From: Nitrospirota bacterium
GTDB lineage: Bacteria; Nitrospirota; UBA9217
Reading direction: 5' to 3'
DNA length: 64,000 nucleotides
Assembly (NCBI GenBank): GCA_963663225.1
Contig: OY760142.1
Coordinates: 2,880,001-2,944,000 of the forward strand
The notes beneath the pieces were generated by a model, which did not search any database, was not told the origin of the DNA, and worked only from the letters and a program-made list of their open reading frames with translations. Positions 1-64,000 of this stretch are shown here, piece after piece. Every line of letters starts with the position of its first letter. Position 1 is the first letter of the stretch. A program made the position numbers and the translations under genes.

Positions 1-5
1 GATGA

Positions 6-1760
6 CTATAATTCCGCTGCAAGATCGGGGAATCGATCTTCCATGAAATTTTCTGCCGCTTTTCTTGCAAGAGCCGCAGTAGGTTGCTGCATAACAAGCG
101 ATGCAAGTTCAACAGCGTCCTGCATGCGGACCGATCTGACGACTTTTTTAATCCAGGAAATCGAAGTGACATTCATACTGAGATATTCAAAACCCATGCC
201 GATGAGAATCGCTGCATAGAGCGGATCGCCCGCCATTTCTCCGCACATGGCAAGCCGGACGTTTGCCTGATGTGCGGCGTCCGATACGCGCTGAAGCAGG
301 CGCAAGACGGCAGGATCAAGGGGTTCATACATGTACGCAACATGCTCATTCAGACGATCGATCGCAAGTGTATATTGTATCAAATCATTGGTTCCGACGC
401 TGAAGAACACAACTTCACGGGCAAGAACATCGGAAATTAAGGCGGCAGAAGGGACTTCAATCATGACTCCGATTCCGACATTTTCATCGAATGTCTTCCC
501 CTGGGAACGAAGTTGAACTTTTATATCTTCAATGAGTTTTTTCGCCTCAAGAAGCTCCGAAAGAGAGGATATCATGGGAAGGAGAATTTTGATATTTCCA
601 TGAGCGGTCGCGCGAAGAATGCCGCGAAGCTGCGTTTTAAACATTTCCCGTTTATGGAGACAGTAGCGGATGGCGCGGAGCCCGAGAGCCGGGTTCTCTT
701 CTTTTTCGAATTCCCCGGATGTTGCAATCTTGTCACCGCCGATGTCAAAAGTCCGAATTACTACTTCGTTCGGAAAAGCTTTTTCCGCGACATGGCAATA
801 TGCTTGATAGTGTTCCTCTTCGGTCGGCAGATTCCCTCTGTTCAAATACAGAAATTCCGTGCGATACAGTCCGATGCCGACTCCGCCATGGTCTGCTACT
901 GAGGCGACTTCTTCCGGCAGTTCAATATTGCCTTGAATATGGATCACGTGGCCGTCGAGAGTGACGGCGGGAAGTGTTTTGAGCTTTTCGAGTTCCTGTT
1001 CAAAGTAAGTGTATTGTCTTTTCTTCTTCAGGTAATCCAGGAACGTCTTTTCATCCGGATCGACAATCACAACGCCGTGGATTCCATCAAGAATTATGAC
1101 ATCGCCGGTTTTAACTTCAGCAGTGATATTTTCAAGGCCGACGGCCGCGGGAATACCAAGGGAGCGCGCAAGAATAGCGGTATGAGACGTGCGGCTTCCA
1201 GCTTCAGTAACAAAACCGAGGATTTTATCCTTCCGCATCATCAGTGTATCGGAAGGCGCGAGGTCATGCGCAATTATTACGGCTTCTTCCTTAATATCCG
1301 CGAGACTTTCCTGCTCGTGGCCAAGCAGATTCCGGAGTATTCTTTCACCAACCTGCTCCACGTCATGTTTGCGTTCGCGCAAGTATTCATCTTCAATCAG
1401 ATCAAAATTATGGCTGATGGCGGTAATCGTTTCCTTCAGAGCCCCTTCTGCATTAACAAGGGAATTTTTGATCCACGTGACGGCATCTTCTATCAATTTC
1501 TTATCATCAAGCAGCATGATGTGTGTATCGAGAATATACAAATGTGATTTGCCAAGCCCTTTGCTGATGCGGTTTTTTAGGTCTTGCAGTTGTTTTTTGG
1601 ATGCTTCAACTGCGTTTTTAAACCGAAGAATCTCCTCCTTGACATTCCCTTCCTGGATCCTTCGTCCGGCGATAACCACTTTTCGACGATCAAGCAAGTA
1701 TGCACGGCCTATAACGATACCCGGCGATGCTACAATTCCTTTATGTATTCTTTCTTGCAT
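6..1760 (-). CDS. ptsI: Phosphoenolpyruvate-protein phosphotransferase (PTS enzyme I)
   Basis: 584 aa; ASPGIVIG N-terminus, TSHTAILARSLGIP phospho-His motif, GLYRTEFLY, RTFDIGGDK, ENPALGLRAIR, SVGTNDLIQY, MCGEMAGD; no N-terminal GAF. Confidence 0.97.
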   Translation of the reverse strand: MQERIHKGIVASPGIVIGRAYLLDRRKVVIAGRRIQEGNVKEEILRFKNAVEASKKQLQDLKNRISKGLGKSHLYILDTHIMLLDDKKLIEDAVTWIKNSLVNAEGALKETITAISHNFDLIEDEYLRERKHDVEQVGERILRNLLGHEQESLADIKEEAVIIAHDLAPSDTLMMRKDKILGFVTEAGSRTSHTAILARSLGIPAAVGLENITAEVKTGDVIILDGIHGVVIVDPDEKTFLDYLKKKRQYTYFEQELEKLKTLPAVTLDGHVIHIQGNIELPEEVASVADHGGVGIGLYRTEFLYLNRGNLPTEEEHYQAYCHVAEKAFPNEVVIRTFDIGGDKIATSGEFEKEENPALGLRAIRYCLHKREMFKTQLRGILRATAHGNIKILLPMISSLSELLEAKKLIEDIKVQLRSQGKTFDENVGIGVMIEVPSAALISDVLAREVVFFSVGTNDLIQYTLAIDRLNEHVAYMYEPLDPAVLRLLQRVSDAAHQANVRLAMCGEMAGDPLYAAILIGMGFEYLSMNVTSISWIKKVVRSVRMQDAVELASLVMQQPTAALARKAAENFMEDRFPDLAAEL

Positions 1761-1780
1761 ATCTCTCCGTAGAGTGTTCG

Positions 1781-2050
1781 CTATTCTTTTTCGCCAAATT
1801 TATTTTTAAAGAGCACCTCAAGCCCTTCGACTGCTTTGTCTTCGTCTTCGCCGTGCGCGCTGATGGCAACGATACATCCTTTTGCTGCGGCAAGCATCAT
1901 AATGCCCATAATACTTTTACCATCCACTTCAATGCCGTTTTTGATGAGCGATATTTTTGAAGAATACATGCTTGAGCACTTCACAATCTGAGCCGCAGCC
2001 CGTGCGTGCAGGCCAAGTTTGTTTTCTATCAAAAGGTCTTTTTTCTTCAT
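1781..2050 (-). CDS. ptsH: Phosphocarrier protein HPr
   Basis: GLHARAA (His15) and KSIMGIM (Ser46) motifs; start moved to ATG at 2050, which overlaps the EIID stop (TGATG). Confidence 0.95.
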   Translation of the reverse strand: MKKKDLLIENKLGLHARAAAQIVKCSSMYSSKISLIKNGIEVDGKSIMGIMMLAAAKGCIVAISAHGEDEDKAVEGLEVLFKNKFGEKE

Positions 2051-2835
2051 CAAATGACTCCTGTGTATGATAAAATAAGGCAGCATACAGCCAACCCCAG
2101 CATCAGTTTTACCGGGGTTCCGCCCCGTTGCAACAGAACACTCAAAATCAAGGTGGATGCCAGGCCCAGCAACAGCAACACCATGTTTGAAACTCCTACT
2201 GTCGGTTTAAATGCCGGCTGCCAAACGGGTAAAGCACCCAGCATGCCGCCGAGTACGCAGAGCGAAATCACCTTAAACCGCTTCGCCAATCGCGTAAAAC
2301 GATAACGGTTCATAAGATCGACCGCATCGCCGCTGCTCATATATCCCCAGTACAACGCAAAAAATCTGAGCCCTAAGTGCCATGTATTATACATAAAAAG
2401 AAATAAAAACGGCGCCCACCAGACCCCGGTAATAAGGAACGCTGCAGCCACAACAGCAGCCATCGGTTTCAGTGAACCCCAAAAGAAACTATCGCCGAGC
2501 GCCCCGAGCGGCGCCATGAGCGAAGACTTGAGACCGGCAACATCTGCACTCGTATTGTGTCCGGAAGCACGGTCTTGCTCCAACCGTACTGACGCACCAA
2601 GGATGAAAGAGGCAAGATACGGTTGGGTGTTAAAATAACTCATGTGCAGTTTCAAGCGGGCTTCGTATTCCGCTTTGTCGGAATAGAGCTTTTTCAGAAC
2701 CGGTTCAATAGCGTATGCGAAACCCAATGATTGCATTCGTTCAAAGCTCCATGACGCCTGAAGCAGCAACGACCTGCAGAAAACAGCGAGCAAAAATTTA
2801 TTTCTTATTTTTTTATCAGTGCGTTTCACGTTCAC
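2050..2835 (-). CDS. PTS mannose/fructose/sorbose family EIID
   Basis: QASWSFERMQSLGF, FNTQPY, MAPLGALGDSFFWG motifs typical of ManZ-family EIID. Confidence 0.92.
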   Translation of the reverse strand: MNVKRTDKKIRNKFLLAVFCRSLLLQASWSFERMQSLGFAYAIEPVLKKLYSDKAEYEARLKLHMSYFNTQPYLASFILGASVRLEQDRASGHNTSADVAGLKSSLMAPLGALGDSFFWGSLKPMAAVVAAAFLITGVWWAPFLFLFMYNTWHLGLRFFALYWGYMSSGDAVDLMNRYRFTRLAKRFKVISLCVLGGMLGALPVWQPAFKPTVGVSNMVLLLLGLASTLILSVLLQRGGTPVKLMLGLAVCCLILSYTGVI

Positions 2836-3604
2836 TGTATTTCGCTCCCAATAATCCCCCTGCTGTGGTCATTGCTATGAGAACAACAGCAGGAGCATGG
2901 AAAAACTGCCCCAGCGTAACGGCAAGAATGAATCCCGCCAGAAAAACAGCATCAAAGGTTTTGATTGAAAGTTTCCGTATAATTATAGCTATCCCCAGAA
3001 ACGGAAGAATTTTAATATAAAATGACGATGCACGGTGGATATATTCCGGACATTGAGCAAAAATCGTCACCAATACAAGTCCTACGGGGAGGAAAAAAAG
3101 ATAGAGTATGAATGATTTCAAGTAAAATGCCGCAAGCCCCAGCAAGTGGGCTTTGGTCAAAGCATGGCCGACCTTTTCACCCGAAACGTCGGTTACCACA
3201 CCACCCAGCCCGGCAGTCCATTTACGAAGAGTAGTATCTGCCCACATCGTTATCGGAACCATACCAGTCGTCAAAAGCAGGCAAAAACCGACCACGGAAA
3301 GAGGAGCAGAACCGTTGCTTCCCAGCGAAGCGATTGCCGTTGCGGCTATTGAACTGATCGTTGAGTTTGCAGGGACAAAACTGCCGACCGGCATATCGAG
3401 AACCCATATCAACTCAAGAACAGTTCCGATGATGATGCCGGTCATCGGATCGCCGAGGATCCATCCCACGAGCGGTCCTGCTACTATAGGCTGGGAGAGC
3501 ATAAATTGGCCCAGTGCTGTTCTGTCAAGCCCTATGAGGCCTCCGATGCCTGCGATACCAACTATTGCAAGAAGCATATGGGCGTCGAATAATTGCAAGA
3601 CCAT
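2816..3604 (-). CDS. PTS mannose/fructose/sorbose family EIIC
   Basis: Hydrophobic; QFMLSQPIVAGPLVGWILGD..GTVLELIW motif of ManY-family EIIC; lies between EIIB and EIID. Confidence 0.9.
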   Translation of the reverse strand: MVLQLFDAHMLLAIVGIAGIGGLIGLDRTALGQFMLSQPIVAGPLVGWILGDPMTGIIIGTVLELIWVLDMPVGSFVPANSTISSIAATAIASLGSNGSAPLSVVGFCLLLTTGMVPITMWADTTLRKWTAGLGGVVTDVSGEKVGHALTKAHLLGLAAFYLKSFILYLFFLPVGLVLVTIFAQCPEYIHRASSFYIKILPFLGIAIIIRKLSIKTFDAVFLAGFILAVTLGQFFHAPAVVLIAMTTAGGLLGAKYSERETH

Positions 3605-3649
3605 ATCACGAGTCCTTTTGAGAATTCAGCAATCCACAGTTGCTTCTCT

Positions 3650-4138
3650 TCAGCGCCGCGACAGACAGTGAGACACTGCTTCGAAGTGCAGTGGCTTTTG
3701 CGTCGGCACTGTCTGGATATCAACCTGAATTCCGCGTGCTGCAATTTCCTTTAATGCGTTCAGATCCGTTTCATCAACTGCAAGTATATTTAAGAGTTTT
3801 TGTTTTCCCGGCTCATAATGCATTCCGCCGATATTGAGCATTGAGCATTCCAATCCGGCTTTCAGTGCATGCAGGACAGCAGTGGGATTTGAAAACAGAA
3901 GAATGACACGTTCGGCATCAAAAACAGAAGTCATCAGTTGCCTGCAAATCTCATCAACACTGCCAATAACAACTTTGAGCCCTTGCGGCACCGCCAGTTC
4001 CATGATGGAACGCTGAAGAACATTGGACGCCACTGCATCATCAGCTACCAGGATACAAGTCGCTTTTAAAAAATTCACCCAGCCTTCCACCACCTGGCCG
4101 TGTATCAGACGATCGTCTATACGGTTCAAAACTATCAT
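3650..4138 (-). CDS. PTS mannose-family EIIB
   Basis: RIDDRLIHGQV phospho-His motif, LNIGGM. Confidence 0.93.
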   Translation of the reverse strand: MIVLNRIDDRLIHGQVVEGWVNFLKATCILVADDAVASNVLQRSIMELAVPQGLKVVIGSVDEICRQLMTSVFDAERVILLFSNPTAVLHALKAGLECSMLNIGGMHYEPGKQKLLNILAVDETDLNALKEIAARGIQVDIQTVPTQKPLHFEAVSHCLSRR

Positions 4139-4143
4139 AGGAA

Positions 4144-4545
4144 TTACTTTTTCCCCTTCAGCATGTGGCTGGCGATCACGATACTTTTTTGAGCTGCTTC
4201 CTGGACAAGCTTCGCGAGCTCAGAGAGGTTTTTTTCTTCCCGGTGGTTGGCAAATTTGATAAGCATGGAAAGGTTCACCCCGGTGACGACTTCAATTGTT
4301 TCTCCGAGAAAAGCAAGGGCTATATTAGACGGAGTGCCTCCGAACATGTCGGTGAAAAGCATGACGCCTTTTTTATGGTCTACTTCTTTAATGGCAGCCT
4401 GCAATTCTTCTCTGAGCGCATCAGGAGCGCTCTCTTGCTTCACACTGACCGTTGCCACCGCATCGATTTTCCCAACAATCATTTCTGCGGCTTTCAGCAA
4501 CTCGGCTCCCATTTCTTCATGACACACCATCACAAGTCCGATCAT
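4144..4545 (-). CDS. PTS mannose-family EIIA
   Basis: GLVMVCH (phospho-His), DMFGGTPSN, GVNLSML. Confidence 0.93.
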   Translation of the reverse strand: MIGLVMVCHEEMGAELLKAAEMIVGKIDAVATVSVKQESAPDALREELQAAIKEVDHKKGVMLFTDMFGGTPSNIALAFLGETIEVVTGVNLSMLIKFANHREEKNLSELAKLVQEAAQKSIVIASHMLKGKK

Positions 4546-4608
4546 GTTTCCCTCTCCTTTAATCCCGGATTGCTTTTTCAGGCAACCTGTATTCCGAACT
4601 GCACGCCA

Positions 4609-5463
4609 TTACACGCCGATATCCCGATGTTTGATATTTACATCATAACCGCTCTCTTTTAAACGGTCAGCAATCAAAAGGGAAACAGCAACGGAACGAT
4701 GCCGCCCTCCGGTGCATCCAAGACCGATTGTGAGATAACTTTTCCCCTCGCTCCGATAACGAGGGAGAAGAAATTCGATAAAATCCATCAGCTTATCTAA
4801 AAATTTACCGGTGTCCGGGTGGGCCGTTATGAAATCCCTTACCACCTGGGACATGCCGGTATAGGGCCTCAGATGGGGATCAAAATGAGGATTCGGGAGA
4901 AATCTGAGGTCAAACAGGAGATCCAACTCATAGGGAATGCCGAATTTATACCCGAAGGATACCAGTGTAATCACCATGGGTCTGCTGATATCAACTTCTG
5001 AATAGTGTCGTTCTATCGTCTGTCGCAGATCGTGGACCGTATAGTCGGACGTATCGACAATGCGGTCGGCTAATTTTTTTACTTCGGCAAGTGCTTCGCG
5101 TTCTTTCCTGATGGCGTCCAAAAGAGGCGTCAGGCCCCCTGCCAGGGGATGCGGTCTTCTTGTTTCACTGAAACGTCGCACAATCGTTTGATCGGACGCG
5201 TCAAGGAACAGCATTTCGATGGAATTGCCCTGCGCTTTTAACTCGTGATACAGGACAGGAAAACGATCAGGAAAACCTTTTTCCCTGATATCAATGCCGA
5301 TAGCAGAACGGACGGCATCATTAGATTTTTTTGCAAAATCAACAAAAGCCGAAAGCAACGCAAGAGGAAGGTTGTCCACACAGTAAAAGCCCGTATCTTC
5401 AAAAGCCTTCAGTGCTGCGCTCCGGCCAGATCCTGACAGTCCTGTGACAACAATCATGTGCAT
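4609..5463 (-). CDS. rapZ: RNase adapter / P-loop NTPase RapZ (YhbJ/YvcJ family)
   Basis: TGLSGSGRS P-loop, CVDNLP, RRFSETRRPHPL, SFGYKFG, RFLPNPHF, GCTGGRHRSV. Confidence 0.95.
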   Translation of the reverse strand: MHMIVVTGLSGSGRSAALKAFEDTGFYCVDNLPLALLSAFVDFAKKSNDAVRSAIGIDIREKGFPDRFPVLYHELKAQGNSIEMLFLDASDQTIVRRFSETRRPHPLAGGLTPLLDAIRKEREALAEVKKLADRIVDTSDYTVHDLRQTIERHYSEVDISRPMVITLVSFGYKFGIPYELDLLFDLRFLPNPHFDPHLRPYTGMSQVVRDFITAHPDTGKFLDKLMDFIEFLLPRYRSEGKSYLTIGLGCTGGRHRSVAVSLLIADRLKESGYDVNIKHRDIGV

Positions 5464-5467
5464 ACGT

Positions 5468-6352
5468 TTATTCCATCAGCTTCTTTCTCAGTTTTTTTTC
5501 GACTTCCCTGGCAGTATAAATTCCCTGATGTTTTAACTTTTGATTTCTTACAGCAACTTCAATAAGGGTGGCCATATTTCTACCCTGCTTTACTGCAAGC
5601 TTGAGATACGGCAAACTGCCTCCCAGCAGACGATAGCGTTGTTCCCGCAGACCGACCAAGACACCGTGTTCTCCTGGCTGCCATTCTTCAAGTTCGATTA
5701 CCATGCCGATCCTGGACGAACCGAGTGTTGCCGACTCGCCATATAATGCACGGATATCGATAATACCGAGTCCCCGAATCTGCAGGAGGCCGGCGCCCAA
5801 ACTGACTGGCCTTCCGGTTAGTTCTTTGCCGGCTTTTTCAATAACCACCAAATCATCTGCTACAAGTTTGTGCCCCCGAAGAACCAAATCAAGGGCGGTT
5901 TCACTCTTGCCGACGGCGCTTTTCCCTATGATGAGTGTGCCGACTTCAAAAACTTGCACCAGCACTCCGTGAAGGCTTATCTGTGAGGAGAGCTTTTCAA
6001 CCAGGATGCGTGACAATCTTTGCATATTTCCGGTTTTTATAACCGGAATATTCGCCGCATCAGCTCGGAGCAGAAGTTCTTTACATGTTTTAGCGCTGCT
6101 GAGTACGATGCAGGCCGGTCTTTGTTCAACGATTATTTGTGCAAGTTGAGACCGCTTGGATCGTTGCAGCGAACAGAGATATGCTTCCTGACTTGGACGA
6201 ATATGAACAGCATGTGATGCCCATCCTCGTTTTCCCATATGAAACGAGAGGTCGGGTGCAAGTATCTGAGCAGATTTGATGACTTTCTTTAAGCCGGAGT
6301 GTCCCGCAAGAATGGGGGAGCCTTCTCCCAAGGTTTTTACCGTAATATTCAT
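5468..6352 (-). CDS. hprK: HPr(Ser) kinase/phosphorylase
   Basis: HGVLVQVF, GKSAVGKSETAL Walker A, LVADD, IRGLGII; divergent N-terminal domain. Confidence 0.92.
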   Translation of the reverse strand: MNITVKTLGEGSPILAGHSGLKKVIKSAQILAPDLSFHMGKRGWASHAVHIRPSQEAYLCSLQRSKRSQLAQIIVEQRPACIVLSSAKTCKELLLRADAANIPVIKTGNMQRLSRILVEKLSSQISLHGVLVQVFEVGTLIIGKSAVGKSETALDLVLRGHKLVADDLVVIEKAGKELTGRPVSLGAGLLQIRGLGIIDIRALYGESATLGSSRIGMVIELEEWQPGEHGVLVGLREQRYRLLGGSLPYLKLAVKQGRNMATLIEVAVRNQKLKHQGIYTAREVEKKLRKKLME

Positions 6353-6840
6353 TTATGCTGAATATCCTGGGGTTGCGGGTATTTATTGTCTTCCTCGAAT
6401 ATGAGCCGTTGAATCTGTTCCCGTTGAGAAACCTGTTTCAAATTTTCACGGAGAAGAGGATTCTTCAATATGCGCGATATCCTGGCAAGGGCCTTCAGAT
6501 GGTCTCCCGGCTTGTCATCAGGCGTTATCAAAAGAAAAAAAAGAAATACCGGTTTTTCATCTACCGATTGAAAATCAACGCCTGTGCTTGACCTGCCGAA
6601 TGCAACGATCATCTCCGGCAGAAGGTGTAATTTGGCATGAGGGATCGCCACACCGTCACCTATGCCCGTCGTGCCTATTGCTTCGCGCTCGGTCAGAAGT
6701 TTTACCAGTTCTTCCTCGTCTTGTATTCTCCCTGTTGATTTGAGGAGTCTCGAAAATTCTCGGATAACCCCCTGCTTGTCGGTCGACGCGATCGTCTCAA
6801 TAACAAGATCCTGATGCAGCATGTCACTGATTGTGGCCAT
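6349..6840 (-). CDS. ptsN: PTS EIIA (Ntr/fructose-type)
   Basis: REAIGTTGIGDGVAIPHAK, HLKALARISR; sits downstream of rpoN-hpf. Confidence 0.9.
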   Translation of the reverse strand: MATISDMLHQDLVIETIASTDKQGVIREFSRLLKSTGRIQDEEELVKLLTEREAIGTTGIGDGVAIPHAKLHLLPEMIVAFGRSSTGVDFQSVDEKPVFLFFLLITPDDKPGDHLKALARISRILKNPLLRENLKQVSQREQIQRLIFEEDNKYPQPQDIQHK

Positions 6841-6851
6841 GACTTTTTCCT

Positions 6852-7385
6852 TTAGGCAGCAGGTTCGATAAGTCCCACATTGCCGTCTTTTCTCCGGTAA
6901 ATGACGCTAATATGACCGCTGGCAGCATTGGAGAAAATAAAGAAGTCCTTATCCAAAAGATCCATCTGCATAACCGCCTCATCGGGCAGCATCGGCTTCA
7001 AATCAAAGCGTTTTATCTTGATAATTTGCGGAATGCGGTCCTCAGGTGAAAAAGCAGCCGATCCCGTTGCAGCCTCTGCCTTATTGGTCAAATGCTTATG
7101 GTCTACTAACTTTTCTTTATATTTTCTGGCCCTTCTTTCAATCTTTTCAATGAGCAGATCAATCGCGGAATACATCTCTTCTGTTTCTTCAGAAGCCTGT
7201 ATCAACAAACCTTTCGACTTGATAACTGCTTCTGCAAAATGATGGACTTTTTTCACAACTGATAACGTAACCACGACCTGAACAGCATTGGGAAGGTATT
7301 TTTCCAACCGGCTGAATTTCTCTGTCGCATACTGTTTGAGAGCATCCGTTACTTCAATGTTTTTTCCCAAGACGGTAACCTGCAT
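6852..7385 (-). CDS. hpf: Ribosome hibernation promoting factor, long form
   Basis: MQVTVLGKNIEVTDAL, MYSAIDLLIEKIER, C-terminal KPM..DEAVMQM..YRRKDGNVGLIE; start at ATG 7385 after a GAGGAGG RBS. Confidence 0.93.
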   Translation of the reverse strand: MQVTVLGKNIEVTDALKQYATEKFSRLEKYLPNAVQVVVTLSVVKKVHHFAEAVIKSKGLLIQASEETEEMYSAIDLLIEKIERRARKYKEKLVDHKHLTNKAEAATGSAAFSPEDRIPQIIKIKRFDLKPMLPDEAVMQMDLLDKDFFIFSNAASGHISVIYRRKDGNVGLIEPAA

Positions 7386-7501
7386 ATGTTTTTCCTCCTC
7401 ATTGTTGAAATCACATCCAACTGTCCGACTGTCAAAAGTCGCGATGCATCTACTATAATCGGGCACAGAAGCTTGTAATGTATAAACTACTTACTTTAAT
7501 T

Positions 7502-8968
7502 TTATCCGATCCGTTTTCTGACGCTTGTGGGAGGAATTCTGAGCTCCTCCCGGTATTTTGCCACAGTCCTTCTGGCGATATCAATCCCCTGACTTTTCAG
7601 CGCATCGACAATTTGCTGATCTTTGAGCGGCGCGGATGGATTTTCTTCTTTAATCATTTTTTGAATAACGTCTTTCACCGTCAGGGATGAGACTTCAGAC
7701 CCGGAACCAGCCAGGAAGCCGGTCGTAAAAAAGTACTTCATCGGGAAAATCCCCTGCGGAGTATGCATAAATTTATTTGTGGTGACTCTGCTGATTGTTG
7801 ATTCGTGCATGCCGATATCTTCGGCCACGTTTTTCAACACCATGGGTTTCAATGAATTGATCCCCTGTTCGAGAAATTCCTGCTGAAATTTGACAATACT
7901 TTCCGCAACTCTGAAAATTGTCTTGTTTCGTTGTTCCATTCCTTTTATGAGCCATTGTGCTGACCGCAGGCGCTCTTCGACGTATTCTTTGGTCGCTTTG
8001 TCTATGGTTTCATTATGATTCAGTAATTTTCTATAATAAGGATTGATACGCACCCGAGGCAGTCCTTCATCATTAAGCTGTACCACATAACGATCCTCAA
8101 TCTTAATCACATAAACATCAGGTACCATATAATTCGTATCTGATGCCAGGTAGGGCCTGCCCGGCTTCGGTTCCAACTCCCGGATAATGATCTGGGAAGC
8201 TTCCATGACTTCTTGTGTCGTGATGTTCAGGGTTTTTGCGATCTGCTGATATTTTCTTTTTTCGAGATCGGAAAGATGTTCTTGGATGATTTTTTCAACC
8301 AGGGTGCCTTGAAGGCATAGTTGCCTTACCTGGATCAGCAAACATTCCCGCAGATCGCGCGCGCCGACACCCATTGGATCAAAACTCTGGATGAGCAACA
8401 ACGCCCGCTCCATGTCCTGCATCGGCAAGCCGGACTGTTGCGCAAGTTCAGCGAGTGTAGCCCGCAGATACCCGTCATCATCAAGGTTGCCGATAATCCA
8501 TTCTCCGCCCTTCACCAGGCCGGGATGAGATGTCGTAAGATGAAGCTGCCAGAGAAGATGATCGCTCAGAGAAGGCAGACGTGTCAGTGTCTGGTCATAC
8601 GAAGGAAGTTCTTTATCATCCGCTTCTAAGGGGCCATAATCGCGGCCATCTCCGAGTTCATTAAGATATTCATCCCACTGGGGACCGAGATCGATATCAC
8701 TTTTGAGTTCTTCATTTTCCTGTGTTTGTTGATTATTTTCAGCGGTAAGGGTTGAAATTTCCGAGTCCGGTGCCGATAAATCCTCTTCGTGGGAAGTTTC
8801 TTCAGCTGATTCAGAAGTCACTTCCTCAATGACTGGATTTTCAGTCAGTTCCTGCGAAACCGACTGGACTAGTTCAAGCCGCGACAACTGCAGCAGTTTA
8901 ATTGCCTGCTGAAGCTGAGGCGTCATGATCAGTTTTTGGTGCAGTTTTAACTCAAGTCGTGCTTCCAT
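7502..8968 (-). CDS. rpoN: RNA polymerase sigma-54 factor
   Basis: MTPQLQQAIKLLQ, GVGARDLRECL, HESTISR, RpoN box ARRTVAKYRE. Confidence 0.97.
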   Translation of the reverse strand: MEARLELKLHQKLIMTPQLQQAIKLLQLSRLELVQSVSQELTENPVIEEVTSESAEETSHEEDLSAPDSEISTLTAENNQQTQENEELKSDIDLGPQWDEYLNELGDGRDYGPLEADDKELPSYDQTLTRLPSLSDHLLWQLHLTTSHPGLVKGGEWIIGNLDDDGYLRATLAELAQQSGLPMQDMERALLLIQSFDPMGVGARDLRECLLIQVRQLCLQGTLVEKIIQEHLSDLEKRKYQQIAKTLNITTQEVMEASQIIIRELEPKPGRPYLASDTNYMVPDVYVIKIEDRYVVQLNDEGLPRVRINPYYRKLLNHNETIDKATKEYVEERLRSAQWLIKGMEQRNKTIFRVAESIVKFQQEFLEQGINSLKPMVLKNVAEDIGMHESTISRVTTNKFMHTPQGIFPMKYFFTTGFLAGSGSEVSSLTVKDVIQKMIKEENPSAPLKDQQIVDALKSQGIDIARRTVAKYREELRIPPTSVRKRIG

Positions 8969-9085
8969 ATTCACCGGAGCGGCAGGGGCCACAACAACCC
9001 ATGAAGAAACAACATGTTTTCTTGAATTATCGTTGATAGCTGAATACGGTCCCTGTGAACTTCATCTCCTCTTTCCTCAATATAA

Positions 9086-9808
9086 TTATAACCGAAAAGT
9101 CTCCCCAAGATAAAATTGACGAACACGCGGGCTTGCAGTAATCTCAGCTGCAGTACCCGCTTCTATGATTTTTCCATCACTAATGATATATGCCCTGTCG
9201 GTGATAGCCAGTGTTTCCCTGACATTGTGGTCAGTAATCAGTATTCCTATCCCCTTGCTTTTTAAAAGAGAAATTATCCCCTGGATATCCTGGAGGGCAA
9301 GGGGATCAATGCCGGCAAACGGTTCGTCCAGAAGGATGAATTTTGGTGAAAGAGTAAGGGCTCGCGCTATTTCCACCCTCCGTCTTTCTCCTCCTGAAAG
9401 TGTGAATGCCCTGCTGTCAGCCAGATGTGCAATCCCCAACTCCGTCAGCAGCTGGTCGCACCGTTCCGCCCGTTCTGCCGACGAAAGGTTCATTGTTTCA
9501 AGAATTGCCAGTAAGTTTTCGGAGACAGTCAACTTCCTGAATACTGATGGCTCTTGCGGCAAATAGCCGATGCCGTTTTGTGCGCGCATATACATCGGCA
9601 TTTTTGTAACATCGGTTCCGTCGAGAATCACCCTGCCCTGGTCGGGTCTAATCAGTCCTACAACCATGTAAAAGGTAGTTGTTTTACCAGCTCCATTCGG
9701 GCCGAGAAGTCCGACGACCTCCCCGTGCTTTACCTGCAGACTGACGCCTTTGACAATTTTTCTTCCGCGGTAACTTTTTTCTAGTTTTTTCGCCTCAAGC
9801 GCTTGCAT
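9086..9808 (-). CDS. lptB: LPS export ABC transporter ATP-binding protein
   Basis: [54 protein letters not shown]; start may be 9820. Confidence 0.96.
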
Positions 9809-9816
9809 GATGTCCT

Positions 9817-10326
9817 TCATTTTTTATCTTTTTTTACGGGATCCTGTTTTTGCTGGTTGTTCTGATAAAATAATATTTTTCCGCCTTCGACGACACTTCG
9901 CTCATCATGCAAGAAGAGCGTTATTGTTTCTCCGTCAAGCTGGTTTTCATTTTCTACAATGCGGGCGTCACCGGTAAGAACGATTTTTTCCTCACGGCTG
10001 TAATAGAAAGCCTTATTTGAAAACGCTGTTCTGCCTTCTTTCCGGACTACGACATTTCCGTATGCGTCAATCTCTCTAATACCTTTTGTTTTCACATCAT
10101 AAAAAACAGTCATAGAATCTGAAGTAAGCGTCATCCCGCTTTTTTTAAGGACCACATTTCCAGCAAAAGTTACCGTATCGCCAAATTTATCGGCCTCCAT
10201 GGTGTTTGAGGTGATAACAAGCGGTTCCCGGTCCCTTTTATCAAGCCGGGCAGCATGGCAAATTGCTGCAACCAGAAAAAAAGAAACCAGAAAAAACAGG
10301 CTATTCCTGAAGCACTGCTTTAACAT
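9817..10326 (-). CDS. lptA: LPS transport periplasmic protein LptA (OstA-like)
   Basis: Signal peptide; beta-jellyroll motifs FAGNV, AYGNVVV, LTGDA; between lptC and lptB. Confidence 0.88.
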
Positions 10327-10873
10327 TGTTTTTCACCAGCACCGTACGCATATCCACGTCAGCAGAAATGCCTACGCCTTCGAGATATATTTCTTTTCCT
10401 AGCAGTTTGAAAGGGTCGCGGGTCCAAATAACACGTTCACCTGCTTTCCATGAAAGTGAATTTGTTGTCAGCAGGTAGCCATCGCTTGTCGCCACCCTGA
10501 CCTCACGTACCCCCCGGTGGATAGAAGCATCCCCATTGTTTGTGTCCATCGTTCCTACTTCTCCAAGGAGTGTTGCTTCTTTTTTATCTTTTGCAGTGCT
10601 GGTAAATATAATTTCAACGTCCTTTAACACTGCCTCTTTATTCTCATACAGGTCAGCATTTTTTGCATTCATTCTCCAAGCAACGGTTCCATTTTCCGAT
10701 CGGATGAATTTAAAACCTTCCATACTTATCAGCAATCTCTCGCCCGAAGAGGGACGAAACAAGGACGGCATGGTAATATTCGCGCTTTTTATCAGGAAAA
10801 AACCACCGGAAATAACCGCTGCAAGGATAATAAAAGCTGTGAGGAGTTTGAAAAATTTTGGGATAACCATCAT
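10301..10873 (-). CDS. lptC: LPS export protein LptC
   Basis: N-terminal TM anchor, WRMNAKNA, TNSLSW, EGVG motifs; first gene of lptCAB. Confidence 0.85.
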   Translation of the reverse strand: MMVIPKFFKLLTAFIILAAVISGGFFLIKSANITMPSLFRPSSGERLLISMEGFKFIRSENGTVAWRMNAKNADLYENKEAVLKDVEIIFTSTAKDKKEATLLGEVGTMDTNNGDASIHRGVREVRVATSDGYLLTTNSLSWKAGERVIWTRDPFKLLGKEIYLEGVGISADVDMRTVLVKNNVKAVLQE

Positions 10874-11006
10874 ACATTCAGAGATTAAGGCATAGAATAT
10901 GATAATATCACTACCGTATGCATAATTTATACCATAGCCTAAACTTTCTGTAAAGGCAAAAATTGACAGGAATAAATTGCTTGTCTGAAAAAATAAAGCG
11001 CTTAAG

Positions 11007-12257
11007 TTATTGACTTTCCAATCGTGCTTTAAGAGAAGCGAGTTCTTGTTCTTTTTCGTTCAATAACTGTTCAAGACGGGTCTCGATTGATATATCACGC
11101 ATAACAAACTGTATAAACTGCTTTCCCATGAAAGCAAGTTTTATCGCATGTATCTCAACCGGCGTGGCTGAGCCGTCAGCACTGCGAAGTTTTGCCTGTT
11201 TGAGCGATGTTTTTCCTTTTGCAGACTCCGTAACAGCGTCTTCGAGTCGGAACGATTCCAAAAAAAGTTCAAATATTGTTTTGTGCAAAAGATCATATTT
11301 TGACTGACCGGTCAGACGGGCTGCCTCGTCGTTCGCAAAAATGATGTCGCCGTTTTGAGCGAGCATAAAAATAGATTCCTGAGCATTTTCAACAAGTTTT
11401 CTATATCGTTCCTCTGACGCCTTGAGTTCTTCTGTCTTCTCGGAAACCCATTGTTCAAGTTCCATGTTCATTTTTTGCAGCTCAATCTGCATCTGTTCAT
11501 TTTGTATTGTTGCTGAAATGATGCCTGAAAGGGTCGTAAAAAAATTTATCTCTTCATCTAAAAAAACTTTTGGTTTACGATAGAAGACTTCCATCAGCCC
11601 CACAAGAGCGCCGTTTGAATATACATAAAGCGGTAAACAATAAACAGATGCATACTCCGCAAGCGTCAAGCCTGACGGTTCTTGATACCGTATGTCCGCA
11701 TGAAAATCTTTCAGCATAACAGGTTCGAGTCTTCTGCCGGACCATCCTTCAATACCTTCGCCAAGCGGGATATGAACTTTTCCGATCGAATTTTCCTGTA
11801 CAGCGTTGGTCGCAGCAAGAAAAAGCTCATCTTTTTTTGAATCATAGAGATAGATAAGACATGCATTTGCTTCCATGACCCGAGCAGTAATATCGGCCAC
11901 GTCTTTGAGCCGATCGGCGAATAACCGGGGAGAATTTGCGGCATAATTGATATCATAAATCCCGAGAAACTTGATAAAAAGATCATCTTTTGTATCAAGC
12001 AACTCTTCCTGCTTCAGATGCAGCTCAAGATTGGCATCCTCAAGCCGGCGATAATAGGGTGAAATAGACCATTTATAGAGTAAAAAAGATACGGCAGGAA
12101 CCAGAAGGAAAAGGACGCAGAAAAGCAGCAGACCGTTTTTTTTATCATATGAAAGTGAGAAGCCCGCATAAACGCCGACGGCAGCCGATGCGAACAGCAC
12201 AAGCGCTATAATAAAAATCAGGAAGCCCTTTCTGTGCATAAAATCATCCTGTTTCAT
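11007..12257 (-). CDS. Membrane-anchored GAF + PAS domain protein without output domain
   Basis: Two N-terminal TM helices, GAF (LGEGIEGW..EPV), coiled coil, PAS (SEERYRKLVENAQ..NDEAARLTG..MRDI), short C-terminal coiled coil. Confidence 0.8.
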   Translation of the reverse strand: MKQDDFMHRKGFLIFIIALVLFASAAVGVYAGFSLSYDKKNGLLLFCVLFLLVPAVSFLLYKWSISPYYRRLEDANLELHLKQEELLDTKDDLFIKFLGIYDINYAANSPRLFADRLKDVADITARVMEANACLIYLYDSKKDELFLAATNAVQENSIGKVHIPLGEGIEGWSGRRLEPVMLKDFHADIRYQEPSGLTLAEYASVYCLPLYVYSNGALVGLMEVFYRKPKVFLDEEINFFTTLSGIISATIQNEQMQIELQKMNMELEQWVSEKTEELKASEERYRKLVENAQESIFMLAQNGDIIFANDEAARLTGQSKYDLLHKTIFELFLESFRLEDAVTESAKGKTSLKQAKLRSADGSATPVEIHAIKLAFMGKQFIQFVMRDISIETRLEQLLNEKEQELASLKARLESQ

Positions 12258-12333
12258 GTCCAGCCCCTCCTCAACTTATAATCTGCAGCTGTATTGAAGG
12301 TGAAAGGTTTTAAATATTTTTTCTTTAAAAAAC

Positions 12334-13182
12334 TTATGTGCCGGCGGATTGTTTAGTACTTACAAGTTTTAGCAAATCGTTTATTGCTTGGCCCATATGA
12401 GATGGTATGTCGATTTGCACACCATGTTTTCTCAATTGAATGAAAAGTTCTACAAGAGGCGGCGGTTCGATATTCGACATTTTCAATTCATCGACTTTCA
12501 TAAAAATCTCAGTAGGAGTTCCCGCCGTCACCACCCCACGGCCTGTTGCCAGCACATACACCCGATCGGCAAAAGCGGTCACAAGATTGAGATCATGCGT
12601 AGACATGATTATTGTCATGCCGTCCCTGTTGTATGTATTCAAAAGCGTCACGAGTTCGGAACGGGAACGGGAATCCAGCCCTTCAAACGGTTCATCAAGG
12701 ATCAAGAGCTCAGGGTTCATGATCAAGGCGCCTGCAAGAGCAACTTTTCTTTTTTCGCCTCCTGAAAGATAATGGCATATCTTTTCGTCCAGGTGCTGAA
12801 TCTCCAACGAACGCATAACCTGATTTACCCTGGCGTCGATTTCGTCTTTTTTATAGCCATAATTTCGCGGAGAAAAAGAAATGTCGTCCCTGACCGTTGG
12901 AGAAAGGATCTGGTCATCAACATTTTGAAGCAAGACGCCGATCCGTTCCCGGATGGCGTCGTATTGTTTCGCGGGATTCTTGCCGAACACAAGCACGCTG
13001 CCTTCATTCGGCGAGAGGAGTCCCAGTATATGATACAACAGGGTCGTTTTGCCGGAGCCATTTCCGCCGAGAATCACCACTCGTTCTCCCCTGTTCACGA
13101 CAAAATCCAGGCCGCACATATGGATTTCCGTGGAATCAGGGTATACATGCTTCAGGCAACTTACGTTTACGATAGTTTCCAT
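12334..13182 (-). CDS. cbiO: Co/Ni ECF transporter ATPase (CbiO/NikO)
   Basis: GGNGSGKTT, QNVDDQI, LSGGEKRKVALAG, DEP, THDL; follows CbiM and CbiQ genes. Confidence 0.85.
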   Translation of the reverse strand: METIVNVSCLKHVYPDSTEIHMCGLDFVVNRGERVVILGGNGSGKTTLLYHILGLLSPNEGSVLVFGKNPAKQYDAIRERIGVLLQNVDDQILSPTVRDDISFSPRNYGYKKDEIDARVNQVMRSLEIQHLDEKICHYLSGGEKRKVALAGALIMNPELLILDEPFEGLDSRSRSELVTLLNTYNRDGMTIIMSTHDLNLVTAFADRVYVLATGRGVVTAGTPTEIFMKVDELKMSNIEPPPLVELFIQLRKHGVQIDIPSHMGQAINDLLKLVSTKQSAGT

Positions 13183-13223
13183 AAAAGCTTTCGTGTGGCA
13201 ACAATCTTTCTTTTTGCTTTTTT

Positions 13224-13937
13224 TTAATTCAACAACAATACGAATACAAGCACGGATATTCCCGTCGCAACGGGAAGCCAGTCCTGGCTTTGAAATCGCA
13301 CTTCACTTTTTTCCATCATACTGCCGTTATAACCTCGAACCATCATGACGGCATACAGCCGTGATGCATGTTCGACCGCCCGGATCAGCAGCATCCCTAT
13401 TCCTCTTGATATGTTTCTGCTGTTTTTTATAAGACTGCCGGGAGAAAAACCGCCGCGCAAACGTATTGCCGTTGCAAAACTGTCCATCATATCGAATAGG
13501 ATAAACAAAGAACGATACGTCATAAATAAAGCTGCCGCTAACGCCTCGGGAAGAACCGTAGTCATGAGGGCAAAAATTCTGGGATATGGTGTGGTTATTA
13601 CAAAAATCAGCATGGCAAATGCGGGAGTAATTGCTTTTACGACAAAAAGCAACAAGATGCTTTTTTCTCCGATGCTGAATCCGTAAAGCAAAGCAAAAAT
13701 CGCCGCATACCAGGAAAGAATTGCGATCCGGAACCAGGGAAGACCTGTTACAGCAGCCACTGCAAGGAGCAAACAATAACCAATCAGAAGCGGATAAGGA
13801 GTACGGGACAGGACTGCAGCAGCCACCACGAGCAGGAGAAGGCCTGCCTTCGAACCGGTGGATGCTTTATGGAAAGGGCTTTGGCCGCGTGCCGCCCACT
13901 GGTCGATTCTCGCTACATCAATCAACGAATACTCCAC
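13224..13937 (-). CDS. cbiQ: ECF transporter T component (CbiQ/NikQ)
   Basis: Hydrophobic; TYRSLF, RLRGG, MVRGY motifs. Confidence 0.83.
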   Translation of the reverse strand: MEYSLIDVARIDQWAARGQSPFHKASTGSKAGLLLLVVAAAVLSRTPYPLLIGYCLLLAVAAVTGLPWFRIAILSWYAAIFALLYGFSIGEKSILLLFVVKAITPAFAMLIFVITTPYPRIFALMTTVLPEALAAALFMTYRSLFILFDMMDSFATAIRLRGGFSPGSLIKNSRNISRGIGMLLIRAVEHASRLYAVMMVRGYNGSMMEKSEVRFQSQDWLPVATGISVLVFVLLLN

Positions 13938-13943
13938 AAAAAA

Positions 13944-14630
13944 TCACTGTTCTTTATGCAGCACATGATTTAATAGATCAGGTTTGACCTGAGCTATGAA
14001 ACGAACCACCGTGCCGGTAATGAATGCTTCAATAAGCCAGCCGACCGCCCCGAAGGACAATACCATAATTGCAAACCTTGTTATCGTTGTCGCAGTTTCA
14101 TGCATATGTTCGGTTGCATGTTCTGCGCCGTGCCGGGCAAATTCCGGATCAATGTTTGAAATTGCAACAATCCCGATCAAGGTCAACGTGGTTATGAATA
14201 AAGTCAGTATTGTTGCAGTTGCGGCACTCCAAAAAACCGGAAGCCGTTTTTTTAAAAGAAAAAAAATGGTATGTCCTAGAACAGTTTCAGAACCAAGGAG
14301 TATCGTGTTCAGCCCAATCACGGTGATTCCCCCATGTCCCATCAAGGCAAGGATCAGATTGGTAATAAATGCGGCGAGAAAACCAGCCGCCGGTCCTAAA
14401 AGAATTCCGGCAACGACAGAAAGGTTAATATGATATGCGAGAGGCAGGATTTCCAAGCTCATCGCGATGAGCATAACGGCACTTACGGCGCCGAGCAGCG
14501 GAATTGTTTTTCTCAGATTCATGGTCCTGAGTCTGAAGAGACAGAGCCAGATAATGCCGGACATAGCAACCAAGCCGGCTATCCAGAGCCACACCGGAAG
14601 AATCCCGTCCGGGATGTGCATATGAGTCAT
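13944..14630 (-). CDS. cbiM: Co/Ni ECF substrate component (CbiM/NikM)
   Basis: HIPDG N-terminal metal-binding motif, GHGGITVIGLN; start could be 14621. Confidence 0.87.
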   Translation of the reverse strand: MTHMHIPDGILPVWLWIAGLVAMSGIIWLCLFRLRTMNLRKTIPLLGAVSAVMLIAMSLEILPLAYHINLSVVAGILLGPAAGFLAAFITNLILALMGHGGITVIGLNTILLGSETVLGHTIFFLLKKRLPVFWSAATATILTLFITTLTLIGIVAISNIDPEFARHGAEHATEHMHETATTITRFAIMVLSFGAVGWLIEAFITGTVVRFIAQVKPDLLNHVLHKEQ

Positions 14631-14663
14631 TTTTGTTCGCTCCCTGCGTCCGGTTTATGGTTA

Positions 14664-15062
14664 TCATCTCCGACTGCTGTCATTATTCCGATTCGCCTTC
14701 CTGATTATAAGGACCTTACCGTTGCCGCCGATAAAAATGTTCAACACCCAGCTTATCAGGCTTATCACAAGAGCACCTAAAAAAGCAGCACTGAAGGATT
14801 CGATGAAAAAACCGGGCACAACGTATGCTACAAGCTCCAGCATTGCTGCATTAATAATGAGGGTGAACAATCCGAGCGTTAGGACATTAATGGGAAGTGT
14901 AAGAACAAGCACTACGGGCCTTATTATCGCGTTGACAACGCCTAGAATCCCGGCGGCAACTATACCCATAGCCATGCTCTCAATTCGTATCCCCGGGATC
15001 AATGAGCCGGCAATAATAAGCGCCAGAAGATTAACCGCCCAGCGCAGGAAAAAACCAAGCAT
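14664..15062 (-). CDS. YvlD-like 4-TM membrane protein (phage holin 4_2 family)
   Basis: NAIIRPV..LTLPINVLTLGLF..INA motif. Confidence 0.85.
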   Translation of the reverse strand: MLGFFLRWAVNLLALIIAGSLIPGIRIESMAMGIVAAGILGVVNAIIRPVVLVLTLPINVLTLGLFTLIINAAMLELVAYVVPGFFIESFSAAFLGALVISLISWVLNIFIGGNGKVLIIRKANRNNDSSRR

Positions 15063-15200
15063 ATTGTCTCCTAAAAAATACTATCATACTTTATGGGCAT
15101 TTGCAACCAATGCCTGCCGGCACGGAAGTCGGGAAAGTATGAAGAACCATGGTTAGTAACAACAGAGGAGAGATATTATAGAAAGGCTTGGTAAAAAAAA

Positions 15201-16121
15201 TTATGCCGCGTTCGGCCCCCTGTCCGTACAATCAATTTTTTTACAGACGTCACAAGTTTCGTCACAGGGTTCAATATGAACAAGCACATTGCTCTGGGCA
15301 AGACGCTCCTTGATCCTTGCGGTAATTTCGTCGGCAAGCCCATGTGACAATGCGACCGTTTGGGTTTTCGGCACGACCAGATGCATATCGATGTGGCGCT
15401 CAGAACCCGCTTTTCTGGTCCTGAGTTTATGATATCCTACGATTTCTTTTGAATAGAGTTCCAGGACCTCATGTATGATCTTTTCTTCTTCCTCCGGCAG
15501 ACTGATGTCCAGAATATGCATGAAGGCGTTTTTGGTGAGATCATAGGCTGCTTTAAAAATAAGAAGTGCCACCCCGATGGCAATGATCGGATCGAGAACG
15601 GATAGACCGGTAAAATGAATTGCTATCAGCCCGGCGAAAACGCCGGCGGACGTGTAAACGTCCGTACGCAGATGCAGAGCATCGGCTTCCAGCGCGACAG
15701 AGTCGGTTTTTTTTGCAACATTCAGAAGGTAAGAGGAAACGAACCAGTTGGTTATCGCCGAGAAAGCCATGATTGCGGCACCGGCTCCGAGCGCCTCAAT
15801 GGTAATGTGCTCTGAATTCAGTTTTTTCAGAGCCTCAATGACGATGTAAATGCCCGCCGCAAAAATAAGTACGGCCTCAACAGTTCCAGAAACGTTCTCA
15901 ATTTTCCCATGTCCATACCGGTGTTTTGTATCAGCCGGCTTAGCGGATTCCCGAACCGAAAAGTACGCAATGACTGCGGCAAGCAAATCAATGCCGGAAT
16001 GTACGGCTTCTGAAATCACGCTCACGGACTGCATGATAATTCCGACAAAAAGCTTGAGTACCACAAGGACACAGTTCGACAGAATAGAAAAACGTGCGGC
16101 TTTGACTTTCTGATTCTTCAC
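15201..16121 (-). CDS. Cation diffusion facilitator (FieF-like) transporter
   Basis: EAVHSGID, HRYGHGKIE, ALHLRTD, LRTRKAG, VHIEP; Cys-rich tail CDETCDVCKKIDC. Confidence 0.92.
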   Translation of the reverse strand: MKNQKVKAARFSILSNCVLVVLKLFVGIIMQSVSVISEAVHSGIDLLAAVIAYFSVRESAKPADTKHRYGHGKIENVSGTVEAVLIFAAGIYIVIEALKKLNSEHITIEALGAGAAIMAFSAITNWFVSSYLLNVAKKTDSVALEADALHLRTDVYTSAGVFAGLIAIHFTGLSVLDPIIAIGVALLIFKAAYDLTKNAFMHILDISLPEEEEKIIHEVLELYSKEIVGYHKLRTRKAGSERHIDMHLVVPKTQTVALSHGLADEITARIKERLAQSNVLVHIEPCDETCDVCKKIDCTDRGPNAA

Positions 16122-16139
16122 AACGCTGACTCCTTCCGT

Positions 16140-16715
16140 TCAAGTATTGATTTTTTTGAGAAGCCACGCCATGTTTTTTCCGAGGTTTTTCATGGTTTGA
16201 ACGCCTTCTTGGTCGCTGTTCACTTCTCCCGGTTCTCGGCCGATACCGAGGTTCCAGTAGCTAGATCCGGGTACAATCATCTGGTTGATAAAAAAGAAAA
16301 AATTCAATGAATCAAATACATGGGTAGCGCCGGCCCGACGCACCGCTACAACTCCTGCGCCTACCTTCCGCTTCAGGAGGTCGCCGTTTACACGCACCAC
16401 CATTCCGCTTCGTTCTATGAGCGCTTTCATACCAGCAGTGAGATCTGCAAAATACGTTGGAGAACCGAGCAGAATGCCGTCAGCTTCCTGCATCTTCTGT
16501 ATGCAATCGTTCACAACGTCATTATCTACAGCGCATTTTTTGTCTTTTCTTTCGAGGCATTTGTAGCATGCGATGCATCCATAAATTTTCTTCCCGGCCA
16601 GGGAATACAGCTCGGTTTCGATCCCCTCTGCTTTCAATTCTTCGAGTACAATATGTAACAGTATGGATGTGTTCCCTTCTTTTCGTGCACTGCCGTTAAA
16701 AGCGATAACTTTCAT
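16140..16715 (-). CDS. Iron-sulfur flavoprotein (Isf) / multimeric flavodoxin family
   Basis: GSARKEGNT, CIACYKC..C, GSPTYF, RRAGA, GSSYWN; start moved to ATG 16715. Confidence 0.9.
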   Translation of the reverse strand: MKVIAFNGSARKEGNTSILLHIVLEELKAEGIETELYSLAGKKIYGCIACYKCLERKDKKCAVDNDVVNDCIQKMQEADGILLGSPTYFADLTAGMKALIERSGMVVRVNGDLLKRKVGAGVVAVRRAGATHVFDSLNFFFFINQMIVPGSSYWNLGIGREPGEVNSDQEGVQTMKNLGKNMAWLLKKINT

Positions 16716-16820
16716 AAGCGCCTCTCTTTCCAGAAAGTTTATATTGTATATTGATTTGATTTTTTTTTCAATGGAGGAAAACTTGAAAAAGAACATACAG
16801 CAGACATGACAAGAGAGTTC

Positions 16821-18008
16821 TCAGCGTTTTATCATTTTTAGAAACCGGTCTACAAAAAACGGGTTGAATGACGTTCCGCTGCCTTTCATAAGGACGCCTT
16901 CGATTTGCACCATTGAAAATGCCTGTTGATAAGAACGGCGGCTTCTCATAGCGTCGAACACGTCAGCAATTGCTATCAACTGGCTGGTAATGTTCGGCGT
17001 CCAACCGCCTTTGATGGATGGATATCCGCTCCCGTCAAATTTTTGGTGGTGCTCGAGCGCGGCAAGGATTGCAAGCTTCGGAATGCCGTCAATACCCATA
17101 AGATACCGCGCCCCTTTGACCGGATGCGATTCTATGATTCTTCGCTCCTCCGGTGTGAGCACACCGGGTTTTCCGAGTATTTCCTCGGGAACAAAAATTT
17201 TTCCGATATCATGCAGCAGAGCTGCAATTCCGATGGCATGCAGATATTCACCGCCAAAACCGAGGTGCTCCGCCTGGCTCATCGTAAGAATGCAAACGTT
17301 GGTGACATGCGTAAAGGTGTATTCATTCACCGATTTGAGCGATGCGAGAAGGCTCAAGGGATTGATTTCCTGTCGAAATCCTTTGATAAACCCCTTGACC
17401 ATATCGTCAACACTGCGGACATCTATCTGCCGGTGCTTTTTTGCGGACAGATACAGGTCCTTAAGCTCATCCAGCTCCGCACTCGTAAGGGCCAGCAATT
17501 CCTGCATGACTTCAGGTGACGCGGTTGTATCGGTCCCGATAGCGCTTTTCGCACTGACAGAGGCATCCGATTCTTTTCCCGGACCTTGTTTATCTTCAGG
17601 ATTTTTCACCTTGAGCTCTATCTTGCCCAGCTTAATGGATGGCCTCGATTTTATCGATACCGCGTCCTGCGAGGCGAGGTCCCGGATAAAACCCTCCAGT
17701 TCGGTTTTCGGCATTCCGGCAAGAAACGATATTCTTTCAAAAGCCTTTTTTTTCATGACGCGGATGAAATTAGTCACAAAGGTGCTGCCAGCGGCAAGCG
17801 GTCTGTTTTCAGCTACGAGATCATTGCCGATAAGAAGAATGGTAATTTCTGGCCTTGTCTGGAGCAGATCCAGCAGAACGGCATAGGCCCTGTCTACATA
17901 TTGCGCAACCTGCGGATGCGAAGGAGAATAGAGGGTCGTATTCGTCACTGCCGCGGTGAGCTGCGCGATGACCTGCGACAATGCTTCATGAATATCACGA
18001 TCTGCCAT
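16821..18008 (-). CDS. HD-GYP domain protein (probable cyclic di-nucleotide phosphodiesterase)
   Basis: YTFTHVTNV, LLHDIGK, HHQKFDGSGYP, IADVFDAMRSRRSY; start ATG 18008 after AGGAG. Confidence 0.9.
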   Translation of the reverse strand: MADRDIHEALSQVIAQLTAAVTNTTLYSPSHPQVAQYVDRAYAVLLDLLQTRPEITILLIGNDLVAENRPLAAGSTFVTNFIRVMKKKAFERISFLAGMPKTELEGFIRDLASQDAVSIKSRPSIKLGKIELKVKNPEDKQGPGKESDASVSAKSAIGTDTTASPEVMQELLALTSAELDELKDLYLSAKKHRQIDVRSVDDMVKGFIKGFRQEINPLSLLASLKSVNEYTFTHVTNVCILTMSQAEHLGFGGEYLHAIGIAALLHDIGKIFVPEEILGKPGVLTPEERRIIESHPVKGARYLMGIDGIPKLAILAALEHHQKFDGSGYPSIKGGWTPNITSQLIAIADVFDAMRSRRSYQQAFSMVQIEGVLMKGSGTSFNPFFVDRFLKMIKR

Positions 18009-18059
18009 GCATGCTCCTGGCTGAATATCCTCTTTCAATCATCATATCCCGCTGCTGGT

Positions 18060-20321
18060 TCATTTCCGTTCCATCAATTTCTGACAGGATTTTTGAATGG
18101 CGGCATTGTCCAGACGCATTCCGATCTTGAGCAACTCTGTGATGCTCTCCTTCGGATAGCGTTCAAGCGAATCAAATAAGTGTTCTTTCATCCGCAAGAG
18201 GCTTTTGGGATACAGTGTCCACGCAGCACGCGCCAGTTTTTCCAAATCACGGACCGCGCAAGGATCTCCGATTTCTCCCAGCGCCCTGATGATTTCCTCG
18301 TTTTCCCGGTAGTCGGACTCAAAAAGAACCGCCCGTTTGATTTTCGAAAGAATATCTCTTGTAACTTCCCTGACACGGTATTGTCCTGCCAGGGAAATAG
18401 CCTGAAAGGCGATGTCAGGATCCGATGAATCAATGGTCTCTCCCAACGTTTTTATTGCTTCCGGGTCTTTTAATTTCAGAAGTGTATTCAGAGCTTCCAT
18501 GCGGAGAACGGGATTTTGGTGCTGCAGAAGCGGCCTGACATATGCAGTGGATGCTTGGTTGCCGGCTCTGCGCAAAAAGATGAGCAGGTTTCTGACAAAA
18601 TAAGAGCGGGAATCATTCAGTCGTTTGTGTGCTTCACGCACGGCAGGTTCACCGAAAATGCAGAGGAGATTAAATACAATCCGCTTTCCTCCAACGGAGT
18701 CATCCCTGCTGTAAATATCCATGAGTCCGGGTACCGTTTCCGAACCAAGCGCTTGAATAAAGCCGGCGGCCTCCTGTCCTTTATCCTTTATCCAGATTTC
18801 GAATGCGTCCAGTGCCTGTGCGCGGAAATCAGCCGTCAGAAAAAGCTTTCTGGCTTCTTCGGCGCTTGCACGGATCCCTTTTACCGGCTTCTCCATCGTG
18901 TGTTTCCTGAGCGTTTCAAAAATGTCCCAGAGAAGAAAAAAGTTGCCTGTTTTAAGGAATCCCGGAGCTATTGTCATGAGCTTCTGAGCAAGTTCCTTAT
19001 AATCTTCTTCATCAATATTTTCCGCCATGAAAGCAAGGAGTGCTCGTCCGATTTGAAAGTCAAGATAATCGTCTTCAAGCGTTTTCTTAAACTCTTCAAG
19101 AGAAAATTTTTCCTGGCTTCTTTCCGATCCTTCGGTCAGCCGCTTCAGCATGGCTTCATAATCTTCGCTTACGTAATTTTCGTACATCTCGCGGGCGAAC
19201 AGCGTTTCCATGTGTTCCGGCAGAATAGACGGCATTTCCCGGTTTTCCGGTGAGGGGGCAGGCCCCGACCGCTGGGGAGTCGCAAATGCTGCACCCTGAG
19301 CATGCGCTTTTGTCAGTTTCCCCAGGAGACCGGTCAGTGTTGGTGAGATTTCTTTCCCCTCCGCGCTTGCCTGACTCAGCATATCAATGACCATATCGTC
19401 CTGAAAACCTCCCAGCAAATCGTTCGCATCCACCGTTGAGGCGTGTGTAGAAATGCGCTGGAAAGCAACCGATAAAAATTGTTTCCTGAGTTCAGGATGG
19501 AGTTCGCGCAGTAATTTGTTCAAGTTTCCGAGCGTGGCCGATTGATCGCTGGTAAGCTGCTTTTTTTCCGCGCGTTCTCGGACATGATCAGAAATAATCC
19601 TGTCATAGCTTTGGATGGCAGCACCCGCATCGAGCTTTCGCTCATTCAACAGCCTGGCAAGTTCCGCAGGATCAAAGCGTTCTGCCTCCTTGAGGGAGAC
19701 GCCCTGATCCCCCGATCCGGCCAACGTGCCCGCGGAAAGATGCGTCACAAAGTCCTGCCACAGGCCAGCTCCTGTTTTATCCCCGATTGATTTCGACTGT
19801 GACCGCACAATTTCTTGCTCTTCTGTGGCATGAAAGTTGCCGTAATCTATGACATGAATTTTGATATGGACAATGGCCGAATCGTTCATTGCCTTGTTGA
19901 TTCCGCCTGACGCTCTTATGTCTTCGGGCTTCGTCGTAAGAATGCGGTGAAATTTGACCAGTTCATCTTTCTGCAAGCCGGAAAGAAAAGTAACTGCAGC
20001 AATCTCTTGCTGATTCATGGAAAGAGCAAAGTCACGATAGACCGGATTTTTTTGATCAAGATAGTCATGTCCGACAAGCAACGTGTCCTTTGCAACGCCC
20101 AGGGTCATTTCCGGACGGATTTCAAATAATTTTTGCAGAATTTCATAGGCACGATCGATGCTTTTTGTGATTTGCAGGTGTCCAGGCGGGTAAATTCCGA
20201 CATTTTTTCTGGAAATGTTCAACTCAATGACGGCCTCAGACAAAAGACGCGTATCGAGCGGGAGCTCGCGCGCTGCACGCTGCGGTTTTTCGGGGTTGCT
20301 TTTGTCCTGATTTTCTGTCAT
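18060..20321 (-). CDS. HEAT-repeat protein with N-terminal YPxxH domain
   Basis: C-terminal HEAT-like repeats (YFVRNL, LRMEALNTL, IIRALGEIG); N-terminus homologous to that of the adjacent HD-GYP protein. Confidence 0.75.
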   Translation of the reverse strand: MTENQDKSNPEKPQRAARELPLDTRLLSEAVIELNISRKNVGIYPPGHLQITKSIDRAYEILQKLFEIRPEMTLGVAKDTLLVGHDYLDQKNPVYRDFALSMNQQEIAAVTFLSGLQKDELVKFHRILTTKPEDIRASGGINKAMNDSAIVHIKIHVIDYGNFHATEEQEIVRSQSKSIGDKTGAGLWQDFVTHLSAGTLAGSGDQGVSLKEAERFDPAELARLLNERKLDAGAAIQSYDRIISDHVRERAEKKQLTSDQSATLGNLNKLLRELHPELRKQFLSVAFQRISTHASTVDANDLLGGFQDDMVIDMLSQASAEGKEISPTLTGLLGKLTKAHAQGAAFATPQRSGPAPSPENREMPSILPEHMETLFAREMYENYVSEDYEAMLKRLTEGSERSQEKFSLEEFKKTLEDDYLDFQIGRALLAFMAENIDEEDYKELAQKLMTIAPGFLKTGNFFLLWDIFETLRKHTMEKPVKGIRASAEEARKLFLTADFRAQALDAFEIWIKDKGQEAAGFIQALGSETVPGLMDIYSRDDSVGGKRIVFNLLCIFGEPAVREAHKRLNDSRSYFVRNLLIFLRRAGNQASTAYVRPLLQHQNPVLRMEALNTLLKLKDPEAIKTLGETIDSSDPDIAFQAISLAGQYRVREVTRDILSKIKRAVLFESDYRENEEIIRALGEIGDPCAVRDLEKLARAAWTLYPKSLLRMKEHLFDSLERYPKESITELLKIGMRLDNAAIQKSCQKLMERK

Positions 20322-20489
20322 TGCGTTGGCCGATCAATCGTACTGTGCATAATATTATAAAGGTTTCTATTGTTTTTTCCACAAAAAAAATTGTTTTTGT
20401 TTTATTCAAGTCATATTGACGAATCAATATTTTATCCGTTGCTGTTATTGATACAAAAAATGTTCATTTTAACAGACAAGTCTTTTTCC

Positions 20490-20518
20490 TTGACAACCTT
20501 ATTTCATGGTGATAAATT
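20490..20518 (+). promoter_or_regulatory. Sigma70-type promoter of tRNA-Ala
   Basis: TTGACA (20490-95), 17 bp spacer, TGnTAAATT (-10 at 20513-18). Confidence 0.65.
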
Positions 20519-20543
20519 TATCACTCACATACAAGATAATTTT

Positions 20544-20619
20544 GGGGCTGTAGCTCAGCTGGGAGAGCACAAGGCTGGCAGTCTTGGGGTCAGGGGTTCG
20601 ATCCCCCTCAGCTCCACCA
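20544..20619 (+). tRNA. tRNA-Ala(GGC)
   Basis: 76 nt cloverleaf GGGGCTG..CAGCTCC-A-CCA with G3:U70; anticodon loop CT-GGC-AG; T loop GTTCGATC. Confidence 0.97.
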
Positions 20620-20625
20620 AGAATT
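20574..20625 (+). repeat. attL core (52-bp direct repeat, tRNA 3' half)
   Basis: GCTGGCAGTCTTGGGGTCAGGGGTTCGATCCCCCTCAGCTCCACCAAGAATT, identical to 28928-28979. Confidence 0.95.
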
Positions 20626-20629
20626 CAAG

Positions 20630-20658
20630 GGGTTAGCTAATAATAGCTAGCCCTTTTT
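20630..20658 (+). terminator. Element-encoded terminator after the tRNA, overlapping the integrase 3' end
   Basis: GGGTTAGCTA-ATAA-TAGCTAGCCC followed by TTTTT. Confidence 0.6.
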
Positions 20659-21736
20659 CATTTGAGTGTGATAAATTTGTGATAATTTTATCGAGAACCT
20701 CTACCCCACTTCTCAAACTGTCAGGACAATGATGTGAATACCGCTGAGTCATCTTAATGTCCTTATGTCCGAGCAGCTTTGCAATCTTGTAAAGGTCTAC
20801 TCCTGCCTGCGCTAGCCTCGTGGCAAATGTGTGGCGAAGATCATGAAATCTGAAGTCTTCAATATTTGCGCGATCAGTCGCATTGTAAAACGCCCTCATG
20901 AGATTTCTTCGTAATATCTTTGTGTTAACCTCACTAGGAAAAACAAACTTATTTTTGTTGTAATTACGCTTTGTTTTCTCTTTGAGGAGCGTGAAGACTT
21001 TTTGATTCATGGGAATGGTTCTTTTCTCACCGTTCTTTGACTTTACAACGAGTACTGTCTTGCGGAAGAGGTCTACGTTTTGCCATTCAAGCGAAAGGAT
21101 TTCATCTTGACGCATCCCTGTATTCAGCGCAAAGAGAACTATCTCCTGCAACCAATACAAAGATTCAATTTGATTATCCTTGCGAGTAGGATGCAAAACG
21201 CAGCAACCGAGAAGCTTGCTTTCTTCCTCAAGGGTAAGCCATCTGTCCCGTTCATTCTTGACCCTGTCTCTTGAAACACGTTCAGCAGGGTTTTCTGTAC
21301 ACCACTGCCATTCCCGAATGGCAAGATTAAACGCATGGCGGAGAAGAGTACGCCGGTGGTTAATAGAAGCGGGAGAAAGTCCCTTTTCCCGGCATTGAGT
21401 TTTGTACGATGATATAAGACTTGGAGTAAAATCTTTCAGCAGCGTGCTGCCGAATATCCCCTTCATCTCCTTAATTATCACCGTATCGCCTCTGACCGTA
21501 CTTGCAGCTTTGTTAGGGATTGAATATTCGTTCAAGTACTTATCCAGCAAGTTTCCGATAGTCTTGTCCGAATGAGCAGCTCTTTCAAACCACTTCCCCT
21601 CTTGTATTTCGGTCATAACCTTATGAAAAATCTTCTCTGCCAGCCGCTTGTCTTTTGTTTCCGTGGGAACCCTATGTTGCTTACCCTTATAAGTAAAACT
21701 CATCCACCAGGCTTGGCCTCTTTTATACAGTCCCAT
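20633..21736 (-). CDS. int: Tyrosine recombinase / phage-type integrase
   Basis: TGMRQDEI, KSKNGE, FHDLRHTFATRL, LLGH, TQRY catalytic residues; N-terminal arm-binding-like domain; adjacent to attL. Confidence 0.95.
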   Translation of the reverse strand: MGLYKRGQAWWMSFTYKGKQHRVPTETKDKRLAEKIFHKVMTEIQEGKWFERAAHSDKTIGNLLDKYLNEYSIPNKAASTVRGDTVIIKEMKGIFGSTLLKDFTPSLISSYKTQCREKGLSPASINHRRTLLRHAFNLAIREWQWCTENPAERVSRDRVKNERDRWLTLEEESKLLGCCVLHPTRKDNQIESLYWLQEIVLFALNTGMRQDEILSLEWQNVDLFRKTVLVVKSKNGEKRTIPMNQKVFTLLKEKTKRNYNKNKFVFPSEVNTKILRRNLMRAFYNATDRANIEDFRFHDLRHTFATRLAQAGVDLYKIAKLLGHKDIKMTQRYSHHCPDSLRSGVEVLDKIITNLSHSNEKGLAIIS

Positions 21737-22050
21737 TAAACCTCCTTCCTGAGACCTTGCATTTGGCCTGGTTTCCCGTTGGATGAATTATACCCTGTCC
21801 CCTTAACGCTATCAATGGCCTTTTTAACAATACTACCTATATCCGAAATTGTGCCCTTATTCGGAATTACAGCCAGTTTATAGACAGTCTTACTTGAGGC
21901 CTTGACCCAATCTTCCAGTTCATCCATATCAAAACGAATTAACCCATTCAGCTTACGAAAAGGTATAGTTCCTTGATGAACCCACGAGTAAAGGGTTGAC
22001 ACCTTGACCATGAGAAACTCAGAAGCTATTTTGATAGTAACTAACCGCAT
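21736..22050 (-). CDS. Excisionase-like HTH_17 DNA-binding protein
   Basis: ASEFLMVKVSTLYSWVHQGTIPFRKLNGLIRFD pattern; 1-nt overlap with integrase start. Confidence 0.8.
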   Translation of the reverse strand: MRLVTIKIASEFLMVKVSTLYSWVHQGTIPFRKLNGLIRFDMDELEDWVKASSKTVYKLAVIPNKGTISDIGSIVKKAIDSVKGTGYNSSNGKPGQMQGLRKEV

Positions 22051-22242
22051 TTATTCATCCTCACTGTTTGCTGCTAGATCATCGCTGTTAAAATGCAGCT
22101 CGTTTCTTCTTATCATTTCTTCGTCATAGACATCGCCTAACTGACGCTTTAGGCCTTCATGCTTTTCACTAATTAGGCGCACAATTCGACATGAATGACA
22201 GTATTTTTGAGTACAGCTCGAACATGACTTTTGAAAACTCAT
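22051..22242 (-). CDS. Small Cys-rich hypothetical protein (possible Zn finger)
   Basis: 63 aa, CSSC-x4-CHSC; tightly packed in the element operon. Confidence 0.5.
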   Translation of the reverse strand: MSFQKSCSSCTQKYCHSCRIVRLISEKHEGLKRQLGDVYDEEMIRRNELHFNSDDLAANSEDE

Positions 22243-22244
22243 AT

Positions 22245-22481
22245 TTATTCCTGCTTATGATTTCGGATAGGTTGAACCCACCAGAAGATGCCTTTTTGAC
22301 GAACTTTTTTAACGAGCCATTCCCCATTATCTTCTGAACAGTCAGCCATGAAATCTTCAGCTATTTTTTCTTCGTTTATCAGTTTTCCATTAAAAAGCTC
22401 GCAAATGCTTTCTATGGTAACGTATTTGCTTACCGAATTGAAACCATAGAACAGATGACCTTGTTTTGTATTTTTCTTCAT
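22245..22481 (-). CDS. Hypothetical protein
   Basis: 78 aa ORF tightly packed between rep and the 63-aa ORF. Confidence 0.5.
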   Translation of the reverse strand: MKKNTKQGHLFYGFNSVSKYVTIESICELFNGKLINEEKIAEDFMADCSEDNGEWLVKKVRQKGIFWWVQPIRNHKQE

Positions 22482-22492
22482 GATATGCGCCT

Positions 22493-23635
22493 TTAAAATG
22501 GGACATCGTTATCAGGCATATTGAATCTTTTCTTTTTGACGTTTATTTTTTTGTCTACATAATCCATGCTGTCTTCAAAATCCTTCTTTGCCTTATCGTC
22601 ATTTAATACACAGGCATCAAGATATGTACCTGCATCACGGAGGAAACTTTTTGCAGCCTCAAGTAAGTTAGTGCTGTTGTAACCCTTGAGGGCAGCATAA
22701 GTAAGCAGATAACCAAGCCCGTTCAGATATAATCTTTTGATATCAGGAGACCGTGAGCGGCTTACTTCCCGCTTAATCCCTGAATATCCTTTATCGTTAA
22801 AAGTAACCTCTTGAATACAAACCCAGACTGATTCAGTTTCCCAGCGGGTTCTATTCTCTGTGCCGTTATTTACGCCAAAGCGTAACCATTCTTGAGTACA
22901 CATTTTCCAGAGATCATTGAGCTTCTCTAACACCTCTGTTACCGTAAAAACGCCTAATAAAGACAATAGGCCTTTCTTTAATGCGAATTCCAACCTTATG
23001 ACCCTTTGACCTTCTTGCCAGCCATTTGACCGCCATAACTCTTTAAAAAACTCTTTATTGCTTATTCCAAGCTCGACAGTCTTGTCATACAGGCGTGCGA
23101 GGATATCTCCGCTACGTCTTCCTATCGTCCAACCTGTGAAGTCGTTACCATCCCAGAATTGCTGAATGTTCTTTGCTTGTGTAATCCAAGACTCTCGCTT
23201 AATGCTGTCAAAATTAAACTCACTGACAAAATCAACGAAAATATCAATCCGGCTTACTTTTTCTTCATAATTGCCTACTAGCAATTCATCAACGACACAC
23301 CGAAGGCTTTTCATAGATTCTTCAACGCCGCGACAATTAAGCAATTCACTTCGTATCTGGACATACAAGGCTGGAAGCTTCTTACTTCCTGCTCCGGCTA
23401 TTGAGATTCGGAACCAGTTATCGTCAATGACATAGCTAAAAATGCCGCTTCCTTTTGCCCATACCTCGAAATGATGACCTGAAATATTTAAGACTGCTTG
23501 TGCTTGTTCTTCTAGATCGTCAGAACGAGCTAATTGCTTTCTGGATTCAAGGTAATCCAATACTCCTTCTTTCATCGACCCTCGATATGAGACATAAAGA
23601 CTATCTACCCCCCTGTGTACTACCTTAAACTCCAT
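22493..23635 (-). CDS. Rep_trans-family rolling-circle replication initiator / relaxase
   Basis: GVDSLYVSY, SRIDIFVDF, GWTIG, RLYDKT, RLEF motifs; ATG 23635 with AGGAG RBS. Confidence 0.8.
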   Translation of the reverse strand: MEFKVVHRGVDSLYVSYRGSMKEGVLDYLESRKQLARSDDLEEQAQAVLNISGHHFEVWAKGSGIFSYVIDDNWFRISIAGAGSKKLPALYVQIRSELLNCRGVEESMKSLRCVVDELLVGNYEEKVSRIDIFVDFVSEFNFDSIKRESWITQAKNIQQFWDGNDFTGWTIGRRSGDILARLYDKTVELGISNKEFFKELWRSNGWQEGQRVIRLEFALKKGLLSLLGVFTVTEVLEKLNDLWKMCTQEWLRFGVNNGTENRTRWETESVWVCIQEVTFNDKGYSGIKREVSRSRSPDIKRLYLNGLGYLLTYAALKGYNSTNLLEAAKSFLRDAGTYLDACVLNDDKAKKDFEDSMDYVDKKINVKKKRFNMPDNDVPF

Positions 23636-23705
23636 AACCCCTCCTATGATGTAATGCGACAGTGCTGTATATACTAAGTTCCGCACTGTCTTAAACTTGA
23701 ACCAT

Positions 23706-23751
23706 GCCACAGAGGCCCGCCAGCCTCCGGCTGTTGCGGTGCCTCTGTGGC
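23706..23751. other. GC-rich hairpin upstream of rep (candidate origin)
   Basis: GCCACAGAGGC-CCGC-CAGCC-TCC-GGCTG-TT-GCGG-T-GCCTCTGTGGC nested inverted repeat. Confidence 0.6.
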
Positions 23752-23860
23752 CATTGTCATGAAAATAAAAAAGGCCACAGCATTTAAGCTGTAGCCTGAT
23801 AATAACCTTCATGACGATAAGAGTCTAAGACACGAAATTTATTTTTTATGTCTTATTTTA

Positions 23861-24841
23861 TTAAGCCAACACTCCCTCTCTTTTTAATCTATCAACAAAC
23901 TTTCTAAAGGTAGATGGATCATCTTGCACCCTAACCCCAGATGATAGAAGTAGCTCCATAAGTTCTGGATTTGTGAGCCTACAAAGACCTAACTTCCAGA
24001 AATAAGCTAAAACGAGAAAAGATTGTGTGTGTTCCATGTCATGTTCAAGAGGAGGTTTTTTTATAGCATCCCCTAATTGTTTAAAAAAAATGTGTTCTCC
24101 TGTATATTGAGCTATCCTTATTTTTCTGCGTACCCATTTTGCATCTAGTAAAGTTTTATCAACCCGAACAGCCTTAAATAACGCTTCATCTTCACCTTTT
24201 TTTGCTTCCTCAACTAATGTTGCCATATGCTTCTTGTTGACTAACATCGAAATGGTATCATTAACGCTAGCCATAAAATTTTTACAAAATTTAAATTCGA
24301 TAGATTTTCTGAGTTTTACAGGTTTGTGAGACCTAGTAGTGCGTTCATTTCTTAAATCATGTATAGCAATGTGAAATAATAATGATTTCCAGTCACAATA
24401 CAGTTCCTTGATTTCTTCAATTAGCTGATCCTGAGGCATACCTTTAAAATATTTGTTAATATTTTCTGATTGAAATTTTGCAAATTTACTAGCGTAATAA
24501 CACTTACTTTCACCATTAGGTAGTGATTCAAGTGGTTCAAAAAGCTCTTTTTCAAAGCTAAAAGGTGAGTTGCGAGTAATTTTAGATAAATTTTTGATAC
24601 TGCCTGATTCAGAAAAGCTAGTTTTGATATTCTTACTTAATTCTGTAATATCTTCATACTCATTGCCCAAAGCAGGATAACCTCTCCGCGCAAAAACATC
24701 TAGTGTATGATCGAGAGGAACGAGATATCCCTCGTTAGCCGGCAGGCAACAGCTTGTAAGTATCTTTAGATACTCTTTAATGAGTTCGCTAAAGGCAGGA
24801 TCGATTTTAGAATTATAATTACTTTTGCTATTGTTATTCAT
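23861..24841 (-). CDS. Hypothetical protein (possible C-terminal HTH-like region)
   Basis: 326 aa open frame in the AT-rich island; no family recognised. Confidence 0.65.
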   Translation of the reverse strand: MNNNSKSNYNSKIDPAFSELIKEYLKILTSCCLPANEGYLVPLDHTLDVFARRGYPALGNEYEDITELSKNIKTSFSESGSIKNLSKITRNSPFSFEKELFEPLESLPNGESKCYYASKFAKFQSENINKYFKGMPQDQLIEEIKELYCDWKSLLFHIAIHDLRNERTTRSHKPVKLRKSIEFKFCKNFMASVNDTISMLVNKKHMATLVEEAKKGEDEALFKAVRVDKTLLDAKWVRRKIRIAQYTGEHIFFKQLGDAIKKPPLEHDMEHTQSFLVLAYFWKLGLCRLTNPELMELLLSSGVRVQDDPSTFRKFVDRLKREGVLA

Positions 24842-25058
24842 AAATCAAAGCTTATAAGAAATGGAGTTACTTGAAAATAAAAAAATATGCGATTAAACCG
24901 CTTGCAAAATTCGTTAATTTATAGTAATTTAATCACAGGGAGGCTTTTCTGTAGTTTCCCCTTCCCAAGCATACCTCCCGAGCACAAATTCCTTTTTAAT
25001 CTTTATCAGCTTAAGCAATGCCAAGTGTAAAAAAATAGCAACTCAGGAGTGTATAAAT

Positions 25059-25976
25059 ATGGCAGGTGCCTTTACGCATATGGCTATCGTTGATAAAACG
25101 ATTAAATCATTCCCTTCTGGAGAAAATTTTGGAAAGATATTACGCGAAAATAAGAATTTTTTAACGCTTGGCAGTGTGAGCCCTGACATTCCATACCTAG
25201 CCCAACTCGCCATGGAAGGTTCTTCATGGGCAGATATAATGCATTACTATAAAACAGATAGAATAACTAAAAACGCTATTCATTCTTTAATCGCAACCAA
25301 AACAAAAGGCAAAATTTGGAAATATCAATTAGCTTGGCTATTAGGTTTTATTGGTCATATTGTAGCAGATGCTACGATTCACCCTATTGTTGAAAATATT
25401 GTTGGCCCGTATACCGAAAAAGAGACGCATAATGATCATAGAGAGTGTGAAATGATTCAAGATGTGATGATCTTTAAAGAAGTCATGAATCTTGAGTTAA
25501 ATGCAGCTGAATATACAGATCTTTTAAAAGCGTGTATCAAACATCCTTCATTAGATAAAGTTAAATATTTTTGGTCTATACATGCTGAAACTAGCTATCC
25601 CACTATGGGTAAATTCCCTGCTGATAAAATAATCGAATCATATACAACAGAGTTAGATATCGCAGATGGAGGAAATCCACTTGTCAAAGCCTTCCGTCAT
25701 TTTAAGTCAGATTTTATTTACCGTACTTACAAAGACATCACGATAAATTCCCGAGAACTTGTTGATAAATATTACTCTAATGTTTTATTGCCAAATGGCT
25801 TAACGGGAACATTTCGAGAACACGGTTTTGAATATGCTGTTAAAAACCTTGTAGCAATTTGGTCAAAAATTGAGCGGTCACTTTTTTCCAAAGAAAACAT
25901 TATCAATATTATTCCTAATTGGAATCTTGACACAGGCATAGACCAAGCAACAGAAATTAGAACATATTGGAGCTAA
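25059..25976 (+). CDS. Zinc-dependent phospholipase C family protein
   Basis: N-terminal FTH, GSVSPD, ADIMHY, GHIVADATIHP, HRECE metal-ligand pattern; AGGAG RBS; no signal peptide. Confidence 0.8.
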   Translation: MAGAFTHMAIVDKTIKSFPSGENFGKILRENKNFLTLGSVSPDIPYLAQLAMEGSSWADIMHYYKTDRITKNAIHSLIATKTKGKIWKYQLAWLLGFIGHIVADATIHPIVENIVGPYTEKETHNDHRECEMIQDVMIFKEVMNLELNAAEYTDLLKACIKHPSLDKVKYFWSIHAETSYPTMGKFPADKIIESYTTELDIADGGNPLVKAFRHFKSDFIYRTYKDITINSRELVDKYYSNVLLPNGLTGTFREHGFEYAVKNLVAIWSKIERSLFSKENIINIIPNWNLDTGIDQATEIRTYWS

Positions 25977-25977
25977 T

Positions 25978-26379
25978 GTGAATATATATAAAAAAAATAT
26001 ATATATCTTTTTGATATGTTTCCTTACATGTTCTTGCAGTATCATACAGCTGAATCTCGATGAAAAATATCAACCTCTTGGAACAGCTGTTTTAACAGCG
26101 AACGATCTTCTTCTTGCAAAGTATCCGAAAGAACGGCCTCAATATGTCTCACAAGAGGAATACAAAAACCTTTTAAAAGAAAATTATCTACCATTATACG
26201 ACAGGTTATACGTTTACCCTGTAAAAATTAAAACAGTCAACAATAACTTTGTGGTCAGCATATATGATGGTGACAAACTAATTCTCACTGACTGGCTATG
26301 CACGGAGGGATATATAGATTGCTGGAGCTACAACAATGAATGTAATTTAAATACTATAAAAATCGAATGTGAAAAATAA
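25978..26379 (+). CDS. Putative lipoprotein
   Basis: Basic N-terminus, hydrophobic stretch and lipobox-like LTCSC; starts 1 nt after the PLC stop. Confidence 0.65.
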   Translation: MNIYKKNIYIFLICFLTCSCSIIQLNLDEKYQPLGTAVLTANDLLLAKYPKERPQYVSQEEYKNLLKENYLPLYDRLYVYPVKIKTVNNNFVVSIYDGDKLILTDWLCTEGYIDCWSYNNECNLNTIKIECEK

Positions 26380-26491
26380 CTTTTTTAAATTTAAGCACTA
26401 AAAAATGCACGCTAATATTAAAACAACATAAAACTTTATTGCTTAAACATTAGGGCAGTTTTACACAATAGTATTTGCAAATGATACGCTA

Positions 26492-27589
26492 TCAAATTTT
26501 TATAACTTTTGGCTCAATGGCATTATCGTTATCATGCGAATCGTCTTCCAACGATTTTGTATTATATTCAGGAACTCCTAGCTGTAACCGCTCACGCAGT
26601 AAATCGACGTGATTTTGCTTAAATTTCTCACCAAGAAACTGATATATTTTTTCTCTTGTTTTTAAATCGACGACACCGTCCCATCCTAATTTTGTAGAGC
26701 CAAAAATAGCAGAATAAAGCATGTAAAAAATCGTCAAATTTCTTATGGTTTTTTTTGATAATTTAAAATATGCTGACCCTTCAGATGCAAATTGTCCTTT
26801 CGCAGTTAAGGAAAGTTTATTATGTAAAATATAATCTTCAACGATGGAATTATAATTATTTTTTAAATAATCTATATTTATTCCTGATTCTTCTAGTGCT
26901 CCTGTAATTATCTCTAATTCTGAAATTAATTTAAAAAACTGCCCTACACTAAAACCATCGATTGACTGCTTTTGTTTTATATTAGTGGTAAAGTAAACAG
27001 AGTCTTTATATCGGAAAAAAGGATATATCAGATGATAAACATATTCCCAATGAGTATCTATATTAAAGACGGCCTGATTTGCTCTCAGGCTACGAAGTAA
27101 ACCATATGGTAAAATATCTCGATTAACCCCCGGCCCCCAACAGACTTTTCTTCTTAAATCTGCAAACATTATTTCTCCTTGACCTGCTTGGGGATCAGAG
27201 ATAACTTCTATTTTTTTTCGATTTATAATCGGGTTACCAACTATACGACCAATCTTTATTTCACTGTGGCCTATAGTCATTACAATATCACCAATATTTA
27301 TTTCTTTAATGAACGTTGAAACTTGATTGATGTGCGATGTTAATCGTGTGGTCGAGTAGCTGCTTTTCTTATAAGCTTTACTTAATTTTTCTCTAAGCTT
27401 ATCAATATCTAGGTTATATGTATTTTTACCTGTTTCGTCAAGCCCAAGTAAATCTAAATGACTAATGCCAATAAGTGAACCTTCTACGAAGTGATCGTAA
27501 TATCGTCCACCATGGCAACGAACAACCCAAAATCTTTGGCCTTCTGGCCTTTCATATATATTGAGTGCGCTAAGCATAAGTTTCTCCAT
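26492..27589 (-). CDS. Hypothetical protein with N-terminal PUA/EVE-like domain (as in Mrr/McrB-associated proteins)
   Basis: FWVVRCHGGRYY..F..IGISH, FIKEINIGDIVM, RRKVCW pattern; hydrophobic C-terminal segment, no nuclease motif seen. Confidence 0.6.
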   Translation of the reverse strand: MEKLMLSALNIYERPEGQRFWVVRCHGGRYYDHFVEGSLIGISHLDLLGLDETGKNTYNLDIDKLREKLSKAYKKSSYSTTRLTSHINQVSTFIKEINIGDIVMTIGHSEIKIGRIVGNPIINRKKIEVISDPQAGQGEIMFADLRRKVCWGPGVNRDILPYGLLRSLRANQAVFNIDTHWEYVYHLIYPFFRYKDSVYFTTNIKQKQSIDGFSVGQFFKLISELEIITGALEESGINIDYLKNNYNSIVEDYILHNKLSLTAKGQFASEGSAYFKLSKKTIRNLTIFYMLYSAIFGSTKLGWDGVVDLKTREKIYQFLGEKFKQNHVDLLRERLQLGVPEYNTKSLEDDSHDNDNAIEPKVIKI

Positions 27590-27747
27590 TTATTTAAAGC
27601 AATTAGACGCCCAATTCGCCGCCCCAGTTTGCCAGATAGATATCAAATAGTATGTCTTGCTATAACATTTTAGTACAAATTTAATAAAACAGAACAACAG
27701 AACAGAAAAAGTTTACGGAAAGATATAAATATCCAATGTTTAGTTTG

Positions 27748-28122
27748 CTATTTATAGGGTTCTTTGGTTCCTGGCTTACCAGTATAGGGGTTCACATTGC
27801 CCTTAGTGCTCCAATTATTATTTTTCGTACTATCAGGAGTTGTTCTACGATGTGGAGATACATAAGTACCATCCTTCTTTGTATATCCTTTTACATGGGT
27901 GTCTCGACTCTTGCTAATTGACCGAGTAGTGGTGGAGCTTTTACTTGTTGATCTTTTCCCACTATTTTTACTCTTGCCGCCACTACTCTTTCCAGCTGAA
28001 CTTTTGCTCGATGAACTTTTGCCACTATGACCTTTACCACCACCTCCTCTTGCAAATAAATCCTGAATAATTATTGACATAGAAAATAATAAACAGAGCA
28101 GTAAACAGGCCAGTTTTTTCAT
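27748..28122 (-). CDS. Small secreted basic protein
   Basis: Signal peptide, Ser/Gly/Lys-rich linker, widespread motif HVKGYTKKDGTYV..H.RT.P..NWSTKGNVNPYTG. Confidence 0.7.
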   Translation of the reverse strand: MKKLACLLLCLLFSMSIIIQDLFARGGGGKGHSGKSSSSKSSAGKSSGGKSKNSGKRSTSKSSTTTRSISKSRDTHVKGYTKKDGTYVSPHRRTTPDSTKNNNWSTKGNVNPYTGKPGTKEPYK

Positions 28123-28580
28123 AATTATCCCCCTGTTTTAAAGATTTTAATAATACGCCTTACCTTACAATCCAACTGCATATTACGCGAGTAAAGTTGT
28201 ACTTGATCAGTACAGGAACAAGCGCTTATTTATTATCTGTTAATAGTAAAGGTATAGTTACAGATGACCTGAGAGCTTTGAATTATGGATAAATATAAAG
28301 TGATATTAAAAAGGTAAAACTAAAAGCTAAGATTATTGCTTCAAGTTAGAACCCTTTCCGTTTTGCTATTCATTGGAGTAAATGATGTTCTATTTGTAGA
28401 AGAAAAGAAGATGTTTTGTCGTTGGAGGTTAATTTATTATACGCTTAGGTATAATACTGTCAAGGTTATTTTTTAGACTACAAAAGGAATGACAGTCATA
28501 AAGAGTGAGATCATAAAAATAAGCAGCTTATGTTATTAATTACATCACCAATTAAAAAATTTTTAAACAAACAAATATAA

Positions 28581-28936
28581 TCACTGTGATAAAAAATGCG
28601 ATAAATTTCTTCAAAAAAGGCAATATCATCATAACAAATAGAATTTCTATAAACTTATTAATTCATTGATTTACAGATAAAAGCGGGAAACCAAGCAGCA
28701 AATCAAGGATTGAATTTTTCTGTCCTTTCCTTCGGGTAGTGAGGGCAAGAGAGCGAGCCTTGTGCTCACCCGTTTTCTCACTGTGATAAAAATGTGATAA
28801 AACTATTCAAAAAAGGCAAAATTATCACAATACATAGAATAATTGTAAACCTATTAATCGTTTGATTTATCAGCAATAACGGGAAACCAAGCAACAAATC
28901 AAGGATTGTGTTTTTCTGCCTTTTCTCGCTGGCAGT
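28581..28936 (+). repeat. Imperfect tandem duplication (about 155 bp x2) of the att arm region
   Basis: 28581-28740 aligns with 28778-28936 (TCACTGTGATAAAAA..TTCAAAAAAGGCAA..CGGGAAACCAAGCA.CAAATCAAGGATTG..TTTTCTG). Confidence 0.85.
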
Positions 28937-28979
28937 CTTGGGGTCAGGGGTTCGATCCCCCTCAGCTCCACCAAGAATT
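28928..28979 (+). repeat. attR core (52-bp direct repeat, tRNA-Ala 3' fragment)
   Basis: Identical to 20574-20625. Confidence 0.95.
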
Positions 28980-28981
28980 TT

Positions 28982-29010
28982 AAAGGCTAATCGCAAGATT
29001 AGCCTTTTTT
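28982..29010 (+). terminator. Intrinsic terminator (probably the original tRNA terminator)
   Basis: AAAGGCTAATC-GCAA-GATTAGCCTTT followed by a T run. Confidence 0.8.
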
Positions 29011-29148
29011 ATTTAAGCTAGAAGTGGTTTCAAAGAGACTATTCCTTTTTTTCGGAACCTCACGACAGCGTTATTCTGAGTATACTTATTCGACATTATG
29101 CATCTTCTAATCTTCTCCTTAACCGTAACTTTCAAAAAAATACCGCAT

Positions 29149-29164
29149 TGTGACCTAACTCACA
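29149..29164. promoter_or_regulatory. CRP/FNR-family (or Rex-like) operator
   Basis: TGTGA-CCTAAC-TCACA, perfect TGTGA-N6-TCACA. Confidence 0.5.
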
Positions 29165-29289
29165 TATAATTTTTAAAAAAAATATTATACTTTGGTTGCA
29201 ACATACGTCGATCTTTATATTTTAATATGATACAAGATCTATGGAGAAAAGCTCCATATCATCTCACTTAAACTCTTTTGGGAGGAACC

Positions 29290-29874
29290 ATGAAAAGACA
29301 TTACTTCCGTATTTTATTACTTGCAGTTTTTTTCGTTGTTTCTGGTTGTGCCGCATCTGCCCCGAGATATATGGCATTCAAGGAAGACCCAACGTTTAAT
29401 ATCTTTAAAGTCAAACCCGAAAAAGGTTACGCTGCTCTCGTCGTTGCCAGAACAACCAAATTCGGTGGAGCAATCGAATTTGACACCTTTCTCGACAAGA
29501 AGATGATAGGCGTTACCCAATGGAAAAGTTATTTTGTAAAAACGAATATCACACCAGGAGTGCATTATGTAATCACGCGAGCGGAAAGCGTAGAACCGGC
29601 GAAAATAAATTTCAAGCCTGACAGAATATATTATCTGCAACAAATCCCAAGAATGGGCGTCTGGAGGGCTCGGGTAAGCGTAGCGCTCGTAACTCCGCAA
29701 GAACTGAGCACTTCATTTGACAGCGACTGCAGATTGTTAGCATATGACGTTCAAAATCCAGGTGAAGACATGTCTGATAAAGACTACCGAGAAGCCATCA
29801 ATGATTATGAACGGGAAGTTAAAGAAGGACGGCACCAGGAAGATTCAAGCTATAATGGAATTCCTGCAAAATAA
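29290..29874 (+). CDS. Putative lipoprotein (DUF2846-like)
   Basis: GGAGG RBS, lipobox VSGC, beta-rich domain (KSYF..PG.H..YYL). Confidence 0.75.
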   Translation: MKRHYFRILLLAVFFVVSGCAASAPRYMAFKEDPTFNIFKVKPEKGYAALVVARTTKFGGAIEFDTFLDKKMIGVTQWKSYFVKTNITPGVHYVITRAESVEPAKINFKPDRIYYLQQIPRMGVWRARVSVALVTPQELSTSFDSDCRLLAYDVQNPGEDMSDKDYREAINDYEREVKEGRHQEDSSYNGIPAK

Positions 29875-30140
29875 TTTCAATCAATACTGGTGTGAGGATT
29901 AGAAATACCAGAAGCACATATTAACCGGGTAACATCAACTTCCAGCCTTACAAAATAAAAAAACATCGCTTAAGATCTTCTATGGGAAAACATCCCCATA
30001 GAAGAAGATAAGCATTTGTATGAAGTTGCTGACTCTTCCCTATTCTGAAAACTCTATTAAACAAATCACAACAATCGGTGTCTCACCTAATAAATAGTAC
30101 AAGTACATCATTACGAATGAAGCGTTACGGAGGTGTCATC

Positions 30141-30746
30141 ATGAAAAAGCCGACCCTCGGCATCATTATTTTTAGTTTGTTGTTCTCTGCCTTCAGCATT
30201 TTAACGCCGGCAAAAACCAATGCTGAAGTCAATGTCAGCATTAACATTCCTTTGCCGCCGCTCGTGATACCAGCTCCACCTGCTTTAGTGGTAATACCTG
30301 AAACCTATGTATACTATCCTCCTGATGTCAATGTAGATATTTTCTTCTACCGGGGCTACTGGTACAGACCATATCAGGGACATTGGTTTATCTCAAGCAG
30401 GTACAACGGCCCTTGGCGGGGTATTGAAGTCCATCGGGTGCCTCGCGCGATAATCGGCGTCCCCTCCTCGTTTAGAGGGGCCCCTGTTTTTCATAACCGC
30501 TTGCAGTATAAGGAAGTAAGAAAAAACTGGAAAGGATGGGAGCGCGACCGGCATTGGGACAATGCACGCTGGGACAAGGCCCGCCAAGAAAGAAGAGATT
30601 ACTATCGGGGACAAGCCAACAGAGGACCTCAACACGAGCAGCAGAATTGGAATAGAGACAACCATGACAGGAGAGAAAATTCACCGAGAGAACACGGTGG
30701 AGGTCATATGAACAATAGAGAAGGAAATCCGCACATCATTCGATAA
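30141..30746 (+). CDS. Secreted Pro/Trp/Arg-rich protein
   Basis: GGAGG RBS, signal peptide, PPPLV..PP..YVYY, FFYRGYWY..W..GPW motif, low-complexity tail. Confidence 0.7.
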   Translation: MKKPTLGIIIFSLLFSAFSILTPAKTNAEVNVSINIPLPPLVIPAPPALVVIPETYVYYPPDVNVDIFFYRGYWYRPYQGHWFISSRYNGPWRGIEVHRVPRAIIGVPSSFRGAPVFHNRLQYKEVRKNWKGWERDRHWDNARWDKARQERRDYYRGQANRGPQHEQQNWNRDNHDRRENSPREHGGGHMNNREGNPHIIR

Positions 30747-30823
30747 AAAACGAACGAATGCTATGCAGCCTTGTGAACCGACAAGAAAACAAACAGTTGA
30801 CCGTATAAACCAGAATAATATCC

Positions 30824-32857
30824 TTAAGTCTGCGTATCCAGCATATCCCGTATCTTTCGGACAAGGACAGTCGGTGTTACCGGTTTTTGAAGGAACACCG
30901 TGTTTTTGTCCGAAAACATTTTTTTTGTAAAAATATTTTCCGCATAGCCGCTGATAAAAATCGTCTTTACTTCCGGGTTTTGCTTTTTGATATTCAACCA
31001 GGCTTCTTTACCGTTCATGTTCGGCATAATACCGTCGAGCATCACGAGTCGTATGCCGTCGATGTTTTTTGCATACTTGGCAACCGCATCCAGTCCATCA
31101 ACAGCCTCTATGACCGTATAACCATACTCCTGCAGCACGCTGATTGACATTTTTCTGATGGTTGCGTCGTCTTCAGCAAAAAGCAGTGTTTCTGTACCGC
31201 CCCTGGCAGGCACTTCCTCTTCCATTTTTTGACTTTCTGCGGGAGCAGAGCCATTGGAAGACGGCAGATATATTTTAAATGTTGTTCCCCGTCCTGGATT
31301 GCTGCATACATTAATAAAACCGTTATGTTGTTTTACAATACCGAAAACCACGGCCAATCCGAGGCCAGTGCCCTTTCCTTCCTCTTTGGTAGTATAAAAC
31401 GGTTCGAAAATCTTCTGTTTTACTTCGTCGGTCATCCCTGTGCCCGTGTCCGTGACCGTAAGAAAGGCATAGATACCGCTGGGCTGTTTCACGCCTTCCG
31501 CGTCGATAAGCGACTGGTCAACGTTTATGAGACCCGTTTTAATGAGGATGTCGCCGCCTTTCGGCATAGCGTCACGTGAGTTGGTCACTAAATTCATCAG
31601 TATTTGCTCAAGCTGTCCGCGGTCGGCTACTATATGCAAATCTTTTTCCGCCGTCTCCACTTTGAGCCGAATGTTTTCCTTGAGCAAACGAAGCAGAAAC
31701 TTTTCAAATTTAAGAATTACGTCATTCAAATTGATCGTAACAAGATTGACGTTCTGTTTTCTGCCGAATGCGAGAAGACTCTGAGTCAGCACTGTAGCAC
31801 GGTTGGCTGCCGTTTGTATCTGTTCGATACTGTGGCGATTCGGATCATCCTGTTTCATTTTCATGAGGGCTATTGCGGCATATCCGACGATAGCGCTCAT
31901 GATGTTGTTAAAATCATGGGCCACCCCCCCGGCGAGCTGGCCGATGGCCTCCATTTTCTGGGCCTGGCGCAGCTGGTTTTCTAACAAGATTTTTTCTGAC
32001 TCAGCGCGCCGGCGTTCCGTGATATCGAAAAAAACGCAGTGCGTACTGATAAACTTACTGGATGCATCACTCTGAATACGCCCTTCGATATATACTTCAA
32101 TAGGAGAGCCGTCTTTGCGCACCAGCTGCAATTGGGAATGAATTTCCCCGTTTTGCTTGAAGTCGGCAAATGTCTTCGCGAACCTGGGTTTCGTCTCGGG
32201 AGGCCAGATTGTACTGAAACTCCGCCCTATCAGTTCCGGAGAATCATACTGAAGAAGCCGGCATAATCTGTCATTGACATACAGAAATTTGCCTTCTTCA
32301 TCCAGTGATTGGTACGCAACCGGGGATTGGTCGAAAATGCTCCGGAATCTTGTTTCGCTCTCCAGAAGCGCTCGGTTTGCCACTTCCAGATCTGTGACTT
32401 TTTTTTCGAGTTTGTGAAAAAGGATTTCATTGTATTGTCGGAAGAACTCCATCTCCGCACCCAACGGCTGCTTGATGACGGGATGAGGTGCATGCTCAGA
32501 CAACACTTCTTTGATGACGGTTAGAATCACCTCCGTGTCTTGCGGTTTGACCAGAAACCTGTCGGCTCCCAGCTTGATTCCGAGTTCCGCGTCTTTTTCG
32601 TCGGTATACGTCGCCGTATAAAATATAAATGGGATGCTGCTCAGCTGTTCGTCAGACCGCACCGCGCGGCAGAGTTGAAACCCGTCCATTTTCGGCATAA
32701 GAATGTCTGAGATGACCAGACCGACTGTCGCCGTTTTTAAACAACCAAGCGCTTCCAGACCGTTTCCGGCTATAACGACTTCATAGCCATTTCCTTTCAG
32801 CAGCGCTTCGAGCAGATAGATATTTTCAGCATTATCGTCAACGATCAGGATGTTCAT
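30824..32857 (-). CDS. Hybrid sensor histidine kinase (REC-PAS-HisKA-HATPase-REC)
   Basis: DILMPKMDG, PAS, AHDFNN H-box, NSRDAM, DTGTG, GTGLGL, C-terminal REC. Confidence 0.93.
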   Translation of the reverse strand: MNILIVDDNAENIYLLEALLKGNGYEVVIAGNGLEALGCLKTATVGLVISDILMPKMDGFQLCRAVRSDEQLSSIPFIFYTATYTDEKDAELGIKLGADRFLVKPQDTEVILTVIKEVLSEHAPHPVIKQPLGAEMEFFRQYNEILFHKLEKKVTDLEVANRALLESETRFRSIFDQSPVAYQSLDEEGKFLYVNDRLCRLLQYDSPELIGRSFSTIWPPETKPRFAKTFADFKQNGEIHSQLQLVRKDGSPIEVYIEGRIQSDASSKFISTHCVFFDITERRRAESEKILLENQLRQAQKMEAIGQLAGGVAHDFNNIMSAIVGYAAIALMKMKQDDPNRHSIEQIQTAANRATVLTQSLLAFGRKQNVNLVTINLNDVILKFEKFLLRLLKENIRLKVETAEKDLHIVADRGQLEQILMNLVTNSRDAMPKGGDILIKTGLINVDQSLIDAEGVKQPSGIYAFLTVTDTGTGMTDEVKQKIFEPFYTTKEEGKGTGLGLAVVFGIVKQHNGFINVCSNPGRGTTFKIYLPSSNGSAPAESQKMEEEVPARGGTETLLFAEDDATIRKMSISVLQEYGYTVIEAVDGLDAVAKYAKNIDGIRLVMLDGIMPNMNGKEAWLNIKKQNPEVKTIFISGYAENIFTKKMFSDKNTVFLQKPVTPTVLVRKIRDMLDTQT

Positions 32858-33234
32858 TTCTCCCCCTCTTGTTTGTCAAGGAAAGCGGAAATTTCATCCA
32901 TGATCGTTTCCGGATTAATCGGTTTTTCAATATACCCATTGCATCCGGCCGCAAGGAGCCTCTCCCGGTCCCCGGTCATGGCATAGGAAGTGATGGCTAT
33001 AATCGGTATGGCAGCGCAGCTGCGGGATTTCCGAATGCGTCTTGTCGTTTCTAGCCCGTCTATGCCGGGAAGTTGAATGTCCATAAGAATCAGGTCCGGC
33101 TGTTCTCGGAGGGCAAGTTCGACTCCTTCTTCCCCGGTTCTGGTCTGGATCGTCTGATGTCCCATTGTTTTGATAAGAAATGTGATCAAATACATGTTTT
33201 TTTCATTGTCTTCAACCACCAGGATTTTTTTCAC
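32854..33234 (-). CDS. Single-domain response regulator (DivK-like)
   Basis: VEDN, DIQLPGIDG, TSYAM, KP. Confidence 0.92.
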   Translation of the reverse strand: MKKILVVEDNEKNMYLITFLIKTMGHQTIQTRTGEEGVELALREQPDLILMDIQLPGIDGLETTRRIRKSRSCAAIPIIAITSYAMTGDRERLLAAGCNGYIEKPINPETIMDEISAFLDKQEGEK

Positions 33235-35798
33235 CGTGTCTCCTTTTTTACAGCCGGCATGCTCATGATAAATTCACTTCCCTTGTTGATCTCGCTTGTG
33301 GCCAGAATATCGCCGCCGAGAAGTTTCATGAGTTTTTTTGAAATATACAATCCAAGTCCCGTTCCTTCATATTTCGGCATATCGGCGGACGTAATCTGGC
33401 TGAAAAACTGAAAAAGCCTGTTCATATCTTCAGCGCGTATGCCGCATCCGGTATCGCGCACGGCAATTATCACGGTATTTGGTGTTTCCTCCACGGTCAA
33501 ACGCACCTCTCCCCGGTCAGTAAATTTGACGGCATTTCCAGTCAGATTAATCAGCACTTGTCGGATGCGCTGTTTATCGCTCATGATTTCTAAAACATCC
33601 GGCCCCTTCACGACAAGGGAGATGTTTTTCCGCGCCGCTGCCGGCTGCAATGAAGACACTACGGTACGAACCAAGGGCATCAGATCAAATACGGACATGT
33701 TCATGTGAATCCTGCCGGCCTCGATTTTGCTCAAATCAATAATATCGGTAATCAATTCAAGAAGGTGGTTCGAGCTGCTTTTTACCATGCTCAATTGCTT
33801 GCGTTGTTCTTCGTTCAGGGGGCCGGCCAATCCCTGCAGCAGGATTCCGGTAAAACCGATGATTGAATTAAGCGGAGTGCGCAATTCGTGGCTCATGGAA
33901 GCGATAAAAAGCGATTTCAGACGGTCCAGCTCCTTTAATCTTGTGTTGGCCGATTCCAGGTCTTTTTTGGCTGTGGTCACTTCATCCAGAGAAAGACGCA
34001 GGGCTTCCTGCGAACGCTGGAGCTGATCGGTACGTTCCTGCACCATTTCTTCCAGATGAAGGCGATGTTTCTTCAGTTCTGCTTCGATCTTGTTTTTTTG
34101 AGTAATGTCTCGTATTATGGTCAGAAGACAAGGCTGGCCATCCAGCATTATGGTCTCACCGGAAACAAGTCCTTCGAGGACAAGAGATGATTTTGTCCGG
34201 AACCTGGCTTCCCGCTCGCGAACTCTTCCCTGTTCTTTTAATTCTGCAATGTAACGATTGCGCTCCTGAAGGTCAAGCCACAGACGCAGGTCCATTGCAG
34301 TATGGCCCATTGTTTCATCACGAGAGTATCCGGTAAGACGAAGAAATACTTCATTGACTTCAAGCAAAAGTCCGCTGTCTGCACGGCTTATAATTATGGC
34401 ATCGGGAGTCGCTTGAAAAGCCTTGAAGAACTTTTCTTCAGAACGGCGCAAAGCGTCCTCCGACCGTTTTCGTTCGGTAATGTCTGTAATGACTGCAACA
34501 CGGGCCGCTTGCCCCTCATATACGAGCTCATGCGACATGGCTACAATATCAATCAGCATTCCGTCTTTCTTGCGGTGGTGCCATTCACCGGCATAGGTAT
34601 GGCCGTTCATGGTGGAAACCAGATCTACAATTGGTTTTTTTTCTTCTTCCGGATAAAGATCGGGTAGGTACAAGCTAAGAGCCTCATTTTTTTGATAGCC
34701 GTAGTGGTTCATAAAAGCATCATTTACATCAAGCAACCTGAATGTGCTGCGGTCGTAGATCAGCATCGGTGCGGGATTCTGGAGAAACAAGTGTCGGTAA
34801 CGTTCTTCACTTGCCCGCAAGTCTTCTTCTGTCTTTCTGCGTTTTTGTTCTTCCGAAAGAATCACCCACGCTTTGGCACTGATCCAAGAGATGGTCACAA
34901 CGCCGACAAGAACTGCACAGAGAATCAACAACAGCCTGTTTCTGAAAGCGGTAAGAGAGGAGAGGACTTCATCTTCGGAAGATGTTACTACAATCGGCCA
35001 AAATGTATCGGCGATGTAAATAGGCATGTATATGGCATTCTTTTTTATTAAAGAACCGCTCCGGGACGCAATTTTATCGAATGTATAGGTTGCTGTCCCC
35101 TGGCGGCCCAGGAGCATGTTATTTACCATTAAGAGAAGTGAAGGAAAATCTTTGCAGGATTCGTAAACAGATTTTCCGGTAAATCCGGGAACCGGGCTGT
35201 ATAATGTTATTCCACTGCGGCTGATGACCCACGCATATCCTGTTTCACCTATCTTTATCACTTCTAGATATCGCTTCGCCAGATTCTCAAAGTTGATGAC
35301 GATGGCGATAGTACCTTTGAATTCAGCTCGTTTGAATACCGGAACGTGAAGAGCCACGGCGTCGAAACCCTGTATGGTTTTAAACACATCACTTATGACC
35401 GGCTTATGATCCTGGATAATTTTCCGGATATGTTCCTGGCCCGATATGTCAGTTCCTGCAGAAAGATCATAGGGAACGGTATACAGTATCCTGCCGTGCT
35501 CGTTCACCCGGGTGATAGACCGAATCTGATCATGATGCGCTTCGTAGAACAGAGACATATACTGTCTGCCTTTATCGTCGGCATTGATGACTGCATCTAT
35601 TTTTGATAACGAACTGAGAACGCCCGTCCAGGTCGTAAAAAAATCTTCGATTCCGCGCGCCGCCTGTTTCGCGTGTATCAGCTGCGTATTGTTCAGCTGC
35701 GCAATTGCTGTTTTTACCGCATTATTATAGATGAGTACAAAAAAAAGAGAGGAAGCTGCAGCGAAGACAAGCATGAGTATCAGGAGCGTCTTTCTCAA
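33231..35798 (-). CDS. Membrane sensor histidine kinase (dCache-PAS-PAS-HisKA-HATPase)
   Basis: Two TMs flanking a Cache-like domain, two PAS, SHELRTPL, NAVKFT, DTGCG, GTGLGL; start uncertain (TTG 35798 after GAGGGA). Confidence 0.9.
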   Translation of the reverse strand: MRKTLLILMLVFAAASSLFFVLIYNNAVKTAIAQLNNTQLIHAKQAARGIEDFFTTWTGVLSSLSKIDAVINADDKGRQYMSLFYEAHHDQIRSITRVNEHGRILYTVPYDLSAGTDISGQEHIRKIIQDHKPVISDVFKTIQGFDAVALHVPVFKRAEFKGTIAIVINFENLAKRYLEVIKIGETGYAWVISRSGITLYSPVPGFTGKSVYESCKDFPSLLLMVNNMLLGRQGTATYTFDKIASRSGSLIKKNAIYMPIYIADTFWPIVVTSSEDEVLSSLTAFRNRLLLILCAVLVGVVTISWISAKAWVILSEEQKRRKTEEDLRASEERYRHLFLQNPAPMLIYDRSTFRLLDVNDAFMNHYGYQKNEALSLYLPDLYPEEEKKPIVDLVSTMNGHTYAGEWHHRKKDGMLIDIVAMSHELVYEGQAARVAVITDITERKRSEDALRRSEEKFFKAFQATPDAIIISRADSGLLLEVNEVFLRLTGYSRDETMGHTAMDLRLWLDLQERNRYIAELKEQGRVREREARFRTKSSLVLEGLVSGETIMLDGQPCLLTIIRDITQKNKIEAELKKHRLHLEEMVQERTDQLQRSQEALRLSLDEVTTAKKDLESANTRLKELDRLKSLFIASMSHELRTPLNSIIGFTGILLQGLAGPLNEEQRKQLSMVKSSSNHLLELITDIIDLSKIEAGRIHMNMSVFDLMPLVRTVVSSLQPAAARKNISLVVKGPDVLEIMSDKQRIRQVLINLTGNAVKFTDRGEVRLTVEETPNTVIIAVRDTGCGIRAEDMNRLFQFFSQITSADMPKYEGTGLGLYISKKLMKLLGGDILATSEINKGSEFIMSMPAVKKETR

Positions 35799-35885
35799 GA
35801 ACAATCCCTCACAACACCAATGCAAAAATGAATTGTCCCATAAAACGGGAGCCGATCTAAAATTTGAGATCAAACCAGTCACGAG

Positions 35886-35925
35886 AAACGAAAAAGCCGA
35901 TAAAAAGAAAAATCCTTTTACCGGC
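35886..35925 (-). terminator. Intrinsic terminator in the 5' leader of the sensor kinase (attenuator)
   Basis: Minus strand GCCGGTAAAAGGA-TTTT-TCTTTTTATCGGC followed by TTTTTCGTTT. Confidence 0.7.
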
Positions 35926-36004
35926 GTACAGTTTCTCGGCTATGTTGACAAATCCTGGCATCATGTATTAATCGCGATCCTTTCGGGCTTCTACTACCGC
36001 GCCG
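35922..36004 (-). ncRNA. Candidate riboswitch aptamer resembling yybP-ykoY (Mn2+) class
   Basis: P1 CGGCGCGGT/ACTGTACGCCG overlapping the terminator; GGTAGTAG..CCGAAAGG..TTAATAC..GATTTGTCAAC..CGAGA elements similar to yybP-ykoY; no covariance search run. Confidence 0.4.
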
Positions 36005-36048
36005 CGTCTTAATTTTCACCAGAACAAAAGTGTTCGTTTTTGTTTTAC

Positions 36049-36076
36049 ATTATAGTGAGGGATTTATGAGTGGCAA
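36049..36076 (-). promoter_or_regulatory. Sigma70-type promoter for the kinase leader
   Basis: Minus strand TTGCCA-16 bp-TATAAT. Confidence 0.5.
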
Positions 36077-36203
36077 ATGTATCACATCTTCACTGTCAAA
36101 GCAAGCAGTTTATGCAAGTATTCATAAATACGTTCATCGAAAGAAGGGAATAAATAAAAATATTCATTCTGAAGGGACATGCATTTAAGGTACCGGCTGA
36201 TTC

Positions 36204-37751
36204 TTATATTTTTAATTGTTGATTCTTTTTGGTAAAAAAAACAGCCAGGGCTTGGGCAAATGCGGGAGCAGTGTATTCATTCGGCACAATATCGACCAGC
36301 ATACCGTATTCTTCCGCTGTTCGCGCCGTGACAGGGCCGATACAGGCAATGACTACATTTTCCATAAGGGATGGATTTTCCTTATGATCGATCAGTTCCA
36401 TGAAATTGCGCACACTGGAGGAACTGGTGAATGTAACGGCGGTTATCTTTTTGTCAGCAAGAAGTTTCTTTATATTGCTTGTTTCAGCCGTAGGCTTCAT
36501 GTTTTCATATGCGGTAACGATCGTTACATCTGCACCTTGTTCTTTTAATTTCCGAGGAATCAGCTCGCGTGCTTCCTTTGCCCGAGGGAACAACACTTTT
36601 TTCCCCTTCATGGATTCTCTGCCGAACGCATCCACCAGCCCTTCTGCCCTGAAATCCGCAGGAATTAAATCCGCTTTAATGCCGTATCGTTCGAGGTTTT
36701 CCGCAGTACTGGGACCAATCGCGCAAATTTTGGCCTTCCGCAATGCACGGACATCTTTTCCAAGGTGTTTAAGTCGTTCCATGAAAAACGTCACTGTGTT
36801 CATACTGGTAAAAATAATCCAATCATACCAGCCAAGGCTGTTCAACGCGCTGTCCAGTTCTGACCAGTTGGCCGGTGGTACGATCTCAATAACGGGAAAG
36901 CTGACAACCGATGCGCCATATTCGATGAGTTTTCCGGAAAAAGTATCAGCATGGTCCTGTGACCGGGTAACAACAATAGTCGTGCCGAACAACGGCTTTG
37001 ATTCATACCAGTTCAGTTTTTGACGAAGCTTAACAACATCACCAACAACAATTATTGCCGGAGGACCAAGCTTTGCTTTTTTTACGGCGTCCGCGATATT
37101 GTTAAGCGTACCGTCCGCGACCCTTTGGTCCGGCCGGGTGCCCCATTGAATAGCGGCGACAGGTGTATCCGGGTTCATGCCGTTTGCAAGAAGATTGGAG
37201 GCAATAGCCGGAAGATTTTTCATGCCCATAAAAAAAACGATTGTCCCGGTGCTGGCCGCGAGCTTGGTCCAATCCACTTTTGATTCAGTTTTTTCAGGAT
37301 TCTCATGGCCGGTAACAAACGTCACCGTCGCATTATGGTTCCGGTGGGTAAGCGGGATGCCTGCGTAGGTGGGGACCGCCGTTGCTGCCGAAACCCCGGG
37401 AACAACCTCAAAAGGGATATGTGCATCGGCAAGCGCTTCCGCCTCTTCGCCTCCTCTGCCGAATATGAACGGATCACCGCCTTTTAATCGCGCTATGATT
37501 TTTCCCTCTTTGGCTTTGGCGACAATCAGGGCATTGATTTCATTCTGGGGAAGCGTATGCCTGCCGCTCTGCTTGCCCACATAAATGCGTTCCGCATCCG
37601 GACGTCCTTCTGCAAGAAGTTTTTCGTTTGCCAGATAATCATAAATAATGACATCTGCTTTTTGCACGCACTCCAGGCCCTTTACCGTGATCAATCCCGG
37701 ATCACCGGGCCCTGCACCGATTAAATATACTGTTCCGACGTGTTTTTTCAT
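36204..37751 (-). CDS. cobA: Uroporphyrinogen-III C-methyltransferase / uroporphyrinogen-III synthase fusion (CobA-HemD)
   Basis: GAGPGDPGLIT, RLKGGDPFIFGRGGEE; C-terminal HemD motifs FTSMN, AIGPST, FTSSSSV, CIGPVTA. Confidence 0.93.
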   Translation of the reverse strand: MKKHVGTVYLIGAGPGDPGLITVKGLECVQKADVIIYDYLANEKLLAEGRPDAERIYVGKQSGRHTLPQNEINALIVAKAKEGKIIARLKGGDPFIFGRGGEEAEALADAHIPFEVVPGVSAATAVPTYAGIPLTHRNHNATVTFVTGHENPEKTESKVDWTKLAASTGTIVFFMGMKNLPAIASNLLANGMNPDTPVAAIQWGTRPDQRVADGTLNNIADAVKKAKLGPPAIIVVGDVVKLRQKLNWYESKPLFGTTIVVTRSQDHADTFSGKLIEYGASVVSFPVIEIVPPANWSELDSALNSLGWYDWIIFTSMNTVTFFMERLKHLGKDVRALRKAKICAIGPSTAENLERYGIKADLIPADFRAEGLVDAFGRESMKGKKVLFPRAKEARELIPRKLKEQGADVTIVTAYENMKPTAETSNIKKLLADKKITAVTFTSSSSVRNFMELIDHKENPSLMENVVIACIGPVTARTAEEYGMLVDIVPNEYTAPAFAQALAVFFTKKNQQLKI

Positions 37752-37769
37752 AGCAAAAGAAGAACGTAT

Positions 37770-39452
37770 TTATTTCTTATCACGTGCAAACGGCCAGGAG
37801 AAAAGACCGCCTTCCAGCACGCGTACATTTTTGAACTTTTCGCCTTCCAGAATTCCTTCAGCTTCGTAACCACGGAGACTGATCTTGCAAAACGTTATTA
37901 TTGTATCATCTTTCTTAAGTTCATTGCAACGGTTCCTGAGTTCTCCCAGCGGTATATGCAGAATTTTTTTGCTGTCCGCCAGTCTGGCCTGTTTATATTC
38001 ATTCAACGTTCGGACATCCAGAAAAACCACTTTTTCGTCTTCCAGCAGCTTTTTTGCCTGAAGCGGAGATATTCCCTTGAACAAGCCGCTGAGTTTGTTC
38101 AACAGCACATTTGCTGCAACTGCAACATTATCTATCGGTGAATTATAAGGCGGAGCATACGACAGGTCAATATCGAACAAATCTTCTACAGTTCCTCCAA
38201 GCGTCAGGACGGATGCGATTACATCTATCCGTTTTGCAACATCGCCCTCTCCCACAACCTGGGCACCGAGAATTTTTCGTGTTTTTGCGTCGGCTATCAG
38301 CTTGATGGTAATTAATCGGGCATTCTCCATATAGTGGGGTCTGTCATGGCCTGCGGAGATCACGGATATATAATCAGAACCAAGCTCTTTTGCTTCGCGC
38401 TCGGTAATACCGGTTTTTCCGATATTTAAATCCAGAACCTTGACTATCACCGTATTCAAAACTCCCTTGAATTTCAGCTGGCCGCCGCACACGTTTTCGC
38501 CGATAATACGCCCCTGCTTGTTGGCAGTCGATCCCATAGGAGCAAATACTTTTTGGCCTGAAATGATATTGACATTTTCGACACAATCGCCGCCAGCAAA
38601 AATATTGGGATCGCTTGTTTGGAGGTTTTGGTTCACGGATATTGCTCCAGTCGTGCCTATCGATAATCCGGATGATTTCGCTAAATCCACGTTCGGCCGC
38701 ACTCCCACCGCCAAAATAACAAGGTCCGCAGGAATGGTCCTCTTATTCGTCTCGACAGCCGACACGGTTGAATCGCCGACAAATCGAACCACCTGTTCCT
38801 GCGTCAGAATACGAAGCCCGGCTTCACGCAGATAATTTTCAGCCATCCCCGCCAGTTCCGGATCGAGAAAAGCAGGGAAAATATTATCTTTCATTTCGAG
38901 CACGGTAACATTGTCCGTCCAGATTTTGAGCGCTTCCGCCATTTCCATGCCCACCAGACCGGCGCCGATTATCACCACATTATTGTATTTGCCCTTTTCC
39001 AGGTCCTGACGGATCAATTTTGCTTCATTCGGATGCCAAAAATTGAAAATATTCTGGAGATCGACATCGGGTAAAGGAGGTGTCACGGGAGAAGCGCCTG
39101 TCGCGATCACTAGCTTATCATACGGCAGAATGTCTTCGAGGCCGGTATCCAGCTTCTTGATTGAAACCGTTTTTGCCTTTCTGTCGATTCCCGTAGCAAG
39201 CGTACGGGTCAATACCGTCACGTTTTTTACCTCATGAAAATAAGCGGAGTCACGAAGTACGCCTGCCGGAGTTTTCATGAGTTCTTCGATGGAATTTACC
39301 TCTGCACTTACATAGTACGGCAGACCGCAGGCTCCATAGGATATTAGATTCCCCTTCTCCAGAACCGTGATTTCCGCATCAGGATCCGTACGCCTAGCCT
39401 TTGATGCAGCCTTTAATCCCGTAGCAACCCCGCCTATAATGACTATCTTCAT
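37770..39452 (-). CDS. CoA-disulfide / persulfide reductase with C-terminal rhodanese (Npsr/CoADR-RHD type)
   Basis: GGVATG, SYGACGLPY redox Cys, GAGLVG, GDC, YAPPYN; rhodanese DVR..HIPL..FCKISLRG. Confidence 0.88.
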   Translation of the reverse strand: MKIVIIGGVATGLKAASKARRTDPDAEITVLEKGNLISYGACGLPYYVSAEVNSIEELMKTPAGVLRDSAYFHEVKNVTVLTRTLATGIDRKAKTVSIKKLDTGLEDILPYDKLVIATGASPVTPPLPDVDLQNIFNFWHPNEAKLIRQDLEKGKYNNVVIIGAGLVGMEMAEALKIWTDNVTVLEMKDNIFPAFLDPELAGMAENYLREAGLRILTQEQVVRFVGDSTVSAVETNKRTIPADLVILAVGVRPNVDLAKSSGLSIGTTGAISVNQNLQTSDPNIFAGGDCVENVNIISGQKVFAPMGSTANKQGRIIGENVCGGQLKFKGVLNTVIVKVLDLNIGKTGITEREAKELGSDYISVISAGHDRPHYMENARLITIKLIADAKTRKILGAQVVGEGDVAKRIDVIASVLTLGGTVEDLFDIDLSYAPPYNSPIDNVAVAANVLLNKLSGLFKGISPLQAKKLLEDEKVVFLDVRTLNEYKQARLADSKKILHIPLGELRNRCNELKKDDTIITFCKISLRGYEAEGILEGEKFKNVRVLEGGLFSWPFARDKK

Positions 39453-39501
39453 GTTGATTCTCCATTATGAGAATTTTTTTATAAAATATCCGATCGGACG
39501 C

Positions 39502-39533
39502 AAAAACAGCCCCGCTCATATCGGGCGGGGCTG
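39502..39533 (-). terminator. Intrinsic terminator after dsrK2
   Basis: CAGCCCCGCCC/GAGCGGGGCTG stem followed by TTTTT on the minus strand. Confidence 0.7.
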
Positions 39534-39576
39534 AAAATTGCATCAATCATGAGCCGAACAAAGACCATACGGCATT

Positions 39577-41193
39577 TTAAAATTCATCTTCCCAGGTGAT
39601 AAATGGCTTGGGTATGTCGACCATGGCATTTACCATCAGTTCAACCAGTCCGCCGTAGATAATATTATATTTTTCTTTAAAACCGTAATAATCAATCAAT
39701 GCATCACGTGCCGCGCCTTTGCAGTTAGAACAGGGCGCGCAATAATACTTCGGGATCGAAGGATCAAGCACATCTTTAAATGCTTCCAGCACCTGCCGGG
39801 CTTTCATCCGGGACGATACGCTGTTGCGCCAATCGGGAAAGTTTTGAGAATTCATGATTGCAAAGCCGCTTCCTCCGCCGCAGCAGTAATTGCTCGTTCC
39901 TGCATGGGGCATTTCCCTGAACTGCCCCGGTGTTACAATCTTGTTCAAAATATTCCGCTGCGGAGAAATAATGCCCATCAAACGCACCATATTGCATGGA
40001 TCATGGAGCGTCACCGGAAAATTGTTTTTTGCGGGATCGAATTTAATGACACCGTTCATAACAAATTGTTCCAAAAGCGGCAGGCAGGCTTCCCGGGGAA
40101 TAGCCATATCTTTTACCAGGACACGATCGGCTATAGTGATCAGGGCCTTGGTGGAATGGCCGCATTCACCAACAATAATCTTTTTTACTCCGAGGTTCTT
40201 GGCAGCCTGGACCTGGGCTAGTGCAATGCGCGCGAACTGGACATCATCATACCAGACCCCATAGTTGACTGCCTCATATCCCATCATCTCACTCGACAGC
40301 GTCCAATTCAGCCCCGCTGCGTCAAAGAGGATGGCAAAAGCCGCCGGGTTCTCGGGCCAGGCCATGTATTCTCCTGCGTTATGAATAAGAAGTATGTCAG
40401 CCCCTTTTTTATCCACCGGTATGACAATGCGCCTTCCGATTTTCTCCTCGATCATGTCTTCGATGAATTCGATATTATCTTTGAAAGCAAGCGAAGTCAT
40501 GCCTGTTGACGATCCTGTTTTTATATGCTGAACAGTGCCGGATTTGTGGACCGGATCCGGTGCGATCCCCATTTCCTGGCTGAATATCTTGCGCAACTCC
40601 CGGGAGAGCAACGCGTTGTCTACCCCCATGGGACATACCGCCGCGCAACGGCGGCACAGGCTGCACCGATATACCAGTTCAGCAAGGCGATATACCACAC
40701 GCCAGTTGAGATCAAGATCGGCTCCTGCCCATTTGCGCAACAGTTTGCCGCTTTTCGTAAAATAGCGGCGTATAATGCGTCGCAGGACTTCTGGGCGGAA
40801 ATTGGGGCGGTAAATATCCTTGTGTCCGCTTTCCACATAAATGTGGCACGCCTCATTGCAGGTGTTGCATTGCATGCAGTATTCAGTACTCAGCGTTGTC
40901 GGCAGCAGAAAACTCCAGTTGTTTTCCTTTTGAAACAGCTTTTCAAGACCGCGCAAAAAACCGTTTACAATGGCTTCTTCCTCTTCTTTCGTCTTGGGAA
41001 TGGGAAGATTGAGCGCGGAAAAACCATCAAGTGAAAAGTCGATTTTTTCTTTTGTCTCGGGCTTTACGTCCCGGAAAGACGGCTGTTTTTCTTCACCAGG
41101 GAGCGGCCGCAAATCCTCAGGCTTCAAAGGAGATACCACAGAATCCGGAGCACCGAAATCTTTTATCTTTAGTTGATGTTTTTTATTTTTCAT
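39577..41193 (-). CDS. dsrK: DsrK/HdrD-like Fe-S, CCG-domain protein (second copy)
   Basis: CMQCNTCNEAC, CSLCRRCAAVCP, GECGH, HDPCN, CCGGGSG, PCSNCK; start ATG 41193. Confidence 0.82.
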   Translation of the reverse strand: MKNKKHQLKIKDFGAPDSVVSPLKPEDLRPLPGEEKQPSFRDVKPETKEKIDFSLDGFSALNLPIPKTKEEEEAIVNGFLRGLEKLFQKENNWSFLLPTTLSTEYCMQCNTCNEACHIYVESGHKDIYRPNFRPEVLRRIIRRYFTKSGKLLRKWAGADLDLNWRVVYRLAELVYRCSLCRRCAAVCPMGVDNALLSRELRKIFSQEMGIAPDPVHKSGTVQHIKTGSSTGMTSLAFKDNIEFIEDMIEEKIGRRIVIPVDKKGADILLIHNAGEYMAWPENPAAFAILFDAAGLNWTLSSEMMGYEAVNYGVWYDDVQFARIALAQVQAAKNLGVKKIIVGECGHSTKALITIADRVLVKDMAIPREACLPLLEQFVMNGVIKFDPAKNNFPVTLHDPCNMVRLMGIISPQRNILNKIVTPGQFREMPHAGTSNYCCGGGSGFAIMNSQNFPDWRNSVSSRMKARQVLEAFKDVLDPSIPKYYCAPCSNCKGAARDALIDYYGFKEKYNIIYGGLVELMVNAMVDIPKPFITWEDEF

Positions 41194-42127
41194 CTCGGTC
41201 TCCTTCCTTTGAAGATTCTCCGTCAACCTGTTCACCCCAGGATTTTCCCTGGCGGATATGCGGCGCGCCCCAGGTGATTTTGTATTGCAGATATGCCGCA
41301 ATATCGTTTTCCATTGCGCTGCCGCGTTTCATCATTTCATCATCCCACATGATATTATGGTAGAAGAAGTATTTTCCCACGAAATGCATCATTCTGCTGA
41401 ACGGCAGATACAAAAGAAACAGGCAAAAAGCCAGTACCTGCAGCACAATAAGCGGTTCTTGTACCATCCCCGGCCTGAGCATTATCAGCGTCGAGACATG
41501 GTGTTTGATGATTTGGAAAGAAGGATCAGCCAATCCCCATGCAAGCAGTGCAGTTCCGAACAGGGAAAACATGCAGAATAAATTGACAAAGCTGACGGTA
41601 TCCGATATGTAATGCATGTCTTCATCAAATATCCTGAGTCCAAGCAGAATCAGGCTGCCGCAGAAACCGGCGATAAAGCTTCCAGCACCCGTAATCAAGA
41701 TCGCATAGGAGACTGCAACCAACAAAGCCGAATCTGAATTTGGTGATGCAGGAATGCCCATCAAGTCAAGAATTGATCCCAGGATGAGAAGCAGAAACCA
41801 TAAAATTCCTAGATACAACCCCGCGTGCAGTGGAAACGTTCCAATCCAGACCTTGGGATTGTTGATGTATATTTTTTTCAAAAACAACATTTCCTGGCTC
41901 ATTTCCTTCATCTCATGAAGGAGTGAGACATGGGGCTGCAACGTGTAAAAATCAACTTTCTGATATTTAGACCCTTCAGGACTCTGGTGTGGTATCGGAT
42001 ACAGATCCCAACGTAAGTGCCGCGGCATGTTTAAATACTTGATAAATGTCAAAATCGTCATCACAAAAGCCAGTACTATAGCGCAGTAAACAAGCGGACC
42101 AATAATAAACCAGGCAAGAGAAAACAT
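41183..42127 (-). CDS. dsrM: DsrM/NarI-like membrane cytochrome b (second copy)
   Basis: PRHLRWDLYPIP, EMLFLK, PLHAG, YLPFSRMMHF..KYFFYH; overlaps the dsrK2 start. Confidence 0.75.
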   Translation of the reverse strand: MFSLAWFIIGPLVYCAIVLAFVMTILTFIKYLNMPRHLRWDLYPIPHQSPEGSKYQKVDFYTLQPHVSLLHEMKEMSQEMLFLKKIYINNPKVWIGTFPLHAGLYLGILWFLLLILGSILDLMGIPASPNSDSALLVAVSYAILITGAGSFIAGFCGSLILLGLRIFDEDMHYISDTVSFVNLFCMFSLFGTALLAWGLADPSFQIIKHHVSTLIMLRPGMVQEPLIVLQVLAFCLFLLYLPFSRMMHFVGKYFFYHNIMWDDEMMKRGSAMENDIAAYLQYKITWGAPHIRQGKSWGEQVDGESSKEGDRDEK

Positions 42128-42146
42128 AGAGAGCCCCCCGAATGGC

Positions 42147-42527
42147 TTACAGCATTCCCCATCCCCGCGTGTATTCCAGAACGATCTGAAAATCACGGTC
42201 GTTGAATCCTGACGATAAGAGCAGACGTTTTGCTTCGCCGGCTTCCATTTCCCGGGAAAAACCGTGGATTGCTTTTCTATCTGCATGAAAAACAAACCCA
42301 TGCGCGGTCAGCAATTCCATCATGGATATGACGCGCGCCATATGATCTGCGGTTTGTCCGGCCATCTGCCGTATCATATCCGTGGTAATAGGTTCGTTGT
42401 TTTTCTCCGGCGTCGTGAAAAGATGATCTTCCGGCAGCAGACTGATTGTTACCTGGGTCAGATGTGTTACAATCGGAGTCGTATTTTTTATGGTGTCAGA
42501 TTCATTCACGATGTCCACCCAATCCAT
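42147..42527 (-). CDS. Hypothetical protein inside the dsr cluster
   Basis: 126 aa, GAGGA-like RBS, co-oriented 19 nt upstream of dsrM2; C-terminal LEYTRGWGML. Confidence 0.65.
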   Translation of the reverse strand: MDWVDIVNESDTIKNTTPIVTHLTQVTISLLPEDHLFTTPEKNNEPITTDMIRQMAGQTADHMARVISMMELLTAHGFVFHADRKAIHGFSREMEAGEAKRLLLSSGFNDRDFQIVLEYTRGWGML

Positions 42528-42560
42528 TTCTCTGAGGAAAAAGTGTTAACAATTCTTCTT

Positions 42561-42599
42561 AAGAAAACTTTGGCCGGACATTATCATCCGGCCAAAGTT
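42561..42599 (-). terminator. Hairpin/terminator after the YeiH-family transporter
   Basis: Perfect 13-bp stem AACTTTGGCCGGA/TCCGGCCAAAGTT followed by TTCTT on the minus strand. Confidence 0.65.
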
Positions 42600-42625
42600 A
42601 TTCCATTACACGTGGCTGCAGCAAC

Positions 42626-43987
42626 TTATTTGACCGACAGCCAGTAATCCACAAATACGATATTCGAGAGCCAGTAGCCCAGCGGAACATTGATAATAAC
42701 TCCGACGGTAAACGCAGCGAGCGGCTTCCATCCAAAATGAACCAGTTCGCGGAACCGAGTTGTCAAACCAATGGCTAAAAATGTCCAGGTGAATGTCCAG
42801 CCGCGGAGGTTTTTGATAACACCCAAGGCGTCCTTTGAAAAGCCTTTTCCAATCTGAGGATCAAGCATCATAATCACAAGTGTGGTAAAAATCGATGCGA
42901 CAAAGAAACCGATGACAAATTTTGGGAACCGTCTCCATACTTCGCCGTAGTCAATTCGTTCGGCCTGGGAGAGTGTTTTCTTTTCCCACATCGTAACGGA
43001 AAGGATCGCCGCCAACAGGGCCCAGAGGCCGACAAACATATCGCGACCGACGACCTTCATCAGCGTAAAAGTTTTTACGGCCCGGTCATCGCCCGGAGCC
43101 AATTGCGCCATGGCATTGTATTGCTCGGCTGCGGCAAAACCGGCAGCATCAGCGAATTCCGATGTTCCGATCCACGCACCGGCAGGCCCGGGGGCCATCC
43201 CGATGTTCTTTGCAACCAACGGCAGTACGATGACCATAACGATGGCCCAAATAATAACCATCGAAATAGCAATGGATACATGTTCTTTTTCCGCCCTGCA
43301 GGCGCCGCCGACGGCGATGGAGCCAGAAACACCGCATATCGATCCGCCCGCGCCGAGCGTGGCTGCAAACCGCGGATCAAGCTTGAACATATGCGCGGCT
43401 GCCCAATAAATCGTGAAGAAAGTAACCACCGATACGATAGTTGCCTGCAGCATTGCCAGAGGCCCGGCAGACATGATGATGGTAAACGGCAGCGTGGCGC
43501 CCATCAACACGATGCCTGTTTTTACGTAGTATTCAGTACAGAGTGCTTCCTGAAACCATGCCGGTAATTTCATGGTATTGCTGATAATCATGCCGAGCAG
43601 CAAGGCCAACAGCGGCGTTTCGAGCTGCCAGTCTTTCATTAATTTGTTGGATCCTAAAATCGTCACGACCAGCGAGATAATGAACAGAAGCGTGAATCCG
43701 CCGAGATACCGCTTGACATTGCGGCCCATGACAGCGGCGCCGATCGCGAAGGCCACAAGGAAAAACACGAAAAGAATAAATACCCCCCCGGCCTTGCTCG
43801 AGAGGGCATCAGTCACTTTACCAAAGTTATCCGACCAGCCTGGGATGGATACTGCCATTGATTTAAAAAAACCAAAACCGCCTCCTAGGAAGGTAACGGT
43901 AATGAGCAGCGTAAGACCGAGCGCAATGATGATTGCCCACGTATCTTCCCTTTTCATGATTGGCAACTGAGATTGATGCACAGCCAT
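42626..43987 (-). CDS. YeiH/PSE-family (putative sulfate exporter) membrane transporter
   Basis: EYYVKTGIVLMGA, GGSICGVSGSIA, AGAWIGTS, KVVGRD, RFPKFVIGF, FLAIGL; AAGGAGG RBS. Confidence 0.85.
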   Translation of the reverse strand: MAVHQSQLPIMKREDTWAIIIALGLTLLITVTFLGGGFGFFKSMAVSIPGWSDNFGKVTDALSSKAGGVFILFVFFLVAFAIGAAVMGRNVKRYLGGFTLLFIISLVVTILGSNKLMKDWQLETPLLALLLGMIISNTMKLPAWFQEALCTEYYVKTGIVLMGATLPFTIIMSAGPLAMLQATIVSVVTFFTIYWAAAHMFKLDPRFAATLGAGGSICGVSGSIAVGGACRAEKEHVSIAISMVIIWAIVMVIVLPLVAKNIGMAPGPAGAWIGTSEFADAAGFAAAEQYNAMAQLAPGDDRAVKTFTLMKVVGRDMFVGLWALLAAILSVTMWEKKTLSQAERIDYGEVWRRFPKFVIGFFVASIFTTLVIMMLDPQIGKGFSKDALGVIKNLRGWTFTWTFLAIGLTTRFRELVHFGWKPLAAFTVGVIINVPLGYWLSNIVFVDYWLSVK

Positions 43988-44056
43988 AACGGAAATCCTC
44001 CTTTTATAGAGCGATTCACCATGGATTTCTCCAGGTGTGGTCATAAACTTCGTATG

Positions 44057-44374
44057 TTATACGCATCCGGTCGGTTTCGGCAGGCCTGCCAGCTTGCACG
44101 CGCCCTTAGCAGGTCCAGAAGGAAACATTTCATAAATTTCCTTCAAGGAGAAACCGGTATCTTTGCACAGCTTCCGGATCATGGGCGCAACGCCGAATTT
44201 TTTGAAATAATCCCGAAGATAATTGATCACTTTCCAGTGGTTTTCAGTCAGCTGGTTCACGTTTTCCTGTGAGGCGAAATATGTCACCATATCGTCGCTC
44301 CAGTCATCCGGATTGACCAGGAAACCATCTTCATCCAGTTCTACATTATTTCCTTTCACCTGAACAACACTCAT
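44057..44374 (-). CDS. dsrC: Sulfur carrier protein DsrC
   Basis: DEDGFL..W, HWKVI, C-terminal CKLAGLPKPTGCV with both Cys (C-X10-C). Confidence 0.95.
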   Translation of the reverse strand: MSVVQVKGNNVELDEDGFLVNPDDWSDDMVTYFASQENVNQLTENHWKVINYLRDYFKKFGVAPMIRKLCKDTGFSLKEIYEMFPSGPAKGACKLAGLPKPTGCV

Positions 44375-44412
44375 GCTATGCTCCCTCCCGTTTTGTGAAC
44401 TTTGTAGTCATT

Positions 44413-45750
44413 CTATTTTAGCACCAATGCCTTGCCGACCAGATCCATCAACCCTCCCATGGGCAAATCCTTGACGCCGTAATACTCCATAACCGTCGGA
44501 AGCTGGGCTTTGCATATGGAACAGGGAATGACGAAGTAATCAAGCTTTCCGAGCGCCAGTACCTGCTCGGCCTTCTTTTTGCCGAGCTGCATGCGGATTT
44601 CCTTCATTTCATCCATGAGAATGCCGGAACCGCCGCCGCAGCAGAAATTTTCCTCACGATTCGGCGTCATTTCGACAAACTCGTCGACAACAGCCTTCAA
44701 AATTTTGCGGGGTTGCTCGATCATGCCCCCGGCGCGGGCATAATTGCAGGGATCATGCAGCGTAACGCGGAGCGGCAGTTTTTTGAGCGGCATACGATCG
44801 ATATAATCAGCCGCGACTTCAAGAACGTGCCGGATTTCAAACGGCGCCGGGCCGTTTGCGCCCTCCGTGTACATTTTTGCCGCACGCCATCCGTGACCGC
44901 ATTCGCCCTGAATGACCAGCTTCGCGCCGAGCGTTTTCGCAGCGTCGAATAATCTTCGGTTGTGCTCTTTCATCACATGCAGGTTGAAAAGCAGACCGAA
45001 ATTTGCCGCTTCAAGGACGGATGAGGAGATTGTCCAGTTCAAACCAAGATAGTGAAACATCTTGGCGGCACCGATCATGGTATCAACGTTGGTGAAAAAA
45101 TCCGCGGACGATGGAACATAAAGCACATCTGATCCCGGCTTGTCGACGGGGATCTTGATGTCGATTCCGGTTTCTTCACGCATCTCATCCTGCATGAACT
45201 CTGCGGTGTCCACCGTTGCCGGTCCCGGGATCCCCATGTTATTGCCGCTTTTAACCATGTTCGCGGCGATCCCCTGCATAAATCTCGGCATAATTCCCAA
45301 TTCGGACAGTATATGCCGGGCTGCGATCGTTACTTCCGCCGTATCAATGCCGAACGGACAGAATACCGCGCAACGGCGGCATTCATTGCACTGATAATAA
45401 TACGTCAGCCATTTGGTCAATGTTTCTGCGTCAAAATCTTCCGCACCCGCGAACCTTCCGAACAGTTTTCCCTGGAGCGTGAAATACCGTTTATACACCC
45501 GGCGCATGAGTTCCGCCCGTGCCGCTGGAAAATTGTAATAATCCTGGGTGCCGAGATAGCTGTGGCATTGTTTTGCGCATTTGCCGCACTTTGTGCAGGT
45601 TTCGAGCATGACCATGAGGGAACGCATGCTTTTACGCACGTCGCCCAGTTTGGCGAGTGCGCGCAACTGCTGTTCCGGCTCCGGCGTCATGGGGAATCCA
45701 ATGGACGCAACTTCTTTTGCTTTTGCCAGATGCATGGGAGGTTTAAGCAT
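44413..45750 (-). CDS. dsrK: DsrK Fe-S/CCG subunit
   Basis: CTKCGKCAKQC, CNECRRCAVFCPFGID, GECGHGW, HDPCN, CCGGGSG, PCSICK; start ATG 45750. Confidence 0.88.
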   Translation of the reverse strand: MLKPPMHLAKAKEVASIGFPMTPEPEQQLRALAKLGDVRKSMRSLMVMLETCTKCGKCAKQCHSYLGTQDYYNFPAARAELMRRVYKRYFTLQGKLFGRFAGAEDFDAETLTKWLTYYYQCNECRRCAVFCPFGIDTAEVTIAARHILSELGIMPRFMQGIAANMVKSGNNMGIPGPATVDTAEFMQDEMREETGIDIKIPVDKPGSDVLYVPSSADFFTNVDTMIGAAKMFHYLGLNWTISSSVLEAANFGLLFNLHVMKEHNRRLFDAAKTLGAKLVIQGECGHGWRAAKMYTEGANGPAPFEIRHVLEVAADYIDRMPLKKLPLRVTLHDPCNYARAGGMIEQPRKILKAVVDEFVEMTPNREENFCCGGGSGILMDEMKEIRMQLGKKKAEQVLALGKLDYFVIPCSICKAQLPTVMEYYGVKDLPMGGLMDLVGKALVLK

Positions 45751-46519
45751 TGGCGTCCCTCTGTACGATGCGTGCGTCCCGGGTGACTCCGTTCCGGGTA
45801 GGATAAACCGGAGCAGCTTCAACCAGCATGGAGCGATTGACAAAGAAACCGGCAAGATGCACCAGTTTTGAAAACGGAAAATAGAGAAGAAACAGATTCA
45901 CCAGAGAAAAATGGGTCACGAAAACCCATTTCTGCGGTATGGGAACCGGGTGCAGCATGATGAGGCTGCCGAGATACGCGCGAATTGCAGGGAGGTCGAT
46001 TTCAAGTGAGGTAACACGCATATGCATTCCGGTTATCACGATTGCAAGAAGAAGGAGCAGGTCGAAGTAATCTGCCGGATCGGACAAACGCTTGACCTCG
46101 GGGACGGCTGTTCTTCTGTAGAAAAGCACGAGAAGAGCAACCAAGATGCCGATGCCGGAAACCGTCCCGAAAAAAGCAGACAATCGGGAGCTGGCATCTT
46201 CCGTCAAACCGATCATGGTAAACTGGTGCGTCAGATAGTAAATCCCGACAATATGTCCGATGATGATCATCAACAGCATGCCATGCATGAACCAGGCCCA
46301 GAACCAGAGTCCTTCGGAGCCGCCGCGGCGCAGACTCGTGAACAATAGCAGCTCTTTTGCAATGGCCGTTATGCGACCTGCGGTAGAATCCGGAGCCGGA
46401 AACAACGTTATTTGAAATGGTACCGGCGCCTTGAACCACGCAAGTATCCGCCCTGTCATGCCGATCAGAAAAACGGCGACGGCTATATAGGGAAAAACTT
46501 CTCCGACAAAAAAGAGCAT
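45743..46519 (-). CDS. dsrM: DsrM membrane di-heme cytochrome b
   Basis: NarI-like 5 TM; four His (FMH-x9-H and VTH-x17-H), PFSKLVH. Confidence 0.88.
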   Translation of the reverse strand: MLFFVGEVFPYIAVAVFLIGMTGRILAWFKAPVPFQITLFPAPDSTAGRITAIAKELLLFTSLRRGGSEGLWFWAWFMHGMLLMIIIGHIVGIYYLTHQFTMIGLTEDASSRLSAFFGTVSGIGILVALLVLFYRRTAVPEVKRLSDPADYFDLLLLLAIVITGMHMRVTSLEIDLPAIRAYLGSLIMLHPVPIPQKWVFVTHFSLVNLFLLYFPFSKLVHLAGFFVNRSMLVEAAPVYPTRNGVTRDARIVQRDANA

Positions 46520-46573
46520 ATTCGGTGACCTCCTCCGTTCCGGAAAACACGCAACCGCGCTTTGATACGCGTA

Positions 46574-47638
46574 TTAGAACTTGAATTGCGTAGTGGAACG
46601 GAATGTAGTCGTCGCATGGGTGAAATCATCTAGATGTTTATCGGTAAAGGGAAGATCCGCCAGTTTAAAAAACTTTTCCCATCCAATCCGGTTGATCCAT
46701 TCTCCCATCCGCTCACCTTCACGGGCCTTGGACGCCCACAGTTCCACCAAATTTTTTACGGCTGCGGTCGTGGAAGACCACCGGGGTGGTTCGTTCGGAA
46801 TGTACGGAATGGCAAGCCGCGAGAACATAGGAGAGTTCCTGGCATTGGACACCTTGCCGCCGACCCAGATTGACACGCCGTCATTGACCGGGTCCATGAT
46901 CTGGAGACCTGCCGGGCAGACCACCACGCAGTTGCCGCACATCATGCATTTTTCCGCAATGATCTCCACGCTCTTCACCTTCGGGTTGGGCCTGATGGCT
47001 CCGGTCGGACACGATGCGATGATATTCGGCAATTCGCACGCACGGGCCACTCCTTCATTATTGATCCGGGGTATGGTGCGGTGTATGCCGACGACCGCGA
47101 TGTCAGAGCAATGGCAGGCCCCGCACATGTTGACGCAGCAGGCAACAGCGATCCGCATGCGTGCCGGCACCTTGATCTTCCCCGTGAAATAATCGGTCAT
47201 TTCATCCATAATGCTCTTGGTTATTCCTGAAGCATCGGTGACCGCACTCTTGCAGTGTATCCATCCCTGGGTATGGACGATATTGCTGACCGAAAGGCCG
47301 ACGCCGCCGATCAGATAGTCTTTTGAGTCTAGTTCATCAATAAGCGGCTGCAGTTTTTTCTCATCAGACACCAGAAATTCAACGTTATGCCTGGTCGTGA
47401 ACCGGAGATATCCGTCGCAATAGGTATCGGCAATAGCGGTTATATCCCGTATCCAGTCACTGCTCACCAGCCGGGGCGTCGCGACGCGAACAGAATGTAT
47501 GGCTGCGCCGGTGTTGCTTACATGTTTTAATACTCCCGGACGAGGTACGGTATGATATTTCCAATTACCGTAATTCTCCTTGATGATCGGGGGGATCATT
47601 TCACGATAATCTGGCGGTCCAATATCTGTTTTGGCCAT
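46574..47638 (-). CDS. dsrB: Dissimilatory sulfite reductase beta subunit
   Basis: YGNWKYH, FTTRHNVEF, HTQGWIHC, ACCVNMCG, CPTGAI, CMMCGNC, PNEPPRW. Confidence 0.96.
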   Translation of the reverse strand: MAKTDIGPPDYREMIPPIIKENYGNWKYHTVPRPGVLKHVSNTGAAIHSVRVATPRLVSSDWIRDITAIADTYCDGYLRFTTRHNVEFLVSDEKKLQPLIDELDSKDYLIGGVGLSVSNIVHTQGWIHCKSAVTDASGITKSIMDEMTDYFTGKIKVPARMRIAVACCVNMCGACHCSDIAVVGIHRTIPRINNEGVARACELPNIIASCPTGAIRPNPKVKSVEIIAEKCMMCGNCVVVCPAGLQIMDPVNDGVSIWVGGKVSNARNSPMFSRLAIPYIPNEPPRWSSTTAAVKNLVELWASKAREGERMGEWINRIGWEKFFKLADLPFTDKHLDDFTHATTTFRSTTQFKF

Positions 47639-47639
47639 G

Positions 47640-48824
47640 TTACTTTACCTCCTCTTTTGTCCAGAATATATAGGGGTTGCTTCGCGGTGCACGGACCATC
47701 TGAGGCAGCGGCTTAAGGCCCACTGCAGCCAGAAACTCCGAAAGCCCAACGCGCTCGATCAGTTCGCCGACCCGCTCCCTGTTCTTTCCATGCTCCGCCC
47801 ACCAGTCAGTCACTTTGTCGATCAAATCTTTCAATTCTGTGTAGGGAGCCTCCATTTTCATAAACGGCACCAGCACCCAGCCGATCATGGCGCCTTTTAC
47901 AACAGGGGCCTTGCCGCCGATAAGGATGGCGGCCCCGCGGTCGCGGCCGACGCTTATTGCTTTGGGCATCATGTTGATGCAATGCATGCAGTGGACGCAA
48001 TCTTCGGCATTCACAATGAGCTGCTTCTTCGCCGGATCCCAGTTCAAGGCCTCTGACGGGCATTTCCGGACAACACGGTTAAAAATGTCAAAACCTTTAT
48101 CGACCGTCTCGGTCACCGCAGCATTATCAATTCGGACAGCGTCGCGCCATACCCCGATAATTGCGAAATCGGAGCGGGCGGACGCGGCGGCACAATCGTT
48201 GGAGCATGCGGAAACTTTGATCTTAAATTTATACGGCCATTGCGGTCTGTGGATGAAATCCTGATAGTGCAGTGTCAGGTCGCGGATGATATCCATGCTG
48301 TTGATGCAGGCTTTTTCACACCGCGCCTGCCCCACACAGCAGGACAAGGTACGCATGGCGCCCCCAGACCCCCCGAGGTCGAAGCCGATCTCGGACAATT
48401 CATCCACACAAGGCTGCAGATTTTCCGTTGTGGTTCCCAGAAGGATAATGTCTCCCGTGGATCCGTGCATATTGTAGAGCCCGCTGCCGTACTTGTCCCA
48501 GATGTCTGCCAGTTGACGGAGCTTCTTCGTAGTATAGAAAAAACCCGCCGGCTGGTTTACCCGGATCGTGTGAAATTCCTTGACGTTGGGAAAACGATCG
48601 GCAGCGTCGGAATACCGGCCCACGACACCGCCGCCGTATCCTTTGACGCCGACAATGCCGCCGTGTTTCCAATGACCGATCTTCGCGACGTATGAAGATT
48701 CAAGCTGCTGCAGCAAATCCGCGGCGCTTTTGCTCTTTTTAGCTGCGCGTTTTATCTCGGTGACAAAACTCGGCCAGTCACCTTTTTCAAGCTCATCCAA
48801 CAGCGGGGTCTTTCCTTCTTCCAT
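47640..48824 (-). CDS. dsrA: Dissimilatory sulfite reductase alpha subunit
   Basis: TPLLDELEKG.WPSFV, HWKHGGIVGV.GYGGG, HGSTGD, siroheme motif CVGQARC..CSNDC, CVHCMHCIN. Confidence 0.97.
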   Translation of the reverse strand: MEEGKTPLLDELEKGDWPSFVTEIKRAAKKSKSAADLLQQLESSYVAKIGHWKHGGIVGVKGYGGGVVGRYSDAADRFPNVKEFHTIRVNQPAGFFYTTKKLRQLADIWDKYGSGLYNMHGSTGDIILLGTTTENLQPCVDELSEIGFDLGGSGGAMRTLSCCVGQARCEKACINSMDIIRDLTLHYQDFIHRPQWPYKFKIKVSACSNDCAAASARSDFAIIGVWRDAVRIDNAAVTETVDKGFDIFNRVVRKCPSEALNWDPAKKQLIVNAEDCVHCMHCINMMPKAISVGRDRGAAILIGGKAPVVKGAMIGWVLVPFMKMEAPYTELKDLIDKVTDWWAEHGKNRERVGELIERVGLSEFLAAVGLKPLPQMVRAPRSNPYIFWTKEEVK

Positions 48825-48848
48825 CGCGGCAACCTCCTGTTTAGGGAA

Positions 48849-49031
48849 TTAATATTCCTCAACTTTTATGGCACTTACCGGACATACTGCGACACATCCC
48901 TGGCATCCCAGACACTCGTCCTCATTGGGAACCGCTTTCCCGTTTTCTATCTTGAATATTTCCGCAGGACAGGCTTTTGCACATTCACCGCATCCTGTGC
49001 ATAGTTCTTCATTGACCGTTACGACAAACAT
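48849..49031 (-). CDS. 2x[4Fe-4S] ferredoxin
   Basis: CTGCGECAKACP and CLGCQGCVAVCP; directly upstream of dsrA. Confidence 0.92.
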   Translation of the reverse strand: MFVVTVNEELCTGCGECAKACPAEIFKIENGKAVPNEDECLGCQGCVAVCPVSAIKVEEY

Positions 49032-49117
49032 GTTTTCACCCCCTCGTTTGTTGGCACCGTTTTCTACCTAATATAGTGTGACTCGACTATTTTCAGTTTA
49101 ACATCGCGGCGGATGCA

Positions 49118-49612
49118 CTATCCTCCTGCCTGGTCCGAACCTCTTTTTGACGCTATGCATTTTGCGCAAAGGCCGCAATACTGAACAAGGTGATTCGTAA
49201 TGAGAAAATTATATTTTTTTGACAACTTTTCCTGAATCGTTTCAAGAATATTCAGTTCTTCACCGATGAAATCACTGTATTCAATAATGCGGCTGCATTC
49301 CGTACAGACAAGATGGTGATGATACTTTACACATTTCGGTCCTTGCAGCAGTTCGAACCGTGCTCTGCCATCGCCAAAATCAAACCTGGCAACCATGCCC
49401 ATATTGACCAGAAGTTCCAGTGTTCTGTAGACAGTTGTCAATCCGATTGATGGCTTTTCTGCATGAACTTTAATGTAAATATCTTCTGCGCTGAGATGCT
49501 CTGTGGATTGAGACAAAATATTGAGAATGGCTTCACGGCCGGCCGTCATTCTGTGGCCGACTCGTTTAATTTTACCACTGGAATCTGAAGGCTTGCTCTG
49601 CTCCCCGGGCAT
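49118..49612 (-). CDS. Fur-family transcriptional regulator
   Basis: HLSAEDIY, TTVYRTL, HHHLVCTEC, CGLCAKC. Confidence 0.92.
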   Translation of the reverse strand: MPGEQSKPSDSSGKIKRVGHRMTAGREAILNILSQSTEHLSAEDIYIKVHAEKPSIGLTTVYRTLELLVNMGMVARFDFGDGRARFELLQGPKCVKYHHHLVCTECSRIIEYSDFIGEELNILETIQEKLSKKYNFLITNHLVQYCGLCAKCIASKRGSDQAGG

Positions 49613-49636
49613 TTTTATGCCGGCCCTCCATTATTG

Positions 49637-49684
49637 TTAATGAAAACCATTTCCATTAATACCACATTGTAAATAAGCTGTCAA
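49637..49684 (-). promoter_or_regulatory. Promoter of the fur-like gene overlapped by a Fur-type inverted repeat
   Basis: Minus strand TTGACA at 49684-79; palindrome TTAATGAAAACCATTTCCATTAA (49637-59) over the -10/+1 region. Confidence 0.55.
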
Positions 49685-49881
49685 GCTCTTTCTGACACTT
49701 CAGCAATCTTGGACCACATAACTTTAAAGCATTTATTGTAGGATATTATGCGTGAGGAATATTGATTTTTTTAAATCTTTATTGTACTATAGCATGTTTT
49801 TAGGGCTTCATTACACATTGGAATAATTTCTACTTTCCCCTTTTCTTTTAAATTCATACTGGACATCACCGGGAGTTGTGG

Positions 49882-50616
49882 ATGGATGCGGTTCAGAGGG
49901 ATATAAACATTAAAATCAAGGAAATCACAGAAACCTGGGGGGCTGACTTTGTTGGCGTGGCAGATATAAAGCAGGCTCATGAAGCAATTCTGGATCAGGG
50001 CGGTCCGATAATTGCTGAATATCCTCTGGCTATTTCCGTTGGAATTGGCCTGCAACACTCCATTGTGGAACAACTCCCGGAGCGTGCCAACCGGACAGTG
50101 GCATTAAGCTACCAGTACCACAGCTATGATCTTGTCAACCAGCGGCTTGACCTTCTCATAAAGCAAATAAGCAGATTCCTGCAACGTGCCGGCTATCAAG
50201 CACTGCCCGTACCTGCCTCAAAACAGATTGATGACGAACGCATCTGTGCGGCGTTCTCTCACAAAATGGCTGCGCATTTGGCCGGTTTAGGCTGGATCGG
50301 CAAAAGCTGCTTATTGGTCACCCCGGAAATGGGGCCGCGTGTGCGATGGGCCACGGTGCTTACTGATGCACCTTTGCAGACAACCCGGAAGGCCCTTGAG
50401 GGGCAATGCGGTGACTGCAGACTGTGTGTGGATATTTGTCCTGTTCACGCCTTTACGGGAACTTCCTTCCGTACGTCTGAACCGCGCGGAAAACGGTATG
50501 ATGCTGCCAAATGTGAACGGTATTTTTCCAAAATGAGAGAAGAAAACAACGGTCTTGCGGTCTGCGGTCTCTGCTTATATATTTGCCCGCATGGGAAACG
50601 GCAGAACCGCAACTAA
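49882..50616 (+). CDS. QueG-like (epoxyqueuosine reductase-like) double-cluster Fe-S protein
   Basis: SHKMAAHLAGLGWIGKSCLL..GPRVR..VLTD, CGDCRLCVDICP, CERY, CGLCLYICP. Confidence 0.75.
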   Translation: MDAVQRDINIKIKEITETWGADFVGVADIKQAHEAILDQGGPIIAEYPLAISVGIGLQHSIVEQLPERANRTVALSYQYHSYDLVNQRLDLLIKQISRFLQRAGYQALPVPASKQIDDERICAAFSHKMAAHLAGLGWIGKSCLLVTPEMGPRVRWATVLTDAPLQTTRKALEGQCGDCRLCVDICPVHAFTGTSFRTSEPRGKRYDAAKCERYFSKMREENNGLAVCGLCLYICPHGKRQNRN

Positions 50617-50620
50617 TTTT

Positions 50621-51271
50621 TTATATCAATCCAGTTCCTTTCAGTATTTCGTTTTCTATGTGTTGCTTAACGTGTGAAAACCCTCTTTTCTTCAATAGGT
50701 CAAGAATCCTCCGGCTACCCAACTCTTTCAAAATATGGTTCTTCTCGACGCTTGCTAAAGAAGACGATTCGGCAACGGTCTTTACAATCTTCGGACGCAT
50801 CTTTTTCAGATACGCCAGATATCGAGATAACTCAGATGGAAAAACATCTTCCAATGCTTTTCTGAGTGTCTTTGTAAGTGCGGGACTTATACCGGAACTT
50901 GAAATAGCAATTGTGAGAGGGCCCTTCCGAACTACAGAAGGCATGATAAAACTGCACTGTTCAGGAATATCAACAACATTGATAAGTTGCGGCGCATCAT
51001 CCGCAATAATACTGTTTATTTCCTGATCTGAAGTCGCCGCTATAACAAGAAAAGCATCATTTGCATCATTCTTTCTAAAACATCTTTTCTTCGATTTAAC
51101 CCTTTTTGCAGTTAAAAGTTTTTCGAGGCCCGGCGTCAAACAGGGGCTGATAACGGTTATGTCCGCCCCAGTCGGAAGAAGCTGCTTTACCTTCCTTTCA
51201 GCTACACTCCCTCCCCCGATGACAACACATTTTTTTTTATTGAGATTTAAAAATACCGGGAAAAATTTCAT
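50621..51271 (-). CDS. Precorrin-2 dehydrogenase / sirohydrochlorin ferrochelatase (SirC / CysG N-terminal)
   Basis: FPVFLNL..CVVIGGGSVAERK, AATSD, NVVD.P..C.F..P, AISSSGISP; start may be 51301. Confidence 0.88.
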   Translation of the reverse strand: MKFFPVFLNLNKKKCVVIGGGSVAERKVKQLLPTGADITVISPCLTPGLEKLLTAKRVKSKKRCFRKNDANDAFLVIAATSDQEINSIIADDAPQLINVVDIPEQCSFIMPSVVRKGPLTIAISSSGISPALTKTLRKALEDVFPSELSRYLAYLKKMRPKIVKTVAESSSLASVEKNHILKELGSRRILDLLKKRGFSHVKQHIENEILKGTGLI

Positions 51272-51452
51272 GATCTTTTTATGATTATCCTTCCTGAGCA
51301 TGATTTGCTGCTGGTATATATAATACTAAATTACAAAGCATTATTGCCAGCAAAATAGCCATTTTTTTACAGTACAGGACACAAAAGAACTGAGGGAGGC
51401 AGCTCTCTAAAAAACATTTTCCATAAAAATGGTGTAAAACGCTCTTGATTGC

Positions 51453-51481
51453 TTGACACTGGAAATGTTTTGGTTTAGATT
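51453..51481 (+). promoter_or_regulatory. Sigma70-type promoter
   Basis: TTGACA-17 bp-TAGATT upstream of the 51539 ORF. Confidence 0.5.
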
Positions 51482-51538
51482 TATTATACGAGTAAATGCC
51501 GTCCTAGCATCCATAAATCCAACTTTTGGGGAAATACC

Positions 51539-51823
51539 ATGTTAACTATAACACCTGAAGCACTTGCCATTATCCAGAGAAAAAAACTACCCGTTTTTCT
51601 TGAAATGCCGAAACTGATCACAAACTGCTGTTTTAGCCTTCAGGAATGCCCGACCGTGCATTTTGGAGAACCGAAAAATCGTTCCGGCTATGAAACAAAA
51701 ATCATTAATGATGTGACTGTCTTCGCACCTGATATGCTTCCGGATATTCCTCTCACAATCACCGTGGCGAGTTTTTTGGGAATAAAAAAGCTCGTAATTG
51801 ACGGCTGGTGTCTGATTTTGTGA
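51539..51823 (+). CDS. CC/Se-motif family small protein (HesB-like fold, Cys form)
   Basis: ITPEAL N-terminus, NCC..PTVHFGEP, FLGIKKLVIDG. Confidence 0.7.
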   Translation: MLTITPEALAIIQRKKLPVFLEMPKLITNCCFSLQECPTVHFGEPKNRSGYETKIINDVTVFAPDMLPDIPLTITVASFLGIKKLVIDGWCLIL

Positions 51824-52036
51824 AAATGCAGCACAGCAAGAAGTGTGTATAATCCCTCTGCATGTACCAGGGCATCAGTCTTTCATCATTGATTAAAACA
51901 ATCCTCCCGTCTGTTCTCTTCACATAGCAACTTGGTTCAACAGTTTTTGAAAGCCAAACAATCGTTGACAATAAAAGCATGCTAAGTATAATGGTCTGAA
52001 CATACTTCATCCGTTAGATAGGGATTAGGCCAGACC

Positions 52037-53440
52037 ATGAGCATCCAATGCCCGGTAACAGCTGCCATTACACATTTTGATAAAAACACATCAGCCTATC
52101 TTGAAGATCTCAAAGACCTTGTTCGCGTCCCCAGCATCAGCTTTCCCGGTTTTGACGCGGCAGCGGTTACCGCCGGCGCTGAAGCTACAGCAAAACTGCT
52201 GACCAAAAGCGGTCTTGCCGATGTGCGTGTCCTCGATTCCGGATCAGGGTATCCTTCCGTGTACGGACAATGGACAGAGGCACCGGGAAAGCCCACGATC
52301 CTCCTGTATGCGCATTATGACATCCAGCCTGCCGGGAGAGAAGAACTCTGGACCACACCGCCTTTTGCTCCGACCGAACGTGACGGCAGGCTCTATGGCC
52401 GGGGAGTTTCAGACGATAAGGGCGGCGTGGTCATGCATGCAACCGCCATCAGCTCCTACCTCTCTGCCGCCGGCAGACTGCCTGTAAACGTCAAAGTATT
52501 GATAGAAGGCGAAGAAGAGGTAGGCTCGACAAATCTCCTCAAACTTCTGCAGAGCCATAAAGCTCTCCTGTCTGCAGATGCAGTCCTCATTGCAGACAGT
52601 GAAAATTTTGCCGAGAGCGTCCCTTCCCTTACCGCATCTCTCCGCGGCATTGTGACCGTGGCTGTCGAGGTGCGTTCACTCTCATCAAGTGTACACTCGG
52701 GGACATGGGGCGGCCCGCTGCCGGATCCGGTTCTCGCTCTCGCTAAGATGCTCGGGAGCCTTGTGGATGACCAGGGGCAACCAGCAATACCGGGCCTGCT
52801 GGATAATATTCGCCCCCTCAGTCCGAAAGAGCAATCGGATCTTGATACATTGCCGTTCAGCGAAAAAGAGTATCGCAAGCAATCCAAAATTATGGACGGA
52901 GTCGCATTCTGGGGCGGTGAAGGCACTACCTATGAAAAAATGTGGTACCGTCCTTCCATCGCAGTCAATGCCATCGAAGCAAGCAGCCGGAAACAGGCTG
53001 CAAATATCATCAACGACACGGCCTGGGCACGCGTCGGCATTCGTACCGTCCCTTATATGAATGCTGAAGAAACGCTGGGCAAGCTCAAAAAACACTTATT
53101 GGAGCATGCTCCGTGGGGTGTGCAGGTGACCATTAAGCCTGAAACGCCATCCCCCTGGTGGAAAACCGACACCGAAGGTCCTCTATTTCAGGCTGCGCTC
53201 TCAGCTCTTGAGAAGGGATATGGGAAAATACCGGTCATTATGGGAGCGGGAGGATCAATCCCGTTTGTGCAAAATATAACTGACGCATTGGGCGGAGTAC
53301 CGGCGCTGCTTTTCGGTGTTGGAGACCCCTACGCTGCCGCGCATTCTGAAAATGAGAACCTCCTGATCTCCGATTGGGAGAATGGATGCCGGAGCCTTAT
53401 CTATCTTTTTGGTAAATTATCGGAACTCCGCAGCGCTTAA
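52037..53440 (+). CDS. M20/M25/M40 family metallo-dipeptidase
   Basis: YAHYDIQP, GRGVSDDKG, EGEEEVGS, HSG, GGSIP, AHSENE. Confidence 0.92.
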   Translation: MSIQCPVTAAITHFDKNTSAYLEDLKDLVRVPSISFPGFDAAAVTAGAEATAKLLTKSGLADVRVLDSGSGYPSVYGQWTEAPGKPTILLYAHYDIQPAGREELWTTPPFAPTERDGRLYGRGVSDDKGGVVMHATAISSYLSAAGRLPVNVKVLIEGEEEVGSTNLLKLLQSHKALLSADAVLIADSENFAESVPSLTASLRGIVTVAVEVRSLSSSVHSGTWGGPLPDPVLALAKMLGSLVDDQGQPAIPGLLDNIRPLSPKEQSDLDTLPFSEKEYRKQSKIMDGVAFWGGEGTTYEKMWYRPSIAVNAIEASSRKQAANIINDTAWARVGIRTVPYMNAEETLGKLKKHLLEHAPWGVQVTIKPETPSPWWKTDTEGPLFQAALSALEKGYGKIPVIMGAGGSIPFVQNITDALGGVPALLFGVGDPYAAAHSENENLLISDWENGCRSLIYLFGKLSELRSA

Positions 53441-53499
53441 TACAGCAATCAGCGCCGCTACACTATCGGCGGGGAACGCGGGTTGGAGGTGCTAAACAA

Positions 53500-54222
53500 A
53501 TGTCTGAAAAACGATCAGTGCTCATAATCTGCCGCACGGCTGCGGGACAAATGTATCTTGGTGTTCTTCTGAACCGCATTTGGTTTTCCCCAGTTCTGGC
53601 GAAAACCGTGGAAGAAGGCATCCGGCTTGCCCAGAAAACCATCTTTTCACTCGTGCTTTTTGACTGCGATATTGCGGAATCGGCCATACAATCGTCAATC
53701 AACATGTTGAAAAACGACCCCGTCCTCAAAACGCTGCCGTTGGTTGTTTTCAAAACCAGCGACAACCCTGTTTCCAGCGAATCGCTGCTTTCCCAGGGAT
53801 GCTCTGCGGTCCTGGAAAAACCTCTCGACTTGACCCTGCTCTACGGCGTGCTCCAGCGTCTGAGCGGCCAACCGAGAAGCACACCGCGCGTTTCTGTAAA
53901 GATCAGGGTGGAAATTCTCGAAGGAACGCCGGAACCAGCCCTGACCTGTACCAACCTCTCTGAGGGAGGGATGTATCTCAGGACGCTAACACCATTGCCG
54001 GAAGGAACCACTATGCATATAAAGTTTACCCTTCCGCATGACACGCAGGCAATAGAACTTGTCGCAAAAGTGGTCAGGACCTTGCCGCTTGCAATCCAGC
54101 TCGAAGCAGACCCCGGGATGGGGCTTTCCTTCATCGATAGCACTCAAGACATCCAATTGAGAATCCGAAATTTCGTTGAGTGGGAAATGACCGGCGATCT
54201 TGAGTGGAACTCAGGGCTCTGA
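53500..54222 (+). CDS. Pseudo-receiver + PilZ domain protein
   Basis: REC-like N-terminus; RSTPR and NLSEGG c-di-GMP binding motifs; GMGLSF. Confidence 0.82.
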   Translation: MSEKRSVLIICRTAAGQMYLGVLLNRIWFSPVLAKTVEEGIRLAQKTIFSLVLFDCDIAESAIQSSINMLKNDPVLKTLPLVVFKTSDNPVSSESLLSQGCSAVLEKPLDLTLLYGVLQRLSGQPRSTPRVSVKIRVEILEGTPEPALTCTNLSEGGMYLRTLTPLPEGTTMHIKFTLPHDTQAIELVAKVVRTLPLAIQLEADPGMGLSFIDSTQDIQLRIRNFVEWEMTGDLEWNSGL

Positions 54223-54242
54223 CGATCCGCTCTCAAAAAAAC

Positions 54243-54935
54243 CTACGACGCAAGTAATTTGTCGTTGATTTTTATCTTTGTTCTATCGTAAATCCCTTTG
54301 ATATATGCTGATAGGGTTTCTCTCTGTTTTCCTGCCAGATACATCCGGCGAAAATTTTCCTTGTTCTTTTCAAAATCACCCGGTTTTGCCTTGGCGCTTC
54401 TTTGCTGAAAGGCAGCGGCAAGTTCAGCGTCCGTCACGGTGACACTGTCCCGTACCAGTTGCTCCAGCTTTTGTCTCAGCAAAACACTGCGCTGGTTTGC
54501 TTCAAATACTGCCGGTTTCATATTGATGCTGTCGAGGACGCGCTCATATCGCTTTTTATCGAATTTTCCGTCCTGAGAAAAAGCAGGTTCCTGCATAATC
54601 GCGGTCTGAAGTTCCTGATCGCTCACCTTCAGTCCAAGACGCGCAGCTTCCTGGACAAGCAAACGATCGGTGATCAGTTCGCGCAAAGCCTGCATCTTGA
54701 GGTCTTTCGTCATTGATTCGTTTAACTGGTCCTTTAAAATGCCCCGATACGTTTCATACATGTTCCTGTAGACCCGGTTGAAATCATCCTTGGTGATCAC
54801 ATCACCATCTACATTGGCCACCGCGCCCCCGCCTACATCGGCCGGGTAAATCCCGAAGAACAGAAAGGTCACCACCACAAGTATGATGGTTATCCACATC
54901 AACCAGTTCATGTGCTTTCGCATCGATTCAAGCAT
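54243..54935 (-). CDS. SurA/PpiD N-terminal domain chaperone (no PPIase domain)
   Basis: MLESMRK + TM, VANVDGDVIT, LLVQEAARLGLKVSD, FSQDGKFD. Confidence 0.8.
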   Translation of the reverse strand: MLESMRKHMNWLMWITIILVVVTFLFFGIYPADVGGGAVANVDGDVITKDDFNRVYRNMYETYRGILKDQLNESMTKDLKMQALRELITDRLLVQEAARLGLKVSDQELQTAIMQEPAFSQDGKFDKKRYERVLDSINMKPAVFEANQRSVLLRQKLEQLVRDSVTVTDAELAAAFQQRSAKAKPGDFEKNKENFRRMYLAGKQRETLSAYIKGIYDRTKIKINDKLLAS

Positions 54936-54972
54936 TGTTTATCCCCCCGCCCCTCTCGTCAATGTTTTATCA

Positions 54973-56403
54973 CTATTTACTCAATTTCTGCTTCAACAGC
55001 TGGTTCACCAGATCAGGATTTGCCTTGCCTTTGCTTGCCTTCATCACCTGACCGACAAAAAACCCGAACAGTTTGTCCTTGCCCGACTTGTATTCCGCGG
55101 CCTGCGTGCTGTTGGTTTTGATGACTTCGTCGATGATCTTTTCAAGAGCCCCGGTATCGGAAACCTGCGTGAGCCCCTGCTCCTGCACCACCGTCGCAGC
55201 GTCCTTCCCGGTTTTATACATCTCTTCAAATACCGTTTTCGCAATTTTTATGCTGATTACGCCGGTGTCAATGAGTTGAATCATTCCGGCAAGCCTGTCA
55301 GGTCTGATGGGCGAATCCGTGATGTCTTTATTTTCTGCGTTCAGAAGACGCATTAATTCTCCCATCATCCAGTTTGAAATTGTTTTAGGCTGATTAGACA
55401 GCTTCACTGCTTCTTCGTAGTAGTCAGCCATGGCCCTGCTTTGGGTCAGCATGTCCGCATCATATTCCGGCAAACCGTAGTCTTTGGCAAAACGGTCCCG
55501 CTTGGCGTCCGGGAGCTCCGGGATTGTTTTTCTGATATTTTCAACCATGTCACCGGATACTTTGATCGGCACAAGGTCCGGTTCGGGAAAATATCGATAG
55601 TCGTGTGCCTCCTCTTTGCTTCTCATGGAAAAGGTTACACCCTTTGTTGAATCGAAAAGTCGTGTTTCCTGAACCACCCGTCCGCCGTCGTCCAGCAGCT
55701 GCGACTGGCGTTTGATTTCATATTCAATGGCTTTCTGCACAAACTTGAAGGAATTTACGTTTTTGATTTCTGCGCGTGTTCCGAATTCTTTTGATCCGAC
55801 CGGGCGGATCGAGACATTGGCATCGCACCGGAAGTTACCTTTCTCCATGTCCGCGTCGGACACTTCTATGTATCGCAGGATGGCCCGCAGTTTTTTCAGA
55901 TATTCGGTTGCCTCCTCCGGCGTACGAAGATCCGGTTCAGACACAATTTCCATCAGGGGAGTGCCTGCCCGATTCAAATCCACCAGACTCGCATTCCCTT
56001 CCGTCATATGAAGATTTTTTCCTGCATCTTCCTCCATATGGATACGGGTGAGACCGATCCGCTTCACTGCCCCGTTGAGAACGATCTCGATATAGCCGTG
56101 TTCGCAAATCGGAAGCTCATACTGGGATATTTGATATCCCTTGGGAAGGTCGGGATAAAAATAATTTTTGCGCGCAAAACGACTATAGGGGGTAATCGTG
56201 CAATGCGTTGCCAGACCCGTTTTAATCGTATATTCAAGAACCTTTTTGTTCAATACCGGCAAAACGCCCGGCATGCCGATGCAAACGGGACAGGTGCGCG
56301 TGTTTGCTTCTTCACCAAAGCGGGTTTCACATCCGCAAAATATTTTGGTAGCGGTCTGGAGTTGGGCATGGACTTCTAGTCCGATGACTGCTTCATATTT
56401 CAT
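54973..56403 (-). CDS. gatB: Asp/Glu-tRNA amidotransferase subunit B
   Basis: [49 protein letters not shown]. Confidence 0.98.
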
Positions 56404-56433
56404 ATTTTTCCCTCGCAGATTTTACAAATAGCT

Positions 56434-57894
56434 TCAAATTTTTGCTCGTTGCTTGTGCCAGTCAGTGGCTTGCTCGTACGCATACGCTGCGTGAAGAATG
56501 GAGGCTTCATCGAAATGTTTGCCCAGCAGCTGGAGGCCGACAGGGAGTTTTTCACTCGTAAACCCGCACGGGATCGACATACCGGGGATCCCTGCGAGGT
56601 TGACGCTGATGGTGAAAATATCAGACAGATACATCTGCAACGGATCGGTTGTCTTCTCTCCAATCTTAAAAGCGGCCGTCGGGGCCGTGGGCGTGACCAG
56701 GACATCAACCGTTTTGAATGCTTCTTCAAAATCGCGTTTAATCAACGTTCGTGCCTGTTGCCCCTTTTTGTAGTATGCTTCGTAATAGCCAGCTGAAAGC
56801 GCATAGGTACCGAGCATGATTCTGCGCTTTACTTCGGCCCCAAACCCCTGTTCGCGTGATTTCATGTACATATCAAGCAGGTCTTTGGGGGTTGAAGTGC
56901 GAAATCCATATTTCACTCCATCGTAGCGCGCGAGATTGGAACTGGCTTCCGACGTTGCAAGAATATAATATGTTGCAATCGCATATTCTGAATGGGGAAG
57001 TGAAACCTCGGAAACCGTTGCTCCGAGCCCTTGGAGCGTTTTGACCGCTTCTTTCACCAATTTTTCTACTTCCGGATCCATGCCGTCAATAAAATATTCT
57101 TTCGGCATTCCGATTTTCAAACCTTTCACATCTTTTTGAAGCGGTTGTACGAAATCGGGAACCGAAACATTTGCTGAGGTGGAATCTTTGGAATCATGGC
57201 CTGCAATGACATTCATCAGAAGCGCCGCATCTGTTACATCCTTGGTAATGGGGCCGATTTGGTCGAGAGACGACGCAAAAGCGACAAGACCGTAACGGGA
57301 CACCCTGCCGTACGTAGGCTTCAGACCGACCACCCCGCAGCACGCCGCCGGCTGACGGATGGACCCTCCCGTGTCGGAACCGAGGGAGGCGATGCATTCG
57401 CCTGCCGCAACGGCGGCGGCAGATCCTCCGCTTGACCCTCCGGGAATCCGTTCCAAATTCCAAGGATTTCTGGTGACAAAGAAACCCGAGTTTTCAGTGG
57501 AAGAACCCATGGCGAATTCATCCATGTTCGGCTTGCCGCAGAGCACATACCCTGCCTGCTTCAGGCGCTGAACGACGGTTGCATCATAGGGAGGAACAAA
57601 GTTTTTCAGTATGGCAGATGAGCACGTTGTCTTGATGCCGTCAGTACACATGTTGTCTTTAACGGCGATGGGTATGCCGAGAAGCGGCGAGAAGTTTTTT
57701 CCGGATTTAATATGCCGGTCAGCCTCTTCCGCCTGTTTGTAGGCCGCGTCTTCCGTAACCGAGATATAGGCCTTGACCTTATCATCGACTGCTTTTATCC
57801 GGTTCAAAACCGATTCGGTCACTGCGGAGGCCGTGGTTTCTCCTGCCTTCAGCATATCATGCAAGTCGTGGATCGTACGGGTGTAGAGCTCCAT
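56434..57894 (-). CDS. gatA: Asp/Glu-tRNA amidotransferase subunit A
   Basis: [42 protein letters not shown]. Confidence 0.98.
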
Positions 57895-57897
57895 TAC

Positions 57898-58254
57898 TTA
57901 TAACTCCTTTTTTATCTTGTTCTGGTCATCTACGAGAATAATCCTGGGTTTGTACGATTTAAGTTCTTCTTCGATAAAATACTCATAGCAAAAGACAATG
58001 ACTTTATCGCCTTTTACTCCCCGCCGCGCAGTCGGGCCGTTCAGCACCATATCACCGGATCCCCGTTTGCCCGGTATAATATACGTCTCGAACCGTTCCC
58101 CGTTCTGGAGGTTGGAAACGTGAACCAGTTCATATGGAAGCATTCCCGCCGCTTCGATCAGAACAGGATCAACGGTCAGGCTTCCTTCGTAGTCGAGATT
58201 CGCATCCGTTACCGTTGCACGGTGAATTTTTGAACGCAGCATCTGTCTATACAT
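57898..58254 (-). CDS. panD: Aspartate 1-decarboxylase
   Basis: SKIHRATVT, YEGS self-cleavage site, RFETY, NG. Confidence 0.95.
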   Translation of the reverse strand: MYRQMLRSKIHRATVTDANLDYEGSLTVDPVLIEAAGMLPYELVHVSNLQNGERFETYIIPGKRGSGDMVLNGPTARRGVKGDKVIVFCYEYFIEEELKSYKPRIILVDDQNKIKKEL

Positions 58255-58320
58255 AATATTCTCCTTGGTATTTGTTGCATTGTTTCATGAACTGCATTGC
58301 GGTTTCATTCGTTGCATGCA

Positions 58321-58608
58321 TTATTCGATTATTTTAGGTACTTTGTAGTGGCCAGCCGCTTTTTCCGGTGCATTGGCCAGTGCCCGCTCTTGTGACAGAC
58401 TTTCCTGAGGCACATCGTCGCGCATCACATTATTGATATCCAGTACATGCGACGTTGGTTCCACCCCCTTTGTGTCCAGCTCGTTCAGTTTTTCGACATA
58501 CGTCAGGATATTTGAGAGCTGATCGGTAAGGCTCTCCTTTTCCCTCTCGGCAAGCTCCAGCCTGGCAAGCTTTGCCACATGTTCAACTTCCTGTTTTGTT
58601 ATTTTCAT
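58321..58608 (-). CDS. gatC: Asp/Glu-tRNA amidotransferase subunit C
   Basis: VEHVAKLARL, LDTKGVEPT, ANAP..YKVPKII. Confidence 0.96.
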   Translation of the reverse strand: MKITKQEVEHVAKLARLELAEREKESLTDQLSNILTYVEKLNELDTKGVEPTSHVLDINNVMRDDVPQESLSQERALANAPEKAAGHYKVPKIIE

Positions 58609-58643
58609 GTATCACTCCTGATCCCCGGCTTCTATCGACAGCC

Positions 58644-60875
58644 TTATATCGATTCCAGGTTTGCATATTTTACTGCCAGCATTTTTACTCCATACCCGGG
58701 AAAACTGACACTTATTTTCAGATCATCGCCTGAACCTTCGGAACGCTGCACAGTTCCGATTCCGAACTTGGCATGGCGAACGACAGCCCCCTTGTAGTAC
58801 CGCGTATCGGAGCTTTGAGAAGACCCGCGTTGCAGGACCGGAGTTTCCCGCAGAAAATTTCCATTTCCCACCGCGGGAGAAGGACTTGTTGTTCTCCCCG
58901 CAATCTGATAGGGACGATAACTTTTTAGGGCATCGGAACAGGAATTTTCCAAAATCTCGGAAGGTATTTCCTGCACAAACCGCGAGACAAGATTTGCCTG
59001 GGGATAGCCGTACAGCCTGCGTTCAGCGGCATGAGTCAGAATCAGGCGTTCTTTGGCCCGCGTTATCCCAACATAACAGAGTCGGCGTTCTTCTTCAAGA
59101 TCTTCTTCGCTTTCCGCAGATCGCGCGTGTGGAAAGAGCCCCTCTTCCATTCCTGCCAGAAAGACGACGGCGAATTCGAGTCCTTTCGCATTATGCAGCG
59201 TCATAAGCGTCAGTGATTCCGTCTTTCGAATTTTTCCATCAGCTGCGGTCTGCTGTTCCAGGTCGGTAATGAGCGCGACCTGATCCAGAAAAGCATTCAA
59301 CGAGGCATCATGGTGCTGTTCCTGAAAATCCTCCGCAGCTGTTATGAGTTCGTTCAGGTTTTCAAGCCTGATTCTTGATTCCACTGTTTTGTCCTGTTCC
59401 AGAGAGGCCGCATAACCAGTTTCATGAATCACGGTTCTGACAACGTCCGTAGGGGTAAGGTGGCTTATCGACGCGCGCAAGCGAGACAGCATTGCCACGA
59501 ATTCATGAAGTTTTTTTCTTGCAGACGGAGTAATGTCGGCAGATTCCGGATTTTCAATCGTTTGATACAGGCTTCTTCCCGACTCGACAGCTGTTTTTTC
59601 AAGTCTGTCCATCGTGGTATCGCCGATTCCCCGTGCAGGCACGTTGATAATCCGGTGAAGACTTACTGCGTCTGCAGGGTTCTGGAGCACCCGCAAATAG
59701 GCGATAATATCCTTGATTTCTTTTCGGTCGTAAAAGCGCAAACCTCCGAAAATACGGTATGGAATTCCCCAGTTTCGCAGCGCGTCTTCGATGGCGCGGG
59801 ACTGGGCATTTGTCCGATAGAGGACCGCAATTTCCTGGAGACTTCTGCCCTGGTCGACTTCAGTCTGGATTGTTTTGCACAAAAACCGGGCCTCATCTTT
59901 TTCGTCCGCGGCTTTGTAGCACAGGATGCTGTCGCCGCCACGTTTCTGCGTCCAGAGTTTTTTGTGCTTTCTGCCGAGGTTGTGAGAGACAACAGCGCCC
60001 GCCGCCCCCAGAATATTCTGGGTGGAGCGGTAATTCTGATCCAGCGTGATTACCCGCGCATCGGGAAAATCCTTTTCGAAGTTTAAAATATTTGCAATGT
60101 CGGCGCCCCTGAATTTGTAAATGCTTTGGTCGTCATCCCCTACGACGCACAAATTCCTTCGCTGCGCCGTCAGAAGCCGCACAAGCCGGTATTGGGCGTG
60201 GTTCGTATCCTGGTATTCATCGATCAGAATATGGTGAAAGAGGTCCTGATAGAAGGAACGAATGTCCCCGCTGTGCTCGAACAGCGTAACCGTGAGCATC
60301 AAAAGGTCATCGAAGTCCAGTCCATCCGATTCTTTCAGTTTTTGTTGGTACAGGGTATATACGCGCGAAACCGCCTCGTCAAAACCGAAGGCCGCGCTTG
60401 TCTTTACGAATTGTTCTTCGTCTATCAGGTTATTTTTGAGCGAACTGATCTTTGCCCCAATGGCCCGTGGTTGATAGCGCTCGGCGTCTATTCTGAGATC
60501 GGCCATGCATGTTTTTATGAGAGAGGAGCGGTCTGTCTCATCATAAATAACGAACGAGCGCGTGTAGCCAAGCGCATGAATATGCTGCCGCAATATTCTC
60601 ACGCAGGCAGAATGAAACGTGCTGATCCAGAGTTTTGTCAGCGGTATCCGGAGTAGCCGTTCAACCCGTTCCTTCATTTCACGCGCCGCTTTGTTCGTGA
60701 AGGTGACTGCGAGCACCCGTCCGGGGTCGACGCCGCGGCCGTGAATTACGTGTGCGATCCGTGAGGTTATTACGCGGGTTTTGCCGCTTCCCGCTCCTGC
60801 AAGAATCAGCAGAGGACCGTCACCATGCAACACCGCTTCGCGTTGAGGTGGATTTAAACCTTCGAGATAATCCAT
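58644..60875 (-). CDS. pcrA: ATP-dependent DNA helicase PcrA/UvrD
   Basis: AGAGSGKT, TFTNKAA, DEYQDTN, GDDDQSIY, NYRST, HNAKGLEF, EERRLCYV; C-terminal Tudor-like HAKFGIG. Confidence 0.95.
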   Translation of the reverse strand: MDYLEGLNPPQREAVLHGDGPLLILAGAGSGKTRVITSRIAHVIHGRGVDPGRVLAVTFTNKAAREMKERVERLLRIPLTKLWISTFHSACVRILRQHIHALGYTRSFVIYDETDRSSLIKTCMADLRIDAERYQPRAIGAKISSLKNNLIDEEQFVKTSAAFGFDEAVSRVYTLYQQKLKESDGLDFDDLLMLTVTLFEHSGDIRSFYQDLFHHILIDEYQDTNHAQYRLVRLLTAQRRNLCVVGDDDQSIYKFRGADIANILNFEKDFPDARVITLDQNYRSTQNILGAAGAVVSHNLGRKHKKLWTQKRGGDSILCYKAADEKDEARFLCKTIQTEVDQGRSLQEIAVLYRTNAQSRAIEDALRNWGIPYRIFGGLRFYDRKEIKDIIAYLRVLQNPADAVSLHRIINVPARGIGDTTMDRLEKTAVESGRSLYQTIENPESADITPSARKKLHEFVAMLSRLRASISHLTPTDVVRTVIHETGYAASLEQDKTVESRIRLENLNELITAAEDFQEQHHDASLNAFLDQVALITDLEQQTAADGKIRKTESLTLMTLHNAKGLEFAVVFLAGMEEGLFPHARSAESEEDLEEERRLCYVGITRAKERLILTHAAERRLYGYPQANLVSRFVQEIPSEILENSCSDALKSYRPYQIAGRTTSPSPAVGNGNFLRETPVLQRGSSQSSDTRYYKGAVVRHAKFGIGTVQRSEGSGDDLKISVSFPGYGVKMLAVKYANLESI

Positions 60876-60946
60876 TGTAGAATCCATCGATGACCACAAA
60901 ATGAGTACTGCTGTAAGCTGGAAAAAGAACTCATAATCTGAATTTA

Positions 60947-62776
60947 TTACTCCACCGTCACGCTTTTTGCCAGGTTTCTCGGCTGGTCCACGTCTGCACC
61001 GCGCAGGAGGGCTATATGGTAGGCAAGAAGCTGGAGCGGAATAGACATCAGGATCGGCATCAGCAGCTGATTCGTTTTGGGCAGCCGTATGACATGATTT
61101 GCACGGTTTGCGATGTTCGCATCATCTTCCGTTGCAAGGGCTATTACAATCCCTCCCCGGGCCCTCACTTCTTCGATGTTCGAAAGAATTTTTTCATACA
61201 CCGAATCTTTTGCTGCAAGAACGACGACAGGAAGTTTTTCATCAATCAGGGCGATCGGCCCGTGTTTCATTTCACCCGCAGGGTATCCTTCCGCATGGAT
61301 ATAGGATATTTCCTTGAGCTTGAGCGCTCCTTCCAAGGCAACGGGAAAATTCGGCCCTCTTCCGAGATATAAAAAATCGTCGGATTTGAAATACTGTTTT
61401 GCGATCTGTTCTGTGTATGCGTCCTGTTCCAGGCAGCGCTCCACCAGCGTCGGAATGTGTACAAGGTCGGCCAGCCATTTTTTAACCTCTTCCGCTGAAA
61501 GCCTGCCGCACAGCGAGCCGAAGAAAAGTCCGAAAACATACAATGCCGTCAATTGCGCGGTAAAGGCCTTGGTGGAAGCAACACCGATTTCCGGCCCGGC
61601 ATGTGTGTAAACAACGCCGTCTGCCTCACGGCTTGCCGTTGACCCCACCACGTTACAGATGGTAATGACCGTCGCGCCCTGTTTCTTGGCTTCCCGCATG
61701 GCCGCCAGCGTATCCGCGGTTTCCCCGGACTGGGTAATGGCGATGAACAAATCATTTTTATCCACCAGCGGATGGCGGTATCGGAATTCCGAAGCGATGT
61801 CAACCTCGGTTGGAATGCACGCAAGTTCTTCAAACATGTATTTCCCGATAAGACCGGCGTGCCATGACGTGCCGCACGCTACGATGAAGACTTTTTTCGC
61901 TGTAAGAAGCTTATCGTATGCAGGGCCGATTTCCTCCAGATGTATCCTGCCGGTTTCCTGCGAGATTCTTCCCCGGATCGTGTCCATAATGGCCCGCGGC
62001 TGCTCATATATCTCTTTGAGCATGAAATGCCGGTAACCGCCCTTTTCAGCCATTACCGGGTTCCACATCACGTGGGTTATTTCCCGGGCTAACTCAGTGC
62101 CCTTGAGGTCCGTGATTTTTACCCCTTCGTCAGACAGGATGGCCATCTCATCATCATTCAGGAACAATACATCGCGAGTACGGTGCAGCAGCGCCGGGAT
62201 GTCGGACGCAAGAAAAAACTCACCGTGTCCGAGACCGACCACAAGAGGACTGCCCTTGCGGGCCCCTACAACCATTTCCGGATTTCGCTCATCGATGACT
62301 GCGATGGCATAGGCACCTTCCAGCCGTGCCGTCGCATCCCGTACCGCCTGGTCCAGGGAGACGCCCTTTTGGATGATGCTGTCGATCAGGTGAGCTATTA
62401 CTTCTGTGTCCGTTTCGGACAAAAACACTCGCCCCTGGGCGGAAAGTTCCTTCTTAAGGACCGCATAATTTTCGATAATACCGTTGTGAACCACAACCAC
62501 GCTGCCCGCACGGTGCGGATGGGCATTTTCCTCCGATGGCCTTCCGTGCGTGGCCCACCGCACATGCCCTACGCCGATTCTGCCGCTGAGCACCTCTCTG
62601 CGGAGGAGGCTTTCAAGATTCTGCAGTTTTCCCACGGACCTGCGGACCTGGATAACCCCGCCCTGCAGGACCGCCACCCCCGATGAATCGTAGCCGCGGT
62701 ATTCCAGTTTCTTCAGTCCTTCAATCAGAATCGGAACCGCCGATTCCTTGCCTATATAGCCAATAATGCCGCACAT
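60947..62776 (-). CDS. glmS: Glutamine--fructose-6-phosphate aminotransferase
   Basis: N-terminal MCGII (true start 62776), EYRGYDS, RWATHG, QSGETADT, C-terminal PRNLAKSVTVE. Confidence 0.98.
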   Translation of the reverse strand: MCGIIGYIGKESAVPILIEGLKKLEYRGYDSSGVAVLQGGVIQVRRSVGKLQNLESLLRREVLSGRIGVGHVRWATHGRPSEENAHPHRAGSVVVVHNGIIENYAVLKKELSAQGRVFLSETDTEVIAHLIDSIIQKGVSLDQAVRDATARLEGAYAIAVIDERNPEMVVGARKGSPLVVGLGHGEFFLASDIPALLHRTRDVLFLNDDEMAILSDEGVKITDLKGTELAREITHVMWNPVMAEKGGYRHFMLKEIYEQPRAIMDTIRGRISQETGRIHLEEIGPAYDKLLTAKKVFIVACGTSWHAGLIGKYMFEELACIPTEVDIASEFRYRHPLVDKNDLFIAITQSGETADTLAAMREAKKQGATVITICNVVGSTASREADGVVYTHAGPEIGVASTKAFTAQLTALYVFGLFFGSLCGRLSAEEVKKWLADLVHIPTLVERCLEQDAYTEQIAKQYFKSDDFLYLGRGPNFPVALEGALKLKEISYIHAEGYPAGEMKHGPIALIDEKLPVVVLAAKDSVYEKILSNIEEVRARGGIVIALATEDDANIANRANHVIRLPKTNQLLMPILMSIPLQLLAYHIALLRGADVDQPRNLAKSVTVE

Positions 62777-62849
62777 AATATTATTATTCTCCGGCTGTCT
62801 CTGCTCTGCAGGGACACTTCCAGTACAAACAGACCTAGGCATTCTTGTT

Positions 62850-64000
62850 TCAGTGACTGCCTTTTTTTTCTCCTTTGACGACCTTTCTTTTGCTTGCGTA
62901 TCCTTCCCGATGGATCTGCGGCACCCGGGTCACTGCCAGGGCGTCAGCTGGAACGTTTTTCGTGATTGTAGCCCCTGCTCCGACAATTGCATCATGCCCG
63001 ATCGTAACCGGCGCAACCAATTGCGCGTCACTGCCGACAAAAACGTTGTCTTCAATAACGGTAGGATATTTTTGAAACCCGTCATAGTTGCAGGTAATGA
63101 CACCAGCGCCGATATTGACGTTTTTCCCGACGGTTGTGTCTCCGATATATGCGAGATGATTCGCCTTGCTCCCCGTGCCGAACGTCGATTTTTTTACTTC
63201 TACAAAATTGCCGATTTTCGCTTTTTCTCCAATAATCGACTTCGGACGCAGATGCGCAAAAGGCCCCACGACAGCCCCGGCAGCAATCGAACTCTCTTCA
63301 ACGATGCAGGAGTCTTTGATAGTGACGCCGTCACCCACGGAGCTGTCCACGATTCGGGAACCCGGATACACCGTGCAGCTGTTGCCGATTATTGTTCGGC
63401 CTTCAAGCCGAACGGATGGATAGAGGACGACATCGCGGCCGAGCGTGACATCGCAACCGACAAATGTTGTTTCCGGATGAAGCATGCTGACACCTTCGGT
63501 CATCCATTTCCGGTTTATTCTTGCACACAGGGCTGCTTCCGCACAGCTTAAGTCATAGCGCGAATTTACCCCCAGCACTTCGTTTGTATCTTTGCAGGGA
63601 CTCGCGGCAACGATAAGTTTTTTCTTTTTCGCAAGCGCAATGGTGTCCGGAAGATAATATTCCCCCTGTGCGTTGTTTTTTCCCAAAGCGCTTAACGAGG
63701 AAAGGAGAAACTCCCGGTCAAAACAATAAATTCCCGTGTTCACTTCCTGAATTTTCTTTTCAGCAGCCGTCGCGTCTTTTTCCTCAACCACGCGCAAGAC
63801 CCCTGCTTTGCCGCGCACCACACGACCGTAGCCAAAGGGATTATCAACGTGCGCAGTCAGAAACGTCACGGCTGCACGCTCGTGCTCATGATGGGTTATG
63901 ACTTCACTCAGGGTATTGCTTGTAAGAAGGGGCGTATCTGCACAAAGGATCATAACCGGGCCGGATGATGTGGCTATCAAGCTGGCAGCCTGCTGAACGG
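62850..64000 (-). CDS. glmU: Bifunctional GlmU (5' end lies beyond the window)
   Basis: GYGRVVR, EEKDA, NAQGEYYL, GPFAHLRP, GNFVEVK, HLAYIGD, TCNYDG hexapeptide repeats. Confidence 0.96.
   Translation of the reverse strand, partial: VQQAASLIATSSGPVMILCADTPLLTSNTLSEVITHHEHERAAVTFLTAHVDNPFGYGRVVRGKAGVLRVVEEKDATAAEKKIQEVNTGIYCFDREFLLSSLSALGKNNAQGEYYLPDTIALAKKKKLIVAASPCKDTNEVLGVNSRYDLSCAEAALCARINRKWMTEGVSMLHPETTFVGCDVTLGRDVVLYPSVRLEGRTIIGNSCTVYPGSRIVDSSVGDGVTIKDSCIVEESSIAAGAVVGPFAHLRPKSIIGEKAKIGNFVEVKKSTFGTGSKANHLAYIGDTTVGKNVNIGAGVITCNYDGFQKYPTVIEDNVFVGSDAQLVAPVTIGHDAIVGAGATITKNVPADALAVTRVPQIHREGYASKRKVVKGEKKGSH

Follow-up and report, generated by a model that had tools for sequence, protein, structure and literature searches.

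Dissimilatory sulfite reductase (Dsr) loci of Sporomusaceae and other Negativicutes share the gene order fdx-dsrA-dsrB-dsrM-dsrK-dsrC-(yeiH)-M2-K2, which is found in Anaerospora hongkongensis (L005), Lucifera butyrica (L008), Sporomusa rhizae (L012), a Dendrosporobacter sp. (L006) and a Pelosinus MAG (L010), with yeiH being the only gene missing from the fdx-to-K2 order in Lucifera. Whole-genome searches for DsrD came up empty in S. rhizae and Lucifera and gave only a marginal match in Anaerospora. According to published accounts, DsrJOP is missing in Gram-positive sulfate reducers, and the Desulfotomaculum group and Pelotomaculum propionicicum (L079) likewise possess DsrMK without JOP, encoded beside dsrC and accompanied by a second dsrMK in the genome; these clusters also include a ferredoxin gene. 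DsrD is described as an allosteric activator of DsrAB, and is treated in print as a marker of reductive operation. The early-diverging DsrAB lineages are reported to be consistently without dsrD and dsrL (Diao 2023). The second copy of Moorella and the archaeal-type DsrAB similarly combine the lack of DsrD with a minimal accessory set.

Here we describe a locus of the Sporomusaceae type that is hosted by a member of Nitrospirota rather than Bacillota. We consider it likely that it is a crown Firmicutes-type block, which was acquired whole by an ancestor of the host and would serve the respiration of sulfite, not sulfate. The window, i.e. the whole stretch of 64,000 nucleotides that was analysed, supplies the coordinates given below, and all features described lie on its minus strand.

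Gene content and organization of the locus

The core of the locus (44057-49612) has the order fur-fdx-dsrA-dsrB-dsrM-dsrK-dsrC, and dsrC is followed on its 3' side by genes for a YeiH-type transporter, a second MK pair and then a persulfide-reductase-like protein. The contiguity of the core genes, with dsrM following dsrB across a 54-base gap that contains no gene, is as stated in a preliminary description of this DNA, whose observations are confirmed and whose interpretation is partly supported. The alpha subunit DsrA (47640..48824, 394 aa) scores 550.5 bits with TIGR02064 (cut-off 392.85) and the beta subunit DsrB (46574..47638, 354 aa) 476.2 bits with TIGR02066 (cut-off 341.5). Both align over their full length with Archaeoglobus fulgidus DsrAB (E 3.6e-154 with 3mm5_A and 1.3e-126 with 3mm5_B), and the cluster-binding cysteines match in the two subunits, namely CX5C and CX3C in DsrA, C...CCX3C in DsrB and the cysteines of the ferredoxin domains, which bears out the earlier claim that the siroheme/4Fe-4S motifs are kept. 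The division of these cysteines between the siroheme-coupled [4Fe-4S] cluster and the ferredoxin-domain cluster we take to be as in the published DsrAB structures. The subunits are indeed shorter than those of Desulfovibrio (437 and 381 aa), as had been pointed out, but this says nothing about a basal position, because 385-397 aa for DsrA and 352-357 aa for DsrB are the commonest lengths in the related loci that were read; the host family's own type has 392 and 357 aa.

Directly before dsrA, and ending 24 bases from it, lies fdx (48849..49031), which encodes a small 2x[4Fe-4S] ferredoxin of 60 aa matching the Fer4 families, again in agreement with the preliminary description. All 19 Negativicutes-type loci have a homologue in this position, as do L046, L055, L061, L062, L063 and L070, and from this neighborhood the protein is a candidate electron donor to DsrAB. 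Upstream of fdx, across 86 bases, lies the gene for a Fur-family regulator (49118..49612; PF01475, 108 bits; below the cut-off of all NCBIfam Fur/PerR/Zur models). In the loci compared, fur precedes fdx in the Nitrospirota-labelled copies only (L003, L014 and L007), in contrast to the Sporomusaceae loci, and tblastn with the Fur protein likewise matched only L003 and L014 (97%) and L007 (78%).

DsrC (44057..44374, 105 aa; PF04358, 136 bits) ends in ...GACKLAGLPKPTGCV, and thus possesses both C-terminal cysteines, as had been reported. In the genome's only other DsrC-like gene, which adjoins TusA, the inner cysteine is replaced by tyrosine. By the two-cysteine criterion the protein of the locus is a functional-type DsrC rather than a TusE/RspA-like one.

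DsrM (45743..46519, 258 aa) is a NarI-type membrane cytochrome b (PF02665, 73.5 bits). It shares 65-68% identity with its homologues in Anaerospora and Lucifera and about 30% with DsrM of the MKJOP complex, for which the specific model NF038037 gave 103 bits against a cut-off of 300. DsrK (44413..45750) is a cytoplasmic Fe-S subunit with a CCG domain (NF045796, 416.7 bits, cut-off 400; PF02754), containing CCG at residue 371 and two CX2CX2CX3C motifs. The listed dsrK ORF (44413-45855, TTG start) would overlap dsrM by 113 bases; we corrected the predicted start to the ATG at 45750, which leaves an 8-base overlap that is the same in L003. Judged by these features DsrM and DsrK constitute a two-subunit DsrMK. 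In the DsrK tree the window protein groups with Negativicutes, and the Pelotomaculum-type DsrK form the sister group of that clade.

The YeiH-family membrane transporter (42626..44044; PF03601, 159 bits; TIGR00698, 91.5 bits, below cut-off) is encoded 12 bases from dsrC, and of the 19 Negativicutes-type loci, 12 have a homologue with 61-99% identity behind dsrC. It is a candidate sulfite or thiosulfate carrier. The membrane partner of the second MK pair, M2, has its longest ORF at 41183..42301, with the true start probably near 42127; it matches no Pfam family and only weakly resembles DsrM (27 bits), and its adjacency to K2 is conserved in related loci. K2 (39577..41193) is a second DsrK-like protein of an alternative DsrMK type, with a CCG motif and a score below cut-off on NF045796 (327.7 bits). 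In the tree it belongs to a separate family that includes the Moorella-type MK and the MK pairs that Syntrophorhabdus-like and Dehalococcoidia loci carry behind dsrC, and both paralogues, DsrK and K2, are nested among Negativicutes. The last gene, npsr (37770..39452), encodes a CoA-disulfide-reductase fold (Pyr_redox_2) with a C-terminal rhodanese. Its product aligns over its full length (residues 1-553) with 6pfz_D (E 8e-162), with both active-site cysteines matched, and further matches 3nta and 8a56; it thus displays the flavoprotein-rhodanese architecture of NADH-dependent persulfide reductases (6PFZ, 3NTA/3NTD/3NT6, 8A56) and is a putative Npsr-type enzyme, linked to Dsr here by neighborhood only. 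The gene comes next after K2 here, in L004 and in L005; in the other Negativicutes-type loci it is located elsewhere or absent. Among relatives a linkage to the dsr locus was seen in L003, L004, L005, L011, L012 and L055. Roles for the ferredoxin, the YeiH carrier, Npsr and M2K2 are proposed from gene neighborhood and homology.

The genome is a single contig of 3.26 Mb, 98.99% complete, so that absences cover the genome as a whole and not the locus alone. It contains one dsrAB, in reply to the call in the preliminary description for a scan for a second copy, and searches throughout it found no DsrD, DsrN, DsrT, DsrJ, DsrP, DsrE, Sat or AprA. The DsrD search comprised PF08679, a custom profile of 81 DsrD-like ORFs run against 51,287 six-frame segments at E up to 10, and alignment A1, with which a Pelotomaculum control scored 9e-23; none of these matched the genome. 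DsrJ (queries from L022 and the DsrJ-like ORF of L117) and DsrP (L007) had no blastp match in the six-frame genome, and a DsrO query (L007) retrieved only weak matches to other Fe-S proteins (26-36% over about 110-220 residues). The minimal complement claimed earlier is thus upheld, and by these searches the DsrMKJOP complex is absent, with the two-subunit DsrMK in its place. Sat (TIGR00339) and AprA (TIGR02061) gave zero matches each, and the pathway of sulfate reduction is therefore incomplete. There is also no PhsA/PsrA-type enzyme, as all six molybdopterin proteins of the genome are of formate dehydrogenase or NuoG type. For DsrL the genome was surveyed at the level of the GltD/NfnB-type domain (Fer4_20), which is present in six genes, none of them near the dsr locus.

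Phylogenetic affinities of DsrAB

A DsrA tree was built from 86 sequences. In it the window protein and that of L003 join Dendrosporobacter, Lucifera and Anaerospora in a clade of 7 rows (SH-aLRT 97), which is nested inside a 15-row Negativicutes clade (SH-aLRT 99) of the 74-row crown group. Among the neighboring clades of the crown are those with Pelotomaculum propionicicum and Syntrophorhabdus-like genomes. Identity is in keeping with the placement among Sporomusaceae, being 75-83% to that family (76-83% to L005, L006, L008, L010 and L012), about 64% to the Gram-positive DsrMK-only loci and 55% to a Desulfobaccales-cluster representative. We conclude from these sequence comparisons that the DsrAB are of the crown reductive bacterial type and nested among Sporomusaceae.

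The preliminary description had instead viewed the locus as a primitive, early-diverging DsrABCMK set, akin to the archaeal type or the second Moorella copy. That no DsrD, DsrN, DsrT, DsrJ, DsrP or DsrE-family protein was found in the genome, with nothing beyond weak Fe-S matches for DsrO, would fit this, as would the gene content reported for early-diverging lineages. However, DsrA is only 36% identical to the Pyrobaculum, Thermoplasmatota and Thermocladium representatives and 27-35% identical to the second copies of Moorella-type loci, and both of these types lie beyond a branch of length 2.01 (SH-aLRT 98) that marks off the crown. On the dsrA and dsrB models, L046, L055, L061 and L063 score only about 250 bits with their second copies, short of the curated cut-offs that both window genes exceed, and the same gene set as in the window is seen throughout the Negativicutes tip clade. 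We accordingly reject a basal DsrAB, and regard a primitive system as hardly conceivable. Of the two observations that had been named in advance as speaking against it, the placement of DsrAB within ordinary reductive bacterial-type clades was made, and the presence of dsrD or dsrJOP elsewhere in the genome was not. The Gram-positive DsrMK-only loci, unlike the window, carry a DsrD-like gene after dsrB (71.8 bits in L079 and 76.3 bits in L069), and L079 additionally carries dsrN. In contrast, the donor-type Negativicutes clade, with its 19 loci, yielded no DsrD-like gene; since the lack of JOP is also known from Gram-positives, the minimal set is a trait of that clade, inherited from the donor lineage rather than primitive.

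Evidence for lateral acquisition by the Nitrospirota host

The host is a diderm member of Nitrospirota from a sulfate-reducing family; all four organism-named GatB matches, among 120 listed, are from Nitrospirae or Nitrospirota. L003 and L014, labelled Nitrospiraceae, are 98% identical with syntenic flanks. DsrA is present in 58 of 63 genomes of the family, at 57-61% identity to the window protein among the full-length matches listed, and only two genomes, both of the same genus, attain 98%. The native loci (L117-L121) have the same core enzymes at near-equal lengths, yet their DsrA form a separate clade and a DsrD-like gene adjoins dsrB in those read. L117 has the order dsrA-dsrB-(DsrD-like)-(dsrN-like)-...-dsrC-fdx-...-dsrM-dsrK-(DsrJ-like), with dsrA, B, C, M, K and fdx labelled by blastp, DsrD by the custom profile, and dsrN and DsrJ by position and size only. 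DsrB is 83% identical to that of Anaerospora versus 54-58% to the family's type, and the entire block is syntenic with the loci of Anaerospora, Dendrosporobacter, Pelosinus and Sporomusa rhizae, with 45-85% identity in every gene. An AU test rejected the grouping of the window and L003 with 15 native Nitrospirota rows (delta lnL 212, p 4e-70). The different native DsrA of the family and this rejection of common descent support lateral acquisition by a diderm host, which the preliminary description had suggested. The comparison of GC content that it had recommended gives no foreign sign, with 49.5% in the island and 49.4% in the genome, and the tetranucleotide distance is typical; the case for transfer accordingly draws on phylogeny and distribution. 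In 49 of the 63 family genomes aprA is matched, while the host has kept neither the native dsrABD...MKJ-type locus nor sat or aprA.

Proposed function and alternative interpretations

The Sporomusaceae-like block, fdx-dsrABMKC-yeiH-M2K2-npsr, would have arrived as a single unit about 12 kb long, and its working can be outlined from homology. The YeiH-type carrier would import sulfite or thiosulfate. Thiosulfate may lose its sulfane sulfur to the rhodanese domain of the Npsr-like enzyme, which would free sulfite, and the flavoprotein part of that enzyme would reduce the resulting persulfide to sulfide. With electrons from the small ferredoxin, DsrAB would form the DsrC trisulfide by reducing sulfite onto DsrC; membrane DsrMK would then re-reduce DsrC with menaquinol in the energy-conserving step, releasing sulfide. 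The second MK pair could act as a parallel quinol-to-thiol module. On this outline the likely function is sulfite respiration, possibly with thiosulfate as feed. Desulfotomaculum ruminis, by contrast, is described as a sulfate reducer. DsrAB without DsrD may be slower or operate in another role.

Lucifera butyrica, which has the same locus type, is described as using thiosulfate as electron acceptor and producing 4.5 mM sulfide; its authors report dsr genes and rhodaneses and did not find thiosulfate reductase genes, and in the tests they report neither sulfite nor sulfate was used as electron acceptor. Carriage of the locus is thus no guarantee of growth on added sulfite, and since the Lucifera locus is without yeiH and npsr its thiosulfate reduction cannot be credited to these genes. 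The failure to use sulfite is also consistent with a non-respiratory role, in which the enzymes clear internal sulfite derived from organosulfonates or stress, or act as a redox sink with little or no energy conservation, as suspected in syntrophs. The joint absence of the DsrD activator, Sat and Apr, and the proximity of the Pelotomaculum and Syntrophorhabdus-like crown clades, point the same way. Pelotomaculum and similar relatives carry dsrAB and are not known as sulfate reducers. Nevertheless, two quinol-linked membrane MK pairs, a two-cysteine DsrC and a transporter that are conserved together exceed what detoxification would need, and the sulfide made by Lucifera comes from an electron acceptor, so that we regard this role as unlikely. 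Operation in the oxidative or disproportionating direction, from stored or external sulfur to sulfite, is very improbable: reductive-type DsrAB are reported to be able to operate in disproportionators and the rhodanese-persulfide enzyme could supply sulfane sulfur, but the DsrE family of the DsrEFH relay (PF02635), detected in 10 of 14 control genomes, has no match in this one, Sat and AprA are unavailable for sulfite disposal, the small ORFs between dsrN and dsrM of L117 have no match in the genome, and the oxidative-like rows of the tree are far from the window DsrA clade.

Within the preferred reading of an acquired sulfite-respiring block, a bolder version is conceivable though rather unlikely. 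The block could be a mobile, self-contained cross-phylum cassette for thiosulfate/sulfite respiration that dispenses with DsrD, DsrN and a molybdopterin thiosulfate reductase, with the Npsr-like enzyme splitting thiosulfate, the ferredoxin feeding DsrAB and the second MK serving another thiol or persulfide carrier. If so, a Nitrospirota genus would have swapped its entire sulfate-reduction pathway for such a cassette, and the clade would be a cultured exception to DsrD as a marker of reductive bacterial-type DsrAB.

Genes that could supply siroheme flank the locus on both sides. Upstream lies a sirC-like gene (50621..51301) for a precorrin-2 dehydrogenase/siroheme synthase N-terminal domain (PF13241, PF14824; TIGR01470, 143 bits, above cut-off). 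As no DsrN was found the siroheme would be non-amidated. On the other side a cobA-hemD fusion (36204..37751; PF00590 and PF02602) encodes uroporphyrinogen-III methyltransferase and synthase; with 65-67% identity to homologues in the host's relatives, it is a gene of the host.

Gene content of the dsr block

The block consists of eleven consecutive genes, all on the minus strand (window 37770-49612). At its 5' end a Fur-family regulator (49118-49612, PF01475) is followed by a 60-aa 2x[4Fe-4S] ferredoxin, fdx (48849-49031, Fer4 families), dsrA (47640-48824; TIGR02064, 550.5 bits) and dsrB (46574-47638; TIGR02066, 476.2 bits), the latter two above the model cut-offs. These precede dsrM (45743-46519), a NarI-type protein (PF02665) that scores 103 bits on the MKJOP-type DsrM model against a cut-off of 300, dsrK (44413-45750; NF045796, 416.7 bits, above cut-off) and dsrC (44057-44374, PF04358), which keeps both C-terminal cysteines. 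The remaining genes encode a YeiH-family transporter (42626-44044, PF03601), a second MK pair composed of a membrane protein without a Pfam family but with a weak DsrM match (M2, 41183-42301) and a DsrK-like protein scoring 327.7 bits on NF045796, under the cut-off (K2, 39577-41193), and finally a protein combining a CoA-disulfide-reductase fold (Pyr_redox_2) with a C-terminal rhodanese domain (npsr, 37770-39452). The block is flanked by siroheme synthesis genes, namely cobA-hemD (36204-37751) and a sirC-like gene (50621-51301). Domain and model scores and coordinates thus confirm the gene cluster reported in the preliminary description; all its genes are present as listed, and the start of dsrK alone had to be corrected, to 45750.

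The genes of the block are intact and conserved as a unit, and their products keep the catalytic residues. From end to end DsrA can be aligned to Archaeoglobus fulgidus DsrA (3MM5, E 3.6e-154), and DsrB aligns to chain B of the same structure (E 1.3e-126), with the cluster cysteines of both in register. An alignment of the rhodanese-flavoprotein with PDB 6PFZ spans residues 1-553 (E 8e-162) and pairs the two active-site cysteines; the protein also matches the 3NTA group and 8A56 ("CoA-persulfide reductase"). A PDB search returned one weak match for DsrK (9ojn, 6e-8) and no homologue for K2. The lengths of DsrA (394 aa) and DsrB (354 aa), noted earlier as clearly shorter than Desulfovibrio-type subunits, are ordinary for their part of the tree: the commonest values across related loci are 385-397 and 352-357 aa, and the native type of the host family measures 392 and 357 aa.

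The approximately 1 kb that separates fur from the sirC-like gene (window 49613-50620) holds only ORFs without a family, such as 49771-50073, which has no Pfam match, and the interval has no Rfam match; across the whole window the Rfam scan recovered a single tRNA. Scans for promoters (30 promoter-like sites versus 20.9 +/- 4.9 in shuffles) and terminators (19 versus 17.5 +/- 4.5) gave no usable signal. Two metagenome runs labelled "RNA-Seq", which are probably DNA, yielded only short contigs 90-97% alike.

Phylogenetic placement and conserved gene order

The closest named DsrA proteins, among the best 120 of 6,993 matches, come mainly from Negativicutes and other Firmicutes, including Dendrosporobacter (82%), Lucifera butyrica (80%), Selenomonadales, Thermanaeromonas and Syntrophomonadaceae, together with one from Pirellulales (72%). 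A 50%-identity representative library yielded mostly fragments, some twelve of the 150 matches listed being near full length and ten of these entering the tree; its best full-length representative, at 55%, represents a cluster that includes a Desulfobaccales member, and the representatives of the Pyrobaculum, Thermoplasmatota and Thermocladium clusters each show 36% identity to the window DsrA. Four Moorella-type loci (L046, L055, L061 and L063) carry one DsrA copy 64-68% identical to that of the window and a second copy only 27-35% identical; the second copy of L046 scores 251 and 248 bits on the curated dsrA and dsrB models, under their cut-offs.

A DsrA tree of 86 rows (IQ-TREE, LG+C20+F+G4, short search, SH-aLRT support) separates the archaeal-type and Moorella-type second-copy rows from 74 rows of the reductive bacterial-type crown by a branch of length 2.01 (support 98), and its long-branch warnings concern outgroup rows only. 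The window sequence pairs with L003, a Nitrospirota-labelled locus (support 100), within a seven-row clade (support 97) that also contains Dendrosporobacter, Lucifera, Anaerospora, a Sporomusaceae MAG and a second Nitrospirota-labelled locus (L007). This clade in turn lies within a 15-row Negativicutes clade (support 99). The earlier reading of the system as basal is accordingly rejected, as its DsrA lies in the crown among Negativicutes and is just 27-36% identical to basal types. The proposal of a minimal, early-diverging system thus survives in its first part, no dsrD, dsrJ or dsrP having been found elsewhere in the genome, and fails in its second, the sequence branching in an ordinary reductive clade. 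Nothing in these results marks the system as ancient or as categorically new.

The same affinity is seen in gene order. A tblastn comparison of the window proteins with 80 fetched loci recovered a common arrangement, fdx-dsrA-dsrB-dsrM-dsrK-dsrC-yeiH-M2-K2, at identities of 45-85%. It occurs in Anaerospora (L005) and the Sporomusaceae MAG (L004), both with npsr after K2, as well as in Dendrosporobacter (L006), Pelosinus (L010), Sporomusa rhizae (L012) and several Negativicutes MAGs; the Lucifera butyrica locus (L008) has this order without yeiH and also lacks npsr. In every locus of the Negativicutes-type clade the ferredoxin lies directly 5' of dsrA. In a tree of 66 DsrK-like proteins both window paralogues fall among their Negativicutes counterparts. 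The clade of the first DsrK is sister to the Pelotomaculum-type DsrK, beside the MKJOP-type clade; K2 belongs to a separate DsrK family, shared with the MK pairs 3' of dsrC in Syntrophorhabdus-like and Dehalococcoidia loci and with those of Moorella-type loci. Within its Negativicutes clade, this block is the standard dsr locus.

Three Thermanaeromonas/Moorellaceae-type loci (L046, L061 and L063) combine both DsrAB types: a crown-type fdx-dsrAB, an MK pair of the alternative (K2) family and dsrC are followed directly by a truncated dsrC-like gene and then by the basal second dsrAB. In a MAG labelled as a delta-proteobacterium (L020:4610-8641) tandem dsrA-like ORFs of 387 and 582 aa lie 5' of dsrB, representing either a duplication or an assembly artefact.

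Absence of DsrD and gene complement of the genome

The Pfam DsrD model (PF08679) found nothing in the genome, but it was silent in all 14 control genomes too. At a threshold of E 0.001 it misses clear DsrD-like ORFs directly 3' of dsrB in two fetched loci (L022:12292-12501 and L079:12229-12495), and it has no match anywhere in G002 and G003, the genomes to which these ORFs belong. Owing to this silence on controls and known DsrD-like ORFs it was dropped, and a custom profile was used instead, made from 81 DsrD-like ORFs 3' of dsrB in 79 of 119 loci, some of which are the same place fetched twice. This profile had no match at E <=10 among 51,287 six-frame segments of the genome, and neither had a 22-sequence DsrD alignment (A1) that gave 9e-23 on its Pelotomaculum propionicicum control. 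No DsrD-like ORF was present in the fetched DNA of any of the 19 Negativicutes-type loci (L003-L019, L049 and L071). The whole genomes of Sporomusa rhizae and Lucifera contained no DsrD, and that of Anaerospora gave a marginal match only (E 0.002, in a 258-aa frame). The custom profile does find a DsrD-like ORF in native loci of the host family (e.g. L117:12242-12478).

According to Diao 2023, the reductive bacterial-type group is made up exclusively of phyla that have DsrD. Since none of the 19 loci of this crown clade carries a DsrD-like ORF, the DsrD marker has false negatives within the crown and not just in early-diverging lineages. Furthermore, the failure of PF08679 on clear DsrD-like ORFs may inflate reports of absence. 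The aquifer Nitrospirota paper states that dsrD is missing from most Thermodesulfovibrionia, which may in part be due to limited detection of this kind, given the misses seen in L022 and L079.

The genome is a single contig of 3,255,001 bases (98.99% complete), and profile and blastp searches bear out the minimal gene set genome-wide. There is one dsrAB set, the second match of the DsrA model being its paralogue dsrB, and no further dsrAB. The profile searches gave no match in the genome for AprA, Sat (positive in 5 of 14 control genomes) or the DsrE family (10 of 14). The six-frame genome was also searched by blastp with the ORFs 3' of dsrB in L117, some of them labelled by position and size only, with DsrM, K, O and P of L007, and with DsrJ, DsrT (RsbRD_N domain) and DsrN of L022. 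These queries found no DsrN, DsrT, DsrJ or DsrP and, for DsrO, weak Fe-S matches only; the DsrK- and DsrM-like genes of the genome are the two window pairs. A DsrL search returned six genes with a GltD/NfnB-type domain, a domain-level match only, none of them near the dsr locus. All six molybdopterin proteins are formate dehydrogenases or NuoG-like, with no PhsA/PsrA-type enzyme among them.

A second DsrC-like gene (genome 493017-493337, in the DsrC/TusE-like region G000:C1:493017-494203, L084) has the terminal cysteine but a Tyr at the inner position. As it adjoins a TusA gene and a JAB-domain gene, it is probably part of a biosynthetic sulfur-carrier relay outside the dsr system.

Host identity and lateral transfer

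Negativicutes are also diderm, and a host from that group was considered. This is rejected by genome kinship and by GatB, encoded 5 kb from the locus, whose four named matches among the 120 listed are all from Nitrospirae/Nitrospirota (83-84%). L003 and L014, whose DsrA is 98% identical to that of the window, both bear the title "uncultured Nitrospiraceae", and the flanks of L003 match the window across gatC, panD, gatB, SurA-like, PilZ, M20 and sirC genes (93-98%). DsrA occurs in 158 of 301 scanned genomes of the host phylum and in 58 of 63 of the host family, where the listed full-length matches are 57-61% identical to the window protein; native family rows form their own clade in the DsrA tree with other families of the phylum. 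Forcing the window and L003 sequences together with 15 native rows costs 212 log-likelihood units (AU test, p 4e-70), the group having been defined by genome kinship but chosen after the tree was inspected. Both lineages labelled Nitrospirota, window/L003 and L007, lie nested within a set of 13 Bacillota-labelled rows, so that the transfer ran from Negativicutes to Nitrospirota. The AU test, this nesting and the family distribution of DsrA together support the lateral acquisition suggested in the preliminary description. A comparison with the genome gave no transfer signal: the GC of the block (49.5%) equals that of the genome (49.4%), its tetranucleotide distance is typical and the GC3 of its genes spans the 5th to 88th percentile, so that composition is uninformative as a test of foreign origin. 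No empty insertion site could be shown, as the cobA-hemD homologues in G080, G096, G020 and G184 have differing neighbours. The available text of Anantharaman 2018 reports multiple lateral dsrAB transfers into Nitrospirae.

Sulfur respiration has been repeatedly reshuffled in the host genus (g1). DsrA 98% identical to that of the window is confined to two other genomes of this genus (G055 and G226); these and the window genome (G000), the three with foreign DsrA, have no aprA, a gene found in 49 of 63 family genomes (38 above cut-off). A further member (G184) has aprA and the native DsrA type of the family (58%). Two more (G020 and G080, 94-100% complete) lack DsrA and show no credible match to aprA.

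The second Nitrospiraceae-labelled MAG carries a mosaic locus (L007:9043-21179), in which an insertion of canonical dsrM, dsrK, dsrO and dsrP separates fur-fdx-dsrAB from dsrC-yeiH-M2. Its Negativicutes-type genes show 76-87% identity for dsr and yeiH and 60% for M2, its DsrK groups with native Nitrospirota DsrK, and a 340-base gap without an assigned DsrJ lies 3' of dsrK.

Predicted function

By sequence, the block likely functions in sulfite or thiosulfate respiration; because the genome has no Sat and no AprA, the substrate cannot be sulfate. By homology with studied systems, as summarised in Diao 2023 and Neukirchen 2023, DsrAB would reduce sulfite and pass the sulfur to the two DsrC cysteines, and DsrMK would re-reduce the DsrC trisulfide using menaquinol. 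The ferredoxin preceding dsrA is a candidate electron donor to DsrAB. As DsrN was not found, the siroheme would not be amidated. Lucifera butyrica, which carries this locus type minus yeiH and npsr, is described as forming 4.5 mM sulfide with thiosulfate as electron acceptor, none of sulfate, sulfite and sulfur being used in that role; thiosulfate reductase genes were not found by its authors, who proposed rhodaneses and DsrAB in their place. This precedent and the lack of a PhsA/PsrA-type enzyme here suggest that the rhodanese-flavoprotein of the block could split thiosulfate. It is conceivable, though we hold it only tentatively, that this enzyme converts thiosulfate to sulfite and a persulfide and reduces the persulfide to sulfide, with the YeiH-type carrier importing the anion.

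Two paralogous periplasmic-type formate dehydrogenase alpha subunits are encoded elsewhere in the genome (G000:C1:2662496-2665552 and 2669158-2672352; L136 and L137), each with a Tat signal, an in-frame TGA near residue 200 at the selenocysteine position and an Fe-S subunit gene 3' of it. These putative selenoenzymes could feed the quinone pool.

Relation to known systems and implications

The block has a Firmicutes-style DsrMK. Unlike textbook dsr systems, it lacks DsrD and DsrN, ends in a conserved tail of the transporter, the second MK pair and, in some members of the clade, the Npsr-like gene, and sits in a Nitrospirota genome. We compared it with the accessible texts of Diao 2023, Ferreira 2022, Neukirchen 2023, DiSCo, Müller 2015, Anantharaman 2018 and the aquifer Nitrospirota paper. 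The available part of the Desulfotomaculum ruminis genome paper describes, for Gram-positive sulfate reducers, a DsrMK without JOP beside dsrC and a second dsrMK, and that of the DiSCo paper mentions an "alternative DsrMK type". The literature searched holds no description of the block or of the DsrD-less Negativicutes clade, although supplementary tables may list such genomes.

Genome surveys use DsrD to call DsrAB "reductive", a rule broken by this well-sampled crown clade, which has cultured members. The genome also offers a clean, closed example of one guild member exchanging its pathway: within a sulfate-reducing Nitrospirota family, the host genus, apart from the member retaining native DsrA and aprA, has lost sat, apr and native dsr, some of its members carrying a sulfite module of foreign origin. 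Amplicon surveys of dsrAB would score such organisms as sulfate reducers, and in the wrong phylum. The ferredoxin, YeiH carrier, second MK pair and Npsr-like enzyme are testable candidates with respect to the electron donor of DsrAB and thiosulfate reduction in Lucifera butyrica.

Elsewhere in the window a tRNA-Ala gene (20544-20619) is followed by a phage-type integrase (20633-21736), an HTH gene and, up to 30746, about 9 kb of low-GC DNA (33-36% versus 49% for the genome), whose ORFs mostly lack a family and include a zinc phospholipase-C-like gene. This region (20544-30746) resembles a tRNA-targeted integrative island and is distinct from the dsr block.
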